Shown here: positions 1 to 43,067 of the stretch, in pieces
Layout of the letters: every line of letters starts with the position of its first letter
Position numbering within the stretch: position 1 is the first letter of the stretch
Assembly: GCA_035603475.1 (NCBI GenBank)
Contig: DATNKH010000791.1
Span: 1-43,067 of the forward strand
DNA length: 43,067 bases
From: Thermoanaerobaculia bacterium
Lineage (GTDB): Bacteria > Acidobacteriota > Thermoanaerobaculia > Multivoradales > UBA5704
Reading direction: 5' to 3'
The notes under the pieces: model-generated
Told to the model about the DNA's origin: nothing
Seen by the model: only the letters and a program-made list of their open reading frames with translations
The model's database searches: none
Position numbers and translations under genes: made by a program

Positions 1-1
1 G

Positions 2-283
2 GTGGTGGAGGTGGCCGATCCGCTGACCCACCTGGCCGCCCAGGGCGCCGGCGCCCGCGGCGGCCGGCGCCGCCAGCGCGTGACCGCCTACATGCCGGGA
101 CGGGTGGTGGCGCTGCTGGCGGCCGAAGGGCAGGCGGTCACGGCCGGCCAGGGGGTGCTGGTGCTCGAGGCGATGAAGATGCAGAACGAGATCCTGGCCG
201 AGCACGACGGCACCGTCACCCGCATCCTGGTCCAGCCGGGCCAGTCGGTGGACGGCGGCGAGCCGCTGTTCGAGCTCGAGTGA
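2..283 (+). CDS. Biotinyl/lipoyl carrier domain protein, C-terminal fragment (5' end lies outside the window)
   Basis: The ORF is open from the window edge. It carries the biotin attachment motif EAMKMQNEI (A-M-K-M). The stop TGA 281-283 overlaps the GTG start of the next gene (GTGA). Confidence 0.8.
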   Translation: MVEVADPLTHLAAQGAGARGGRRRQRVTAYMPGRVVALLAAEGQAVTAGQGVLVLEAMKMQNEILAEHDGTVTRILVQPGQSVDGGEPLFELE

Positions 284-2106
284 GCGGCCCCGATTCACCC
301 GGCCCGAGCGGACCCTCCGATCCGAGCGCGGAGATCGCACCGGGTGCCACCGGCGCGCCGAGGCGGCCGGCGGCGGCGCGGATCGCCGGGCTGGTGCTGC
401 TCGCCGCTTTCGGCGGGCTGTGCGCCCACGGCCTGCGCTGGGACAGCCCGACCGTCGACGAGTTCGCGCACCTGCCAGCCGGCTACTACTACCTGAAGAC
501 CGGCAACTTCGAGCTCTACGACCTGAATCCGCCGCTGCCGCGGGTGCTCAGCGCCCTGCCGTTGCTCGCCCTGTCGCCACAGATCGACACCGGCGCGCGG
601 CTGCGCGACAACGGCTGGTACCCCTGGGTGTTCGCGACCGATTTCATGCGCCGCAACCGCGAGCGCTTCGACCGGATCTTCCTCTTCGGGCGATTGCCGG
701 TGGTCGGTCTCGGCATGGCGCTGGCGCTGCTGGTCTGGCACTGGGCGCGCCGCCTCTACGGCGAGGAGGCCGGCCTGGTCGCGCTCGCGGGCTGCGCCTT
801 CTGCCCCAGCCTCATCGCCCACGCCCATCTCGCCACGACCGACGTCGCCTTCGCGCTGGCGGCGACCGCCGCGCTCTACCTCGCGCAGCGCTGGCTCGAG
901 CGCCCGCGGCTGCCAGCGCTCCTCGCCGCCGGCGCCGCGCTGGGCCTCGCCCAGCTCACCAAGTTCAGCGCCGTGCTCCTCTACCCGGTCCTGCTGCTGC
1001 TCGCCGTCGCGGCCCTGGTCCGCGGCGAGCGTTTCCCGCTGCGCGACCGATCGGACGTTGTCCGCGACGGACGTCACCGGTCGCACGCCGCCGAGCTGGG
1101 CTGGAGCCTGGCGTCGCTGGCGGTGCTCGGACTGGTCAGCCTGGCAGTGCTGGACGCCGGGTACCTGTTCCAAGGGGTCGGCGGGGCGGTGGGGGGCTAT
1201 CAGTTCCGCAGCCGGCTGATGAAGGTGCTGGCCGCTGCCCTGCCGCGCAGGCTCCCGCTGCCGCTTCCAGCCCCTTACCTGCACGGCTTCGACTCCATCC
1301 AGCTGATCAACGAGCAGGGCGAGTTCCCGACCTGGTTCTGTGGGAGATGGCTGCCCCAGGGAACCTGGCTCTACTACCCGCTGACTCTGCTGCTGAAGAC
1401 GCCGCTGCCGCTGCTGGCCGCCTGGCTTGCGGCGCCCTTCGCGCGCCTCCCGCGGTCACCGGCAGACGCCGGCCGCCGCCGGCACGAGGAGTTCCTCTGG
1501 TTGCCGGTCTTGGTGCTGCTGGCCGTCTTCTCCCTGGGATCGAAAGTCAGCTACGGCATTCGCTACCTGCTGCCGATCGTGCCCCTGGCCTGCATCTACA
1601 GCGGCCGCCTGGTGCCCTGGCTCCGCACCCGCGGCCGGGCGGTCCGCGCGGCGGCCCTCGCGCTGCTGCTGATCTATCCGGCCTCGGCGCTCCTCGCGAC
1701 GCCCGACACGATCGCCTACTTCAATCCCCTGGCGGTGGGCGGCGGCGACCGCTACCTGCTCGATTCCAACCTCGACTGGGGTCAAGGCCTGAAGCGGCTG
1801 CGCGCCTTCCTCGACCGCGAGCACCTCCCGGGCATCCCCCTCGCCTACTTCGGCCACGTCGACCCATCCATCTACGGCATCCGCTGGCGCTTCCCCGATC
1901 CGAACCATCCCGGCCCAGCCGTGGTGAGCGCCAACTTCGCGCACGGCTATCCCTATGTCACGAACGTCCGCGGCCACATGGTGCCCGTCCCGGCCGGCGC
2001 CTTCAGCTGGATCGCCCGCCACCCCCGCCGCGCCGACCTTGGAGGGGGTCTCTACCTCTACGAGATCGGCGCCGGGATGACCTCCGATGGAGCCGGCGGA
2101 AGATGA
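280..2106 (+). CDS. Polytopic membrane glycosyltransferase, GT39/GT83 (ArnT/PMT-like) family
   Basis: 608-aa ORF. The early loop DEFAHLPAGYYYLKTGNFELYDLNPPLPR resembles the acidic first periplasmic loop of ArnT/PMT-like enzymes. There are many hydrophobic helices (VVGLGMALALLVW, LLYPVLLLLAVAALV, VLVLLAVFSL). The family call is from recall only. Confidence 0.65.
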   Translation: MSGPDSPGPSGPSDPSAEIAPGATGAPRRPAAARIAGLVLLAAFGGLCAHGLRWDSPTVDEFAHLPAGYYYLKTGNFELYDLNPPLPRVLSALPLLALSPQIDTGARLRDNGWYPWVFATDFMRRNRERFDRIFLFGRLPVVGLGMALALLVWHWARRLYGEEAGLVALAGCAFCPSLIAHAHLATTDVAFALAATAALYLAQRWLERPRLPALLAAGAALGLAQLTKFSAVLLYPVLLLLAVAALVRGERFPLRDRSDVVRDGRHRSHAAELGWSLASLAVLGLVSLAVLDAGYLFQGVGGAVGGYQFRSRLMKVLAAALPRRLPLPLPAPYLHGFDSIQLINEQGEFPTWFCGRWLPQGTWLYYPLTLLLKTPLPLLAAWLAAPFARLPRSPADAGRRRHEEFLWLPVLVLLAVFSLGSKVSYGIRYLLPIVPLACIYSGRLVPWLRTRGRAVRAAALALLLIYPASALLATPDTIAYFNPLAVGGGDRYLLDSNLDWGQGLKRLRAFLDREHLPGIPLAYFGHVDPSIYGIRWRFPDPNHPGPAVVSANFAHGYPYVTNVRGHMVPVPAGAFSWIARHPRRADLGGGLYLYEIGAGMTSDGAGGR

Positions 2107-2129
2107 ACGACTGCGAGCGGTTGACGGAT

Positions 2130-2158
2130 TTGACATATTGATGCCGAGATAATATGTT
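2130..2158 (+). promoter_or_regulatory. Candidate sigma70-type promoter for the vapBC module (TTGACA-17 nt-TATGTT)
   Basis: TTGACA at 2130-2135, a 17-nt spacer, then TATGTT at 2153-2158, in an AT-rich patch unusual for this genome. The -10 ends about 8 nt before ATG 2166, so the mRNA would be leaderless or nearly so. Confidence 0.3.
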
Positions 2159-2165
2159 TTGATGC

Positions 2166-2414
2166 ATGAGGACGACAATCCGATTGGACGACCATTTGCT
2201 CGCCGAAGCCAAGCAGCGTGCTGCTCGCGGCGGGCTCACCCTCACTGCCGTGATCGAGCAGGCGCTGCGTGAGAGCTTCAGCCGCCGGGAGCGCCGTGAG
2301 CAGAAGCCCGTAACGCTGCCGTCGTGGGGGGAGGGCTGGGTCTTGCCAGGAGTCGACCTCGACGATTCCGCCGCGTTGCTCGACCTGATGGAGCGCGAGG
2401 ATGCTCCTCCCTGA
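2166..2414 (+). CDS. vapB: Type II antitoxin, VapB/ribbon-helix-helix-like
   Basis: 82-aa ORF starting MRTTIRLDDHLLAEAKQRAA..LTAVIEQALRE, typical of an RHH-type antitoxin. It overlaps the downstream PIN gene by 14 nt. Confidence 0.75.
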   Translation: MRTTIRLDDHLLAEAKQRAARGGLTLTAVIEQALRESFSRRERREQKPVTLPSWGEGWVLPGVDLDDSAALLDLMEREDAPP

Positions 2415-2829
2415 CGTCAACGTCTTGGTCTATGCGCATCGCCAGGACGGGCCCGAGTATCCCCTCTATCGTGCTTGGCTGGAAGAGTTGGTGAGCGCCG
2501 ATGCGGCGTTCGGCATGGCCGACATCGTTCTCAGTGGCTTCTTGCGGATCGTCACCAACCCGCGGGTCTTCGCCCGCCCAACCCCGGTCAATCTTGCCGT
2601 CAGCTTCGCCGAGGAGCTGCGAGCCCAGCCGAACTGCGTGACGGTAGCTCCCGGACCGAGGCACTGGTCGATCTTCACCCGTCTCTGCGTCGGGGCGGGC
2701 GCGAAAGGCAATCTGGTTGCCGACGCCTATCTCGCCGCACTCGCCATCGAGTCGGGAAGCGAGTGGATCACCTCCGACCGCGGCTTCAGCCGGTTCCCGG
2801 AACTGCGCTGGCGCCATCCCCTGGCTTGA
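2401..2829 (+). CDS. vapC: Type II toxin, PIN-domain ribonuclease VapC
   Basis: 142 aa. It starts MLLPDVNVLVYA (first PIN Asp). The C-terminal region DAYLAALAIESGSEWITSDRGFSRF matches the PIN distal Asp motif. It is paired with a small upstream antitoxin. Confidence 0.85.
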   Translation: MLLPDVNVLVYAHRQDGPEYPLYRAWLEELVSADAAFGMADIVLSGFLRIVTNPRVFARPTPVNLAVSFAEELRAQPNCVTVAPGPRHWSIFTRLCVGAGAKGNLVADAYLAALAIESGSEWITSDRGFSRFPELRWRHPLA

Positions 2830-2874
2830 TTCCGAAGCGGGCGCCCAGCGGGTAGGTGCCGCCGGGACAGAGCT

Positions 2875-3378
2875 TCACCGTTGCTTCGGCTGGATGACGT
2901 CCAGCACGGACGGAGGCAGATCCTGGATGCGCCCGACGAAGGCAGCGAGAGACCAGAGCTGCTTGTCGGTGTAGGTGGTACCCCAAGCGGACATGCCGGA
3001 CCTGCGGATGCCGTGCTTGATGATCCAGAACCGCTCGGCTTCCGAGGATTGCGAGGCGGCGTGCGCGAACACGGGCGGTGGAGAGAAGAGGGCGCGCTTG
3101 CGGCGAGGGCCTCCCGGCTTGCCGTGGCATCCGTCGCAGCCATCCAGGTAGAGTTTCCCGCCAGCGATCAGATCACCGTCGGACGGCGGCGAGGAGCTGC
3201 GCACCTGGGGTGCGCGTCGCCGGACGGAGGCGTGCACGGCGAACTGCATCAGATGGCGTTGCCAGGCGGGAGCGGCGACGTCGCCGCGCACTTCAACGGC
3301 GCCCAGCCGTAGACAACCGATCACGCCCGCCACGAGGAACACGAGCGTGCCGAGAAAACCGAGGGTGAACTGTTTCAT
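2875..3378 (-). CDS. Membrane-anchored c-type cytochrome (one CXXCH)
   Basis: 167 aa with an N-terminal hydrophobic anchor FLGTLVFLVAGVIG and the haem-binding motif CDGCHG. It is clearly paralogous to the next gene. Confidence 0.75.
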   Translation of the reverse strand: MKQFTLGFLGTLVFLVAGVIGCLRLGAVEVRGDVAAPAWQRHLMQFAVHASVRRRAPQVRSSSPPSDGDLIAGGKLYLDGCDGCHGKPGGPRRKRALFSPPPVFAHAASQSSEAERFWIIKHGIRRSGMSAWGTTYTDKQLWSLAAFVGRIQDLPPSVLDVIQPKQR

Positions 3379-3402
3379 CGCAGTCCTCCTGCTTGGCCCA
3401 GC

Positions 3403-3921
3403 CTACTTTGACGCCGGCGATTGGAGGGCCTTGGCGACCGCAGGCGGCAGGTTGCCGATCCGGGCGATGAAGGCGGTGAGGCGCCAGAGATCGGAATCCG
3501 AGTAGTGCGGGGATTGCGGGTACATCCCGCTCATGCGGATGCCGTGCTTCGCGACCCAGAAGAGCTCGGCGTCCGAGTACTGCGATCCGGCCTGTGCGAA
3601 CTGCGGCGCCGGCGGAAAGAACGTCACACCGTAGTCGCTGGGATGTCCGGGAGCGCCGTGGCAGCCGACGCAATCGTTCATGTAGAGCTTGCCCCCGGCC
3701 ACCAGGGTGGCATCCGCATGGGGCAGGGGATTCGGCATGGTCTGCATGGCCGCTGCTCGCCGCCGCACGGAGGCGTGAACCGCAGCGGGCATCAAGCCGG
3801 CTTCCCATGCGGCGGGCTTCGCATCGGCGGCCACCTCCATGAGGCCAAGGCCCAGGTAAGTGGCCGTGGCGATCGCCAGCAGGGCAAGCGCGCAAAGAGA
3901 GCCCGCGATCAGGTGCTTCAC
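3403..3921 (-). CDS. Membrane-anchored c-type cytochrome, tandem paralogue
   Basis: Haem motif CVGCHG. It shares blocks with 2875-3378 (AVHASVRRRA, AGGKLY..C.GCHG, FW..KHGIR.SGM, LP P.V). The track ORF extends to 4047. Alignment with the paralogue favours the GTG at 3921 (VKHLIAGSLCALALL = anchor helix), preceded by a G-rich SD-like stretch. Confidence 0.7.
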   Translation of the reverse strand: MKHLIAGSLCALALLAIATATYLGLGLMEVAADAKPAAWEAGLMPAAVHASVRRRAAAMQTMPNPLPHADATLVAGGKLYMNDCVGCHGAPGHPSDYGVTFFPPAPQFAQAGSQYSDAELFWVAKHGIRMSGMYPQSPHYSDSDLWRLTAFIARIGNLPPAVAKALQSPASK

Positions 3922-4085
3922 CTCGCAGGCCCCCGAGGAGAGCCGGCGGCCGGCGTCGGGCGGTCGGTGTCCTTGGAGAGGAACAGAGGCTGCATCATGA
4001 GGGCGCTCCTTGGCAGTCCCTTTGGCGGTAGGATGGGCGAGCCCCACCCGACCCGGTCAGAGTAGTCGGCGCGCGGCGCGAAGTC

Positions 4086-6374
4086 GTGAAGCTTCCCTGG
4101 GCAATCCCTGAAGCTTCTCGCAGGTTTCTCTCGTCGGAAGGGCGTTCATCGCCGGCCGGCGGGCCGCGGCCAGCCGAGGCGGCGCATCGTCATGGGAGAG
4201 CTCGAAGCTCCTCGCCCCGTCGTTCCCCCGGCTCCCGGCGCCGTCGTCTTCGGTCCATTCCGCTTCGACGCCGCCGACGGAGCGCTGTTCGGGACGGTGC
4301 CGAGGTGCCGTTGCCGCCCCGCGCCCTGGGCGTGCTGGCGCTCCTGGTCGAGCGCGCCGGCAGGCTGGTGCCCAAGCAGCTCCTGCTGGACACTGTCTGG
4401 AACGACGCCGTCGTCACCGAGACCTCGCTCACCGAGGCGGTGAGCGTGCTGCGCCAGGCGCTCCGCGACAATCCCCAGGCACCGACCTACATCCAGACGG
4501 TCCACCGCCGGGGCTATCGCTTCATCGCCGCGGCTGAGCCGCAAGCGCCGCGCATGCTCCACGAGCCGATCAGGGCCGGCAGCCGGCTGCCCCGGAGGAC
4601 CGGCCTGGCGCTGGCCATCGCGGCGGCGGCGCTCGCCGCCGCCCTCGCGGGCATGTGGCAGTCACTGCGCCGGCCGGCCCCGCTCGCCGGGACGGAGACA
4701 CCCCGGCGCCTGCTCATCGGCATCCCGCCAGGCGCCGTCCTGGATGCCGGCTTGGCGCCGGCGCTTGCCCTCTCGCCCTCCGGCGAGCAGCTGATCTTCG
4801 TGGCGCGCGAAGGCGGCACGCAGCGGCTGTACTTACGCGCTCTGGACCGTTTCGAGGCCAGCCCGATCGTGGGGAGCGAGGGGGCCGCGGCGCCTTTCTT
4901 CTCACCGGACGGTGAGTGGGTTGGCTTCTTCGCCCACGGCAAGCTCGAGAAGGTGGCGCTCGCCGGCGGCGAGCCGCTGGCCGTCTGCGACTCGCCTTAC
5001 CCCTATGGCGCCAGCTGGGGCGAGGATGGCTCCATCTTGTTTGCGCCCGATTACGCCTCCGGCTTGCGCCGCGCCGCCGCCGCGGGCGGCCAGCCAACCG
5101 TGCTCACCACCCCTGATCCAAGGGCCGGCGAGATCGGCCACCGCTGGCCGGAGGTGCTGCCGGGTGGGCGTGCGGCCCTGTTCACGGTGTGGCGGCGTGG
5201 TGGCTGGAAAGACGCCTCGGTCGAGCTCCTCGACCTCCAGACCGGTCGTCGCAGGGAGCTCATCCGGGGAGGAAGCTTTGCCCGCTATGCGCCCACGGGT
5301 CACCTCGTCTTCGCCCGTGCCGGCGGGGCACAAGGCTTGGCGGCGGTCGCTTTCGACCTGGGTCGGTTGGCGGTCCGCGGATCGCCCGTCGCCGTGCTCG
5401 ACGGCGTGCGCACCGACCCGGCCCAGGGAGCCGGCCAGTTCACCCTGTCGCGAGACGGCACGCTGGTGTACCTCCCGGGCGGACCCCAGGGCAACAGCAG
5501 GGCGGTCTACCTCCTTGCCCCCGCCGGCGGCGGACGGGCTCTGCCGCTGCCGGCGCGGTCGTACCGCAACCTGGCGCTCTCGGCGGACGGCCGGCGGCTT
5601 GCCTTGACGGTGCGCGAGCTCGATCGCTCGGAGCTCTGGGTCTCGGAGATCGATCGCGGCAGTCTCTCCCGCCTGACCTACGAGGGCGACAGCATCGAGC
5701 CGGTCTGGAGCCCCGACGGGCAATGGATCGCGTTCGCCTGGGCGCGCGGCGGACGCCACGAGATCTTCCGCGTCGCTGCGGACGGCAGCCGTCCGCCCGA
5801 GCGCCTCCTGGGTGGCGGCGGCAACATCCGTTTCCCGACGTCCTTCTCGCCCGATGGCAGGCTCCTCGCCTTCACCGAGATCGCTCCCGCAACTGGTGCC
5901 GACCTCTGGGTGCTGCCGCTGGGGGGAGCTCCGTGGCCTTTCTTGCGTACGGGTTTCAACGAAGCAGGGGCGCGCTTCTCGCCGGATGGCCGCTGGCTCG
6001 CCTACGAATCGAACGAGTCGGGGAGCATGGAGGTCTATGTGCGCCCCTTTCCCGGGCCGGGCGGGAAATGGCAGATCTCGGTGGGAGGTGGTTCGCTGCC
6101 TGCGTGGTCGGCCGACAGCCGTCGCGTCGTCTATCGCAGCGGGACCAAGCTCATGGCGGTGGAGCTGACCCAGGACGCGGCCGGCCGCCTGTCTGCCGGT
6201 CCGCCGCACCAGGAGCTCGACGAACCGGAGCTCGACCGCTTCGCCTTGCGCCCGGACGGGCGCAGCTTCCTGGTCTTTCGGCGAGCCTCGGCGGAGCCGG
6301 AACGCCTGCACGTGGTCCTGGGCTTCGGCAGAGAGCTCGCCCGCCTCGCACCGGCGGGCGGCCGTGCTCCTTAG
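4086..6374 (+). CDS. CadC/OmpR-type winged-helix regulator - TM helix - periplasmic TolB-like (PD40/WD40-like) beta-propeller, with a probable frameshift near 4290
   Basis: wHTH core VPLPPRALGVLALLVERAGRLVPKQLLLDTVWNDAVVTETSLTEAVSVLRQALRD...YIQTVHRRGYRFIA. TM helix GLALAIAAAALAAALAGMW. Repeated FSPDGEWVGF / WSPDGQWIAF / FSPDGRLLAF / FSPDGRWLAY blades. The first wHTH strands (VVFGPFRFDAADGALF) are encoded in another frame (ORF 4192-4443). Confidence 0.75.
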   Translation: MKLPWAIPEASRRFLSSEGRSSPAGGPRPAEAAHRHGRARSSSPRRSPGSRRRRLRSIPLRRRRRSAVRDGAEVPLPPRALGVLALLVERAGRLVPKQLLLDTVWNDAVVTETSLTEAVSVLRQALRDNPQAPTYIQTVHRRGYRFIAAAEPQAPRMLHEPIRAGSRLPRRTGLALAIAAAALAAALAGMWQSLRRPAPLAGTETPRRLLIGIPPGAVLDAGLAPALALSPSGEQLIFVAREGGTQRLYLRALDRFEASPIVGSEGAAAPFFSPDGEWVGFFAHGKLEKVALAGGEPLAVCDSPYPYGASWGEDGSILFAPDYASGLRRAAAAGGQPTVLTTPDPRAGEIGHRWPEVLPGGRAALFTVWRRGGWKDASVELLDLQTGRRRELIRGGSFARYAPTGHLVFARAGGAQGLAAVAFDLGRLAVRGSPVAVLDGVRTDPAQGAGQFTLSRDGTLVYLPGGPQGNSRAVYLLAPAGGGRALPLPARSYRNLALSADGRRLALTVRELDRSELWVSEIDRGSLSRLTYEGDSIEPVWSPDGQWIAFAWARGGRHEIFRVAADGSRPPERLLGGGGNIRFPTSFSPDGRLLAFTEIAPATGADLWVLPLGGAPWPFLRTGFNEAGARFSPDGRWLAYESNESGSMEVYVRPFPGPGGKWQISVGGGSLPAWSADSRRVVYRSGTKLMAVELTQDAAGRLSAGPPHQELDEPELDRFALRPDGRSFLVFRRASAEPERLHVVLGFGRELARLAPAGGRAP

Positions 6375-6380
6375 GACCCG

Positions 6381-7463
6381 TCAGCCACGCCGAGGACGGT
6401 CCCAGCGGCGGTGCATCCAGAGCCACATCTCGGGGTGATCGCGGATCTCTCGCTCGATGGCTTCCAGGTAGCGCCGGGTGAGCGTGGCGACCGCCGTCGC
6501 GGTGTCCTCGCCGCCCGTGCCGAGGTCGTCGTTCGGGTAGTGGGTCAGTCTCCCTCGACCTCCCTTTGGGCGAGGGGCCCAGGCTCCAGCGGCGTATGAT
6601 TTTGGCCCCTCGCCCAAAGGGAGGTCGCGGGAAACTGACCCACTACCGTCGTTCGCCTCGGCTTGGCTCGCGCCGGCGTCCTCTCCGGAGGCTCCTGCCT
6701 CGTCCGGCAGGATGGGCGGGCGGATCACCAGGCGGTAGCGGCCGCCGGGCTCCGGATAGGCGAAGACCGGCACCACCGGGCAGCCGTCGCGGAGGACGAG
6801 GCGGGCGAGGACGGGGGTGGTGAGGGCCGGGTGGCCGAAGAAGGGGACCAGGATGCCTTCGCGCTCTTGCACGCGTTGATCGGGCAGGATGCCGACGCGG
6901 CCGCCGGCTCGCACGACCTGCAGCATGCGGCGTGCGGCGCCTCGCTTGGGGATGACGGCGTAGCCGAGGCCGCGGCGCAGGCGCGAGAGCTCGCGGTCAA
7001 GGTGGGGGTTGTCGGCCGGACGGGCGACGGTGTGGATGACGCCACGATAGAGGCCGATGGGGCGCCCCGAGATCTCCCAGTAGCCGTGATGGGCGCCGAG
7101 CAGGAAGACGCCGCGGCCCAGGCGCTCGGCGCGGTCGAGGTGCTCCCACCCCTCGTAGCGGAAGCGGCGGCAGAGCTCGACGGCGTCGAAGCGCTCGGAG
7201 GAGATGAGGTCGAAGAGGGCGGCGCCGAAGTGGCGGAAGCAGGCGGTCACCAGGCGGCTGCGCTCCCCGGCGGCGAGCGTGGGGAAGGCGAGAGCCAGGT
7301 TGGCGGCGGCGACCTCGCGGTGCCGCCGGTCGAGGCGGCAGGCCAGGCCGCCGAGGACGGCGCCGAGCGGCCGCGCCGCGGCATGAGGCAAGGCCCGGAT
7401 GATCCCCTTGAACGCCAGGTAGGCGCCGTACTCCAGACGATGCCGTACCGGCGCGTGCTTCAC
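6381..7463 (-). CDS. Lipid A biosynthesis (LpxL/HtrB-type) lysophospholipid acyltransferase family protein, with an insertion
   Basis: 360 aa with the HX4D-type block LGAHHGYWE. The C-terminus IREHPEMWLWMHRRW matches the LpxL-family ...EQYLW.HRRFK ending. It is last in the waaA-lpxK operon. It is about 55 aa longer than I expect for the family because of the 6536-6647 element region. Confidence 0.8.
   Translation of the reverse strand: MKHAPVRHRLEYGAYLAFKGIIRALPHAAARPLGAVLGGLACRLDRRHREVAAANLALAFPTLAAGERSRLVTACFRHFGAALFDLISSERFDAVELCRRFRYEGWEHLDRAERLGRGVFLLGAHHGYWEISGRPIGLYRGVIHTVARPADNPHLDRELSRLRRGLGYAVIPKRGAARRMLQVVRAGGRVGILPDQRVQEREGILVPFFGHPALTTPVLARLVLRDGCPVVPVFAYPEPGGRYRLVIRPPILPDEAGASGEDAGASQAEANDGSGSVSRDLPLGEGPKSYAAGAWAPRPKGGRGRLTHYPNDDLGTGGEDTATAVATLTRRYLEAIEREIRDHPEMWLWMHRRWDRPRRG
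6536..6647. repeat. Palindromic (MITE/REP-like) element: 43-44-bp inverted arms and a 24-nt loop, inside a CDS
   Basis: Left arm 6537-6579 is GTAGTGGGTCAGTCTCCCTCGACCTCCCTTTGGGCGAGGGGCC. The reverse complement of 6604-6646 is GTAGTGGGTCAGTTTCCCGCGACCTCCCTTTGGGCGAGGGGCC. That is 41/43 identical, and one more pair (6536/6647) also matches. Confidence 0.9.
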
Positions 7464-7553
7464 CGCCGGCCTCGCTCGCCAGGCACCTTGCCGGCGAACA
7501 ACCGCTCGCGGCAGGTGGCACTGGTGTGCTTCAACGCCGGCCTCGGCGGACCG

Positions 7554-8717
7554 TCACCGCTCTGACCCGCCGCCAGCCTGGTGCGGACGAAGATTGGTGG
7601 CTGGCGCGGCGAGGTGCCGGTCGGTGGCGGCGTCTAGCCAGGTCCAGAAGGCCGGCTCCGGTTCGGCGGCGACCGGCAGCTCGGCGAGCGGCGCTGCCAG
7701 CCGGCCCAGGAGCTTGACGCGGTCCTTGGCGGTGACCAGCACGGCCGCGGCGCCGCTGGCCGCGGCCCGCGCCGCGATGCGGGCCAGGCTGGCAGGCGGG
7801 TAGGTGTGATGGTCGGGGAACCGCAGCTCTGCCATGACGGCGAAGTCTAGCTCGCGGACGGTGGCGGCGAACTGCTCCGGGCGGGCGATGGCGCTGACCA
7901 GCAGGACCCGGCTGCCGGCGGCCAGCGGCACGATGCCGGCGGGGCCGTGAAGGACCGCGGCGCCGGCGCGCAAGGCGCAGGCGAAGCCCGGCCCGGTGAA
8001 GCCGTAAGGCCGCAGCGCCGCCGCCAGGGCTGCGCCGGGACCCGGCCCGCCCGCCGCTTTCCCGGCCGCCTCGCCCGCGGCCGTCCCGCCCGGCTCCGGC
8101 GTGCCGGTGAGCAGCGCCGCGTCGGCCCGGGCCGACGCGGCGAGGGGCTCGCGCAGGCGGCCGCCCGGCCAGAGCCGGCCGCCGCCGAAGGGGTCCGCGG
8201 CGGGGAAGGCGAGCAGGTCGAGGTCGCGGTGCAGGCCCAAGTGGGAGAAACCGTCGTCGAGCAGGAAGAGCTCGGGAGCGGGCCGCAGACGCGCCAAGGC
8301 CTCCAGGCCGGCCCGGTGCCGGTCGGCGCCGACCACCACCGCGACTCCCGGCAGCTCGCCGGCAAGCAGCACCGGCTCGTCGCCGGCCTCTGCCGGCGTC
8401 AGGAGCGGACCGTCGCCGCGGCTCACGATGCGCACGTCGCCGCCGCCGCGGCGGCCGTAGCCGCGCGACAGGATGCAGACCGCCAGGCCCCGCTGCCGCA
8501 GGTGGGCGGCCACGGCGGCGACCAGCGGGGTCTTGCCGCCCCCGCCCCAGTGCAGATTGCCGACGCTGATCACCGGCAGCGGCAGGCGGCGGGCGCGTTT
8601 GAGGTACCACCGCCGGCGCAGGCGGTGGGCCGCGGCATAGAGCCGCTGCCAGGGCGAGTCGGCGGGCGGCGGTTGGCCCAAGGAGATCTCGAGGCCGGCG
8701 GCGACGGCGGTGTCCAT
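7554..8717 (-). CDS. lpxK: Tetraacyldisaccharide 4'-kinase
   Basis: P-loop VISVGNLHWGGGGKTPLVAAVAAHLRQRG matches the LpxK signature (..GN.TVGG.GKTP). The start is chosen at MDTAV (ATG 8717-8715), which overlaps the waaA stop as ATGA. The track ORF 7554-8933 is over-extended with an R-rich artefactual N-terminus. Confidence 0.85.
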   Translation of the reverse strand: MDTAVAAGLEISLGQPPPADSPWQRLYAAAHRLRRRWYLKRARRLPLPVISVGNLHWGGGGKTPLVAAVAAHLRQRGLAVCILSRGYGRRGGGDVRIVSRGDGPLLTPAEAGDEPVLLAGELPGVAVVVGADRHRAGLEALARLRPAPELFLLDDGFSHLGLHRDLDLLAFPAADPFGGGRLWPGGRLREPLAASARADAALLTGTPEPGGTAAGEAAGKAAGGPGPGAALAAALRPYGFTGPGFACALRAGAAVLHGPAGIVPLAAGSRVLLVSAIARPEQFAATVRELDFAVMAELRFPDHHTYPPASLARIAARAAASGAAAVLVTAKDRVKLLGRLAAPLAELPVAAEPEPAFWTWLDAATDRHLAAPATNLRPHQAGGGSER

Positions 8718-10087
8718 CAGCCGCCGCCGGCTTCCGCTTCGACGTCCGGACCTGCGCCGGGTGCGATCCTGGCGAGAATGGGGGCGAGCATCTCGAGGGT
8801 GCGGGCCAGCGCGCCGCGGTTCTCGACCATGAGGGCGGCGGCACGCTCTCCTTGAGCGCGGGCGGCTGTCGGGTCGGCCAGCCACTCTCCCCAGACCCGG
8901 CCGAGCTCGGCGCCATCCGCGACCCGCCGCCAAGCGCCGGCGTCGTCGAAGCGCTCCGCCATGTCGCGGAAGTTCTGCATCGACGGGCCGACCGCGATGG
9001 GGATGCCGTAGCGCGCGGCCTCGAGCGGGTTGTGGCCGCCGGTCCCGACCAGGGTGCCGCCGATGAAGGCCGCGGCCGCCTGCTGGAAGAGGGACGCCAT
9101 CTCGCCCATGCTGTCGAGCAGGAGCACGTCGGGAGCGCCGCCGGCGACGGGGCCGGCCGCCGCGGCGCCTTCAGCCATGGGGCCGCCTGCCGCCGGTACC
9201 GGCAGGCGGCTGCGCCTCACCGCCATCAAGCCGCTCGCCGCGAGCAGCCTCTCGACCTCGTCCCAGCGCTCCGGATGGCGTGGCGCCAGGACCAGGAGGG
9301 CGCGGCGGCCGCCTCCCAGGGCGCCGAAGGCCGCGAGCACCTGCTCGTCCTCGCCCGGCATGGTGGAGCCGGCGATCACCATCGGCCGGCCGCCGGCGAG
9401 GCGGTCCAGGGCCGCGGCGAGATCGGGGTTGGCGCGCGGCTCGGGAGTCTCGAACTTGAGGTTGCCGGTGACGGTGAGGCGGGCGGGGTCGACCCCGAGG
9501 GCCTGCAACCGGCCGCGGTCCTCGGCGCTCTGCACACCGAAGCGCTCGATGCCCGAGAAGAGGAACCGCGCCAGCGGGCGGACCCGCCGCATGCGGCGGA
9601 AGCTGCGGTCACCCACCCGGCCGTTGATCACCGCCACCGGCAAGGCATGCCGGCGCGCCTCGCGCAGCAGCAGCGGCCAGTAGTCTCCTTCCACCAGCAC
9701 CAACGCCGCCGGGGTGAAGCGGCGCCAGAAGCGCGCTACCGCCGGCCGGAGGTCGAAGGGCAGGTAGGCGACCCGCGCCCTGCCGGCGAAGGCCCGGCGT
9801 GCGAGGGCCTGGCCGGTCGGGGTCACGGTGGTGACCAGCAACGGCAGCTCGGGCGGCAGCGCCCGCACCAGGGTGGCCGCGACGCCCACCTCTCCCACCG
9901 ACACCGCGTGCAGCCAGAGGCCGCCGGCCGTCACGCCGGTGTCCGACTCGCCGGCGCCGGCGCCGCCCAGGCGGCCGGCCAGGGTCGGCAGGTAGTGGCG
10001 GCCGCGCCGCGCGAGCAGGAACGGCCCGGCGGTCAGCAACGCCAGGCCGAGTCCCGCCTCGTAGATCAGCCAGAGCAGGGAGCCCAT
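8717..10087 (-). CDS. waaA: 3-deoxy-D-manno-octulosonic acid (Kdo) transferase
   Basis: LWLHAVSVGEVGVAATLVRAL...LLVTTVTPTGQALARRAF...YLPFDL closely resembles the WaaA/KdtA N-terminal signature. The start is chosen at MGSLLWLIYEAGLGLALL (ATG 10087-10085). The upstream 131 codons of the track ORF are R/P/A-rich and look non-genuine. Confidence 0.85.
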   Translation of the reverse strand: MGSLLWLIYEAGLGLALLTAGPFLLARRGRHYLPTLAGRLGGAGAGESDTGVTAGGLWLHAVSVGEVGVAATLVRALPPELPLLVTTVTPTGQALARRAFAGRARVAYLPFDLRPAVARFWRRFTPAALVLVEGDYWPLLLREARRHALPVAVINGRVGDRSFRRMRRVRPLARFLFSGIERFGVQSAEDRGRLQALGVDPARLTVTGNLKFETPEPRANPDLAAALDRLAGGRPMVIAGSTMPGEDEQVLAAFGALGGGRRALLVLAPRHPERWDEVERLLAASGLMAVRRSRLPVPAAGGPMAEGAAAAGPVAGGAPDVLLLDSMGEMASLFQQAAAAFIGGTLVGTGGHNPLEAARYGIPIAVGPSMQNFRDMAERFDDAGAWRRVADGAELGRVWGEWLADPTAARAQGERAAALMVENRGALARTLEMLAPILARIAPGAGPDVEAEAGGG

Positions 10088-10643
10088 CCGGCGACGAAGT
10101 ATAATCAGCTGCCGGCGACGCGGGGCGGAGTCCGGCGGGTCACGCAGGGGAATCCCACGGCTGGCGGGCGCATCCGGCGCCGAGCGGCGGCGCTCCCGGG
10201 GCTGATCCCGTCGTCCCTTCCACCGCGACCTCGGCCTACGAACGATGGACCGTTTTGGACGCAGCTTGCTGGACCTGCGGCGCCGCTGGCGCGATCCGCG
10301 CGCGGCCGCCCCGTCCTCGGCGGACCCGGTCGAGCCGGCAGGCTCGGCGGGTGTCGCCAGCCCTGCTGCCTCGGCGAGTGTCGCCGCGGCCGGCGCAGCT
10401 GGGCAAGCCGGCGCGGCCGGTCGCTCGCCTCGCTCGGCTGACGCGGCGATCTCCGCCGACGCGCCAGGTACGGCTTGCACATCTGGCCCCCCGGTCTCGC
10501 CTGGCCCCCCGGTCTCGCCGGTCTCGCCAGGGTCCCCCGATCCGGCCGGCGCCGCTGGCGGCCCGGCCGACTTGCCTGGGGCGGCGGCGGGCAGGCCGGA
10601 ACAGGTAGACGATGACCGCAGCGCCCCCGTATACCGTGGTGAG

Positions 10644-11378
10644 ATGATCGAGCTCGTCTACTCCCGCCGCCAGAGCCGGCAATCGCCGCCCTGGGCCGAG
10701 GTCTCCGACCGCGACCTGCTGTTCGCCCTCCGCGAGGGCGACGAGGCGGCGCTGAACGAGCTCATCAGCCGCAAGACGAAGCCTCTCCTGCAGCTGGTCA
10801 CGCGCATCCTCGGCGATCTCGAGGAGGCGCGGGACGTCGTCCAGGTGACCTTCTTCAAGGTCTGGGAGAACCGCGCCAAGTTCGACGAGCGATGGAGCCC
10901 GAACACCTGGATCTATCGCATCGCGAGCAACCTTGCCATCGACCACCTGCGCTCCCGCCGCAGCCGCGAGCGCAGCCAGGAACCGGTGCGGCAGCACCTC
11001 CGCCAGGTCGCCGACGGCCGCGCTCACCGCGACCTGTCGCGCCTGCAGCAGGGCGAGGTGGCCGCCATCTTCCGCGAGCTGGCCGGCGCTCTCTCGGAGA
11101 AGCAGCGCATGGTCTTCCTGATGCGCGAGGTCGAGGGGCTGTCGTCGCCCGAGGTCGCCGGCATCCTGGGCTGCCGCGAATCGACGGTGCGCAACCACCT
11201 CTTCAACGCCCGCAAGTACCTGCGCGGCGAGCTGCTGCGGCGCTATCCGGAGTACGCGGCGAACTTCGCCTCGGCCGCCGCGCCGCCGGCCGCCGCCGGC
11301 TACCAGGCAAGCGCCTCGGCGCCCGCGCCGAGCACCTCGGCGACCCCAGCGATCCACCCCGGGAGGGAGCGGCCGTGA
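10644..11378 (+). CDS. ECF (sigma-24 type) RNA polymerase sigma factor
   Basis: Region 2: LLQLVTRILGDLEEARDVVQVTFFKVWENRAKFD...NTWIYRIASNLAIDHLRSRR. Region 4: LSEKQRMVFLMREVEGLSSPEVAGILGCRESTVRNHLFNARKYLR. ATG 10644 is preceded by GGTGAG. The track start 10245 adds a low-complexity 133-aa extension with lower third-position GC. Confidence 0.85.
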   Translation: MIELVYSRRQSRQSPPWAEVSDRDLLFALREGDEAALNELISRKTKPLLQLVTRILGDLEEARDVVQVTFFKVWENRAKFDERWSPNTWIYRIASNLAIDHLRSRRSRERSQEPVRQHLRQVADGRAHRDLSRLQQGEVAAIFRELAGALSEKQRMVFLMREVEGLSSPEVAGILGCRESTVRNHLFNARKYLRGELLRRYPEYAANFASAAAPPAAAGYQASASAPAPSTSATPAIHPGRERP

Positions 11379-12214
11379 GCTGCCCCGACTGGCGCCGGCT
11401 GGACCCCGCCGCCCGCGATGCCGCCGGCGCGCCTCGTGCCGCCGCCGACGCCACTGGCGCGATCAGTGCGAGCGGCGCGATCGGCGCAGTCGGCGCGATC
11501 GACGCCCTTCATGCCCTCCACTGGCAACAGGCGCTCAGCCACCTCGACAGTGGCTGCCCCGACTGCTGGCGTGAGGCGCTTGCCGTCGATCCGACGCTGA
11601 TCTTCCGGCGGCTGCCGGCGGCGGAGCTCACTGCCGCGCAGGAGGCCGACGAGGTCGAGGCCGCGCGCCTGGCGGTGGCGGCCATGCGCACCGCCAGCCG
11701 CCTGGAGGATGCGGCTCGCGGCGATTCCGGTACCCGCTCGGCGAGCGGGCTGCGGCGGCACTGGCAGGACTGGCAGGCTGGGTCGGACTGGCCGGCGCAT
11801 GCACTGCGCCGCCTGCCGGCGATCCGCTCCCTGCCCTCTCTCCATGTCCATTCGGCGCGGTGGGCGGTGGCGGCCGGCCTGACGGCGATGGCGCTGGTCT
11901 ACGGTTCCGGCCACGGCTGGCGTCCCACGCCTCCCATGCCTCCCATTACCGCGGCCACGGCCACCGGTGCTCCTGGCCCGGCGGCTCCTGCCGATGCGCT
12001 CGCCGCCTCGGCAGCGGAGCCAGGTGGTCCAGGTGGTCCAGGTGGTCCAGGTCCACGGATGATGCCGCCGGGCTGGGCCGGCGCGTCGGCGGTGCAAGCG
12101 GCGTCGTCGCGACCCTCGATCGAGGGGCTGAGCCGGCCCGAGGCGCGGGTCTACCAGATCGACAGCCCGCACATGTCAGTGGTGATGATCGTGGACGGCA
12201 AGCTCGATGTCTGA
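11375..12214 (+). CDS. Putative anti-sigma factor (Cys/His N-terminus, one TM helix)
   Basis: The GTG start overlaps the sigma stop (GTGA at 11375-11378). The N-terminal region has SCPDW and HLDSGCPDCWREAL (close to zf-HC2, but H-x4-C-x2-C). A hydrophobic helix WAVAAGLTAMALVYG is present. Its position directly after an ECF sigma gene fits this role. Confidence 0.5.
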   Translation: MSCPDWRRLDPAARDAAGAPRAAADATGAISASGAIGAVGAIDALHALHWQQALSHLDSGCPDCWREALAVDPTLIFRRLPAAELTAAQEADEVEAARLAVAAMRTASRLEDAARGDSGTRSASGLRRHWQDWQAGSDWPAHALRRLPAIRSLPSLHVHSARWAVAAGLTAMALVYGSGHGWRPTPPMPPITAATATGAPGPAAPADALAASAAEPGGPGGPGGPGPRMMPPGWAGASAVQAASSRPSIEGLSRPEARVYQIDSPHMSVVMIVDGKLDV

Positions 12215-12318
12215 GCTCTTGTCGCGGCCACGATCCAGACGGAGTCGGCCTGGGACATCTCCCCGGCGGCCGTGCGTTTGAGCCGGCTCCGCGGTCGCGA
12301 TAGACTTCCGGGTTTCTG

Positions 12319-13068
12319 ATGGTATCCGTGCGCCGCCTCGTCGCGATCGTTGCGGTCATCGCGAGCGTTCTCTGGACCTGCGGTCCAGCGGCGCCGCTTG
12401 CCGCCCAGCCAGGCCAACCGCCGCGGGACTCCGCCGAGCTGGTCCTGCACGCCTACAAACTGCTCTATCAGCAGGCGCTCGAGGCCATCCCGCTGATCCA
12501 GCCGCTGCTCACCGGCCGCGGCACGCTCGAGCTGCAGCCAGGCGGCAACACGCTGGTCATCCGCGACACCGCGGCGGCGCTCGCCCGCATCGTGCCGGTG
12601 CTGCGCGCCTTCGACCACCCGGCGCAGCCGCTCAAGGTCGAGATCCTGATCGTGCGCGCCAGCCGCGCGGCGGTCGGGCCGCCGCAGCTGAGTCACTCCG
12701 ACCTGCCGGCGTCCTTGACGCGCCGGCTGCGCGAGCTGCTGCCGTACGACATCTACGAGCTGCAGGCGCAGGCGAACCTCGGATCGCAGGAGGGGCAGGC
12801 GGTCGCCTACGAGCTCGGGGACGATTATGTCGTCAGCTTCCGTCTTGGTACATTGATGGAGGCGAAGCGCATCAGGCTCGGCAACTTCGAGGTCAGCCGC
12901 CGCGCCGGCGGGAGCAAGTCGACCGCGCCGCTGGTCCACACCAGCCTGAACCTCTGCCTGGACCAGACGATGAGCCTCGGCTTGGCGCGCAGCGAGGGCA
13001 GCCGCGATGCGCTGATCATCGTCGTGACGGTGCGTCACGGCGATCCCCGGCCGCGAGGGGAGCCCTGA
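12319..13068 (+). CDS. Secreted protein with a secretin N-domain (NolW-like) fold, no secretin pore domain
   Basis: Signal-like N-terminus LVAIVAVIASVLWTCGPAAPLAAQ. The block ELVLHAYKLLYQQALEAIPLIQPLL..GTLELQPGGNTLVIRDTAAALARIVPVLRAFD followed by LKVEILIVRAS resembles GspD/PilQ N-domains. Confidence 0.5.
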   Translation: MVSVRRLVAIVAVIASVLWTCGPAAPLAAQPGQPPRDSAELVLHAYKLLYQQALEAIPLIQPLLTGRGTLELQPGGNTLVIRDTAAALARIVPVLRAFDHPAQPLKVEILIVRASRAAVGPPQLSHSDLPASLTRRLRELLPYDIYELQAQANLGSQEGQAVAYELGDDYVVSFRLGTLMEAKRIRLGNFEVSRRAGGSKSTAPLVHTSLNLCLDQTMSLGLARSEGSRDALIIVVTVRHGDPRPRGEP

Positions 13069-13112
13069 GCCTGGCGCCCGTTCGGTGCCACGGATCACAG
13101 ATAGAGCAGGGG

Positions 13113-13261
13113 GAGCCAGGGAACCAGGTCGAGCCAGGGAACCAGGTCGAGCCAGGGAACCAGTTGAAGCCAGGGAATCAGGTAGGGTGGAGCCAGGGAG
13201 TCACGTAGAGGCAGGGAATCACGTCGAGCCAGGGAATCACGTCGAGCCAGGGAATGAACAG
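13113..13261 (+). repeat. 18-bp tandem repeat array, 8 copies (consensus GAGCCAGGGAAYCASGTC), intergenic, upstream of pilC
   Basis: Copies at 13113, 13131, 13149, 13167, then a 5-nt insert GGGTG, then 13190, 13208, 13226, 13244. Copies 1-2 are identical to each other, as are copies 7 and most of 8. The array ends 11 nt before ATG 13273. Confidence 0.9.
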
Positions 13262-13272
13262 AGAGCGAGCGT

Positions 13273-14493
13273 ATGCAGTTCTACTGTAGGGTCGGAACGC
13301 CCGAGGGCCGCGTTCTCGAGCAGACGTTCGTCGCCAGCGACGAGCCGGCCTTGCTGACCGAGCTGGCCAAGCTCGGCTATCACGTCTTCGAGGTGCGGCG
13401 GCGCGGCATGCCGCGCAAGCTCGGGGCGGCGGGGATCTTCGGACGCCACCGCAAGCCGATCCCGGTCCAGGAGTTCATGGTCTGGAATCGCGAGCTGGCG
13501 GTGCTGCTCAAGGCGGGCCTGCCGCTGCTGCAGGCGCTGGACCTGATGCTGGAGCGGATGGAGAACCAGCACTTCAAGGCGGTGCTGACCGACATCCGCG
13601 ACCGGGTCAAGAGCGGCCAGGACCTGTCCGAGGCCTTCGAGGAGCATGCCGAGCTCTTCCCCCGGCTGTTCCCCTCGACGCTCAAGGCCGGCGAGAAGAG
13701 CGGCGAGCTCGAGCAGGTCATCCGCCGCTTCATCCGCTACCTCAAGCTGGTGATGGACGCGCGGCGGCGAGTGATCACGGCGCTGGTCTACCCGGCGGTG
13801 CTGATCTGCCTGTCGATCACCATGATCAGCGTCATGATGGTCTACGTGGTGCCGAAGATCACCGTCTTCTTCGAGAACCTGGAGGTGGAGCTGCCGCTGA
13901 TGACGCGGATGCTGATCGCCGTCTCCGGCTTCGCGCATCGCAACGTCGTCTGGCTGGCGCTGGGCGTGCTGGGCGGCGTCGTCGCCTTCCGCGCCTGGCG
14001 GCGCACCGAGCCAGGCCGGCTGTGGCTGGACCGCGCCAAGCTCAAGCTGCCGTTCATCGGCCCGGTGCTCCACCGCTTCGCCCTCACCGAGCTCTGCCGC
14101 TCGCTCGCCACCCTGCTCTCCGGCGGCATCCCGCTGGTGCCGGCGCTCGAGATCGCGACCGACGCGGTCGGCAACGTCCAGGTCCGCCAGGCGATCGCGC
14201 CGCAGATCCAGCTGGTGCGGGAGGGCAAGCCCTTCCACGAGGCCCTCGAGCGCAGCGGCGTCTTCCTCGAGATGTCGATCGACATGATCAAGGTGGGCGA
14301 GGCCACCGGTTCGCTCGACGAGATGCTGACCAGCGTCGCCGACTTCATGGACGAGCAGATCGAGACCCGCATGGGGCGGATCCTGACGCTGATCGAGCCC
14401 CTGATGCTGGTGTTCATGGGCATCATCGTGGCGATGATCCTGGTCGCGATCTATCTGCCCCTGGTCAGCGCCCTGGGGCAGAGCCAGTACTGA
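13273..14493 (+). CDS. pilC: Type IV pilus / T2SS inner-membrane platform protein (GspF/PilC family)
   Basis: 406 aa with two GspF-type repeats (LAVLLKAGLPLLQALDLM... and LATLLSGGIPLVPALEIA...). It ends ...AMILVAIYLPLVSALGQ as is typical for PilC/GspF. It lies next to the ATPase gene. Confidence 0.9.
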   Translation: MQFYCRVGTPEGRVLEQTFVASDEPALLTELAKLGYHVFEVRRRGMPRKLGAAGIFGRHRKPIPVQEFMVWNRELAVLLKAGLPLLQALDLMLERMENQHFKAVLTDIRDRVKSGQDLSEAFEEHAELFPRLFPSTLKAGEKSGELEQVIRRFIRYLKLVMDARRRVITALVYPAVLICLSITMISVMMVYVVPKITVFFENLEVELPLMTRMLIAVSGFAHRNVVWLALGVLGGVVAFRAWRRTEPGRLWLDRAKLKLPFIGPVLHRFALTELCRSLATLLSGGIPLVPALEIATDAVGNVQVRQAIAPQIQLVREGKPFHEALERSGVFLEMSIDMIKVGEATGSLDEMLTSVADFMDEQIETRMGRILTLIEPLMLVFMGIIVAMILVAIYLPLVSALGQSQY

Positions 14494-14494
14494 T

Positions 14495-16171
<1,677 letters not shown>

Positions 16172-17191
16172 GCGGCTGCTGGGGTTCGCCCCGCTGCCGT
16201 CGCCGCCCCACGTCTTCGCGCTCGACGCGGCACGGCTGCGCTACGGCCAGCTGGCCGTGGACCGCCAGGGCCTGCGGCTGCGCGCCTTCCGCCAACTGGC
16301 GCTGCCGCCGGACTCCTTCCAGAACGGCCTGCTCGGCGGGCCGCTGCGCGATCCGGGTGCCTTCCGCGAGCTGGTCGGCGGCATCCTCGACGGCGTCCCG
16401 GGCGGCGTCCGCGAGGCGTCGCTGGTGATCCCCGACGCCTGGCTGCGGGTCACCTACGCCGAGAGCGGCGACCTGCCGCGCGGCGGCGCCGCGCTCGACG
16501 AGGTACTGCGCTGGAAGCTGCGGCGCCTGGTGCCCTTCCGGGTCGACGAGCTGCGCATCGGCGCCGCCGAGGTCTCGCCGCTGCCCGGGCAGGAGGAGCC
16601 GCGGCGGCTGCTGATGGGCTTCGCCATCGAGCAGCTGCTGGCGCAGATCGAGGATGCGTTCACGGCGCACGGAGTCCGCCTGGGACAGATCTCGAACGTC
16701 AGCCTGTCCCTGCTCGACGCCCTGGGCGGGGCGGATTCGAGAGGGCCCACATCGCGCACGTCAGCGCTGCCGGCGGTGTCCCAGCACGGCCGCTCCTTCT
16801 CCTTCCTGGCGCTGACCATGGTCGAGGACGACGGCTACACCCTGATCCTGGCGCGCCGCGGCGAGCCGGTGTTGCACCGCTACAAGGCCACGGCTGCCGG
16901 CAGCGCCGGCGCCGCCGACACCGCGCCGGGAGGGTCGGTCGTGCGCGACCTGCGCCTCACCAGGAACTTCCTCGACGAGCACTTCCCGGGCTCGTCGCTC
17001 GAGACCGTGCTGCTGCTGGCGCCGCCGCCGCTGCAGCCGCTGTGGCTGGACCGGTTGCAGCAGGGCCTCGGCCGGCGGGCGGCAGTGGTGGACGGTGCAG
17101 TCCTGCCGGCTCTGCGCAGCGAGGCCCTGAGCACGCTGCCGCCGTGGCGGGAGCTGGCACCGATGATCGGCGCGGCGCGGCGGATGATCGC

Positions 17192-18475
17192 ATGACGCTG
17201 CCACCGTTCGACGGACCGCGGGTGCGCCAGGCGACCGCCACCCTCAACGGCGAGCCCGCCGACGCCGGGGTTCCCGCCGGCCCCGCGGTCCCTCTCGACT
17301 CTCCCGGCTCTCCTGGCTCTGTCAGCGCGCCTGCCTCCACGGGGTTCGCCTCCGCGCCGCCGCCGCGCGCCCAGCCGGCGGCCGCCCGGTTGGAGAGCGC
17401 CGAGTCGCTCAACCTGGCCCAGCGCCCGTTCGTCAACACCCGGCCGGTGGAGCGGGTGGCGGCGATCCTCTGGGTACTGGGTGTCGCGCTGCTGGCCTGG
17501 AACCTGAAGCTGTTCATGGGCTACCTCGGCAGCTCCCAGGCCACCCGCGGCAAGCTCGCCACCCTCGAGCGCGACATCGCTGTGGAGCAGCGCACCAACG
17601 CGGAGCTGCAGGGGCAGGTCGCCAAGCTGGGGCTCGATCAGGAGAACCGCGAGGTGACCTTCCTCAACCGCAAGATCGAGGAGCGCACCTTCTCGTGGAG
17701 CCTGCTCTTCGATCGCATGGCCGAGGTGCTTCCCGACCAGGTGCGGCTGCTGCGGCTGAAGCCGAGCAACGTGGTGCAGCGGGAGATCGGGTTGGGGCCG
17801 CGTGCCTCGGCGCGCGAGCTCAACCCGCCGCCGGTCGTGTTGACACTGAACTGCGAGGCCAAGGACGACGAAGCGCTGCTGCGATTCGTAGACAATTTGT
17901 TCGCCCATCCCGCCTTCTCCGAGCCGAACCTGGAGAACGAGGAGCGCGAGGACAGCGGCCTGCTGAGATTCGACCTCACCGTGCAGTACCAGCCGAACGC
18001 GCCGACCGACCCGACCACGCTCGCGACCGGGACCCGAAAGAGAACGACCCGGACTACGCGCCCGGCGGGCGCGGCGGGGACAACGCGTCCGGCGGGGGCG
18101 ACGCGCCCTGAGCAGACGGTGGAGCCGCTGCGCGCTCTACCGCCGGCGCCTGGGACGCAGGCGCCCGCGGCTCCGGCCGGCGGTGGCACGGGCGGCGCCG
18201 AGGGTGCCGCGGCGGCCCGGCCGCCCGCGGCCGGCGCCGGCTCGCCGGCCGGCGCCGGCCTGGTCCGGGTGGCGCCGCCGCCGCGGTGGCCCGGCGCGGG
18301 CGGACCGCGAGGGCCGGCGGTACCCGGAGTGCCGGGGCGGCCGCGAACGCCGGCGCCGGTGCCGCCGCCGGGGACCAGCGAGGCGCCCCCGCCTCCCCAG
18401 CGGCCCCCGGCGCCGTCGCAAGCCCCCGGGAACCCGCTTCCTCCCGGAGCTCCGGCCGCGGGAGACCGCCGATGA
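17192..18475 (+). CDS. pilN: PilN-like bitopic assembly protein with a long Pro/Ala-rich C-terminal tail
   Basis: NLAQRPFVNTRPVERVAAILWVLGVALLAWNL (conserved PilN N-terminus plus TM), then a coiled coil and ...EERTFSWSLLFDRMAEVLPDQVRLLRLKP. ATG 17192 overlaps the pilM stop (ATGA). The last ~160 aa are P/A/G-rich. Confidence 0.75.
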   Translation: MTLPPFDGPRVRQATATLNGEPADAGVPAGPAVPLDSPGSPGSVSAPASTGFASAPPPRAQPAAARLESAESLNLAQRPFVNTRPVERVAAILWVLGVALLAWNLKLFMGYLGSSQATRGKLATLERDIAVEQRTNAELQGQVAKLGLDQENREVTFLNRKIEERTFSWSLLFDRMAEVLPDQVRLLRLKPSNVVQREIGLGPRASARELNPPPVVLTLNCEAKDDEALLRFVDNLFAHPAFSEPNLENEEREDSGLLRFDLTVQYQPNAPTDPTTLATGTRKRTTRTTRPAGAAGTTRPAGATRPEQTVEPLRALPPAPGTQAPAAPAGGGTGGAEGAAAARPPAAGAGSPAGAGLVRVAPPPRWPGAGGPRGPAVPGVPGRPRTPAPVPPPGTSEAPPPPQRPPAPSQAPGNPLPPGAPAAGDRR

Positions 18476-19281
18476 CCGGTGCGCGCGGCGACATCTGGCG
18501 CCAGCGCCTGTGGGTGTGGGCGACCGCGCTGGCATTCGTGGCCCTCAACGGCATCGGCTTGCTGGTCTACCTGTTCGCGTACTCCGACCGCGTCAAGACC
18601 CTGGAGGTCGACCTGCGCGACCAGGGCAAGCGGCAGGCCGACGTCCACGCCGCGCACCTGCACTCCGAGGACCTGCTGCGCCAGGCGCGGGTCAACCGCG
18701 AGCGCATCCTGCAGCTCTACGACGAGCATTTCTCCACCCGCCGGCGGCGACTGACCGGAGTGACGGCGGAGGTCAAGGATCTCGCCGGGCGCGCCGGCCT
18801 GGTGCCGCGCACGATCAGCTATCCGGAGGAGCAGATCCAGCAGTACGGCTTGATCAAGCGCTCGTTCATCTTCTCGGTCGACGGCACGTATGCCGATCTG
18901 CGCAAGTTCATCAACCTGCTCGAGCTGTCGGACTCCTTCCTGACTCTCGAGGACATGTCGCTGGCCGAGGAAGGGCAGCGTCGCGACGCCGCCAACCGTT
19001 CCGGTTTCTCACCGCCGGCGGGGCTCGGGCAGCCGGCGGCCGCCGCCCGTCCGGGCGTGCCGGGCGTGCCGGGCGTGCCGCCGCCGCCGCCGCCGCAGGC
19101 CGGGCCGCCCGCCTCTCACGGGGCGCTGCGCATGGGGATGACGATCTCGACGCTCTTCTCCTCCCAGGACCAACCGCGGGACGTGCTGGCGCCGCTGCCC
19201 GGCGCCAACGCCGCCGACGGCGCCGCCGCCGCCCCCGGTGCGCGGCAGACGGCGCGTGGAAGGACGCCGCCGCCGCCATGA
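18472..19281 (+). CDS. pilO: PilO-like assembly protein
   Basis: ATG 18472 overlaps the pilN stop (ATGA). TM helix LWVWATALAFVALNGIGLLVYLF, a coiled coil, then SFIFSVDGTYADLRKFINLLELSDSFLTLEDMSL, typical of the PilO ferredoxin-like domain. A Pro-rich insertion precedes the last strand LRMGMTISTLF. Confidence 0.65.
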   Translation: MTGARGDIWRQRLWVWATALAFVALNGIGLLVYLFAYSDRVKTLEVDLRDQGKRQADVHAAHLHSEDLLRQARVNRERILQLYDEHFSTRRRRLTGVTAEVKDLAGRAGLVPRTISYPEEQIQQYGLIKRSFIFSVDGTYADLRKFINLLELSDSFLTLEDMSLAEEGQRRDAANRSGFSPPAGLGQPAAAARPGVPGVPGVPPPPPPQAGPPASHGALRMGMTISTLFSSQDQPRDVLAPLPGANAADGAAAAPGARQTARGRTPPPP

Positions 19282-19961
19282 GACAGAGACAGAAGGTGCT
19301 GCTGGGCGTGCTGGTGGTGCTCGCGCTGATCCTGGCCTGGGTCTACCTGGTGCCCGGCGACGACGCCGCGCCGCCGCCGCCCGCGATCGGCCGCAGCGCC
19401 GGCGCGATCGACTCCGATGCCGGCGTCGCCGTCGCGCCGGAGCCGTCGCCCGCGCTGGCTCGGCACCCGGTGGGCGCCTTCGCGGTGGTATCCGCCAGCG
19501 ATGCCGCGCCGGGCGCCCCGCAGAACGTCGAGCCGCTGCGCCTGGCCGCCTTGAGCCAGGTCCCACCCGGGTTCACCACCGGCCGCGACCCATGGCGCTT
19601 CGTCGAGCCGCCGCCGCCGCCGCCGCCGAAGCCGCGGGTGCCGTCGGCGGCGGAGCAGAGAGCGATGCGGGAAGCGGAGGAGGCGCGGCAGCGGCAGCTC
19701 GCGGAGGCGGCGCGGCGCGCCGCGATCGATGCGGCGACGCCCAAGCCGCCGCCGTTTACCTGGTCCTATCTCGGCAACTTCGGCCCGAGCAGCCTGCGCA
19801 TCGCCGTCTTCACCGACGGCAAGCGGGTCTGGAACGCGCGCCAGGGCGAGACGCTGGAGAACAAGTTCATCGTGGCCCAGATCGGCTACGAGTCCGTGGA
19901 CATTCGCTTCGTCGGGTTCCCCGACGTGCCCGCAGAGAGACTCGCGGTGGTCAAGCACTAG
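19278..19961 (+). CDS. PilP/GspC-like periplasmic protein
   Basis: ATG 19278 overlaps the pilO stop (ATGA). N-terminal anchor VLLGVLVVLALILAWVYL, a Pro-rich linker (PPPPPPPKP), and a C-terminal beta-rich module LRIAVFTDGKRVWNARQGETLENKFIVAQIGYESVDIRF. It sits directly upstream of the secretin gene. Confidence 0.5.
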   Translation: MRQRQKVLLGVLVVLALILAWVYLVPGDDAAPPPPAIGRSAGAIDSDAGVAVAPEPSPALARHPVGAFAVVSASDAAPGAPQNVEPLRLAALSQVPPGFTTGRDPWRFVEPPPPPPPKPRVPSAAEQRAMREAEEARQRQLAEAARRAAIDAATPKPPPFTWSYLGNFGPSSLRIAVFTDGKRVWNARQGETLENKFIVAQIGYESVDIRFVGFPDVPAERLAVVKH

Positions 19962-19983
19962 CCGCTCGGAGGAACCTTTCAAG

Positions 19984-22740
19984 ATGCGACATTCCATGCT
20001 GCGGCTGCTGGTCCCCGTCTTGCTGGCGGCGCTGGTGGCGGGCTGCGCCGCCAACGCGAGCTTCCGCAAGGCGGAGTCGGCCGAGGTCGCCGGCAACTGG
20101 GACGAAGCCGTCCTGCGATACCTCGAGGCCCTCGACAACGACCCCGGCAACATCAAGTACCGGGCCGCCCTGCTGCGCGCCAAGATCAAGGCGTCGCAGA
20201 CGCACTTCGAGAAGGGCAAGCAGTTCGAGAAAGCGAACGTGCTGGAGCGGGCGCTGGTCGAGTACCAGCAGGCGGCCCAGCTCGACCCCACCAACCAGTA
20301 CGCCGCGGCGCAGCTCGAGCACACGCGCCGGGGGCTCACCGCCCAGCGCGAGAACCGCCCGAACGACACCATCGAGAAGATGAAGGAGAGGACGCGCGGC
20401 ACGCGGCCGCAGCCGCCGATGCTCAATCCGCGCTCCACCACGCCGATCTCGCTCGAGTTCCCGCAGCCGGTCTCCATCTTCCAGATCTATCGCGCGCTGG
20501 CGCAGGCGTTCGGCATCAACGTGCTGTTCGACCCCAACCTCAAGGACCAGGAGATCGCCATCGATCTCAAGGACGTCACCGCGCAGGCGGCGCTCGAGAC
20601 GCTGATGCACGCCGCCGGTCACTTCTACAAGGTCATCGACGAGCACACCATCCTGATCGCCGCCGACACGCCGCAGAACCGCCGCACCTACGAGGACCTC
20701 GTCATCCAGACCTTCTTCCTCTCCAACGCGGAGGTCAAGGACATGACGACGATCCTGCGCAGCCTGATCGACGCCAAGAAGATCGCCACCAACGATCAGC
20801 TCAACGCCATCATCCTGCGCGACACCGCCGACAAGGTGAAGGTGGCCGAGAAGATCATCGAGACCAACGACAAGTCGAAGGCCGAGGTGGTGGTTGACGT
20901 CGAGCTGCTGCAGATCAACACCAACCGCATGACCGACCTCGGCCTGGCCCTGTCCCAGTACTCGATCGGACAGGCGCTCGACACCGGCAACGCCACCACG
21001 ACCGGTACCGGCAGCACCGCCACCACCACGGGCGGCGGCCTGCGGGTCTCCGACATCCCGTTCCTGAACCAGAGCAACTGGATCCTGACCGTCCCGAACA
21101 TCGTCTACAACTTCGCCAAGACGGTCGGCGAGGCGCAGCTGCTCGCCAAGCCGCAGCTGCGCATCACCGAGGGCCAGAAGGCCAACCTGGTGATCGGCGA
21201 CAAGATCCCGATCCCGCTGACCACCTTCAACACCTCGAACACGATCGGCGGGACGATCGTGCCGATCACCTCCTTCCAGTACCAGGACGTCGGCATCAAG
21301 ATCGAGATCGAGCCGCGCGTCCACCACAACCAGGAGGTGACGCTGAAGGTCAAGATCGAGGTCAGCAACCTGGGCAGCAACGTCACCTTCAACGGCCAGA
21401 CGCAGCCGACCATCAGCACCCGCACCTTCGACACCACCATCCGGCTGCAGGACGGCGAGACCAACCTGCTGGCCGGCCTGCTGCGCACCGACGACACCAA
21501 GACCAGCACGGGCATCCCCGGGCTCTCCGACCTGCCGCTCATCGGCCGGCTGTTCTCGGACAAGTCGCACACCAGCGCCCACACCGACGTCATCCTGACG
21601 CTGACGCCGCACATCATCCGCAACGCCGAGATCACCCAGGAGGACCTGCTGCCGATCTGGGTCGGCACCGAGGCCAACGTCAGCTTCCGCGGCACCAGCA
21701 CGCGCGCCGAGTCGGAGACCGAGGGCCCGTTCGAGGGCAACGAAGGCACCCCCGAGGAGATCCAGGACGCCATCCGGCGGCGCATCCAGCGGCTGCCGCG
21801 CGGCCTGCGCAACGACGAGGAAGGCGGAGGCGGGGCGCCGCAGCAGCCGCCGCCGGCCGGGCAGGCGCCGCCGCCCGGCATGAACTTGACGCCGGCGACG
21901 CCGCCGAGCGACATCTTCAAGCCGACGGTGCCGGCGACGCCCACGCCGCCAGCGCCGCAGAAGCCGCCGCCACCACCGTCCGAGGGCGAGCCGCCGGCAG
22001 GCGGGCCACAGTCCTCGGCGTTGCGCGCACCGGCCCCGGCCCCGGCCGCGGCCCCGGTGGCCCCGGCGGCCAGGTCCGCCATGGCACCGAGGCTGCAGGA
22101 GCCGGGTGCGGGACCGCGGACGGCCCCGGTGGCGGTCCGGGCCGCCTACCGGCAGGAGGATGCCGCGGCGGCCCAGGGCGCGGCCGTGCGAGTGTGGCTG
22201 CTGCCGCGCCGGCTCACCGTGGCCGCGGGCGATCTCTTCGAGGTCGCGGTGCAGGTGTCGGCCGACCGGCCGATCTCCCACCTGCCGCTCACCCTGGTCT
22301 TCGACCCGTCGCTGCTGGCGGTCGAAGCGGTGGCCCCCGGCGACTTCCTGGGCGACAGCGGCAAGGCCGAGATCCTGGCGGATTTCAGCCGGCCGGGCGA
22401 GGTCGTCGTGGGAGCGAGCCGGCTGGGCGACCAGGCGGGCGTCACCGGCGCCGGCAACCTGGTGCGGGTCACCTTCCGCGCGCTGACCGCCGGGTCGGCG
22501 CTGGTCGGTTTCGCCGGCCGCGAAGCGCTCGACAACGCCTTGCGGCCGGTGCTGCCGATCTCGGTCAAGCCGGCGCACATCGAGGTGCAGGACGGCGGCG
22601 GCGGGAATGGCGGTGGCGGCGGACACCGCCAGCCCGCGAAGCCTGGCGCGCCGCCGGCCGCCACGCCACCGTCCTCCGGGCCCTCCGGGGCGTCCTCCGG
22701 GGCATCCGGGCCCTCCGGGGCGGGACCTTCGGACGGCTGA
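19984..22740 (+). CDS. pilQ: Secretin (PilQ/GspD family) with N-terminal lipobox + TPR module and C-terminal cohesin-like domain
   Basis: ATG 19984 is preceded by GGAGGA. Lipobox LAALVAGC. TPR-like AGNWDEAVLRYLEALDNDPGN...ALVEYQQAAQLDPTN. Secretin N-domains are present. The secretin core is ...AQLLAKPQLRITEGQKANLVIGDKIPI...GIPGLSDLPLIGRLFS...TDVILTLTPHII. A Pro-rich linker follows. The cohesin-like region is VRVWLLPRRLTVAAGDLFEVAVQVSADRPISHLPLTLVFDPSLLAVEAVAPGDFL...GNLVRVTFRALTAGSALV. Confidence 0.9.
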   Translation: MRHSMLRLLVPVLLAALVAGCAANASFRKAESAEVAGNWDEAVLRYLEALDNDPGNIKYRAALLRAKIKASQTHFEKGKQFEKANVLERALVEYQQAAQLDPTNQYAAAQLEHTRRGLTAQRENRPNDTIEKMKERTRGTRPQPPMLNPRSTTPISLEFPQPVSIFQIYRALAQAFGINVLFDPNLKDQEIAIDLKDVTAQAALETLMHAAGHFYKVIDEHTILIAADTPQNRRTYEDLVIQTFFLSNAEVKDMTTILRSLIDAKKIATNDQLNAIILRDTADKVKVAEKIIETNDKSKAEVVVDVELLQINTNRMTDLGLALSQYSIGQALDTGNATTTGTGSTATTTGGGLRVSDIPFLNQSNWILTVPNIVYNFAKTVGEAQLLAKPQLRITEGQKANLVIGDKIPIPLTTFNTSNTIGGTIVPITSFQYQDVGIKIEIEPRVHHNQEVTLKVKIEVSNLGSNVTFNGQTQPTISTRTFDTTIRLQDGETNLLAGLLRTDDTKTSTGIPGLSDLPLIGRLFSDKSHTSAHTDVILTLTPHIIRNAEITQEDLLPIWVGTEANVSFRGTSTRAESETEGPFEGNEGTPEEIQDAIRRRIQRLPRGLRNDEEGGGGAPQQPPPAGQAPPPGMNLTPATPPSDIFKPTVPATPTPPAPQKPPPPPSEGEPPAGGPQSSALRAPAPAPAAAPVAPAARSAMAPRLQEPGAGPRTAPVAVRAAYRQEDAAAAQGAAVRVWLLPRRLTVAAGDLFEVAVQVSADRPISHLPLTLVFDPSLLAVEAVAPGDFLGDSGKAEILADFSRPGEVVVGASRLGDQAGVTGAGNLVRVTFRALTAGSALVGFAGREALDNALRPVLPISVKPAHIEVQDGGGGNGGGGGHRQPAKPGAPPAATPPSSGPSGASSGASGPSGAGPSDG

Positions 22741-22819
22741 TGGTGGCGGCGGCGAGCATGCATGACCTGAAGGATGGTGGTCGAGAGTGACCAGGGTGAC
22801 CGGGGTGACCAGGGTGGCG

Positions 22820-23326
22820 ATGGACTGGCTGAATCGATGGCGGCGGCGGGACGGCGGCGGCGGCCGCGGCCGCGGGCGGCAGGGAGGCTTCACGCTCGCC
22901 GAGCTGGTCATGGTGTGCGCCATCCTGGCCTCGCTGTCGCTGCTCGCCATGCCGGTCGTCAAGTTCACCGCCAAGCGCTCCAAGGAGATGGAGCTGCGTG
23001 GGGACCTCCGCGAGATGCGCGCCGCGATCGATCAGTACAAGCGCTTCTCCGACCAGGGCCTGCTGCCGGTCGAGCTCGGCTCAGAGGGCTACCCGAAGGA
23101 CCTGGACTCCCTGGTCAAGGGCATCGCGCTGGTCGGGCAGATCGATCGCAAGATGAAGTTCCTGCGCCGCATCCCCTTCGATCCCATGACCGGCAAGCAG
23201 CAGTGGGGAGTGCGCAGCTTCCAGGACGAGCCCGACTCCACGCAGAGCGGCGGCGAGGACGTCTACGACGTCTACTCGCTGTCGTCGGGGGTCGGGCTCA
23301 ACGACATCCCCTATCGCAAATGGTGA
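22820..23326 (+). CDS. GspG-like (major) pseudopilin with prepilin-type N-terminal cleavage/methylation motif
   Basis: G/FTLAELVMVCAILASLSLLAMPV (Glu at +5). The later RRIPFDPMTGKQQWG and ...DVYDVYSLSSGVGLNDIPYRKW resemble the GspG PKDPWG and C-terminal motifs. The start could also be GTG 22787. Confidence 0.8.
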   Translation: MDWLNRWRRRDGGGGRGRGRQGGFTLAELVMVCAILASLSLLAMPVVKFTAKRSKEMELRGDLREMRAAIDQYKRFSDQGLLPVELGSEGYPKDLDSLVKGIALVGQIDRKMKFLRRIPFDPMTGKQQWGVRSFQDEPDSTQSGGEDVYDVYSLSSGVGLNDIPYRKW

Positions 23327-23346
23327 TCGAACACGGAGCGTCATCC

Positions 23347-23823
23347 ATGGCCGCACGAGCAGCGGAAGCAGCAGTCAAGCGCGAGGACGCCGGGCCGGGT
23401 CCTCGGGCGGAGCAGGGCTTCACGCTGCTCGAGATGATCATCGTCGTGGCCATCATCGGCATCCTGGCCGCCATCGCCATGCCGAAGCTCAAGGACATGC
23501 CGATGCGGGCCAACGAGGTGGTGCTCAAGAGCAACCTGCACATGCTCCGGGACGTGATCGACCAGTACTACGGCGACAAGGGGCACTATCCGTCGTCGCT
23601 CGAGACCCTGGTCAAGGACGGCTACCTGCGTGCCGTCCCGGTCGATCCGATCACCAAGCGCAACGACACCTGGGTGCTGGTGCGCGAGGAGGCCGACCCC
23701 GACCACCCGCCGGACGACAGCGCCGACGCCGGCTCCGGCGACGACAACACCCCGGGCATCGTCGACGTCCACTCGGGCTCGCCGAGGACCTCTTTCGCCG
23801 GCACTCCCTACGCCGAATGGTGA
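23347..23823 (+). CDS. GspG-like pseudopilin, second copy
   Basis: G/FTLLEMIIVVAIIGILAAIAMPK prepilin motif, then VPVDPITKRNDTWVL and ...[19 protein letters not shown]. An alternative start is ATG 23320. Confidence 0.8.
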   Translation: MAARAAEAAVKREDAGPGPRAEQGFTLLEMIIVVAIIGILAAIAMPKLKDMPMRANEVVLKSNLHMLRDVIDQYYGDKGHYPSSLETLVKDGYLRAVPVDPITKRNDTWVLVREEADPDHPPDDSADAGSGDDNTPGIVDVHSGSPRTSFAGTPYAEW

Positions 23824-24527
23824 TCTCGCGCACGTCTGCCGCCCGCCGCGGCGCGGCCGGTTTCAGCCTGGTGATGGTGATCATGGCGGTCGCCGTGCTC
23901 AACATCATGATCGCCGCCGCGCTGCCGAAGTGGAGCGAGATGATCAAGCGCGACAAGGAGGAGGAGCTGATCTCGCGCGGCTGGCAGTACGCCGAGGCGA
24001 TCCGTGTCTTCCAGCGGCGTTTCCAGCGCTACCCGGTCAAGCTCGATGAGCTGATCAAGGCGAAGCCGCGCTGCATCCGCCAGCTGTGGAAGGACCCGAT
24101 GACCGCGAGCGGCGAATGGGCGCCGATCCTGCTGTTCCAGGGCTCGCCCGTCCATGTGCCCGGCACCCCGGAGATGCCGCCGGCGCAGGGACTCGATCCC
24201 AACCAGCCGCAGGTCACCACCGGGCCGATCGTGGGCGTGAGGAGCCGCAGCCCCAGCAAATCGCTGCTCGTCTTCTTCGGCCATGAGCGCTACGACGAGT
24301 GGGAGTTCCGCGTCGAGATGCTGACGCGGGCCGGGGGCGGGAGGTTCGATCCTCGCGTCCCGGGCGGCGCCGGGCTGCAGCTCAGCACGCGGTGGCTGGG
24401 GCGGCCGATGCCAAGCTTCGTGCCCCCCGGCAGCCAGGTCCCCAGCGGCTTTCCGGGCGGGGCACCCGGAGGCCCGCCGCGACCGGTCGCGGGGGTGCTG
24501 GGTGGCGGCAACCCCGGCAAACCTTGA
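23817..24527 (+). CDS. Minor pseudopilin-like protein (no Glu at +5)
   Basis: [25 protein letters not shown] is a prepilin-like hydrophobic N-terminus lacking E5. It overlaps the previous gene (ATGGTGA). It is last in the cluster. Confidence 0.5.
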
Positions 24528-24970
24528 TGATCCGAGTACGGGTGCGGCGGCTCCCCGCCGCGAGCGGCCTGCCGCTGCCGGCGGCGGCGTCGGCCGGCAG
24601 CTCCGGGTGCGACCTGCGCGCGGCGCTCGCGGGCGAGGCGGTGCTGCGGCCGGGCGAGCGGCTGCTGGTGCCGACCGGCCTGGCGCTCGAGATCCCGCCG
24701 GGCTGGGAGGGCCAGGTGCGCCCCCGCAGCGGCCTCGCCCTGCGCCATGGCATCGGCATGGTCAACGCCCCCGGCACGATCGACAGCGATTACCGCGGCG
24801 AAGTGGGCGTGCTGCTGATCAACCTCGGGAGCGAGCCGTTCACGCTGCGGCGCGGTGACCGCATCGCACAGCTGGTGATCGCGCGCGTCGAGAGCGTCGA
24901 GTGGGAGGAAGCGGAGGCGCTCGACGGCAGCGACCGCGGCGAGGGCGGCTTCGGGTCGACGGGGGTGTGA
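24527..24970 (+). CDS. dut: dUTP diphosphatase
   Basis: Motifs [41 protein letters not shown] and GEGGFGSTG are the canonical trimeric dUTPase motifs. ATG 24527 abuts the upstream stop. Confidence 0.9.
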
Positions 24971-25000
24971 CTCGGACCGTCCCTGTCCCCGCGGGCTAAG

Positions 25001-27082
25001 ATGACCACCATGACGACGAGCATGCGGCGGCGGGGAGGTTGGCTGGCCCTGGCGGCGGCCTTGGCGGCTGCCCTGGCGATGGCCGGCGCCGTCGGGCTCG
25101 GCGCCAAGCCGCTCAACCCGAACGCGCCGAAGAAGCCGCCGCCGTCGACGGAGAAGCCGAAGGGCGGTCCGGCCGCTCCCAGGCTGGCGCGGCGGGTGGT
25201 GGTGGTGAGCCTCGACGGAGCGAGCGCCGCGGAGCTGCAGCAGCTGTGGCGCGACGACCTGCTCGACGAGGGCGGCTTCGCGCGCTTCTTCCGCGAAGGC
25301 GAGGTGGCGGCGGCGCTGGTGCCGGTCGATCCGACTCTCACCGCTCCCAATCACGTGAGCCTGGCGACCGGCGCGGCGCCGGACCATACCGGCATCGTCG
25401 GCAACCACTTCCATCCGGCAGGAGCGCCGGACTTCGCCAAGGCGAGCGGGTTCAACTTCCCGATCGGTGCCGAGACGCTGTGGGAGGCGGCGCGGCGGCA
25501 GCGGAAGAAGGTCGCGGTGGTGGCCTGGCCGGGCGTCGACGGCAGCGAGCCGCGGCTGCGCGCCGACATCGGCTTCAGCGACGTCACCAGCGCCGAGCGC
25601 GATCCGCGGCTGCTGGTCCTCGAGCGCTCCGACTGGCAGCCGCCGGCGACGGCGCCGCAGCTCAGCAGCCCCAGCCGGTCGCCGGTGCTCGGCGCCCACG
25701 TCGCTCTCGCCGGCGCGGGCGGGGTCCCCGCCGCGGGCTTCGATCTCTACGCGGTCGGCCGCGGCGACGACAACACGGGGAACTACGACTCGGTGGTCGT
25801 GGCGGCGAGCGCGCCGGCGGGAACGGCCGCGGGCGCTGGCGCGGCAAGGAGCGCGCGGGCCACCTGGGTGCCGAGCGTCGCGAACCTCGAGCAGAGCGAG
25901 CCGCTGGGCCAGGGACAGTGGGCGGAGATGATCTTCCCGGATCGCGGCGGGCGCTCCGCCTGCTGGGTCAAGGTGCTGGCGCTCGACCCCGCGCTCGGGG
26001 AGGTGCGGCTCTACTTCACCGGCACCTACCGCCTGCAAGCCTACCCGGCTGATTACGCCAAGGACCTCGCCGAGAGCAACCTCTTCTGGCCCGGGCCGCC
26101 GGACGACCGGCGGCTGGCGGCGGCGTGGCATGGGCAGCCAGGGATCGATCTCGATACCTGGACCGAGCAGGCGGCGCGGTTCGCCGCCTTCTTCGGCGGC
26201 GCCATGCGGCGGGTGGCCACGGCGCGCGACGACTGGGACCTGATGCTGGGCACCATCCCGGTGATCGACGAGGCCGGCCACTCGCTGCTGCTCGCCGATT
26301 CGCACCAGGCCGGCTACTCCGCCGCGCGGCGCGACGAGCTGGCGCGCGCCCGGCGCAAGGTCTGGCAGGCGGTCGACCACGAGCTGCGCCTGCTGATGGC
26401 CGCGCTCGACCTGGGCCGCACCACGGTGGTGGTGGTGAGCGATCACGGCATGGCGCCGGTCCACACCGTCGTCGACCTCAACGCCCTGCTGCGCGAGCGC
26501 GGCTGGCTGGCCTCGCCGGGGGCCCCGACGGCTGGAGCCGGCCGGGAGATGGGACGGGCCGGCGCCGGCGACGGCATCGCCGCTTACGTCCTCGGCGACG
26601 GCGGGATGGCCCACCTCTATATCTCGCAGGCGCCCCCGGCGCCGGCGAAGGCGGCGGCGGCGCCCGATGCGGCCGCCCGCCAGCGGCAGCTGCTCGAGCT
26701 GCGCGACCAGCTGCTCGCCTGGCGAAGCGGCGACGACACGCCGATCGAGCGGGTGCTCACCCGGCAGGAGGCCGCCGACCTGGGTCTCGACCACCCCAAC
26801 AGTGGCGACCTGCTCCTCTTCGCCAACGAGGGCTATGCCTTCGACCCCGGGCCCGAGCCCTCCGGCGCGGCCATCGTCCACCCGGCAGCGGCCTACGGCA
26901 CGTACGGCTACCTGGCGGCGCATCCCGACATGCAGGGCGTCTACCTGGCCATCGGCAAGGACGTCAAGCCCGGCAGCACCAGTGCCGCCGTCCAGGCCAC
27001 CGACATTGCCGGGCGCGTCGCGCGCTGGCTCGGCATGGGCAAGCCGGCCGCCGCCGCTGCCGCCGGCATCAGCGGCCACTAG
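25001..27082 (+). CDS. Secreted alkaline-phosphatase-superfamily enzyme, nucleotide pyrophosphatase/phosphodiesterase (NPP) type
   Basis: Signal-like LALAAALAAALAMAGAVG. VVVVSLDGASAAEL, PTLTAPNHVSLATGAAPDHTGIVGNHF (catalytic Thr context) and VVVVSDHGM are NPP/AlkP hallmarks. Confidence 0.8.
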   Translation: MTTMTTSMRRRGGWLALAAALAAALAMAGAVGLGAKPLNPNAPKKPPPSTEKPKGGPAAPRLARRVVVVSLDGASAAELQQLWRDDLLDEGGFARFFREGEVAAALVPVDPTLTAPNHVSLATGAAPDHTGIVGNHFHPAGAPDFAKASGFNFPIGAETLWEAARRQRKKVAVVAWPGVDGSEPRLRADIGFSDVTSAERDPRLLVLERSDWQPPATAPQLSSPSRSPVLGAHVALAGAGGVPAAGFDLYAVGRGDDNTGNYDSVVVAASAPAGTAAGAGAARSARATWVPSVANLEQSEPLGQGQWAEMIFPDRGGRSACWVKVLALDPALGEVRLYFTGTYRLQAYPADYAKDLAESNLFWPGPPDDRRLAAAWHGQPGIDLDTWTEQAARFAAFFGGAMRRVATARDDWDLMLGTIPVIDEAGHSLLLADSHQAGYSAARRDELARARRKVWQAVDHELRLLMAALDLGRTTVVVVSDHGMAPVHTVVDLNALLRERGWLASPGAPTAGAGREMGRAGAGDGIAAYVLGDGGMAHLYISQAPPAPAKAAAAPDAAARQRQLLELRDQLLAWRSGDDTPIERVLTRQEAADLGLDHPNSGDLLLFANEGYAFDPGPEPSGAAIVHPAAAYGTYGYLAAHPDMQGVYLAIGKDVKPGSTSAAVQATDIAGRVARWLGMGKPAAAAAAGISGH

Positions 27083-27101
27083 CGCGAACGGAGCACACCG
27101 C

Positions 27102-28970
27102 GTGTCGTTCATCGACAAGCTCCTCGGCAAGGCGCTCCGCTCCTCGCAGGCCGAGGAGGAGAAGATCGGCGTCTGGGCCGGCATCCCCATCCTCGGGCTC
27201 GACGGCCTGTCGTCCTCGGCCTACGGCCCGGAGGCGGCCTTGACCCTGCTGGTGCCGCTGGGCGCCGCAGGGCTGGCCTTCATCGGGCCGATCACGCTGG
27301 TCATTCTCGGGCTGCTGCTGCTGCTCTACCTCTCCTACCGCCAGACCATCGGCGCCTACCCGCAGGGGGGTGGCTCCTACACGGTGGCCAAGGAGAACCT
27401 CGGCACCCGCGCCGGCCTGCTCGCCGCCGCGGCGCTGATGATCGACTACATCCTCAACGTGGCGGTCGGCATCTCGGCCGGAGTGGCAGCCCTGGTCTCG
27501 GCGGTGCCGTCGCTGCACCGGCACACCCTGCTCCTCTGCCTGGCGATCCTCGCCGTCATCTCGGTCGTCAATCTCCGCGGGATGCGCGAGCCAGGGCTGG
27601 CATTCGGCCTCCCGACCTACCTGTTCATCGCCAGCCTCGGCCTGGTGCTGATCGTCGGCGTGGTCGAGGCGCTGCTGCACGGCGGCCATCCGCGGCCGCT
27701 GGCGCCGCCGCCGCCCCTGGGGCCGCCGATCCAAGCAGCGAGCCTCTGGCTGCTGATGCGCTCGTTCGCCAGCGGCTGCACCGCCATGACCGGCGTCGAG
27801 GCGGTGAGCAACGGGGTCAAGTACTTCAAGCAGCCGACCGTGCCGAACGCCAGGCGCACCCTGACCGCCATCGTCGCCATTCTCGGCCTGCTGCTCGGCG
27901 GCATCGCCTACCTCGCCCGCGCCTACCACCTCGGCGCCATGGACCAGGAGAAGCCCGGCTACCAGAGCGTTCTCTCGCAGCTGGTGGCGGCGGTGGCGGG
28001 ACGGGGAGTCATCTATTACGTGACCCTCGCCAGTATCCTGGCGGTGCTCGCCCTCTCCGCCAACACCAGCTTCGCCGACTTCCCGCGTCTCTGCCGCATC
28101 ATCTCGGAGGACGGCTTCCTGCCGCGCTCCTTCGGCACCGTCGGCCGCCGGCTGGTCTACTCGAACGGCATCCTGGTGCTCGCCGTGCTGTCGGGCGTGC
28201 TGCTGATCCTCTTCGGCGGCATCACCGATCGCCTGATCCCGCTCTTCGCGGTGGGCGCCTTCAGCGCCTTCACCCTGTCGCAGGCGGGCATGGTGATGCA
28301 CTGGCGGCGCGCCGGCGGCCCCCATTCGAAGGTGGCGATGGCCATCAACGGCCTGGGGGCTGTCGCCACCGGCGTCGCGCTGGCGGTGATCCTGGTGGCG
28401 AAGTTCGCCGAGGGCGCCTGGATGACGGTGCTGCTGGTGCCCGTCATCCTGGCCCTGTTCGCTGGCGTCAAGCGTCACTACCGCCGGGCGCTGCGGCAGA
28501 TCGCCTGCCTGAAGCCGCTCGACTTCTCCGGCCTCGAGCCGCCGATCGTCGTGGTCCCGATCGAGACCTGGGACATGCTGAGCGTGAAGGCGCTGCGCTT
28601 CGGCCTGCGGATCTCGAACGACGTCCGCGCGGTCCACGTCGGCGTCAGCGAGGCGAAGCGGCAGGCGCTGCAGGAGCAGTGGGACCTGGACGTCGAGCAG
28701 CCGGCGCAGCGCGAGGGCCGCCAGGCGCCGCGGCTGATCGTCCTGCCGTCCCCCTACCGCCGGCTCTTCCTGCCGCTGATCGACTTCGTCAGGAAGCTCG
28801 AGAAGGACAACCCTGCGCGCGAGATCGCCGTCATCATCCCCGAGTTGGTGGAGCGGCACTGGTACGAGGCCTTCCTGCACAACCACAGCGCCGAGGTGCT
28901 GAAGGCGCGCCTCCTGCTCGAGGACCTCGAGCACGTGGCCCTGGTCAACATCCCGTGGTACCTCAAGTGA
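27102..28970 (+). CDS. APC-superfamily (amino acid/polyamine/organocation) permease with C-terminal cytoplasmic domain
   Basis: GTG 27102 is preceded by GGAG. LGLDGLSSSAYGPEAAL...YPQGGGSYTVAKENLG is the typical APC N-terminus. About 12 hydrophobic segments are followed by a ~190-aa soluble tail. The track ORF start 26667 is over-extended into the NPP gene. Confidence 0.8.
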   Translation: MSFIDKLLGKALRSSQAEEEKIGVWAGIPILGLDGLSSSAYGPEAALTLLVPLGAAGLAFIGPITLVILGLLLLLYLSYRQTIGAYPQGGGSYTVAKENLGTRAGLLAAAALMIDYILNVAVGISAGVAALVSAVPSLHRHTLLLCLAILAVISVVNLRGMREPGLAFGLPTYLFIASLGLVLIVGVVEALLHGGHPRPLAPPPPLGPPIQAASLWLLMRSFASGCTAMTGVEAVSNGVKYFKQPTVPNARRTLTAIVAILGLLLGGIAYLARAYHLGAMDQEKPGYQSVLSQLVAAVAGRGVIYYVTLASILAVLALSANTSFADFPRLCRIISEDGFLPRSFGTVGRRLVYSNGILVLAVLSGVLLILFGGITDRLIPLFAVGAFSAFTLSQAGMVMHWRRAGGPHSKVAMAINGLGAVATGVALAVILVAKFAEGAWMTVLLVPVILALFAGVKRHYRRALRQIACLKPLDFSGLEPPIVVVPIETWDMLSVKALRFGLRISNDVRAVHVGVSEAKRQALQEQWDLDVEQPAQREGRQAPRLIVLPSPYRRLFLPLIDFVRKLEKDNPAREIAVIIPELVERHWYEAFLHNHSAEVLKARLLLEDLEHVALVNIPWYLK

Positions 28971-28980
28971 GGAGGGCCGG

Positions 28981-29841
28981 ATGACCGGTGGGCAGGGGCG
29001 GGCGCGCGGCTTGGCCGGCAGCCTGGCGGGCGGCCTGACCGGCAGCCTGGCCGGCAGCTCCATCATCGTCACCGGCGCCTCCCAGGGCATCGGCAAGGCC
29101 GTGTGCCTCGAGCTCGCCAGCCAAGGCGCCCGTCTCACCCTGGCCGCCCGCGACGCCGCCGCCCTCGAGCAGGTGGCCGCCGCCTGCCGCGAGCGCGGCG
29201 GCGAGGCCCTGGTCGTCCCCACCGACGTCTCCCAGCCCGCCGACTGCGAGCGCCTGATCCGCGAGGCCGCCGCCGCCTGGGGCGCCCTCGACGCCCTGAT
29301 CAACAACGCCGGCATCGACATGATCGCCCGCTTCGAAGACGTGGCCGACCTGCAGCTCTTCGAGCGCCTGATGCGAGTCAACTACCTGGGCTACGTCTAT
29401 CCCACCTACTACGCCCTGCCCGAGCTCCGCCGCTCCCGGGGCCGCCTGGTCGCCGTCTCCAGCCTTGCCGGCATGACCGGCGTCCCCACCCGCACCGGCT
29501 ACGCCGCCTCCAAGCACGCCATCTTCGGCTTCTTCGACTCCCTGCGCATCGAGCTCGCCGGCACCGGCGTCACGGTGACCCTCGTCGCCCCCGACTTCGT
29601 CCTCTCCGAGATCCACCGCCGAGCCGCCGGTCCCGACGGCCAGCCAGTGGGCCACAGCCCGATGCAGGAGTCCAGCATCATGACCGCCGAGCAATGCGCC
29701 CGCCACATCGTCAAGGCGATGCAGAAGCGCCAGCGCCTCCGGATCCTCTCGCTGAGGGGGCGGCTCGGGCGCTACGTGCGGCTGGTTGCACCGGGCTTGA
29801 TCGACGCGATCGCGGCGCGGGCGGTGCGGCTGGGGAGGTAG
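28981..29841 (+). CDS. Short-chain dehydrogenase/reductase (SDR)
   Basis: TGASQGIGKAV (TGxxxGxG), NNAGI, and catalytic S...YAASKHA (YxxxK). Confidence 0.9.
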   Translation: MTGGQGRARGLAGSLAGGLTGSLAGSSIIVTGASQGIGKAVCLELASQGARLTLAARDAAALEQVAAACRERGGEALVVPTDVSQPADCERLIREAAAAWGALDALINNAGIDMIARFEDVADLQLFERLMRVNYLGYVYPTYYALPELRRSRGRLVAVSSLAGMTGVPTRTGYAASKHAIFGFFDSLRIELAGTGVTVTLVAPDFVLSEIHRRAAGPDGQPVGHSPMQESSIMTAEQCARHIVKAMQKRQRLRILSLRGRLGRYVRLVAPGLIDAIAARAVRLGR

Positions 29842-29931
29842 GGGTCTTGTCGCGCGGACCCGTGCCGGGCTCCGAGCGCGATGCTAGAGGGGTCATATCT
29901 GACAATTCACACCGCCACTAGGCATAATGAC

Positions 29932-29960
29932 TTGACAATGTTGGAGAGATCTCCTATGCT
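29932..29960 (+). promoter_or_regulatory. Candidate sigma70-type promoter (TTGACA-17 nt-TATGCT) with an internal GAGATCTC palindrome
   Basis: TTGACA at 29932-29937, a 17-nt spacer, TATGCT at 29955-29960. The spacer contains the 8-bp palindrome GAGATCTC, a possible XRE operator. It lies about 125 nt upstream of ATG 30086. Confidence 0.35.
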
Positions 29961-30085
29961 CGTCCCCAAGTAACGAGGGCCAGGATGCCGAATCTAGACA
30001 TCGTAGGACGCAGCCTGAACAAGCCTTGGCGCAGCCCTTATCGGCTTCTTAAGGGGGGAGCGCCTAACGGCAACATGGGGGCCTT

Positions 30086-31294
30086 ATGACTGACAACCCG
30101 CTAGCTGCCATTGAGCCACGAGCACTGGCGGCTCGCGTTCGGGAGGCAAGAGAGGCCCGCGGCTGGACCCAGCAAGAGTTAGGTGACCGTCTTGGGATGG
30201 CACGAACCACGATTGTGGCTATCGAGAAGGCAGAGCGGCGCCTCAAACCGCGGGAGTTGATTGAGCTAGCAAGACTACTTGGAAGAAATGTGTCGGAACT
30301 CTTACAGCGGAGCAGTCCGCCTGAGGGGTTCTCCGTGCAGCTCCGGAGTGCTCTGCCAGTGTCTGCTCCTGTGGATTACGATCTAGTTCCGTACATCGAG
30401 GAGTTCCAACATCGATGTGAAGATTACCTAAGGCTTGAAGAGATCTGTCACGTGCCGCTACGAAGGCGGTATCCACCTGAATACGATATTCAGGGAGTGG
30501 ACCCCGACCAGGCTGCGGAGGACTTGGCGGCGGCCGAACGGAGTCGACTAGATCTAGGGGAAGGGCCGGTCTTGAGCCTTCGGGATCTACTCGAGACCGA
30601 AGTAGGGCTTCGAGTGTTTCAGCTTGATCTTCCGTCGAAGATCGCAGGGATGTTTGCTTTCGCAGCGTCTCTTGGAGGCTGCATTGCAATCAACCTTCGC
30701 CACCCGGTTGAGCGCCGGCGCATGAGCCTAGCCCACGAATACGGTCACTTCCTTATCGCCCGTTTCCGTTTCGAGATCACCTTTGATGGTCGCTATGAGC
30801 GAAGGCCCGCAGCAGAGCGCTTTGCAGAGGCCTTTGCAAGAGCCTTCCTGATGCCTGCTTCAGGGGTACGCCGACGCTTTCTAGAACACGAGCGCGAGAG
30901 ACCGCAAGGGATTACTTATGGCGATCTTTGCCGGCTAGCTCACTCTTATCTTGTTTCACTCGAAGCCATAACTCGCAGACTAGAGGAGCTTCGCCTGATC
31001 CCACTCGCCACCTGGGAGCGGCTCCGCCAAGAGAGATTTCGAGTCTATGAGGCAAAGCAGATTCTTGGCCTCGAATCTGCCGCTCATACCGATGATGCCC
31101 CGTTTTCGCCCCGCTACATTGCACTGGCAGTCGAAGCCTGGCAGCAAGGCGAGCTAAGTGAGGGCCAGCTTGCACATATTTTGCGCGTTGACCGTCTGGG
31201 GGCTCGCGAGCTTGCGCTAGCCGCTGCGGACGGAAGTGATCGAGGTGCCTTAGTGAACTTCGGAGCTCCGCTTTTCAGTTCGGGCAGTCGGTGA
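30086..31294 (+). CDS. XRE-family HTH fused to ImmA/IrrE-type (COG2856) zinc metallopeptidase
   Basis: HTH: LAARVREAREARGWTQQELGDRLGMARTTIVAIEKAER. The metallopeptidase HExxH lies in RRMSLAHEYGHFLIA. 402 aa. Confidence 0.85.
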   Translation: MTDNPLAAIEPRALAARVREAREARGWTQQELGDRLGMARTTIVAIEKAERRLKPRELIELARLLGRNVSELLQRSSPPEGFSVQLRSALPVSAPVDYDLVPYIEEFQHRCEDYLRLEEICHVPLRRRYPPEYDIQGVDPDQAAEDLAAAERSRLDLGEGPVLSLRDLLETEVGLRVFQLDLPSKIAGMFAFAASLGGCIAINLRHPVERRRMSLAHEYGHFLIARFRFEITFDGRYERRPAAERFAEAFARAFLMPASGVRRRFLEHERERPQGITYGDLCRLAHSYLVSLEAITRRLEELRLIPLATWERLRQERFRVYEAKQILGLESAAHTDDAPFSPRYIALAVEAWQQGELSEGQLAHILRVDRLGARELALAAADGSDRGALVNFGAPLFSSGSR

Positions 31295-31306
31295 AACCGG
31301 CGAGTC

Positions 31307-31876
31307 ATGTCCGAGGAGCGACCCGAGGCGCCGCTTTTGCTTTTTGATGCATGCTGCCTTATAAACCTCTTTGCTACTGGGCGGATCGAGGAGATCTTAG
31401 CTTGTCTTCCTTTTCGCTGCGCCACCTCTCGGCTGGTTGCCTCCAGGGAGGTCCTTGCGATCGCAGTCGAGGGATTGGCTGCTGAGCCTTTAGGGCGGGA
31501 CGTCATCCCGGCAAGCCGCCTTGAGACTGTGGCCAATCTGGCACTTCTGGATCTTGATACCGACGAAGAACTTGCAGCATTTGTTGGCTTCGCGTTGGAA
31601 CTCGACGATGGCGAAGCCTCAGTATGTTCACTTGCAGTGGCGCGGGGAAGGACGGTCGCAACCGATGATCGCAAGGCGCTTCGCATAATGGCGGAGTTGA
31701 CGCCGCCCGTTCTAACGGTGCAGACTCCGGATCTACTTTTCGAGTGGGCGGAGCGTCTCGAGCCGCCAAAAGCGGAAATACGTAGTGCTTTGCAGCGGGT
31801 TCAGCGGCGCGGTCGGTTCTACCCCCGCGTCGGTGCGCCTAGGCTTGAGTGGTGGGAGACCTTCCTGCAGGGCTGA
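31307..31876 (+). CDS. PIN-like domain protein, putative toxin partner of XRE-ImmA
   Basis: LLLFDACCLINL (first Asp) and LDDGEASVCSLAVARGRTVATDDRKALR (GE...T.D motif) fit a PIN fold. It lies 12 nt downstream of the XRE-ImmA gene and has the same low GC. Confidence 0.55.
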   Translation: MSEERPEAPLLLFDACCLINLFATGRIEEILACLPFRCATSRLVASREVLAIAVEGLAAEPLGRDVIPASRLETVANLALLDLDTDEELAAFVGFALELDDGEASVCSLAVARGRTVATDDRKALRIMAELTPPVLTVQTPDLLFEWAERLEPPKAEIRSALQRVQRRGRFYPRVGAPRLEWWETFLQG

Positions 31877-32104
31877 ACTCCTCGTGTAGCGCACCCGTGA
31901 TGCAATGGCATGCGGACAGGCTTCGGACAGGCGGCTCGTAGAAAGGAAGTTGCCCTGCCGAGGAAGGAAGACGCAACATAGCTGCCGCTGTCCAGGCTCA
32001 GCGTCAGCCCATGAGCCTCAGCTCCTCCACCGAGGCCCAGGAGATCTTGACGGCCAGCCTGCAGAGCCTTACTCGTATGTAAGGAGTATGGAGGTAATGT
32101 AAGG

Positions 32105-32344
32105 ATGGCTGCGGCTACCATCACCAGCAAAGGCCAGGTCACCATCCCGAAGGAGGTGCGCAAGGCGCTGTCCCTGGAGACGGGAGACAGGGTTGCCTTC
32201 GTGGTGCGCGACGACGGCGTGGCGGAGATGCACCGCGAGACGGTGGAGCTGATGTCTCTCTTCGGAGCCATCAAGCCTCGCGTCAAGGGGGTCAGCCTGC
32301 GGGACATGGACGACGCGATCCGCCGTTCCACGGCCCGCAAGTGA
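32105..32344 (+). CDS. AbrB/MazE/SpoVT-family antitoxin
   Basis: ITSKGQVTIPKEVRKALSLETGDRVAFVV is the canonical SpoVT-AbrB looped-hinge motif. The stop overlaps the GTG start of the PIN gene (GTGA). Confidence 0.85.
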   Translation: MAAATITSKGQVTIPKEVRKALSLETGDRVAFVVRDDGVAEMHRETVELMSLFGAIKPRVKGVSLRDMDDAIRRSTARK

Positions 32345-32862
32345 TCGCGCTTGACACCAACGTCCTGGTTCGGTTCCTGGTCGAGGACGATCCGGAGCAG
32401 AGCCGCCAAGCCAAGGCTTTGCTCGAGCGGGCCATCGCTGCCAACAGCGCTTGCTTCGTCTCCGAGGTCGTGGTCTGCGAGGTCGTGTGGGTCCTCGGGA
32501 CGAGTTACCAGGTTGGCCGCGAAGATATTGCCAGGGTCCTGAGGCAACCGCTGCGCGCGCGACACCTCACCTTCCCCGAGGGGGAACGCCTCTCGCGAGC
32601 CCTGAGTGCCTTCGACTCCGGGCGCGGGGACTTCGCCGATTACTTGATCCGAGAAGCCGCCCGAGAAGCAGGGTGTGAGGCCGTTGCGACCTTCGACCGC
32701 GGACTGCTGCGCGAGACGGGGTTCGTCGCCCCCTCACTCGCGCAGCTTGCGACCCACCGGCGCGCTCCCCTCCTCCTCCCCAGCAGTAGGTCCTCCCGCC
32801 GGCGGCAGTTGGCAGAGCACGAACGCCCCATGGGTGTACGGGGGATCGAAGTCGTTCGTTGA
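32341..32862 (+). CDS. vapC: PIN-domain toxin VapC (unusually long C-terminal tail)
   Basis: MIALDTNVLVRFLVEDD, ...FVSEVVVCEVVWVL..., ...GDFADYLIREAAREAGCEAVATFDRGL are PIN motifs. The last ~40 aa (R/S-rich) run into a convergent ORF and may not be genuine. Confidence 0.8.
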   Translation: MIALDTNVLVRFLVEDDPEQSRQAKALLERAIAANSACFVSEVVVCEVVWVLGTSYQVGREDIARVLRQPLRARHLTFPEGERLSRALSAFDSGRGDFADYLIREAAREAGCEAVATFDRGLLRETGFVAPSLAQLATHRRAPLLLPSSRSSRRRQLAEHERPMGVRGIEVVR

Positions 32863-32949
32863 CTGCGCGAGATCGAACCAGAGATCCCAGGCGAGATCGA
32901 GCTCCTCCGGGGTCATCTGCCGCAGGTTGAGGTCGTCCTCACTGAGCAT
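32734..32949 (-). CDS. Small hypothetical protein (71 aa), possible partner of the NTase-fold gene
   Basis: The internal ATG 32949-32947 of track ORF 32734-33174 overlaps the upstream gene's stop by 11 nt. It translates to MLSEDDLNLRQMTPEELDLAWDLWFDLAQSTNDFDPPYTHGAF..., an ordinary protein-like composition. I recognise no family. Confidence 0.35.
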   Translation of the reverse strand: MLSEDDLNLRQMTPEELDLAWDLWFDLAQSTNDFDPPYTHGAFVLCQLPPAGGPTAGEEEGSAPVGRKLRE

Positions 32950-33742
32950 TTCCACGGCTCGGACCTCCCTTGGCGAAAGGATCGACAGGAAGGGTGCGCA
33001 GGGCGAGCTCGACGGCGCGCTGGTGCGCTTCCGGCAGCTCCAACTCAGCGATGCCGGTGGCCTGGAACTCCCGCAGAAAAGGCTCCGCGGCGACACGGAA
33101 GCGCTCGAGCCGTGCCCGGTCCTCCGTCTGCATCCGATCGGCTTCTCGCGCCAGCTCGACGACGACCTCGTCACGCGAGCGCCCCTCGCGAGCGGCTTGA
33201 ACCGCCCGGCGCCTGGAACCTTCGCCGTGGCGCGGTGCCAGCGCGAGGATGCGGTCGGGATCTGTCGTCAGCTCGATCTCTCGCTCCGGAGGGAGCATCC
33301 GGGCGAGCTCGCCGATGACCGGGTAGTCCTTGGCTCGCTGGGTCTGCTTCATGCGGATAAGGGGCTCGATCGGCACGACCAGCGTCGGCGCCGCGGTCAC
33401 GGTGAAGAGTGTCGACAGCTCTTCTTCCGACACTCGAGGAGGCCGCGTGAGAAAGTCGCAGCGTATGCGCCGGCCCTTGGGATCGAAGAACTCGAAATGG
33501 CTCGACCAGCCGGCCGCCAGCCACCGGAGGTCGAGCGGCGCACCGGGCCGGTACCGGGCGCCTCGCCGGGTGAGCACGTCGAGCGCCCGCCGGCAGGCCG
33601 CCGGCGTCTCCAATAGGATCCAGTCGCCGTCCTTGCTCATCATGGCAAGGCGGTAGAAGACCACGGCCTGGCCGGAGGCGAGCGCGGCGATAGGGCCCTC
33701 CGCGTTCAGTTCGCGGGTCAGCTCGAAGTAGACGTTCTCCAC
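32939..33742 (-). CDS. Hypothetical protein with minimal nucleotidyltransferase-like fold (MNT/AbiEii/DUF2204-like)
   Basis: ALASGQAVVFYRLAMMSKDGDWILL fits the G[SG]...D.D NTase signature. LIRMKQTQRAKDYPVIGELARML fits the L..K...R.KD..D...L helix common in these families. This is recall only. Confidence 0.45.
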   Translation of the reverse strand: MENVYFELTRELNAEGPIAALASGQAVVFYRLAMMSKDGDWILLETPAACRRALDVLTRRGARYRPGAPLDLRWLAAGWSSHFEFFDPKGRRIRCDFLTRPPRVSEEELSTLFTVTAAPTLVVPIEPLIRMKQTQRAKDYPVIGELARMLPPEREIELTTDPDRILALAPRHGEGSRRRAVQAAREGRSRDEVVVELAREADRMQTEDRARLERFRVAAEPFLREFQATGIAELELPEAHQRAVELALRTLPVDPFAKGGPSRGNAQ

Positions 33743-33837
33743 CGCCGGCGACTATAGCCGAACCCGGTGCGGGCGCCTCTGGGACCTCTAAGAATGGTAG
33801 GCTCTGCGGCCGTCCGGGCCTCCCGCACTCTGGATCG

Positions 33838-36800
33838 ATGGCTGCATTCGCTCACCTCGAATTCCATCGCGCTGGCATCGGCCTCGTGCCGGCGGGCCAG
33901 CCTGCCGACCTGCCGGCCGGCCAGGCGGCTACCGAGACCGCGATCTGGGTCCGGCAGGTGGCGGGGAGCCGCGAGCCGCTGCGTTCGTGCAACTGCAAGG
34001 CGAGCCGCAACGGCGCCTGCGAACACCTGCGGCAGCTCGACCGCGCACTGGCCGAGCTGAAGCGCGAGGGCGACGGCCGCCCCGAGGGTGCCGCTCCGGA
34101 AGCTCGCTGGGAGACGGCCTTCCCGGCCACGACCTGGTACCGCCTCGCGCGGCTGCTCCAGGAAGGCGGCGCCCAGCCGTGCGGCGAGGTGCGGGTGAGC
34201 CAGCGCCGCGCGGACGACCAGGGGGCCGAGATCCGCGTCACCTCGGCTTCCGGCGAGGAGCTGGCCCGCTACCTGGACCCTTCGCCCGCCCAGCTTCGCT
34301 TCCTGGAACGGACCGGCAAGACCGGCAGTGACGGCCGCACCTTCGACCGCGCCGGACTGCTGACGCGGCTTGCGCTCTTCCAGCTCACCTCCGACGAGCG
34401 GGCGCTGGCCAAGATGGGAGCCAAGACCGAGCGCCTGAGCTGGGAGGAGAGCTTCTGGCACCGGCTGGCGTATCACTGCGTACGCGAGCTGGGGCGGGAC
34501 GCCTGCACCTTCCATCCGGCCGTCGACCAGGAGAGCGGCCGCTTCACCCTGACCTGCCGCCGGGGTGACCAGCCGCTCGTCGAGGTCTCGGTTCCACGCG
34601 GCAAGGTGCGCGCGGCGCTCGCGCTGCTGTCCCGGGAGTTTCCCGGGCAGCGGGACCTGGCGATCCACCCGCTGCCGCTGCGCTCGATCTTCCACGTCAC
34701 CGAGGAGACCCGGTTCGATCTCTCCGAGGTGGTGGCGCGCCCCGCCATCGCGGCGATCCAGGCTTCGGGCGAGGAACGCTACTTCCACTCCGCGGAGCTC
34801 GAGCGGTTCCGCTACGGCGACCTCGTCTACCTTCGGGAGCTCGGCATCCTCGCCGAGCTGGAAAGCCCGGGCCGCGAGCGCAAGTTCCGCGCCCCGATCG
34901 AGATGAGGCTGACCCGCAGCCAGGTCCCGAGCCTGCTGGCCGAGAACAGCCAGGCCTGGGAGGCGGGCTCCCTGGTGCTCGACGGGCCGCTACGCCACCG
35001 CCGGCTCCTGCGCGACTTCGACGCGGTCCAGATCGCCGGCGAGGCGCTCGAGCGGAGCTGGTACTGGCTGTCGATCCGCTACGGCTTCGGCAACGAATCG
35101 GTCTCGCTCGGCGAGCTGCTACGCGCCCGGCGCGACGGCCTGCCGTTCGTCGAGATCGCGCAGGGGTGGATCGATCTCAACGCCCCTGCTTTCGGCCACC
35201 TCGACCGGCTGGCTGGCCGGGTCGAGCAGGAGCTCGCCGCCGAGTCCGCCCCCCGCGGCCACGGACCGGACGCCATCCGCCTGTCGGCGAGCGAGCTGCT
35301 GCGCTGGCAGGCGGCGGTCGGCAAGCCGGTGTCGCTACCGGCGGCCGGTGCAGCCGATCTGGGCGGCCTGCTCGAGCTGCGCCCGGCCCTGCCGCTGCCG
35401 CCGCTCGCGGGGCTGCGGTCGGCGTTGCGCCCCTACCAGCGGATCGGGCTCGAATGGCTGCGCTTCCTGTGCGAGAACCGGCTCGGCGGCCTGCTCTGTG
35501 ACGACATGGGCCTCGGCAAGACCCACCAGGCGATGGCGCTGCTCGTCGCCCTCGCCGAGCAACGGGCCGTCGATGCGCCCTGCCTGGTCGTCTGCCCGAC
35601 CAGCGTCATCAGTCACTGGCGCGACAAGCTCCGCGATCATGCCCCCGGGCTGCGGACGCTCATCCATCACGGTGTGCAGCGCGCCCTGCCGTCCGGCCTC
35701 GGGGCCGGCGACGTGGTCGTCACCTCCTACGGCGTGCTGCTGCGCGACGCCCCGGAGCTTGCCGGGACGGCCTTCGCGGTGGCGGTCTTCGACGAGGTGC
35801 AGTACCTCAAGAACCCTGACACCAAGGCCTACCAGGCGGCCGAGCGGCTACGGGCCGACGTCAAGCTCGGCTTGACCGGCACGCCGATCGAGAACTCGCT
35901 CGACGACCTGCGCGCGCTCTTCGAGCTGGTGCTGCCGGGTTACCTGGGCCACCACCCGGCGTTCGCGCGGCGCCGGCCCGAAGGCGTGCTCGACGCCGAG
36001 CGTGAGGCGCGGGAGTCGAACCCGCTCGCACTGGCGCTGCCGCTGCCCGTGCCGCAGGCGACGCCTGCCGCCGGCGCCGAGGCGGCGCGGCGGCGGCAAG
36101 ACGAGGAGGAGGAGAGCGCGCGCGGCGAGCTGCGGCGCATCATCGCGCCATTCGTCCTGCGCCGCCTGAAGCAGGCGGTGCTCGACGAGCTGCCGGAGAA
36201 GATCGAGGACCTGCGCACGTGCGCGCTGTCGTCAGACCAGGTACGGCTCTACCGGGAGGCCGTGGGCGGGCGTGGCGCGGAGCTGGCGCGGGCCATCACG
36301 GCGGCCCGGGAGCCGCTGCCCTACATTCACATCTTCGCGCTGCTCCAGCTCCTCAAGCAGATCTGCGATCACCCGGCGCTTGCGCTGCGGCGGCTGGACG
36401 AGGCGGAGAGCTTCGCTTCGGGTAAGTGGGACCTCTTTCGCGAGCTGCTATCGGAGTGCCTGGAGAGCGGCCAGAAGGTGGTCGTCTTCACTCAGTTCCT
36501 GGGCATGATCACGCTCATGCGGCGCCACTTGGAGAGCCTGGGCGTCGGCCACGTGATCTTGACCGGTGCGAGCGGCGGCGCCGCCGCTCGCGGCGCGCTG
36601 CTCGAGCGCTTCCGCCGCGAGCCCGGCTGCCGGGTCTTCCTGGGCAGCCTGCGCGCCGGCGGCATCGGCATCGACCTCGCCGCCGCCTCGACCGTCATCC
36701 ACTACGACCGCTGGTGGAACGCCGCCCGCGAGGACCAGGCGACCGACCGCGTGCACCGCCTGGGCCAGCGCCGCGCCGTGCAGGTTTTCAAGCTGCTCAC

Positions 36801-36942
36801 CGAAGGCACGCTCGAAGAGAAAGTTTCCGCGATCATCGAGCGCAAGCGCCGGCTGATGGACAGCGTCGTACAACACGACGATCCGGCGCTCGCGAAGATC
36901 TTCACCCGCGCCGAGCTGCTCGAGCTGCTGCAGGGGGTCTGA
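33838..36942 (+). CDS. SWIM zinc-finger - SNF2-family helicase/translocase
   Basis: SWIM [13 protein letters not shown] (C-x-C-x7-C-x-H). SNF2 motif I [13 protein letters not shown], motif II [9 protein letters not shown], and the C-terminal helicase block [32 protein letters not shown]. Confidence 0.9.
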   Translation: [1034 protein letters not shown]

Positions 36943-36944
36943 TG

Positions 36945-36958
36945 GGATCGGAGCCGCC
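36945..36958. repeat. Left copy of a perfect 14-bp direct repeat GGATCGGAGCCGCC flanking the TIR-WD40 gene
   Basis: Read directly: 36945-36958 is GGATCGGAGCCGCC, 3 nt after the SNF2 stop. An identical string occurs at 40059-40072. Confidence 0.85.
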
Positions 36959-39900
36959 CCCTGGGCCACAGCCCGCAAGGAATGAACCAGGACGGTCAGG
37001 GAAGCCGTGAGCACGTCTTCCGATAAGGTCTGTCGCCAAAATACTGCTTCCATTGTTCTTCACCCAGGTTGCGAGTCAGCCTTGAACAGGCTTCTCGAAT
37101 CAACTCTTCGGGCCGCAACAGGTCTCGCTGCACCGAGACGTAATCTGATCTTGCCGAGGTTACTGCTTCGGACTCCAACCTGCCGGACGAGGCAGTTTGA
37201 AGAATGCGGCCTTCCTCCATGAAGTTCATCGCTTTAACACGTCCGTCCACATTGATGCGCGACAGCTCGCGGCCTGTGGCTGCCTGGAACACTCGTACAG
37301 TGTAGTCACTGCTGGCACTGGCGACAGAGACATTATCGGGGCTGATGGTCAACGACGTTACCGAGGCCTGGTGCGCCAGCCGCGCAACCTCCTTACCGCT
37401 TGCCGTCTCAAAGACATGCGCCATGCGACCGACTCCGGTGGCAAGCCAGCGCCCATCAGGGCTGAATGCGACGGCGCCGACACTGGAGTGCTCGCTCAGG
37501 TGCCAAACCTCGCGGCCAGTGGAGGCAAGGAACACGCGTGCCGTACCATCTGACGAGCCAGTGCCCAAGCGACTGCTGTCAGCACTGAAAGCCAAGACTT
37601 CAACCGCGCTTCGATGCTGCAGGCGAACGACTTCCTTCCCACGCAGAACGTCGAAGATATGCACCTCGTGGTCTCCACCGGCGGTAGCCACGAGGCGACT
37701 ATCAGGGCTGAAGAGCATGGCGCCCAAGCCTTCCCCAAGTTTGCAGGCGAACACGATCGCGCCATTCGCCGCTGCTGAGACACGGGCTTCACCATCTGCA
37801 CTCGCGCTTGCCACCCAGCGGCCATCTGGACTGAACGAGACGGCCTCGACCTCCTTCTCGGCCAATTGCGCCAACTTCCTGCCGCTTGGAACTGCGAAGA
37901 CCCGAGCGCCGTCGTCGTCGGCGATCGCCACTTTCCGACCGTCACCGCTAAAGGCAGCGGGCTCACCCTCGCCGAGATACAGTAATCGCTTCCCGGTAGG
38001 CTTGAAGCTGGCGAGGTCAAGCGGTTGAAGAGTCATTGCCGCCAGGAGATCTCTACGCGGCAAGCGCAGGACGATCTCGCCAAGCGCTATATCGATAACT
38101 TCGATAGACTGACCATCATAACTCTTCACCGCGAGCCAGCGCCCATCAGGGCTGAATCGCACGGTCGTAAGCAGGTTCTGCTCCGGAAGCCGTGTTACCT
38201 CGCGACCATCAGAAGCCTGGAGCGCGCTCAGGGTGCCTCCCGTTCCTATGAAAAGCCTGCGACCATCCGCGCTAAAGGCGACCAGGAGTACCGGGCCTTG
38301 CTGGTTGAGGTGAGCCACCTCCCTACCGCCCGATGTCTCGAAGATACAAGCTGTGGCGTCGTGGCTGCCCGTTGCGATCCAGCGAGCATCAGGGCTGAAT
38401 GCAATTGAGTCGACGAAATCCCGATGCGCCAGTCGTAAAAGCTCCTTGCCCGTCGAACGCTCGAAGACCCGTGCTGTGCTGTCATTATTTCCAGTGGCAA
38501 CCAAACGACTATCTGAACTAAACACGAGCGCGCGAACCCCACCCATGACGGAGAACGGTTCTCCGCCAGCGGAAGCCACGCGCTCTCGCCATCCGCTGGG
38601 GTCCGGGCGTGGTAATTCTTTACCATCCGCGATGCCGGCAACTCTTGCCGTTCCATCCCAACCGCCGCTGGCGATCCATCGGCTGTCCGGGCTGAATGCA
38701 AGGGCAGTGACACCGCCGCTGTGGAGCGCGAGAGCGATTCTCTTCCCACCGCCTATCTCGAGTACCTGCACAATGCCGTCATCGCTTCCCGCGGCTATCC
38801 ACAGCTCATCAGGGCTGAAAGCAAGCGCAGAGATGTAGCGCGGCTGTCCGTGACGCACCGCTTCTTTGCCAGTAGAGAGATCCACCACGGATAGTGTGCC
38901 GCTCCTGCTCGCTCTCGCCAGCCATCGCCCAGTCCCGCTCAGGGCTGTAAGGTAAGTTCCTTCTTGGCCCGCCAACTGGGCGATTGACTTCCCGGTGTCC
39001 AGCTCAACAAGACGTGACGAACCTTCGAGAGTTCCCGCAGCTATCGCTTTACCGTTAGGGGAGAAGGCCAAAGATACGACCTTGGCGTTCCCAATCCAAT
39101 GTGCCACCTCAGTACCCGCACGGCCATCGAACACATGCACAGAGCGATCTCCGCGCGCTATCGCGACAAGACCGGTGGCGCCAAATGCCGAGGCTGTAAT
39201 CGTGTCGGCCGATTTGTTCGCGAATAGCGGTCGCCGTAAATGGTACAAAGACTCGCGTAAGGCCTGGTCGTTTTCTATGCTCGGAAGCAAGCGCATTGAT
39301 TCAATCGCAAGCAGCACCCTGGTCTCTAGCGCGAAGGGTTGGCCCCGCAGCTGATCCGACTGGGCCGCCAATTGCCGGGAAAACGCGGCCCGCCTTTGTT
39401 GATTGGCGATCGCTGCCTCAAACGCCGCTACGAGCGCACCAGCTAGAATGACAGCGAGAAGACCGCCCAGGAAGACTCTGCGTCGCCTGTTCGCCCGGAA
39501 GAAGCCAAAGAAAGCGACGATTCTCTCAACTACTTCAGGCGACGCATCGTCTAGTCCTGTAACCTCCTCGCGCTCGTCAATCCAAACACGGTCCGTCTGT
39601 TGCAAGATCATTTGCACCGACGGGCCCGGAGCAGAGCCGGCAGGCGGAGCGTCTATCAGCAAAGGCCGCGAAGCGGCCAAGCGGATTGGAATGATCTGTC
39701 GCGAGTAGGTCGCAAAGACACGGAGTTCGTTCAACACGTATTGCGATCGCAGGCTTCCGGGCGAAACCACGATGACCAGCGCTCTACTGCGACGTAGTGC
39801 AGTGCGCACCGTATCAGCGAGAGGCGATCCTGCGGGAAGGTCGTGGTCGTCGAGGAAGCAATGGATATCCCTCCCCCGGAGCTGCCGCTCAAGACTTGCT

Positions 39901-40058
39901 GCATATCTCGAGACCTCCTGTCGTTTGTATGAGATGAAGACATCGAAGCCAAAAAGTGGCGCCCAGTTGATGGACCGTCGAACCGGGAAGGCGCCATCAT
40001 CACGCTTCAGGTCTGCCTCGACGCCCATAGGATTCGGTCAGGAACGCAAGTCGCTGCA
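36959..40058. mobile_element. Putative inserted single-gene cassette (low GC, bounded by 14-bp direct repeats), with no recombinase inside
   Basis: The GC drop (about 52% in hand-counted line 37201-37260) coincides with the TIR-WD40 ORF. It is bounded by the direct repeat copies at 36945-36958 and 40059-40072. Confidence 0.4.
36996..40028 (-). CDS. TIR domain - single transmembrane helix - ~15 WD40 repeats
   Basis: TIR: FDVFISYKRQEVSRYAASLERQLRGRDIHCFLDDHDLPAGSPL...SRALVIVVSPGSLRSQYVLNELRVF. TM: RANRRRR-VFLGGLLAVILAGALVAAFEAAI (about nt 39408-39476). About 15 blades follow of the form AFSPDGRWIA.GS.DGTARVF....GKEV. At DNA level these blades recur as ...CATCAGGGCTGAATGC... . Confidence 0.85.
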   Translation of the reverse strand: MGVEADLKRDDGAFPVRRSINWAPLFGFDVFISYKRQEVSRYAASLERQLRGRDIHCFLDDHDLPAGSPLADTVRTALRRSRALVIVVSPGSLRSQYVLNELRVFATYSRQIIPIRLAASRPLLIDAPPAGSAPGPSVQMILQQTDRVWIDEREEVTGLDDASPEVVERIVAFFGFFRANRRRRVFLGGLLAVILAGALVAAFEAAIANQQRRAAFSRQLAAQSDQLRGQPFALETRVLLAIESMRLLPSIENDQALRESLYHLRRPLFANKSADTITASAFGATGLVAIARGDRSVHVFDGRAGTEVAHWIGNAKVVSLAFSPNGKAIAAGTLEGSSRLVELDTGKSIAQLAGQEGTYLTALSGTGRWLARASRSGTLSVVDLSTGKEAVRHGQPRYISALAFSPDELWIAAGSDDGIVQVLEIGGGKRIALALHSGGVTALAFSPDSRWIASGGWDGTARVAGIADGKELPRPDPSGWRERVASAGGEPFSVMGGVRALVFSSDSRLVATGNNDSTARVFERSTGKELLRLAHRDFVDSIAFSPDARWIATGSHDATACIFETSGGREVAHLNQQGPVLLVAFSADGRRLFIGTGGTLSALQASDGREVTRLPEQNLLTTVRFSPDGRWLAVKSYDGQSIEVIDIALGEIVLRLPRRDLLAAMTLQPLDLASFKPTGKRLLYLGEGEPAAFSGDGRKVAIADDDGARVFAVPSGRKLAQLAEKEVEAVSFSPDGRWVASASADGEARVSAAANGAIVFACKLGEGLGAMLFSPDSRLVATAGGDHEVHIFDVLRGKEVVRLQHRSAVEVLAFSADSSRLGTGSSDGTARVFLASTGREVWHLSEHSSVGAVAFSPDGRWLATGVGRMAHVFETASGKEVARLAHQASVTSLTISPDNVSVASASSDYTVRVFQAATGRELSRINVDGRVKAMNFMEEGRILQTASSGRLESEAVTSARSDYVSVQRDLLRPEELIREACSRLTRNLGEEQWKQYFGDRPYRKTCSRLP

Positions 40059-40072
40059 GGATCGGAGCCGCC
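40059..40072. repeat. Right copy of the 14-bp direct repeat GGATCGGAGCCGCC
   Basis: Read directly: 40059-40072, between the TIR gene start (40028) and the GMC oxidoreductase stop (40099). Confidence 0.85.
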
Positions 40073-40098
40073 GCCAAAGCAGTGACCCCGGGTCGCCC

Positions 40099-41919
40099 TC
40101 ATGGTCTCGCGTCGGCGAGGATCACGTCGCTGGCCTTCTCGGCGATCATGTAGATCGGGGTGACGATGAAGAAGCCGGGGATGCGGGGGAAGACCGAGGC
40201 GTCCACGATGCGCAGGTTCTGGGTCCCGATGACGCGGAAGTTGCTGTCGACGACGGCATTCGGATCGGTCGCCGGGCCCATCGGGTTGGTGCAGGAGGCG
40301 TGGTGGCCCCAGGCGTTGTCCTTGACGAACTGGACGACCTCGGCGTGCGTCCCCACGGCCGGCCCGGGGTCGGTCTCCTGCTTGATGGCCGAGCTCTTCT
40401 GCGAGATCCGCCGCACGAACTCGACGCCGCTCGCCACCGATTCGGCGTCGTTCCCCTGCGTGTCGCTCCCCTCGTCGAAATACTTGAAGTGGATCTCGGG
40501 GCTGTCGAGCGGGCTCGCCGAGCGCAGGCGCACGTAGCCCGCGGTGTTGTTGGTGTGCGCCGCGAGGATCGCCCAAGTCAGGTAGTTCTTCGTCCGCTCG
40601 ACCTCTTGCGAGTAGCCGGGAAAGTAGCCATAGAACTTGCCCGGGAGAGCGAAGATGAAGAGGTCGGGATCGGGGCGCTCCGGCGCCGACTTCTTGATGA
40701 TGCCGAGGACGGCGCCGCCGGTGGTGTACACCCCCTTGCCGTTCTGCCAGTCGACGTAGCAGGGATCGCCCTGCTGGTTCGGCAGCGGCGGCGCGAAGGT
40801 CGCGCCGGCGAGCAGCTTCCAATCCTGCTTCATCTCGGTGACGACGCCCACCTCGTAACGGTCCTGGAGGTTCGTTCCCACGCCCGGCCGATCGAGGAGA
40901 CAGGTGATCCCGACTTGCTCCAGGTGCGCACGCGGCCCGATGCCGGAGAGCATCAGCAGCTGCGGCGAGTTGAAGGCGCCGCCCGCGAGGATCACCTCGC
41001 GGGCGCAGTAGTAGCGGACGACGTCGTAGTCGTCGTCGGCCTGCGGATTGGCGACGGCCCGCGGGTCGGCCCGGTAGAGATGCTGGCCTTCCCAGCACTC
41101 GACACCGATCGCGCGCATGTCGGCGTCGAAGAGGACCTTCGTCGCCAGGTTGCTCATCTTGACGACGAGCTGCTGCGGATGCACGGCGCGCGTCTGATCG
41201 ATCAGCTCGCGCGTGCTCACCCGGCGGCCGCCGAGGGTCGCGGCCGGCGCGAAGCAGATCCCTTCGAATTGCGGCGTCCGCCAGTCGTTGGGGTCCTGGG
41301 GCAAGAGCTGGGGCAGCGGACCGGTGACCCCTTCCTTCCACGCCCCGAAGATGGCGCCGAGGATGGTCTCGATCAGGGCCGGGTCGCCGAAGACGAGCGA
41401 GAGCTCGGGGCCGGTGGTGTGGAGCCAGCCATCCCAGCCGTGGCGGGTCGGGTTCGGCTGGCCGGCGCCGGGTCGCGGCACGTAGCCGCAGGACTCGATG
41501 CGCTCGAAGTAGGCGCGCATCTTGTCCGCCGCCCACGAGGGATCGCCGGTGAGCCGTGCGATGTGGTCCCAGTCGCTGCCATGCCCGTAGACGGTGATCA
41601 TGGCATTGTGCGACGTGCAGCCGCCGAGGGTCCCGGCGCGGGGATAGAAGATCCCGCCCTTGTCGGCACGGTACTTCGAGTCGCGCTGCGGGTTCTGACT
41701 GTAGTGCTGGACGTAGAACTCCCACGACATCGCCGGGTCTTCGGACGCGTAGGTGTGGAAGACTGGCACCGGATAGGAGGTCGTGTCGGGCTCCTGCCCC
41801 GCCTCGATCAGGCCGACCTTGTAGCCGGCCTTGGCGAGGTTGCACGCCACCGGCCCGCCGCCGGCGCCCGAGCCGACGACGATGTAATCGAAATCGGGAT
41901 GCTGCGGATCGTTCGGCAT
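40099..41919 (-). CDS. GMC-family FAD-dependent oxidoreductase (choline dehydrogenase-like)
   Basis: The start is chosen at MPNDPQHPDFDYIVVGSGAGGGPVACNLAKAGYKVGLIEAG (ADP-binding GxGxxG). GMC-like C-terminal HASCT...DASVFP motifs are present. The track ORF to 42105 is over-extended across the intergenic repeat. Confidence 0.9.
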   Translation of the reverse strand: MPNDPQHPDFDYIVVGSGAGGGPVACNLAKAGYKVGLIEAGQEPDTTSYPVPVFHTYASEDPAMSWEFYVQHYSQNPQRDSKYRADKGGIFYPRAGTLGGCTSHNAMITVYGHGSDWDHIARLTGDPSWAADKMRAYFERIESCGYVPRPGAGQPNPTRHGWDGWLHTTGPELSLVFGDPALIETILGAIFGAWKEGVTGPLPQLLPQDPNDWRTPQFEGICFAPAATLGGRRVSTRELIDQTRAVHPQQLVVKMSNLATKVLFDADMRAIGVECWEGQHLYRADPRAVANPQADDDYDVVRYYCAREVILAGGAFNSPQLLMLSGIGPRAHLEQVGITCLLDRPGVGTNLQDRYEVGVVTEMKQDWKLLAGATFAPPLPNQQGDPCYVDWQNGKGVYTTGGAVLGIIKKSAPERPDPDLFIFALPGKFYGYFPGYSQEVERTKNYLTWAILAAHTNNTAGYVRLRSASPLDSPEIHFKYFDEGSDTQGNDAESVASGVEFVRRISQKSSAIKQETDPGPAVGTHAEVVQFVKDNAWGHHASCTNPMGPATDPNAVVDSNFRVIGTQNLRIVDASVFPRIPGFFIVTPIYMIAEKASDVILADARP

Positions 41920-41922
41920 CTT

Positions 41923-41967
41923 GGTCGCCCTCGTCGCTGTCGTCGCCCTGGTCGCTCTCGTCGCTCT
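41923..41967. repeat. 9-bp tandem repeat x5 (plus-strand GTCGCYSTS) filling the intergenic spacer
   Basis: GGTCGCCCT CGTCGCTGT CGTCGCCCT GGTCGCTCT CGTCGCTCT, at 41923-41967. It spans from the upstream stop codon (41967-41969) to 3 nt before the GMC ATG (41919). Confidence 0.85.
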
Positions 41968-43067
41968 CAGAAGGTCTTCACGAGCTCGATCAGCGCGCGC
42001 TTGTCGCGATCGGGCAGGTCCGCGCCGAAGTAGTGGCCCTCGTCCTCGATGAAGTCGGGACAGGAGTTGAGCTTGTAGAAGTCGGGGACGAGCGCCAGGA
42101 GGCACTGCGTCGCCTGGTCGCCGGTGAGCCCTTTCTTCTTGACGTCGCGCAGCGCCTTCAGGGTGTTGTGGAGGAGGTGGATGAGGTCGACCTGCTTGGT
42201 CAGCCCTCGCGGCTCGAGGTTGGTGTTGGCGATGAGGTTGATCGGGGTCCCCTTCGGGATGGGTCCGACGTGGATGAAGCCGTCCGGGTCGGCGAGCTCA
42301 CCCGCCCAGGCCGCGTACGACTTCGGGATCTTGATGGAGCTCTCCGCGGTGGTGCGCCAGATCGAGTCCTTGCCGAGCCGTTTCTCGGGCCACAGCAGCT
42401 TCTCGATCGCGTCGTTGAACGCCGTCATGCGGGAGTCGACGTCGACCGCGGGCACGGGCTTGCCGAGGGCGTTGTTGTGGAAGAACGGTGCGCTGCACCA
42501 GATGGCGACGAGCGAGGGCGGCCGGTAGTAGCCGCGGCCGCCGTCCGGGACCTCCCAGGCCGTGTCCTTGCCGGTGAAGGGGTCCCACACCCGGATCGAG
42601 CCGACCCGCGGCAGCGTCTTGTAGGTCTCCGACGAGAAGTTGTCCCAGACGTGACCGCGAATCGCGTTCGACGCGACGGAGCGCGCGGCGTTGGTCTTGA
42701 CCACGGTGACCGGCACGCGGATCTCGGCGGAGAGGAAGTTGCCGTCGAAGAAGTCCGGCTTCATCACCTCCTGCTCGAACCATGTCTGCCCTTCGGGCGA
42801 GCTCGGCTGGATGGGCGGCGGCGGCTGCTTGCTGGAGTGGCAGTGCGCGCAGTTCTGGGCGAAGACGAGCCTGCCGCGACGGAGCACCTTCTCGTCGCCG
42901 GTGAGATACTTCTGCCCGCCGGGCGCCGTGGCGAGCTTCAGGGGACGGGCGACGTCGAGGAAGTACCGGGCGAGGTACGGCGCGTGCCCCTCGCTCCAGT
43001 TCCAGTGCGGCGACAGCCGCTGCGCGTCCCGCACCCGGATCGGCGACTGCTTCTTGAGGCCGACGAG
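41967..43067 (-). CDS. Haem c (CXXCH) protein, 5' end outside the window, probable electron-transfer partner of the GMC enzyme
   Basis: The frame stays open to the window edge (LVGLKKQSPIRVRDAQ...). One CAHCH motif lies in LVFAQNCAHCHSSKQ. SLVAIWCSAPFFHNNALG is reminiscent of the distal-ligand region of dihaem peroxidase/MauG-like proteins. It lies upstream of and is co-oriented with the GMC gene. Confidence 0.6.
   Translation of the reverse strand, partial: LVGLKKQSPIRVRDAQRLSPHWNWSEGHAPYLARYFLDVARPLKLATAPGGQKYLTGDEKVLRRGRLVFAQNCAHCHSSKQPPPPIQPSSPEGQTWFEQEVMKPDFFDGNFLSAEIRVPVTVVKTNAARSVASNAIRGHVWDNFSSETYKTLPRVGSIRVWDPFTGKDTAWEVPDGGRGYYRPPSLVAIWCSAPFFHNNALGKPVPAVDVDSRMTAFNDAIEKLLWPEKRLGKDSIWRTTAESSIKIPKSYAAWAGELADPDGFIHVGPIPKGTPINLIANTNLEPRGLTKQVDLIHLLHNTLKALRDVKKKGLTGDQATQCLLALVPDFYKLNSCPDFIEDEGHYFGADLPDRDKRALIELVKTF

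Follow-up and report, generated by a model that had tools for sequence, protein, structure and literature searches.

The stretch of DNA analysed here (the window, 43,067 nucleotides) carries a long palindrome inside the reading frame of a lipid A acyltransferase gene. The locus raises the questions of what the palindrome is, how it came to lie there and whether the gene still encodes a working enzyme. The first-pass annotation described two 43-nucleotide arms with one flanking pair around a 24-nucleotide loop, and took them for a MITE/REP-like element that had inserted into the coding sequence and would form a very stable hairpin in mRNA. A repeat search of the window bears out this geometry: positions 6536–6647 constitute a 112-bp near-perfect palindrome, whose 44-nucleotide arms (6536–6579 and 6604–6647) are 95% complementary and enclose a 24-nucleotide loop. 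The predicted stability is equally evident. On the coding (minus) strand the RNA of the element folds at −99.8 kcal/mol, compared with −49.9 ± 4.3 kcal/mol for dinucleotide shuffles, which corresponds to a z score of −11.75; among 200 shuffles there was no fold of equal stability. A hairpin of this kind might affect expression of the gene. The element has the ends GGTAGTG...CACTACC, and a perfect direct repeat of 8 bp, GTCGTTCG, flanks it at positions 6528–6535 and 6648–6655; this repeat does not appear in the first-pass annotation. The features of the locus are as follows.

6381–7463, minus strand: LpxL-type lipid A (Kdo2-lipid IVA) acyltransferase gene, 360 amino acids plus stop, matching PF03279; last gene of a waaA-lpxK-lpxL string.
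6528–6535, no strand assigned: left copy of the target-site duplication GTCGTTCG, 8 bp, read directly; the empty site of the closest sampled genome (G005) has one copy, and 8 bp is the rule in the family.
6536–6647, no strand assigned: 112-bp palindromic element, assigned as an A-type MITE copy; frame 1 on the strand of the gene reads GSGSVSRDLPLGEGPKSYAAGAWAPRPKGGRGRLTHY(P).
6536–6548, plus strand: left terminal inverted repeat GGTAGTGGGTCAG, conserved across copies, a GGnnnTG-type end (PMC10425158, PMC6807381).
6560–6623, no strand assigned: conserved hairpin core, composed of CTCCCTTTGGGCGAGGGGCC, a 24-nucleotide asymmetric loop (6580–6603) and GGCCCCTCGCCCAAAGGGAG, common to subfamilies with other outer arms.
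6635–6647, minus strand: right terminal inverted repeat CTGACCCACTACC, conserved across copies.
6648–6655, no strand assigned: right copy of the target-site duplication GTCGTTCG, 8 bp, read directly and following the family rule.

The genome from which the window derives (5.70 Mb in 908 contigs, 70.8% GC, 88% complete) was searched for further copies. BLAST with the 112-bp element returned 80 matches, and an iterated nhmmer profile located 248 family places on 211 contigs, thus the element is not unique. Forty-six of the 248 places have the full architecture, and 28 of these 46 are exactly 112 bp long. The 46 full-length copies start with GGTAGTGGGTCAG and finish with CTGACCCACTACC, ends that are also conserved in over 80 metagenome copies, and the copy on contig C592 is 98% identical to the lpxL element. 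Of the 37 clean-ended copies, 22 have 8-bp flanks that agree at six or more of the eight positions, whereas for the adjoining outer 8 bp the count is 1 of 37; in the lpxL copy the match is 8 of 8. The duplicated octamers share no common sequence. Short versions of 40–60 bp retain both the ends and the duplication. The stop-free frames of the 112-bp element encode a 37-residue low-complexity peptide, and no transposase ORF is present. Judged by these sequence features, namely small size, no transposase ORF of its own, terminal inverted repeats, a duplication of fixed length and variable sequence, dispersed copies and empty sites, the palindrome is a copy of a non-autonomous miniature transposon (MITE) of a new family. 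The proposal of a MITE/REP-like element inserted into the coding sequence thus stands, and a related element that carries a DDE transposase, described below, adds to it.

Empty sites were found in G005, which shares 92% protein identity, for two insertions, one in lpxL and the other in an M20 peptidase gene. At the lpxL site G005 reads GCG AAC GAC GAC CTC, with a single GTCGTTCG and the protein sequence ...QAGANDDLGKGG..., so that the site is clean, and none of the best 120 homologues contains the insert peptide, as expected of a segment gained by insertion. The nearest protein, which the tree places as sister of the window protein (96% identity, 88/88 support), is encoded by the allele P0001/L063 on a JGI soil contig. 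At the insertion position this allele carries a 15-bp footprint, CGAACGAC-GGTAGGT-CGAACGAC, and reads GCG AAC GAC GGT AGG TCG AAC GAC GAC, which corresponds to two copies of the octamer with the first five bases of the element between them. Because the family has no target preference, one insertion followed by a later loss is the simplest history; the sister lineage probably descends from a single ancestral insertion and then underwent a 105-bp, frame-preserving loss. Simply joining the two ends of the element would not give the 7-bp remnant GGTAGGT.

The occupied allele recurs in a second assembly. An exact-protein look-up identified an identical 360-residue protein on the ENA soil-metagenome contig ERZ923188 k127_877583, which is 99.83% identical to the window, with 7 mismatches over 4064 bp. 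These data bear on the possibility that a repeat copy was misjoined into the lpxL contig during assembly. The source genome is a metagenome bin in many fragments, with 55 of the 248 family places located within 100 nucleotides of contig ends. However, the target duplication is perfect and the in-frame continuity exact, the second assembly, with a different k-mer naming, has the same junctions and 7 SNPs nearby, and the footprint of the sister lineage is located at exactly the same site. An assembly artefact is therefore considered extremely improbable, and the palindrome is treated as a genuine insertion.

A related element with a transposase resides on contig C74, where positions 1886–5932 form a 4047-bp element whose inverted ends, GGTAGTGTCCTAGTTTGAAATC, are 22 nucleotides long and whose 8-bp duplication, GGGTCGGC, is perfect. 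Its right end is adjoined by a 308-residue protein, encoded by a single ORF and comprising an N-terminal HTH and a DDE region, and its passenger ORFs include a weak Gp49/HTH_3 (HigB/HigA-like) pair. The best family match of the transposase is IS1. It scores 31.6 bits with Pfam PF03400 (DDE_Tnp_IS1; cut-off 24.1), with no single stretch passing, and 63.6 bits (E value of 2e-17) with NCBIfam NF033558 (IS1), which is under the curated cut-off of 100. The NF033558 match is the best of six weak IS matches, those to IS481, IS6, IS1595 and ISL3 being weaker. A six-frame search of the source genome with PF03400 yielded nothing at genome-level E values. Homologues of the C74 transposase occur in all nine sampled genomes of the genus and, at the level of the family, in 20 of 24 sampled genomes, the G005 homologue being 88% identical, and in several relatives the same end, GGTAGTGTCCTAGTTTGAA, lies just past the homologous transposase gene.

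A pattern scan of metagenomes for A-type ends yielded at least 120 contigs, whose GC contents span 50–76% and which come from soil, peat and sediment. From these contigs 81 elements were extracted; the occupied lpxL allele was not among the loci listed. Among the matches listed, 52 of the 81 elements have a duplication in which six or more of the eight positions match, and 33 have the internal core of the source genome, the rest having unrelated interiors. Many of the A-type ends listed continue with GGTAGTGGGTCAGTTTGAA and are identical at 18 of 22 positions to the C74 end, GGTAGTG....AGTTTGAA. Because the ends agree to this extent and the duplications have the same 8-bp length, the A-type ends would be those of a sibling element to the one on C74. 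The transposase that moves the A-type copies would be an IS1-like DDE enzyme.

The exact A-type parent was sought in several places. In the 88%-complete source genome, no autonomous element bearing the exact A-type ends (GGTAGTGGGTCAG) was detected, either among inverted pairs located 600–6000 bp apart or beside the other IS1-like transposase fragments. The 120 metagenome loci listed and 20 transposase loci of relatives contained no exact A-type parent either; these searches yielded only the B-type terminal inverted repeat. IS1 elements have GGnnnTG ends and direct repeats of 8–9 bp (ISfinder features; PMC10425158, PMC6807381), and the GGTAGTG end together with the 8-bp duplication fits both. 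The C74 element nonetheless differs from IS1 in the score of its transposase, which stays under the NCBIfam cut-off, and in being a 4-kb element with passengers and a single 308-residue transposase ORF. The assignment to IS1 is not exclusive, since IS6/IS26 elements have the same end motif and 8-bp repeats (PMC10425158, PMC6807381).

A different mode of transposition would apply if the palindrome were a REPIN, that is, a doublet of GTAG-tagged REPs moved as single-stranded DNA by a RAYT, a tyrosine transposase of the IS200/IS605 type. The ends do contain GTAG (GGTAGTG), the hairpin is GC-rich and long (~110 bp), the copy number is high, short hairpin versions of 40–60 bp have the same ends, and occasional intragenic copies occur, as described for GTAG REPs inside genes (PMC3733652). 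However, the short versions look like hairpin-tip deletions of the A-type element, internal deletions in which GTTTCCC...GGGAAAC is retained, and the element with the DDE transposase has the same ends and duplication length. Moreover, the copies are flanked by 8-bp target-site duplications of variable sequence, which the HUH tyrosine transposases (IS200/IS605) are not known to make, and the 88%-complete genome gave no match to Y1_Tnp (PF01797). Because the duplications are present and a Y1/RAYT transposase was not found in the genome at this completeness, the REPIN mechanism is highly improbable despite the GTAG ends, and mobilization by an IS1-like DDE enzyme remains the preferred explanation.

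With the element placed in a transposon family, the consequences for the host gene can be examined. The host protein matches Lip_A_acyltrans (PF03279) with 190.6 bits (cut-off 22.3), and the match is split by the insert into profile positions 13–256 before the element and 263–293 after it. Glycos_transf_N and LpxK genes are located upstream of the lpxL-type gene in syntenic contigs. As the first-pass annotation had observed, the minus-strand ORF at 6381–7463 stays open across the element, and the HPEMWLWMHRRW tail of the family follows in frame within the 360-residue product. The insertion comprises the 112-bp element and the 8-bp duplication, together 120 bp or exactly 40 codons, and the element begins at a codon boundary (...AEAND/GSGSVSRDLPLGEGPKSYAAGAWAPRPKGGRGRLTHYPND/DLGTGG..., frame 1). 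Frame 1 is the only stop-free frame of the inserted element and is the frame used by the gene. All 12 tabulated copies of the family lack stops in frame 1 of both orientations, and in 11 of them every other frame contains a stop; the exception is C289, where the +3 frame is stop-free too. Because element and duplication add up to 120 bp and frame 1 contains no stop, the gene gains 40 residues by read-through; the insert is presumably translated. The protein had previously been estimated to be about 55 residues longer than expected in this region. The insertion does add length here, but exactly 40 residues; the remainder belongs to a native linker of variable length that is also present in orthologues.

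An AlphaFold2 model of the 360-residue protein, based on an alignment of 51 sequences, has a mean pLDDT of 82.9 and a pTM of 0.80. The pLDDT falls below 50 at residues 264–313 only, which correspond to the native acidic linker plus the insert, whereas the core and the helix comprising residues 318–342, which bears the invariant PEMWLWMHRRW residues, are predicted with confidence. The native acidic linker varies in length among orthologues, whose total lengths range from 296 to about 340 residues, and the insert peptide has no family match. Because the insert sits in a length-variable acidic linker, predicted to be disordered, that precedes the conserved C-terminal helix, the enzyme with the insert most likely still works. 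Codon differences from the sister allele amount to 8 synonymous and 3 non-synonymous changes 3′ of the insert and to 24 and 7, respectively, in the head of the gene; those downstream of the insert are weakly consistent with continued translation.

The opposite outcome would be inactivation of the gene by the insertion, with the open frame a recent accident, the 360-residue product non-functional or unstable, and a paralogue covering for it. The genome does encode a second PF03279 paralogue (C847:3603–4445, 76 bits), so that losing its function would not necessarily be lethal, the element looks young in view of its 98% identity to the C592 copy, and a 44-bp GC-rich mRNA stem could impede ribosomes. 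Nonetheless, the reading frame has been kept, as have the invariant residues at the C-terminus, the ratio of codon changes in the tail resembles that of the remainder of the gene, and the insert lies within the disordered, length-variable linker. In addition, the occupied allele persists in a second population sample in which 7 SNPs have accumulated, the 105-bp loss in the sister lineage was also frame-keeping, and in relatives the paralogue, with no more than about 37% identity, occurs alongside an intact orthologue. Inactivation is thus decidedly unlikely, and an enzyme that accommodates the insert in its linker is the favored outcome.

The lpxL copy is not the only one located within a gene. 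Most family copies occupy intergenic sites or the ends of genes, and about 90% of MITEs were intergenic in a large survey (PMC11602168). Inspection of spanning ORFs revealed four places beyond lpxL that are read through in frame within ORFs with coding-like flanks, two verified and two candidates.

C895:4857–4968: in-frame copy in a membrane protein gene; orthologues in five genomes of the genus are without the segment; verified.
C622:2827–2938: in-frame copy in an M20/ArgE-like peptidase gene; orthologues in five genomes of the genus are without the segment, and the gene is exactly 120 bp longer than in G005; verified.
C414:1788–1896: candidate in-frame copy in an AMP-binding enzyme gene; spanning ORF.
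C812:2476–2559: candidate in-frame copy in a membrane protein gene; spanning ORF.

In this mostly coding genome, intragenic copies make up ~2% of the family, and all of them keep the frame. Because the intragenic survivors are few and all frame-preserving, this distribution points to selection against disruptive insertions, which filters random insertion events, rather than to a designed function. The five in-frame copies are all read from one element strand, an agreement that is only suggestive (p of about 0.06). With respect to flanking genes no orientation bias was detected in tandem gene contexts (17 copies in the same and 15 in the opposite orientation), and copies occur in convergent and divergent contexts alike.

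The central ~60 nucleotides (TTTGGGCGAGGGG, the asymmetric loop and CCCCTCGCCCAAA) are the most conserved part over the 248 places, and the same core sits inside subfamily-specific outer arms, which stay self-complementary. Among the A-type copies, compensatory double changes were found at 16 of 47 stem pairs. Termini and core are thus modules independent of each other, and one arm evolves in step with the other. If the core were a functional DNA or RNA hairpin, it might serve as a site for the transposase or for a host factor, in the former case as an accessory site, or it might drive gene conversion between the arms.

These features could be taken to mean that the element has been domesticated, such that the mRNA hairpin or the 40-residue peptide has a selected role, for instance in control of the operon's last gene or as a new linker or interaction module. 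The common strand of all five in-frame copies and the compensatory changes in the stem around the family's best conserved part, the hairpin core, speak for such a role. However, the strand agreement reaches only the p value given above, the insert is predicted to be disordered and is without a family match, the sister lineage lost the element and the closest genome never needed it, and genome-wide there is no orientation bias. An Rfam scan of positions 6400–6800 returned only chance miRNA-like hairpin matches, far under the gathering scores, and no family. Domestication at lpxL is accordingly very unlikely, and filtering of random insertions by selection is the preferred reading of the in-frame copies. 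A broader proposal, according to which the core is a selected structural module that was captured repeatedly and the read-through segments are recurrent new linker peptides in Thermoanaerobaculia proteins, is rather doubtful; if it were true, the family would be a system like the Rickettsia palindromic elements (RPEs), but one whose host phylum is free-living and whose transposase can be identified.

Overall, it is highly probable that the palindrome is a MITE insertion brought about in trans by an IS1-like DDE transposase, with the frame kept and the enzyme most likely working. The transposase would have mobilized the MITE and cut the target with an 8-bp stagger, and the MITE would have landed at a codon boundary of the lpxL-type gene. 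The gene would then read through the 120 bp in frame 1 and gain 40 residues, which are predicted to sit in the disordered linker between the acyltransferase core and the C-terminal helix, where the enzyme could keep working. The element was probably inserted before the sister lineage diverged; that lineage would later have lost the element and kept the 15-bp in-frame footprint.

In-frame fusions of MITEs to genes have been described as "not unusual", RPEs being the extreme case (PMC10969869). RPEs are palindromic, ~100–150 bp long, located in frame in unrelated coding genes and read as an extra peptide outside the protein core, which apparently leaves the fold of the host protein preserved (Ogata et al. 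2000, 2002, as summarized in PMC10969869). The first-pass annotation had compared the lpxL element with RPEs, and as a way of working the comparison is apt: the lpxL insert is in frame and outside the core, in a linker with pLDDT below 50, and the verified copies on C622 and C895 are in frame as well. The likeness concerns the mode of insertion; with hosts of different phyla, a relationship in sequence is not expected. In-frame copies account for 5 of ~248 places here, whereas they make up nearly half in some RPE families. Furthermore, the present family shows target duplications of 8 bp, GGnnnTG ends and a related element with a DDE transposase, and the host is a free-living soil acidobacterium of 71% GC, unlike the reduced intracellular genome that harbors RPEs. 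Also comparable are the bacterial IS-derived MITEs, such as Correia/NEMIS, ERIC, QMITE1 of Coxiella and the Anabaena MITEs, which are alike in small size, terminal inverted repeats and target duplication, and also in being present in many, mostly intergenic copies without a transposase gene and with occasional in-frame ORF fusions (PMC10969869). The present family differs from these in being new, in belonging to uncultured Thermoanaerobaculia and in the modularity of its termini and core.

In-frame insertion of a palindrome is thus a known kind of event, while the element family and the phylum, a poorly studied one, are new; the lpxL insertion opens no new mechanism. In practice, the MITE family is a main cause of fragmentation in this bin, and annotators should expect 40-residue low-complexity inserts of the type ...PLGEGP...PRPKGG... 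in proteins of the lineage. Rickettsia-style "coding palindromes" also occur in free-living soil Acidobacteriota, and the empty site, the occupied site and the footprint in three close lineages document the entry and exit of a mini-transposon without breaking a gene of envelope biogenesis.

The gene preceding lpxL in the window runs convergently to it:

4086-6374 (+ strand), regulator with a winged-helix Trans_reg_C domain fused to PD40/Tricorn-like β-propeller repeats

Only 6 nt separate the end of this gene from the lpxL stop codon (window 6374-6383), and thus the two 3' ends nearly abut. The window lpxL product terminates in ...DRPRRG (window 6381-6386), ~ 10 residues short of the proteins of the closest sampled genome, G005, and of the sister lineage, P0001 (...DRPRRAGRPITEAQSS). 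At the position of the window's MITE insertion, lpxL of the sister lineage has an in-frame footprint of 15 bp, CGAACGAC GGTAGGT CGAACGAC, by which the protein gains GRSND:

L063 (JGI 3300081506, contig Ga0672856_0001127), about 3810-3850, lpxL footprint

The hairpin core TTTGGGCGAGGGG...CCCCTCGCCCAAA is common to further palindromic repeat subfamilies across the window's own genome (G000; contigs C), which have different outer arms, for example:

C2:3516-3602
C763:4576-4664
C899:6648-6733
C415:10961-11045

These arms, sometimes longer than 45 nt, vary between copies yet are still self-complementary. The ends of one core-bearing subfamily, GGTAGTGTCCT...GATTGCCCTTGCC, resemble those of the transposon on contig C74. 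Two remnants of IS1-like transposases also occur in G000:

C775:571-1401, 41% identity to the C74 protein
C618:5616-5999, 59% identity to the C74 protein

One of the two contains an internal TAA, and GGTAGTG ends are not recognisable at either.

C74:1886-5932 (L039 387-4433), C74 transposon, 4047 bp, bounded by inverted ends of 22 nt and flanked by a perfect 8-bp duplication

In addition to the IS1-like transposase, this transposon contains passenger ORFs. Three of these match no family, and among the others is a weak Gp49 (HigB-like)/HTH_3 (HigA-like) pair. The transposon has the look of an IS1-like element with cargo and is conserved throughout the family of genomes.

Follow-up and report, generated by a model that had tools for sequence, protein, structure and literature searches.

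A single TIR-WD40 gene between 14-bp direct repeats in Thermoanaerobaculia, and its pre-insertion site

Several systems move genes that do not encode their own means of transfer. Integrons comprise intI, attI and a cassette array. The integron attC site is an imperfect palindrome of ~57-141 bp with R''/L''/L'/R' boxes and a GTTRRRY boundary. In CIMEs and other islands related to tyrosine integrases, cargo without an internal integrase lies within a 14-17-bp direct repeat at the 3' end of a gene; the common core of lambda is 15 bp. MICs and MITE-like passengers are transposase-free cargo held in a target duplication, which implies mobilisation in trans. Target duplications made by bacterial DDE transposons are typically 2-12 bp, so that 14 bp is unusually long. 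Casposons are described as large transposons; they carry a Cas1 casposase, PolB and terminal inverted repeats, and their target is a tRNA gene. Casposases generate target duplications of 14-15 bp and insert preferentially at the extreme 3' end of host genes (PMC6977970, PMC5137440).

The locus described here is compared with these systems below. It lies in a stretch of 43,067 nucleotides from a Thermoanaerobaculia bacterium (the window), between two convergent genes. On the left is an SNF2-family helicase gene (33838..36942, plus strand; Pfam SNF2-rel_dom and Helicase_C), which is DpdE/ZorD-like according to PADLOC (DpdE, ZorD) and is found in both empty and filled lineages. On the right is a gene for a GMC oxidoreductase of 606 aa (40099..41919, minus strand; Pfam GMC_oxred_N and GMC_oxred_C). 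Between them is a gene for a TIR-WD40 protein; GMC is on the same strand as this gene and upstream of it.

The 14-bp repeat and the inserted segment

The sequence GGATCGGAGCCGCC is present in exactly two exact copies in the window, at 36945..36958 and 40059..40072 (plus strand). The initial annotation had correctly placed a perfect 14-bp direct repeat around the TIR-WD40 gene; the left copy begins 2 nt past the SNF2 stop codon, not 3 nt as given there. The right copy falls between 40028, where TIR-WD40 starts, and 40099, the GMC stop. The repeat can be extended to 17 nt with one mismatch. Identity is then lost abruptly, with ancestral spacer following the right copy and insert sequence following the left. 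A longer duplication than these 14 bp was considered, as the trailer of the insert in lineages L154 and L160 resembles the spacer of L074 (ATGCAGGAC...), but the two copies within one filled site are dissimilar beyond 14-17 nt (p = 0.3-0.85) and the longer duplication was rejected. The trailer likeness (shuffle p = 0.008) is one among eight comparisons and is not counted as evidence.

There is no third site in the window at 0-1 mismatch, and five matches are found at up to 2 mismatches, against 2.7 expected. In 2.1 Mb of related loci the 14-mer is confined to the insert junctions. Within the sequence covered, this distribution, with two junction copies in the window, rules against a REP or other intergenic repeat family; to the same extent it speaks against the worry, raised at the outset, that the 14-mer might be common genome-wide. 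It should be noted that the window has 70% GC and contains 121 maximal exact direct repeats (pairs) of at least 14 nt. For spacers of 53 and 70 nt, a match of this kind arises by chance with an empirical probability of 4.5e-4 to 7.8e-4; the first estimate, near 1e-4, was about 5-fold too optimistic. Scaled to ~35 genes, the chance of a repeat-flanked gene is ~2-3% per window. A weaker similarity, CGGTCAGG(G)AA, had been reported just inside each end. It is present, at 36993-37003 and 40035-40044, but no meaning is attached to it: 15% of comparable segment pairs are expected to have an 8-mer in common, and L154 and L160, the sister lineages, have not conserved the left element, so the similarity is treated as chance.

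The 14-mer is host-like in composition (79% GC). Motifs related to it follow the SNF2 stop in L165, L167 and L169; because they do so even where the downstream genes are different (L165, L169), the repeat is regarded as host sequence. As judged from these sequence comparisons, it duplicates the target, which is the beginning of the SNF2 3' UTR.

Blastn breakpoints and composition delimit an inserted segment of 3,100 bp (36959..40058), giving a repeat period of 3,114 bp. The insert begins on the left with CCCTGGGCC... and finishes on the right with ...GTCGCTGCA. As first proposed, it corresponds almost exactly to the TIR-WD40 ORF, and holds only this ORF with a 5' leader of 30 nt (40029..40058, minus strand) and a 3' trailer of 37 nt (36959..36995, minus strand). 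The leader has no promoter-like site; a scan for sigma-70-like promoters over 36700-40400 finds nothing there. The trailer has a weak 4-bp hairpin only, folds no better than shuffles, and differs by indels from the L154/L160 trailer. The low GC of the interval also holds up, at 0.597 against 0.722 for SNF2 and 0.675 for GMC (a hand count of about 52% for 37201-37260 is 0.517 when computed). GC3 is 0.62; neighbouring genes have GC of 0.68-0.72 and GC3 of 0.88-0.96. The nearest non-syntenic homologues of the TIR-WD40 protein share 59-61% aa identity and are on contigs of 52-56% GC. Because the insert is below its neighbours in GC and GC3 and its closest non-syntenic homologues are on such contigs, the segment is, on composition and homology, foreign in origin. 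Neither the 14-mer nor any direct repeat is found around these homologues. Across all collections searched the segment occurs in one genomic context only; plasmids and phages gave domain-level matches and no cassette.

Empty and filled sites in relatives

The site is empty in three related Thermoanaerobaculia lineages (L074, L167 and L006), where SNF2 adjoins GMC across a spacer of 40-65 nt. The initial annotation had proposed comparing the flanks with relatives to find such a site, and L074 provides it. Its spacer has one repeat copy (11/14 identical), which occupies the position of the left copy relative to the SNF2 stop and is colinear with the right copy of the window plus 40073..40098. 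The latter stretch is the rest of the ancestral SNF2-GMC spacer; it aligns with the empty-site spacers of all three lineages, ending in GGGTCGCCC before the GMC stop. Blastn breakpoints are at 36949/40089 against L006 and 36954/40060 against L074; in L074 both alignments share the single repeat copy, overlapping by 9 nt. L006 is the closest empty relative. Its spacer is rearranged with a private palindrome and has no clean single copy; the palindrome is unique among the fetched loci, and was rejected as a repeat family. L006 also retains a remnant of a MazE-PIN module.

Filled sites with both copies are also found in L154/L155 and L160, at 97-98% nt identity. The right copy of L160 has acquired one substitution, and the repeat is accordingly seen as an inert, drifting scar. 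Four assemblies of the source organism show the same junctions, as do two further lineages that come from other samples; this recurrence excludes an assembly artefact. A survey of clean indels of at least 300 nt in 20 related loci found three others (MazE-PIN, L012 8577-9938 and L017 3216-5185), none with a flanking repeat.

The direction of the event can be read from rooted trees. In the GMC+p717 tree the filled lineages are monophyletic in 200/200 bootstraps and the three empty lineages form a clade in none of the 200; 147/200 place L006 as the sister of the filled clade. The SNF2 tree agrees, with monophyly of the filled lineages in 199/200 and a clade of empty ones in 2/200. The filled clade is nested inside a grade of empty lineages, so that one insertion suffices, whereas the alternative requires three deletions. 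Alignments and trees together establish, at the level of sequence, an insertion into a single-copy target and its polarity. The original suggestion of a cassette insertion that left a target-site duplication or an att-like repeat is supported by the empty sites and by these trees.

The TIR-WD40 gene and its surroundings

The inserted ORF (36996..40028, minus strand) encodes a protein of 1,010 aa, HXO30084.1, with a predicted TIR-transmembrane-WD40 layout; GenBank labels it 'TIR domain-containing protein'. Pfam scores are 61.3 bits for TIR_2 (cut-off 28) and 234 bits for WD40. The TIR domain spans residues 30-123 (39660..39941, minus strand), as placed by Pfam and by alignment to plant TIR and SARM1 TIR structures. 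Glu101, in YVLNEL, aligns with the ...LDEL... and ...LMEL... position of the plant TIR and SARM1 chains and is invariant among homologues. A TIR fold with a glutamate at the catalytic position is the sequence criterion for an NAD+-cleaving effector, and suggests NADase function. A single transmembrane helix is predicted at residues 185-203 (39420..39476, minus strand; Kyte-Doolittle mean 2.6 over 19 aa). This is the sole segment above 1.6 on the Kyte-Doolittle scale and is directly preceded by RANRRRR; its position is conserved in homologues P0001-P0006. The protein would be anchored in the membrane by this helix. The WD40 region (about residues 287-950; 37179..39170, minus strand) is assigned to two beta-propellers by Pfam WD40 and beta-propeller families, and has internal periodic repeats of 123/243 nt.

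Three lineages have the ORF intact, at a dN/dS of 0.22-0.26, which indicates that the gene is functional and under purifying selection. Its dS is about equal to that of the flanks; gene and flanks have thus been inherited together since the insertion.

TIR domains occur, joined to repeat sensors, in bacterial immune and conflict proteins. TIR-STAND-WD40/TPR proteins and ThsB of Thoeris have an N-terminal TIR with a catalytic-position Glu, as here, and the C-terminal WD40 array of the former is likewise present. The setting is similar too: the island is variable and carries TA and helicase genes. Distant homologues occur in multi-TIR gene clusters. In contrast to TIR-STAND proteins and Thoeris, the protein has neither an NTPase (STAND) module nor a ThsA partner, and a predicted transmembrane helix separates TIR from the WD40 array; a defence role is putative. 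PADLOC matches are at the level of the TIR domain only (ThsB, E 3.5e-5; SAVED_TIR, 2.6e-13 over residues 29-103), and PADLOC finds no ThsA or SAVED partner genes. Thoeris and other catalogued PADLOC defence systems were rejected on this basis.

The surrounding region is a variable island with TA and defence-like genes. The term hotspot, used in the initial annotation, applies loosely in that the region is highly variable; it does not apply to the 14-mer, which is the breakpoint of no other rearrangement beside SNF2, as these break 30-40 nt downstream of the SNF2 stop. The observation that no integrase or transposase lies within or beside the insert can be extended to the whole window, in which no ORF has such a domain. 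Cas1, PolB and reverse transcriptase are likewise missing from the window. There are no terminal inverted repeats linking the two insert ends, and no tRNA, Rfam matches or terminators at the junctions. On either strand, neither junction folds as RNA any better than shuffled sequence (z -0.17 to +1.84). GTT is absent from GGATCGGAGCCGCC, and no GTTRRRY core is found at the boundaries. An Xer-dependent (dif/pdif) module with 28-bp XerC/XerD sites was also discarded: by eye, the junctions show 14-bp direct repeats without dyad symmetry.

Mechanism of entry and comparison with known systems

The favoured reading, to which we assign a probability of about 0.5, is a single insertion by a staggered 14-bp cut with fill-in, performed by an enzyme in trans or by host repair. 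A foreign segment of ~3.1 kb entered a single time, in an ancestor shared by three sampled Thermoanaerobaculia lineages, at the spacer of roughly 40 nt between the convergent SNF2 and GMC genes. Its cargo was one complete gene, with leader and trailer, for a TIR-WD40 protein predicted to be membrane-anchored. The target would have been opened with a 14-bp stagger, +3 to +16 past the SNF2 stop; joining of the linear insert and filling of the single-stranded gaps would then leave the insert flanked by GGATCGGAGCCGCC on each side, a true target-site duplication. Neither a gene for the enzyme, whether it acted in trans or was part of a host break-repair activity, nor recognisable end signals would have stayed behind. 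The repeat would since have drifted as an inert scar while selection retained the gene. The gene is probably transcribed by read-through from the p717-GMC operon, in which case it would be co-transcribed with GMC. Several points weigh against a staggered cut. The duplication exceeds the range typical of bacterial DDE transposons. A transposase-type reaction normally needs defined element ends, and none are seen. Capture by repair requires a 14-nt staggered break, which would have to be assumed. The event is single, and the three other clean indels in related loci are repeat-free; the rearranged L006 spacer is not a clean single copy.

A conservative crossover at the 14-bp core of a circular donor would give the same product, and this is the main rival. 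It is a possible, though distinctly less probable, course of events: a circular cassette consisting of cargo only, with the same 14-17-bp core, would have recombined 3' of SNF2 through a tyrosine recombinase supplied by a helper element or by another part of the genome, in the manner of CIME-like or satellite elements, and the repeats would be attL and attR. An identical core of 14-17 bp directly 3' of a stop codon is typical of tyrosine-integrase sites, and the extension of the repeat to 17 nt with one mismatch, the compact promoterless unit (as in integron cassettes) and the variable island with TA and defence-like genes are all in keeping with this. However, the 30 + 37 nt of non-coding DNA at the insert ends leave no space for arm sites, the ends have neither dyad symmetry nor a hairpin, and there is no recombinase in the 43 kb. 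The core has no further copies in the 2.1 Mb of related loci; the cassette keeps to one genomic context in the collections searched and is absent from plasmids and phages; other rearrangements beside SNF2 break elsewhere than at the 14-mer. The repeat is also not maintained in L160, and its GC is host-like. A staggered cut with fill-in is preferred to crossover at a shared core.

The remaining alternatives are weaker. Loss of an ancestral gene in the relatives, by slippage or recombination between two chance 14-bp repeats, is improbable. Exact repeats of this length are indeed common in the window, deletions occur nearby (the MazE-PIN remnant of L006 is an example), and L074 resembles a precise single-copy product. 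Yet three independent precise losses on a grade would replace one gain, the spacer of L006 is not the expected single-copy product, and a GC3 of 0.62 against ~0.9 for the genome marks the gene as a recent import; chance repeats in exactly the two short spacers flanking one complete gene have p ~5e-4. It is highly improbable that a casposase or solo-Cas1-like integrase, or reverse transcription of a transcript-sized copy, made the 14-bp duplication in trans. Such an origin would suit a duplication starting 2 nt past a stop codon and an insert the size of one transcription unit (leader, ORF and trailer, no promoter), but the window has no Cas1, PolB or reverse transcriptase, terminal inverted repeats are missing, and the target is no tRNA gene. 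The insert also lacks a poly(A)-like tail, an intron signature and an Rfam match, and there is one instance only. The wider proposal that this represents an undescribed gene-acquisition route of Acidobacteriota, in which such enzymes install 'naked' single-gene units in trans without element-encoded ends, is held to be just as improbable. A repeat coincidental to the indel, or created in assembly, is barely credible. The window-wide chance of a few per cent that some gene is flanked by a repeat of at least 14 nt speaks for coincidence; against it, the indel breakpoints relative to three empty relatives land on the repeat and the L074 alignments overlap inside it. As to assembly, the junctions are reproduced in several assemblies and samples, and 14 nt is far below the assembly k-mers implied by the contig-name prefixes k127 and k141.

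The footprint fits none of the named cassette or transposon families. Like integron cassettes, the insert is a single promoterless ORF with minimal non-coding DNA and no recombinase of its own, and its orientation follows the upstream transcription unit. Integron cassettes, however, have no 14-bp duplication on their flanks. The 37-nt trailer folds no better than shuffles, no attC-like structure is found, and the insert adjoins an SNF2 helicase and a GMC oxidoreductase gene rather than intI (absent from the window), attI or a cassette array; the integron-like cassette of the initial annotation was given up. With CIMEs and att islands the insert shares a direct repeat at a gene's 3' end around cargo without an integrase, but no helper integrase is found in the window, the insert ends are too short for arm-type sites, no other cargo in the available sequence uses the core, and the copies of it are not maintained. 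It resembles MICs and MITE-like passengers as transposase-free cargo in a target duplication. Membership of these, or of DDE transposons, was rejected, as there are no terminal inverted repeats and no further copies beyond the one genomic context in the collections searched, and the duplication is longer than usual for bacterial IS families. With casposons it shares a 14-bp target duplication placed right at a host gene's 3' end (PMC6977970, PMC5137440), but at 3.1 kb it has one cargo gene, encodes neither Cas1 nor PolB and has no terminal inverted repeats, and its target is the 3' UTR of a protein gene in a bacterium; it was not classed as a casposon.

As a single case the insertion is a well-documented curiosity and not a new system; further cases, if found, would suggest that single immune-type genes can be acquired by a trans-acting route. 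The layout predicted for the protein, TIR-transmembrane-WD40, is a lead of its own. In prokaryotic 'defence islands', gene gains are mostly seen as presence or absence without a trace of the route by which the DNA entered, whereas for this one gain, in uncultured soil bacteria, the pre-insertion site, the boundaries to the base pair, the polarity and a rough age are recovered.

The 14-bp repeat and the segment it encloses

The 14-mer GGATCGGAGCCGCC occurs in two exact copies, at 36945-36958 and 40059-40072. The left copy starts 2 nt after the stop codon of the SNF2 helicase gene (1,034 aa; 33838-36942, + strand), and the right copy is flanked by the start of the TIR-WD40 ORF (1,010 aa; 36996-40028, - strand) and the stop of the GMC oxidoreductase gene (40099-41919, - strand). 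The 3,100 bp that separate the copies comprise the ORF, a 37-nt trailer and a 30-nt leader. No further copies at 0-1 mismatch are present elsewhere in the window, and the identity lengthens to 17 nt if one mismatch is allowed. The initial annotation described both the bracketing repeat and the lower GC content of the interval, and both are confirmed: the insert has a GC content of 0.597 (GC3 0.62), against 0.722 (0.91) for SNF2 and 0.675 (0.88) for GMC. GC3 is 0.96 in p717, the gene paired with GMC.

The window, at 70% GC, holds 121 maximal exact direct repeats of at least 14 nt. The empirical chance of a 14-mer common to two spacers of these sizes is 4.5e-4 to 7.8e-4, but over all window genes it amounts to a few per cent; taken alone, the repeat is therefore suggestive of an insertion, not decisive. 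A weaker similarity noted earlier just inside each end, CGGTCAGG(G)AA, is at chance level (an 8-mer is common to 15% of comparable segment pairs) and is not kept in sister lineages. A second exact 14-mer, TGGGCCACAGCCCG, is shared by the insert trailer (36962-36975) and the 3' part of an SDR gene 7.3 kb upstream (29648-29661); with 121 pairs of this kind in the window, chance is the probable cause. Under the 17-bp, one-mismatch reading the insert ends in 5'-TG...CA-3' (36959-36964, 40053-40058); under the exact 14-bp reading the right end (CA-3') alone fits. DDE transposons and retroviral-type integrases typically have TG/CA terminal dinucleotides; the likeness is weak and may be coincidence.

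Empty and filled sites

The window is a contig assembled from a soil metagenome and belongs to a Thermoanaerobaculia (Acidobacteriota) bacterium. Its junctions are shared by four assemblies of this organism and are also found in two more lineages from other samples; chimeric assembly, a concern raised in the initial annotation, is thereby excluded.

SNF2 directly abuts GMC in three relatives, L006, L074 and L167, which provide the empty site that had been proposed; L074 carries a single-copy equivalent of the repeat. In L074 (WNFJ01074852.1; 91-95% nt identity), blastn homology breaks off at 36954 and picks up again at 40060, and the two alignments overlap by 9 nt within the repeat. The 40-nt spacer of L074 reads TGA-TC-CGATCGGAGCAACC-GCGAATGCAGGACGCGGGGCGCCC-TCA. 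Its start, directly after the SNF2 stop, resembles the left copy of the window, and it is then colinear with the right copy and 40073-40098 (GGATCGGAGCCGCC-GCCAAAGCAGTGACCCCGGGTCGCCC-TCA). L167 (Ga0210384_10002256; SNF2 95% aa identity) has a similar 40-nt spacer. Homology to L006 (MAG SMAG_U265; ~94% nt identity to the window) ends at 36949 and restarts at 40089, with 50 nt between. This spacer (L006 6149-6198) holds a private palindrome with a 9-bp stem, CCCGGTGGA-N8-TCCACCGGG, which occurs nowhere else among the fetched loci and is a candidate terminator, scar or small insertion; the other empty relatives have the simple 40-nt spacer.

Motifs akin to the 14-mer follow the SNF2 stop in L165 (CAATCGGTGCCGTC) and L169 (CGATCCGCGCCGCC), despite other downstream genes. 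On this comparison the duplicated 14 bp is demonstrably host DNA from the beginning of the SNF2 3' UTR. The exact 14-mer is confined to filled-site junctions in the 2.1 Mb of fetched loci, with no sign of a REP family.

The same filled site, with 97-98% nt identity and both copies, is present in L154/L155 and L160; the right copy of L160 has drifted to GGATCGGAGCCGAC. A tree of GMC and p717, rooted with other Thermoanaerobaculia species, has the topology (L074,(L167,(L006,(window,L154,L160)))). All 200 bootstraps recover the filled lineages as monophyletic, 147 of the 200 place L006 as their sister, and none groups the three empty lineages as a clade. The SNF2 protein tree concurs (filled monophyletic 199/200, empty clade 2/200). 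As the filled clade lies inside a grade of empty lineages, a single insertion on its stem suffices to account for the data. Low GC3 and the closest non-syntenic homologues, which have just 59-61% aa identity and lie on contigs of 52-56% GC, point the same way. Comparison of the filled lineages puts dS at 0.05-0.09 for the gene, in line with 0.04-0.06 for its flanks, and gives the gene a dN/dS of 0.22-0.26; since insertion it has thus passed down vertically, under purifying selection. The 3' trailer of the insert has indels between the window (36976-36995) and L154/L160, despite 97% identity in the DNA around it; the trailer of L154/L160 (L154 8779-8819) holds ATGCAGGACTCG, akin to ATGCAGGACGCG in the L074 spacer (L074 3005-3020; shuffle p = 0.008, one of eight comparisons).

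The TIR domain (residues 30-123) can be aligned with TIR structures from plants and from SARM1; its catalytic-position residue, Glu101, does not vary among homologues. Between TIR and the roughly 14 WD40 blades lies a single strongly hydrophobic helix (residues 185-203; 39420-39476, - strand; Kyte-Doolittle 2.6), preceded by RANRRRR and kept in homologues P0001-P0006. By the positive-inside rule, the TIR domain is predicted to be cytoplasmic and the WD40 array extracytoplasmic, which suggests a receptor-like TIR(in)-TM-WD40(out) protein rather than a soluble one. The protein also has a conserved helical linker, which recurs in cyanobacterial caspase-WD40 proteins. PADLOC matches are at domain level only; more distant TIR-WD40 homologues are found in clusters of several TIR-domain genes. 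The gene was not found on plasmids or phages, and within the 90%-identity cluster (all relatives of at least 90% aa identity) it occurs in this genomic context only. The 70 nt upstream of the gene contain no promoter-like site; since it directly follows p717-GMC in the same orientation, read-through from that pair would be the simplest route of expression.

Gene turnover in the surrounding island

A variable island extends from core genes, AA-permease/SDR (end 29841), to GMC-p717. It includes a second low-GC block (approximately 30000-32600) with the same GC content as the TIR-WD40 insert (0.597), which encodes an HTH+M78 peptidase regulator (RmrA/CapP-like; 30086-31294), a 189-aa PIN-like ORF (31307-31876) and MazE-PIN (32105-32730). 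The first two are confined to the window lineage, with no counterpart in L006, L154 or L160; L154 and L160 do have copies of MazE-PIN. The genes orf73, orf267 and SNF2 travel together. A MazE-PIN toxin-antitoxin module, with no flanking repeat, separates orf267 from SNF2 in L154 (12029-12736) and L160 (16277-16970); it has shrunk to a ~130-nt remnant in L006 (6620-6760, reverse complement), and the orf267-SNF2 gap of the window (33743-33837) is without it. In most lineages examined, SNF2 is accompanied by a divergently oriented orf267 and a small overlapping ORF (window 32734-33742), neither of which has a family match; the three may form a conserved unit. At that position L168 has short ORFs only, and other genes intervene in L169 and L154/L160. 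The SNF2 helicase itself has strong PADLOC matches to DpdE and ZorD.

Relatives carry other genes downstream of the SDR gene (e.g. GmrSD in L163), five different arrangements downstream of SNF2, and a different gene 3' of GMC in each related species. SNF2 orthologues of 90-96% aa identity precede small ORFs and then p717, without GMC, in L165 (10100-11050), AHSA1 in L168 (6543-7400), and SDR-259, without p717-GMC, in L169 (10076-10230); the p717-GMC pair is thus itself accessory in the clade. In L165 and L169 the breakpoints are ~30-40 nt past the SNF2 stop; in L168 the break follows it immediately. The slot between SDR-259 and p717 (L001 1731-2789, just past the right end of the window) holds a 272-aa gene in the window lineage and L154, and a pair of 79-aa and 194-aa (DUF6036/AbiEii-like) genes in L160 (4772-5662), L006 (936-1924) and L167; no repeat flanks this replacement. 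Clean single-gene-sized insertions in related species (L012 8577-9938 relative to L011; L017 3216-5185 relative to L013-L015), one directly 3' of GMC and the other a GMC paralogue, have host-like GC and no flanking repeat.

Among clean indels of at least 300 nt in 20 related loci, the TIR-WD40 insertion is the only one with a flanking repeat. The footprint is thus particular to this event and is not the usual route of gene turnover in the region. Short tandem repeats (9-nt CCAGGTGGT units, 18-nt GAGCCAGGGAACCAGGTC units and GCC runs) occur at 12020-12052, 13113-13260, 19051-19096 and 19607-19630, within or beside the type II secretion / pilus gene cluster.

Origin of the duplication

The empty sites and rooted trees support what was originally proposed, namely that an insertion without a neighbouring recombinase produced a target duplication or an att-like repeat. 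No integrase or transposase had been noticed within or beside the insert, and the same holds for every ORF in the 43-kb window, none of which encodes an integrase, transposase, Cas1, polymerase or reverse transcriptase. No tRNA or Rfam element was found, and the insert has no terminal inverted repeats. Neither junction folds into an attC-like or otherwise significant structure, and there is no support for the integron-like option. Deletion of the gene in the relatives would require three independent precise losses, and is also at odds with the low GC3 and the distant homologues on contigs of lower GC; it is improbable. Coincidence or artefact is more improbable still, as the junctions are repeated across assemblies and samples and the L074 alignments overlap within the repeat.

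A single-copy target has become two 14-bp copies around foreign DNA, and two routes yield this product. In one, the target would be cut with a stagger and the gaps filled in, giving a true target-site duplication. This route is favoured, with a probability of about one half, because the repeated sequence is host 3' UTR with host-like GC, identity breaks off sharply after 14 bp, the insert is too tight to accommodate recombinase sites and none are seen, neither other cargo nor other SNF2-adjacent rearrangements reuse the core, and the copies are not maintained. In the other, a circular donor with an identical core would recombine conservatively with the chromosomal 14-mer, leaving attL and attR; the excised circle would then read ...GTCGCTGCA-GGATCGGAGCCGCC-CCCTGGGCC.... 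Tyrosine integrases typically use 14-17-bp cores located at the 3' ends of genes, but the tightness of the insert, the lack of core reuse and the drift of the copies make such a crossover less probable than the staggered cut.

For a staggered cut, 14 bp is unusual among bacterial transposases. The TIR-WD40 segment is a clean, base-pair-resolved acquisition of a single gene, one event (n=1) whose footprint fits no named cassette or transposon family. A 14-bp stagger is exactly the product of casposases, which also prefer gene 3' ends (PMC6977970, PMC5137440); casposase-type integration is nonetheless a low-probability source, as every other defining feature of casposons is absent here. The likeness to casposons lies in the 14-bp stagger and the position at a gene 3' end.

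What the first reader, a model, noticed from the sequence alone, without database searches (positions are those of the whole stretch)
36996..40028. Receptor-like TIR protein: cytoplasmic TIR - one TM helix - ~15 WD40 blades (best candidate for a novel system)
Seen: a 1010-aa minus-strand ORF. Residues ~27-125 form a TIR fold (FDVFISYKRQE ... DIHCFLDDHDL ... SRALVIVVSPGSLRSQYVLNELRVF). They keep a glutamate (NEL, about residue 101, ~70 aa after the FISY strand) where NAD+-cleaving TIR domains carry their catalytic Glu. Residues ~185-207 (VFLGGLLAVILAGALVAAFEAAI) form one strongly hydrophobic helix preceded by RANRRRR. By the positive-inside rule this puts the TIR domain in the cytoplasm and the remaining ~800 aa outside. 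The caveat is that QQRRAAFSR follows the helix, so the topology is not certain. The rest is ~15 tandem WD40/PD40-like blades, enough for two propellers. Inference: the topology mirrors Toll-like receptors (extracytoplasmic repeat sensor - TM - cytoplasmic TIR). It also mirrors the CadC-like wHTH-TM-propeller regulator at 4086-6374 in this window, but with an NADase-type signalling or suicide output instead of DNA binding. Established knowledge: TIR domains are effectors or signal generators in Thoeris, in CBASS/Pycsar effectors and in Avs/NLR-like systems, all of which are cytosolic sensors. I am not aware of an experimentally characterised membrane-spanning TIR-WD40 single-gene system. An envelope-sensing abortive-infection or contact-sensing function is therefore a testable hypothesis. 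The gene stands alone, has foreign base composition, and sits in an island rich in toxin-antitoxin genes.
Basis: partly seen in the sequence, partly recalled or inferred. Interest (0 to 1): 0.8.

Follow-up and report, generated by a model that had tools for sequence, protein, structure and literature searches.

The report
Membrane-anchored TIR enzyme with WD40 sensor
A soil acidobacterium carries a horizontally acquired gene for a single-pass membrane protein with a SARM1-like NAD+-cleaving TIR domain predicted inside the cell and two WD40 propellers predicted outside, one member of a large family that nobody has studied and whose layout recalls a Toll-like receptor.

Summary
ORF 36996-40028(-) is a real 1010-aa gene under purifying selection (dN/dS 0.22). 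It encodes a TIR_2 domain, one strongly hydrophobic helix (residues 185-207) preceded by RANRRRR, about 15-16 WD40 blades forming two propellers, and a short Cys-pair tail. Glu101 is invariant in 52 relatives and aligns with the catalytic Glu642 of SARM1.

The gene is not unique. At least about 90 clusters (50% identity) share the TIR-TM-WD40 layout, in Acidobacteriota, Planctomycetota, Myxococcota, Proteobacteria and Gemmatimonadota. Net flank charge is +4.9 on the N side against +1.2 on the C side, with N>C in 85 of 89 and never the reverse. That predicts a cytoplasmic TIR and a periplasmic WD40 array. The same TM-linker-WD40 chassis carries kinase, STAND NTPase and caspase heads in relatives.

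Two caveats apply. A few close relatives replace the TM helix with a charged coiled coil and must be soluble. Topology, NADase activity and defence function are all untested.

Context is variable and often conflict-like (clusters of TIR genes, patatin, transposase, low GC), with no conserved partner gene.

Verdict: a new variant of known kinds, moderately to highly interesting.

The parts
36996..40028 (-). Complete gene for the 1010-aa TIR-TM-WD40 protein, stop codon included
   Evidence: ORF listing. Identical protein on 5 metagenome contigs. 96% orthologue with dN/dS 0.22.
39513..39950 (-). TIR domain, residues ~27-172, SARM1-like NADase type
   Evidence: Pfam TIR_2 30-123, E 1.6e-16. AF2 pLDDT above 90. 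Foldseek top hits SARM1, RUN1, RPV1, AbTir. Profile against PDB: best hit SARM1 TIR, E 2e-15.
39726..39728 (-). Codon of Glu101, the predicted catalytic glutamate, in motif S-x-Y-V-x-N-E
   Evidence: Invariant in 26/26 and 52/52 family members. Aligned with SARM1 E642 in the profile-PDB alignment.
39477..39512 (-). Conserved basic juxtamembrane motif, residues 173-184 (FFGFFRANRRRR); family consensus F.(Y/F)(T/R)RRN..RRR
   Evidence: Family alignment with R178 nearly invariant.
39408..39476 (-). Predicted single transmembrane helix, residues 185-207 (VFLGGLLAVILAGALVAAFEAAI)
   Evidence: KD 2.61, the only candidate in the protein, Hessa sum -2.15. A helix is present at the same position in about 89 of 94 relatives. 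It is part of one continuous AF2 helix, 179-226.
39201..39407 (-). Helical linker or cap, residues 208-276 (SRQLAAQS...LLAIES...P..E....L motif), joining the helix to the first propeller
   Evidence: AF2 helices 179-226, 231-247, 251-263. The motif is shared with kinase-, NTPase- and caspase-headed relatives.
37119..39200 (-). WD40 repeat array, residues 277-970: 15-16 blades forming two propellers
   Evidence: Pfam WD40 234 bits. 15 blades by self-HMM. About 64 strands in AF2. Foldseek best hits 2ymu, Pwp2, Apaf-1, Aip1 double propellers.
36999..37118 (-). C-terminal two-helix tail with conserved Cys pair (C981...C1006; consensus ACSRLTRNLT.EEWKQYLG.EPYRKTC)
   Evidence: Tail HMM found in 107 of ~270 collected relatives, Cys-Cys in 92 of them. 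AF2 helices 973-983 and 990-997. Also present in TM-less relatives.

Best explanation
The gene encodes a single-pass, N-in/C-out inner-membrane protein of a diderm soil acidobacterium (Thermoanaerobaculia).

Shown by sequence and model:
- an N-terminal TIR domain of the SARM1/AbTir-like NAD+-glycohydrolase type, with its catalytic Glu intact;
- a conserved Arg-rich juxtamembrane motif;
- one hydrophobic helix that runs on as a long stalk helix;
- a helical cap;
- two WD40 propellers and a small Cys-pair tail.

Inferred: the TIR domain is cytoplasmic and the WD40 array periplasmic. The propellers bind a protein or envelope-derived ligand that appears in the periplasm, for example a phage or competitor-delivered protein. 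Ligand-driven clustering is passed through the stalk/TM helix and brings the cytoplasmic TIR domains together. TIR NADases need such self-association to form their composite active site (established for SARM1, AbTir and plant TIRs). The activated TIR then depletes NAD+ or makes an ADPR-derived signal, stopping growth or killing the cell. This would be an abortive-infection or conflict response carried out by one gene.

The protein is one head variant of a modular receptor chassis (TM-linker-WD40-tail). In relatives the same chassis carries Ser/Thr kinase, STAND NTPase, caspase or trypsin heads.
For: TIR identity and catalytic Glu.

TM helix: KD 2.61, unique in the protein. It is conserved in position but not in sequence in about 89 of 94 relatives.

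Topology: net flank charge is +4.85 (N side) against +1.17 (C side), N>C in 85 of 89 and never N<C. In relatives with other heads it is +3.63 against +0.80, N>C in 73 of 87. ATP-dependent heads (kinase, NTPase) occupy the same N-terminal position. DeepTMHMM placed homologous kinase-TM-WD40 arrays in the periplasm (PMC11032199). Some WD40 paralogues start with plain signal peptides. The host makes lipid A/Kdo and a secretin, so it has a periplasm.

Modularity typical of conflict systems:
- head swapping on a 55-61% identical sensor (P0055, P0153-P0156);
- sensor swapping to DUF4384 or unknown domains;
- versions with 5-7 tandem TIR domains.

Context:
- low-GC insertion;
- relatives next to other TIR-NTPase-repeat genes, patatin, RepB primase and a DDE transposase.

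The gene is functional: dN/dS is 0.22.
Against: - No experiment exists for any family member. I could not run a dedicated topology predictor.
- The C-side flank still carries about 3 Lys/Arg in 15 residues, 3 in the query.
- Close sensor relatives (P0206, P0185, P0165) keep the same linker, WD40 and Cys-pair tail but have a charged coiled coil in place of the TM helix and no signal peptide. The same sensor therefore also works in the cytoplasm.
- The one orthologue pair available shows no diversifying selection on the WD40 array: dN/dS 0.25.
- PADLOC matches are at domain level only.
- In this window the neighbours are metabolic or helicase genes, not a recognised defence island.
- The ligand is unknown.
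Confidence: 0.55

Rival explanations
1. The architecture and topology are as above, but the protein is an ordinary signalling receptor rather than an immune or suicide device. The periplasmic WD40 array would sense an environmental, cell-cell or kin-recognition cue. The TIR domain would make a low-level nucleotide second messenger (a cADPR isomer) or act as an assembly platform for cytoplasmic partners, in the way the kinase-headed paralogues presumably signal by phosphorylation.
For: - The same chassis carries Ser/Thr kinase heads in very many relatives.
- The family is enriched in bacteria with complex social or predatory lifestyles: Myxococcota, Planctomycetota, Acidobacteriota.
- The sensor is under purifying, not diversifying, selection.
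- The 96% orthologue keeps the same chromosomal slot.
Against: - No conserved downstream receptor gene for a TIR product sits next to family members.
- The TIR type is closest to NAD+-depleting enzymes.
- Relatives cluster with caspase, patatin and TIR-STAND conflict genes.
- The gene has foreign GC and its phyletic distribution is patchy.
Confidence: 0.22
2. The hydrophobic segment does not cross the membrane. The whole protein would be cytoplasmic or peripherally membrane-attached, and the helix would act as an oligomerisation core or stalk, as the coiled coil does in the TM-less relatives. The WD40 array would then sense a cytosolic ligand, as in Apaf-1 or Avs-type sensors.
For: - TM-less relatives have a charged coiled coil at exactly this position, with the same linker, WD40 and Cys-pair tail.
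- PF00400-type WD40 sensors are classically cytosolic: Apaf-1 and STAND proteins.
- The C-side flank is not free of Arg.
Against: - The segment is 19-23 uncharged residues with KD 2.0-3.2.
- Its sequence is not conserved but its hydrophobicity is.
- A strongly conserved Arg cluster sits on one side only.
- Net charge asymmetry holds in 85 of 89 cases.
- A surface-exposed 20-residue apolar helix would be unstable in a soluble protein.
- AF2 models it as an isolated continuous helix rather than packed into a domain.
Confidence: 0.1
3. The TIR domain is catalytically silent and serves only as a homotypic scaffold or adaptor, as in animal TLR/MyD88 signalling, or the protein is a secreted or host-directed TIR effector like TcpB/BtpA.
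For: - TIR domains also work as scaffolds.
- The profile hits BtpA, TcpB and PdTIR at E 1e-12 to 1e-14.
Against: - The catalytic Glu, the aromatic residue four positions before it (W/Y-x-x-x-E) and the D-x-F-(I/L)-S-Y strand are invariant or nearly so.
- The best matches are active NADases.
- The host is a free-living soil acidobacterium.
- The protein is membrane-anchored, with no secretion signal at its N-terminus.
Confidence: 0.06

Closest known systems
SARM1 / AbTir / plant TIR NADases (enzymatic TIR domains)
   Same: Same fold and same catalytic Glu position. SARM1 TIR is the best PDB sequence hit (E 2e-15). Foldseek top hits are SARM1, RUN1, RPV1, L7 and AbTir. Activation by self-association is the likely shared logic (established knowledge, not tested here).
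   Different: Those proteins are soluble. Their regulation comes from ARM/SAM domains (SARM1), NB-ARC-LRR (plants) or coiled coils (AbTir). Here the TIR is tethered by a conserved basic juxtamembrane motif to a TM helix and a WD40 ectodomain.
Bacterial TIR-STAND(nSTAND1/NACHT/NB-ARC)-WD40/TPR conflict proteins (Kaur et al. 2020/2021; Avs/bNACHT-like)
   Same: Same head (TIR_2) and a homologous WD40 sensor with the same linker and Cys-pair tail, for example P0185 and P0165. Such genes lie next to family members.
   Different: There is no P-loop NTPase switch between head and sensor. Instead there is a membrane-spanning helix, so any regulation must cross the membrane.
Single-pass Ser/Thr kinases with periplasmic WD40/TPR arrays (Planctomycetota, Myxococcota; PMC11032199)
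   Same: Same chassis: cytoplasmic catalytic head, one TM helix, long WD40 array. The sensors are 30-35% identical to the query's and have the same charge asymmetry.
   Different: The output is a TIR NAD+ hydrolase rather than a protein kinase, and the TIR family has its own conserved juxtamembrane motif.
Animal Toll-like receptors / IL-1 receptors
   Same: Same overall logic: an extracytoplasmic solenoid or repeat sensor, a single TM helix and a cytoplasmic TIR.
   Different: The polarity is opposite: type II, with TIR at the N-terminus. The sensor is a WD40 propeller rather than LRR or Ig. The TIR is of the enzymatic SARM1-like type, not an adaptor-recruiting scaffold. There is no evidence of common descent of the whole architecture.
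ToxR/CadC-type one-component membrane regulators (e.g. window 4086-6374)
   Same: Cytoplasmic N-terminal output domain, one TM helix and a periplasmic sensor. In the window's own example the sensor is a propeller (Trans_reg_C + PD40).
   Different: The output there is DNA binding, and the propeller is of the PD40/TolB type, unrelated to this WD40 array.

Membership tests
TIR domain superfamily, enzymatic (NADase) class | Match to the TIR profile above the curated threshold | tested here: met
   PF13676 TIR_2: 61.3 bits against a cutoff of 28, residues 30-123.
TIR domain superfamily, enzymatic (NADase) class | Flavodoxin-like TIR fold | tested here: met
   AF2 pLDDT above 90 across residues 28-125. 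Foldseek probability 1.00 to SARM1, RUN1, RPV1 and AbTir.
TIR domain superfamily, enzymatic (NADase) class | Catalytic glutamate at the position of SARM1 E642 / RUN1 E100 / AbTir E208 | tested here: met
   E101 aligns with the E of SARM1 WVHKEIV, which counts to 642 from D563. It is invariant in 52 of 52 relatives.
TIR domain superfamily, enzymatic (NADase) class | NAD+ cleavage activity | not testable with these tools
   Needs a biochemical assay with an E101A control.
Thoeris (ThsB TIR sensor + ThsA effector) | Adjacent ThsA (SIR2/SLOG or Macro/TM) effector gene, and a ThsB-family match above threshold | tested here: not met
   Neighbours are a GMC oxidoreductase and an SNF2 helicase. NCBIfam ThcB4 scores 34 bits against a cutoff of 220. 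PADLOC ThsB E 3.5e-5, TIR region only.
STAND/NLR-like TIR sensors (Avs, bNACHT, TIR-nSTAND1-WD40) | Central P-loop STAND NTPase between effector and repeats | tested here: not met
   No NTPase family hit in the protein. Only about 60 residues and the TM helix lie between TIR and linker.
STAND/NLR-like TIR sensors (Avs, bNACHT, TIR-nSTAND1-WD40) | C-terminal superstructure-forming repeat sensor homologous to theirs | tested here: met
   The sensor is 30-40% identical to nSTAND1/AAA_16-WD40 proteins, with the same linker and tail.
CBASS / Pycsar TIR effectors | Cyclase gene in the operon and a nucleotide-sensing domain (SAVED, STING, CAP12) fused to the TIR | tested here: not met
   No such domains or neighbours. 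PADLOC SAVED_TIR hits cover only the TIR, residues 29-103.
Single-pass receptors with periplasmic WD40 arrays (described for Ser/Thr kinases) | One TM helix between the cytoplasmic head and the WD40 array, N-in topology | tested here: inconclusive
   The helix and the charge asymmetry strongly predict it, and there is literature precedent. No dedicated topology predictor or experiment was available, and TM-less relatives exist.
Single-pass receptors with periplasmic WD40 arrays (described for Ser/Thr kinases) | Protein kinase head | tested here: not met
   The head is TIR_2, with no Pkinase hit.
Toll-like receptors | Type I orientation, LRR ectodomain and C-terminal scaffold TIR | tested here: not met
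   The TIR is N-terminal, the ectodomain is WD40, and the TIR is of the enzymatic type. The resemblance is in layout only.

The most novel reading that the evidence does not exclude
Bacteria may possess true transmembrane innate-immune receptors: a widespread class in which a periplasmic WD40 double propeller detects invader-derived molecules in the envelope and signals through one helix to a cytoplasmic death or signalling head. The head is a SARM1-like TIR NADase here, and a kinase, STAND NTPase or caspase in paralogues. The TIR version would be a functional analogue of Toll-like receptors with an enzymatic output. It would show that TIR activation by ligand-induced clustering across a membrane arose in prokaryotes.
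Probability: 0.3. Interest if true: 0.85.

Novelty: new variant of a known kind. Interest (0 to 1): 0.6.

Why it matters
All characterised bacterial TIR systems (Thoeris, CBASS/Pycsar effectors, SPARTA, Avs-like) sense events in the cytoplasm. A TIR NADase wired to an extracytoplasmic sensor would add envelope surveillance to the known modes of bacterial immunity. That would mean detection of an attacker before or while it crosses the inner membrane.

It would also give a minimal, one-gene model for how clustering across a membrane switches on a TIR enzyme, and a prokaryotic counterpart to the TLR layout.

The same TM-linker-WD40 module carries kinase, NTPase, caspase and TIR heads, and also exists in soluble form. 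The family is therefore a natural experiment in swapping receptor modules. It is also large: about 90 or more clusters at 50% identity for the TIR version alone. Results on one member would explain many unannotated 'WD40 repeat protein' genes in soil bacteria.

Tried and rejected
1. A word-index homologue search with residues 1-282 found only 2 hits. The exhaustive search was needed to see the family.
2. The search for related loci with the 26-sequence alignment failed because no stretch was conserved enough. It worked with a 5-sequence alignment.
3. I considered the conserved Cys pair in the C-terminal tail as evidence for a periplasmic disulfide. I rejected this because the same tail with both Cys occurs in relatives that have neither a TM helix nor a signal peptide.
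4. I looked for diversifying selection on the WD40 array against the 96% orthologue and found none: dN/dS 0.25, against 0.14 for the TIR. This is one pair only.
5. I looked for DNA-level tandem repeats or concerted evolution among the blades and found none.
6. Promoter and terminator scans were uninformative, with counts no higher than in shuffled sequence. No obvious Shine-Dalgarno sequence lies upstream of the ATG.
7. I tested whether the adjacent SNF2 helicase is a functional partner and rejected it. Adjacency is kept only in the 96% orthologue and is absent from all more distant relatives. The PADLOC hits to DpdE, ZorD and DrmD are at helicase-domain level only.
8. PADLOC and NCBIfam gave no system-level or equivalog match.
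9. Literature searches for 'TIR-WD40', for bacterial TIR architectures with WD40, and for TIR plus periplasmic plus anti-phage found no description of this architecture. The library is open-access only, so absence is not proof.


Full report
**The observation**

The 1010-aa ORF at 36996-40028 on the minus strand exists as described. It is a real gene. The identical protein is called on five independent soil-metagenome contigs. A 96%-identical orthologue from another sample differs by 43 residues, with dN/dS 0.22 overall: TIR 0.14, TM and linker 0.31, WD40 0.25, tail 0.08.

GC is 0.58-0.60 over the gene against roughly 0.70-0.75 in most of the window. GC3 is 0.62 against 0.83-0.96 in neighbours. 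The 'foreign composition' remark therefore holds.

The host is an uncultured member of Thermoanaerobaculia (Acidobacteriota). Its PilB/GspE ATPase is 90-92% identical to proteins from MAGs so named. The window also encodes lipid A acyltransferase, Kdo transferase and a secretin, so the host is a diderm with a periplasm.

**Anatomy**

- **TIR domain.** Pfam TIR_2 matches residues 30-123 at 61 bits against a cutoff of 28. AF2 with a 26-sequence family alignment gives a confident TIR fold, mean pLDDT 86. The best Foldseek hits are all NAD+-cleaving TIRs: SARM1, RUN1, RPV1, SNC1, L7, AbTir, SPARTA.
- **Catalytic Glu.** A family profile searched against PDB sequences hits the SARM1 TIR best (E 2e-15). 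It places the family's invariant Glu (E101 in the query) on the Glu of SARM1 WVHKEIV. Counting from D563 of the full-length chain, that is E642, the catalytic residue. E101 is invariant in 26 of 26 and 52 of 52 aligned relatives. So are D29, F31, S33 and G67, and an aromatic residue sits four positions before the Glu.
- **Hydrophobic helix.** Residues 185-203 are the only strongly hydrophobic stretch (KD 2.61; next best 1.35; summed Hessa scale -2.15). RANRRRR precedes it.
- **Stalk and cap.** The full-length AF2 model (pLDDT 81) draws one continuous helix over residues 179-226 and then two short helices.
- **WD40 array and tail.** About 64 strands follow from 277 to 970, then a two-helix tail. 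A self-built blade HMM finds 15 repeats. The model is closest to tandem double propellers: 2ymu from Nostoc, Pwp2, Apaf-1, Aip1, Gemin5.

**It is a family, not a singleton**

An exhaustive search with residues 1-282 found 5184 representatives at E<=1e-3 and 843 at E<=1e-10. Of the best 150, about 94 are proteins of 600-1250 aa that align through the TIR, the juxtamembrane motif and the helix.

- 77 of the 94 carry a helix with KD>=1.8 at residues 150-220, and most of the rest carry a slightly weaker one at the same place.
- In a sample of 52, all have TIR_2 and 48 have WD40-type propellers after the helix.
- Genome hits that extend through the helix come from Bryobacteraceae, other Acidobacteriota, Planctomycetota, Pyxidicoccus (Myxococcota), Tropicimonas, Wenzhouxiangellaceae and Gemmatimonadales.
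- Variants exist with DUF4384 or an unknown domain after the helix, and with five to seven tandem TIR domains before it.

**Topology**

I could not run a dedicated predictor, so I used family statistics. In the TIR family the 15 residues before the helix have mean net charge +4.85, against +1.17 after it. N>C holds in 85 of 89 cases and N<C in none. The sequences are related, so this is not 89 independent trials, but they are representatives at below 50% identity.

The sensor half (residues 186-1010) was searched separately. Its nearest relatives are other TIR-headed proteins at 55-61% identity. One of them, P0055, is nearly identical just after the helix but has a different TIR head. After those come nSTAND1/AAA_16-, Pkinase-, caspase/CHAT- and trypsin-headed proteins at 30-40% identity.

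About 100 of these 120 have one hydrophobic helix immediately upstream of the same linker motif. Their charge asymmetry runs the same way: +3.63 against +0.80, N>C in 73 of 87. Kinase and NTPase heads need ATP and must be cytoplasmic, which fixes the WD40 array outside in those proteins.

A published DeepTMHMM analysis of Planctomycetota kinases reached the same conclusion: kinase cytoplasmic, WD40/TPR periplasmic (PMC11032199). Several WD40 paralogues begin with ordinary signal peptides. Translocating a 185-residue N-terminal domain without a signal peptide is not a realistic alternative (established knowledge of Sec/YidC insertion).

**Caveat**

Three close sensor relatives (P0206, P0185, P0165) have the same linker, WD40 array and Cys-pair tail but no hydrophobic segment anywhere. 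A charged coiled coil (EEAERQR...) replaces the helix. The sensor module therefore works on both sides of the membrane in different proteins. The conserved Cys pair, found in 92 of 107 tails, cannot be read as a periplasmic disulfide. The C-side flank also keeps about three Lys/Arg. I rate N-in/C-out at roughly 0.75-0.8, not as settled.

**Context**

The gene lies 70 bp downstream of a GMC oxidoreductase on the same strand and converges on an SNF2 helicase 53 bp away. There is no room for mobility genes. The 96% orthologue occupies the same slot, while the region beyond the helicase differs: it has extra VapBC pairs and DUF3631.

The toxin-antitoxin pair (32105-32862) and an HTH-M78 gene resembling RmrA/CapP (30086-31294) lie in a separate low-GC patch.

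More distant relatives show no conserved partner. They do repeatedly sit among conflict-type or mobile genes:
- four other TIR genes plus patatin;
- TIR-nSTAND1-WD40, TIR-NB-ARC-TPR, TIR-TPR and DUF4062-AAA_16-WD40;
- RepB primase plus patatin, two further TIR genes, or a DDE transposase.

PADLOC and NCBIfam give only domain-level matches.

**Mechanism**

Shown: an intact SARM1-like active site, a single apolar helix with one-sided Arg cluster, a double WD40 propeller, and modular exchange of heads and sensors.

Inferred: ligand binding to the periplasmic propellers clusters the receptor. The continuous stalk/TM helix and the invariant juxtamembrane motif pass this on. The cytoplasmic TIR domains then self-associate and hydrolyse NAD+ or make an ADPR-derived signal, arresting or killing the cell.

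The existence of versions with 5-7 TIR domains in cis fits a requirement for TIR-TIR assembly.

Rivals are a non-immune signalling receptor, a non-spanning helix with a cytosolic sensor, and a scaffold-only TIR.

**Comparison and novelty**

The protein is a member of the TIR superfamily of the enzymatic class; three of four defining features were tested and met. It is not Thoeris, CBASS/Pycsar or a STAND/NLR-type protein, because it has no partner gene, no nucleotide sensor and no NTPase. It shares its chassis with membrane Ser/Thr kinases that carry periplasmic WD40 arrays, but has a different head. It resembles Toll-like receptors in layout only, with reversed polarity, a WD40 sensor and an enzymatic TIR.

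I found no paper that describes or tests a TM-separated TIR-WD40 protein. The library covers open-access papers only.

I class it as a new variant of known kinds. It is widespread and uncharacterised, and topology and function remain to be shown.

Noticed in passing
P0004 (2023 aa), P0015 (1629 aa) and about 20 similar hits: Relatives with 5-7 tandem TIR_2 domains, followed by one hydrophobic helix (at residue 1476 or 1046) and a WD40 propeller. These are arrays of TIR domains in cis on the presumed cytoplasmic side.
   Followed up: partly
P0206, P0185, P0165: Soluble versions of the same sensor. The linker, WD40 array and Cys-pair tail are identical in type, but a charged coiled coil (EEAERQR...) sits where the TM helix is in the query, and there is no signal peptide.
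   Followed up: yes
Window 36999-37118 (residues 971-1010); 107 of ~270 collected relatives: A small conserved C-terminal module (consensus WLLRPEDLIAEACSRLTRNLTPEEWKQYLGDEPYRKTCPLP) with a nearly invariant Cys pair. It caps WD40 arrays with TIR, NTPase, kinase and caspase heads. No Pfam family matched it.
   Followed up: partly
P0157-P0270: Most nSTAND1/AAA_16-WD40 relatives have a hydrophobic helix between the NTPase and the WD40 sensor. This implies STAND NTPases whose sensor lies across the membrane from the switch domain, which is hard to reconcile with the usual fold-back autoinhibition.
   Followed up: no
Window 30086-31876 (+): A low-GC patch (0.57-0.60) holds an HTH_3 + Peptidase_M78 gene that matches PADLOC RmrA (E 2.5e-25) and CapP/CapH. 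A 189-aa gene with no family match follows it. This may be a regulator-effector or toxin-antitoxin-like pair.
   Followed up: partly
Window 32105-32862 (+) and 2389-2829 (+): A MazE/AbrB-type antitoxin and a PIN toxin overlap by 4 bp (VapBC-like). A second PIN gene lies near the start of the window. The orthologous locus L055 has two additional such pairs and a DUF3631 gene.
   Followed up: partly
Window 19555-22740 (+): A 1061-aa secretin (TPR + Secretin_N + Secretin) carries a C-terminal cohesin domain, an unusual addition to a T2SS/T4P secretin. It lies downstream of T2SSF and T2SSE/MshEN genes (13258-16171).
   Followed up: no
I did not check it for a TM helix.
   Followed up: partly
L057, L060, L009: Family members sit in clusters of paralogous TIR genes: TIR-PQQ/FG-GAP propeller, TIR-ParA-like, TIR-nSTAND1-WD40, TIR-NB-ARC-TPR, TIR-TPR and DUF4062-AAA_16-WD40. 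Patatin-like phospholipases are nearby in two loci.
   Followed up: partly
L045:7869-9182 and L012:7962-10529: The same TIR-juxtamembrane-TM head is joined to other C-terminal modules: DUF4384 in a Gemmatimonadales MAG, and a ~650-aa region with no Pfam match in a Wenzhouxiangellaceae MAG.
   Followed up: no
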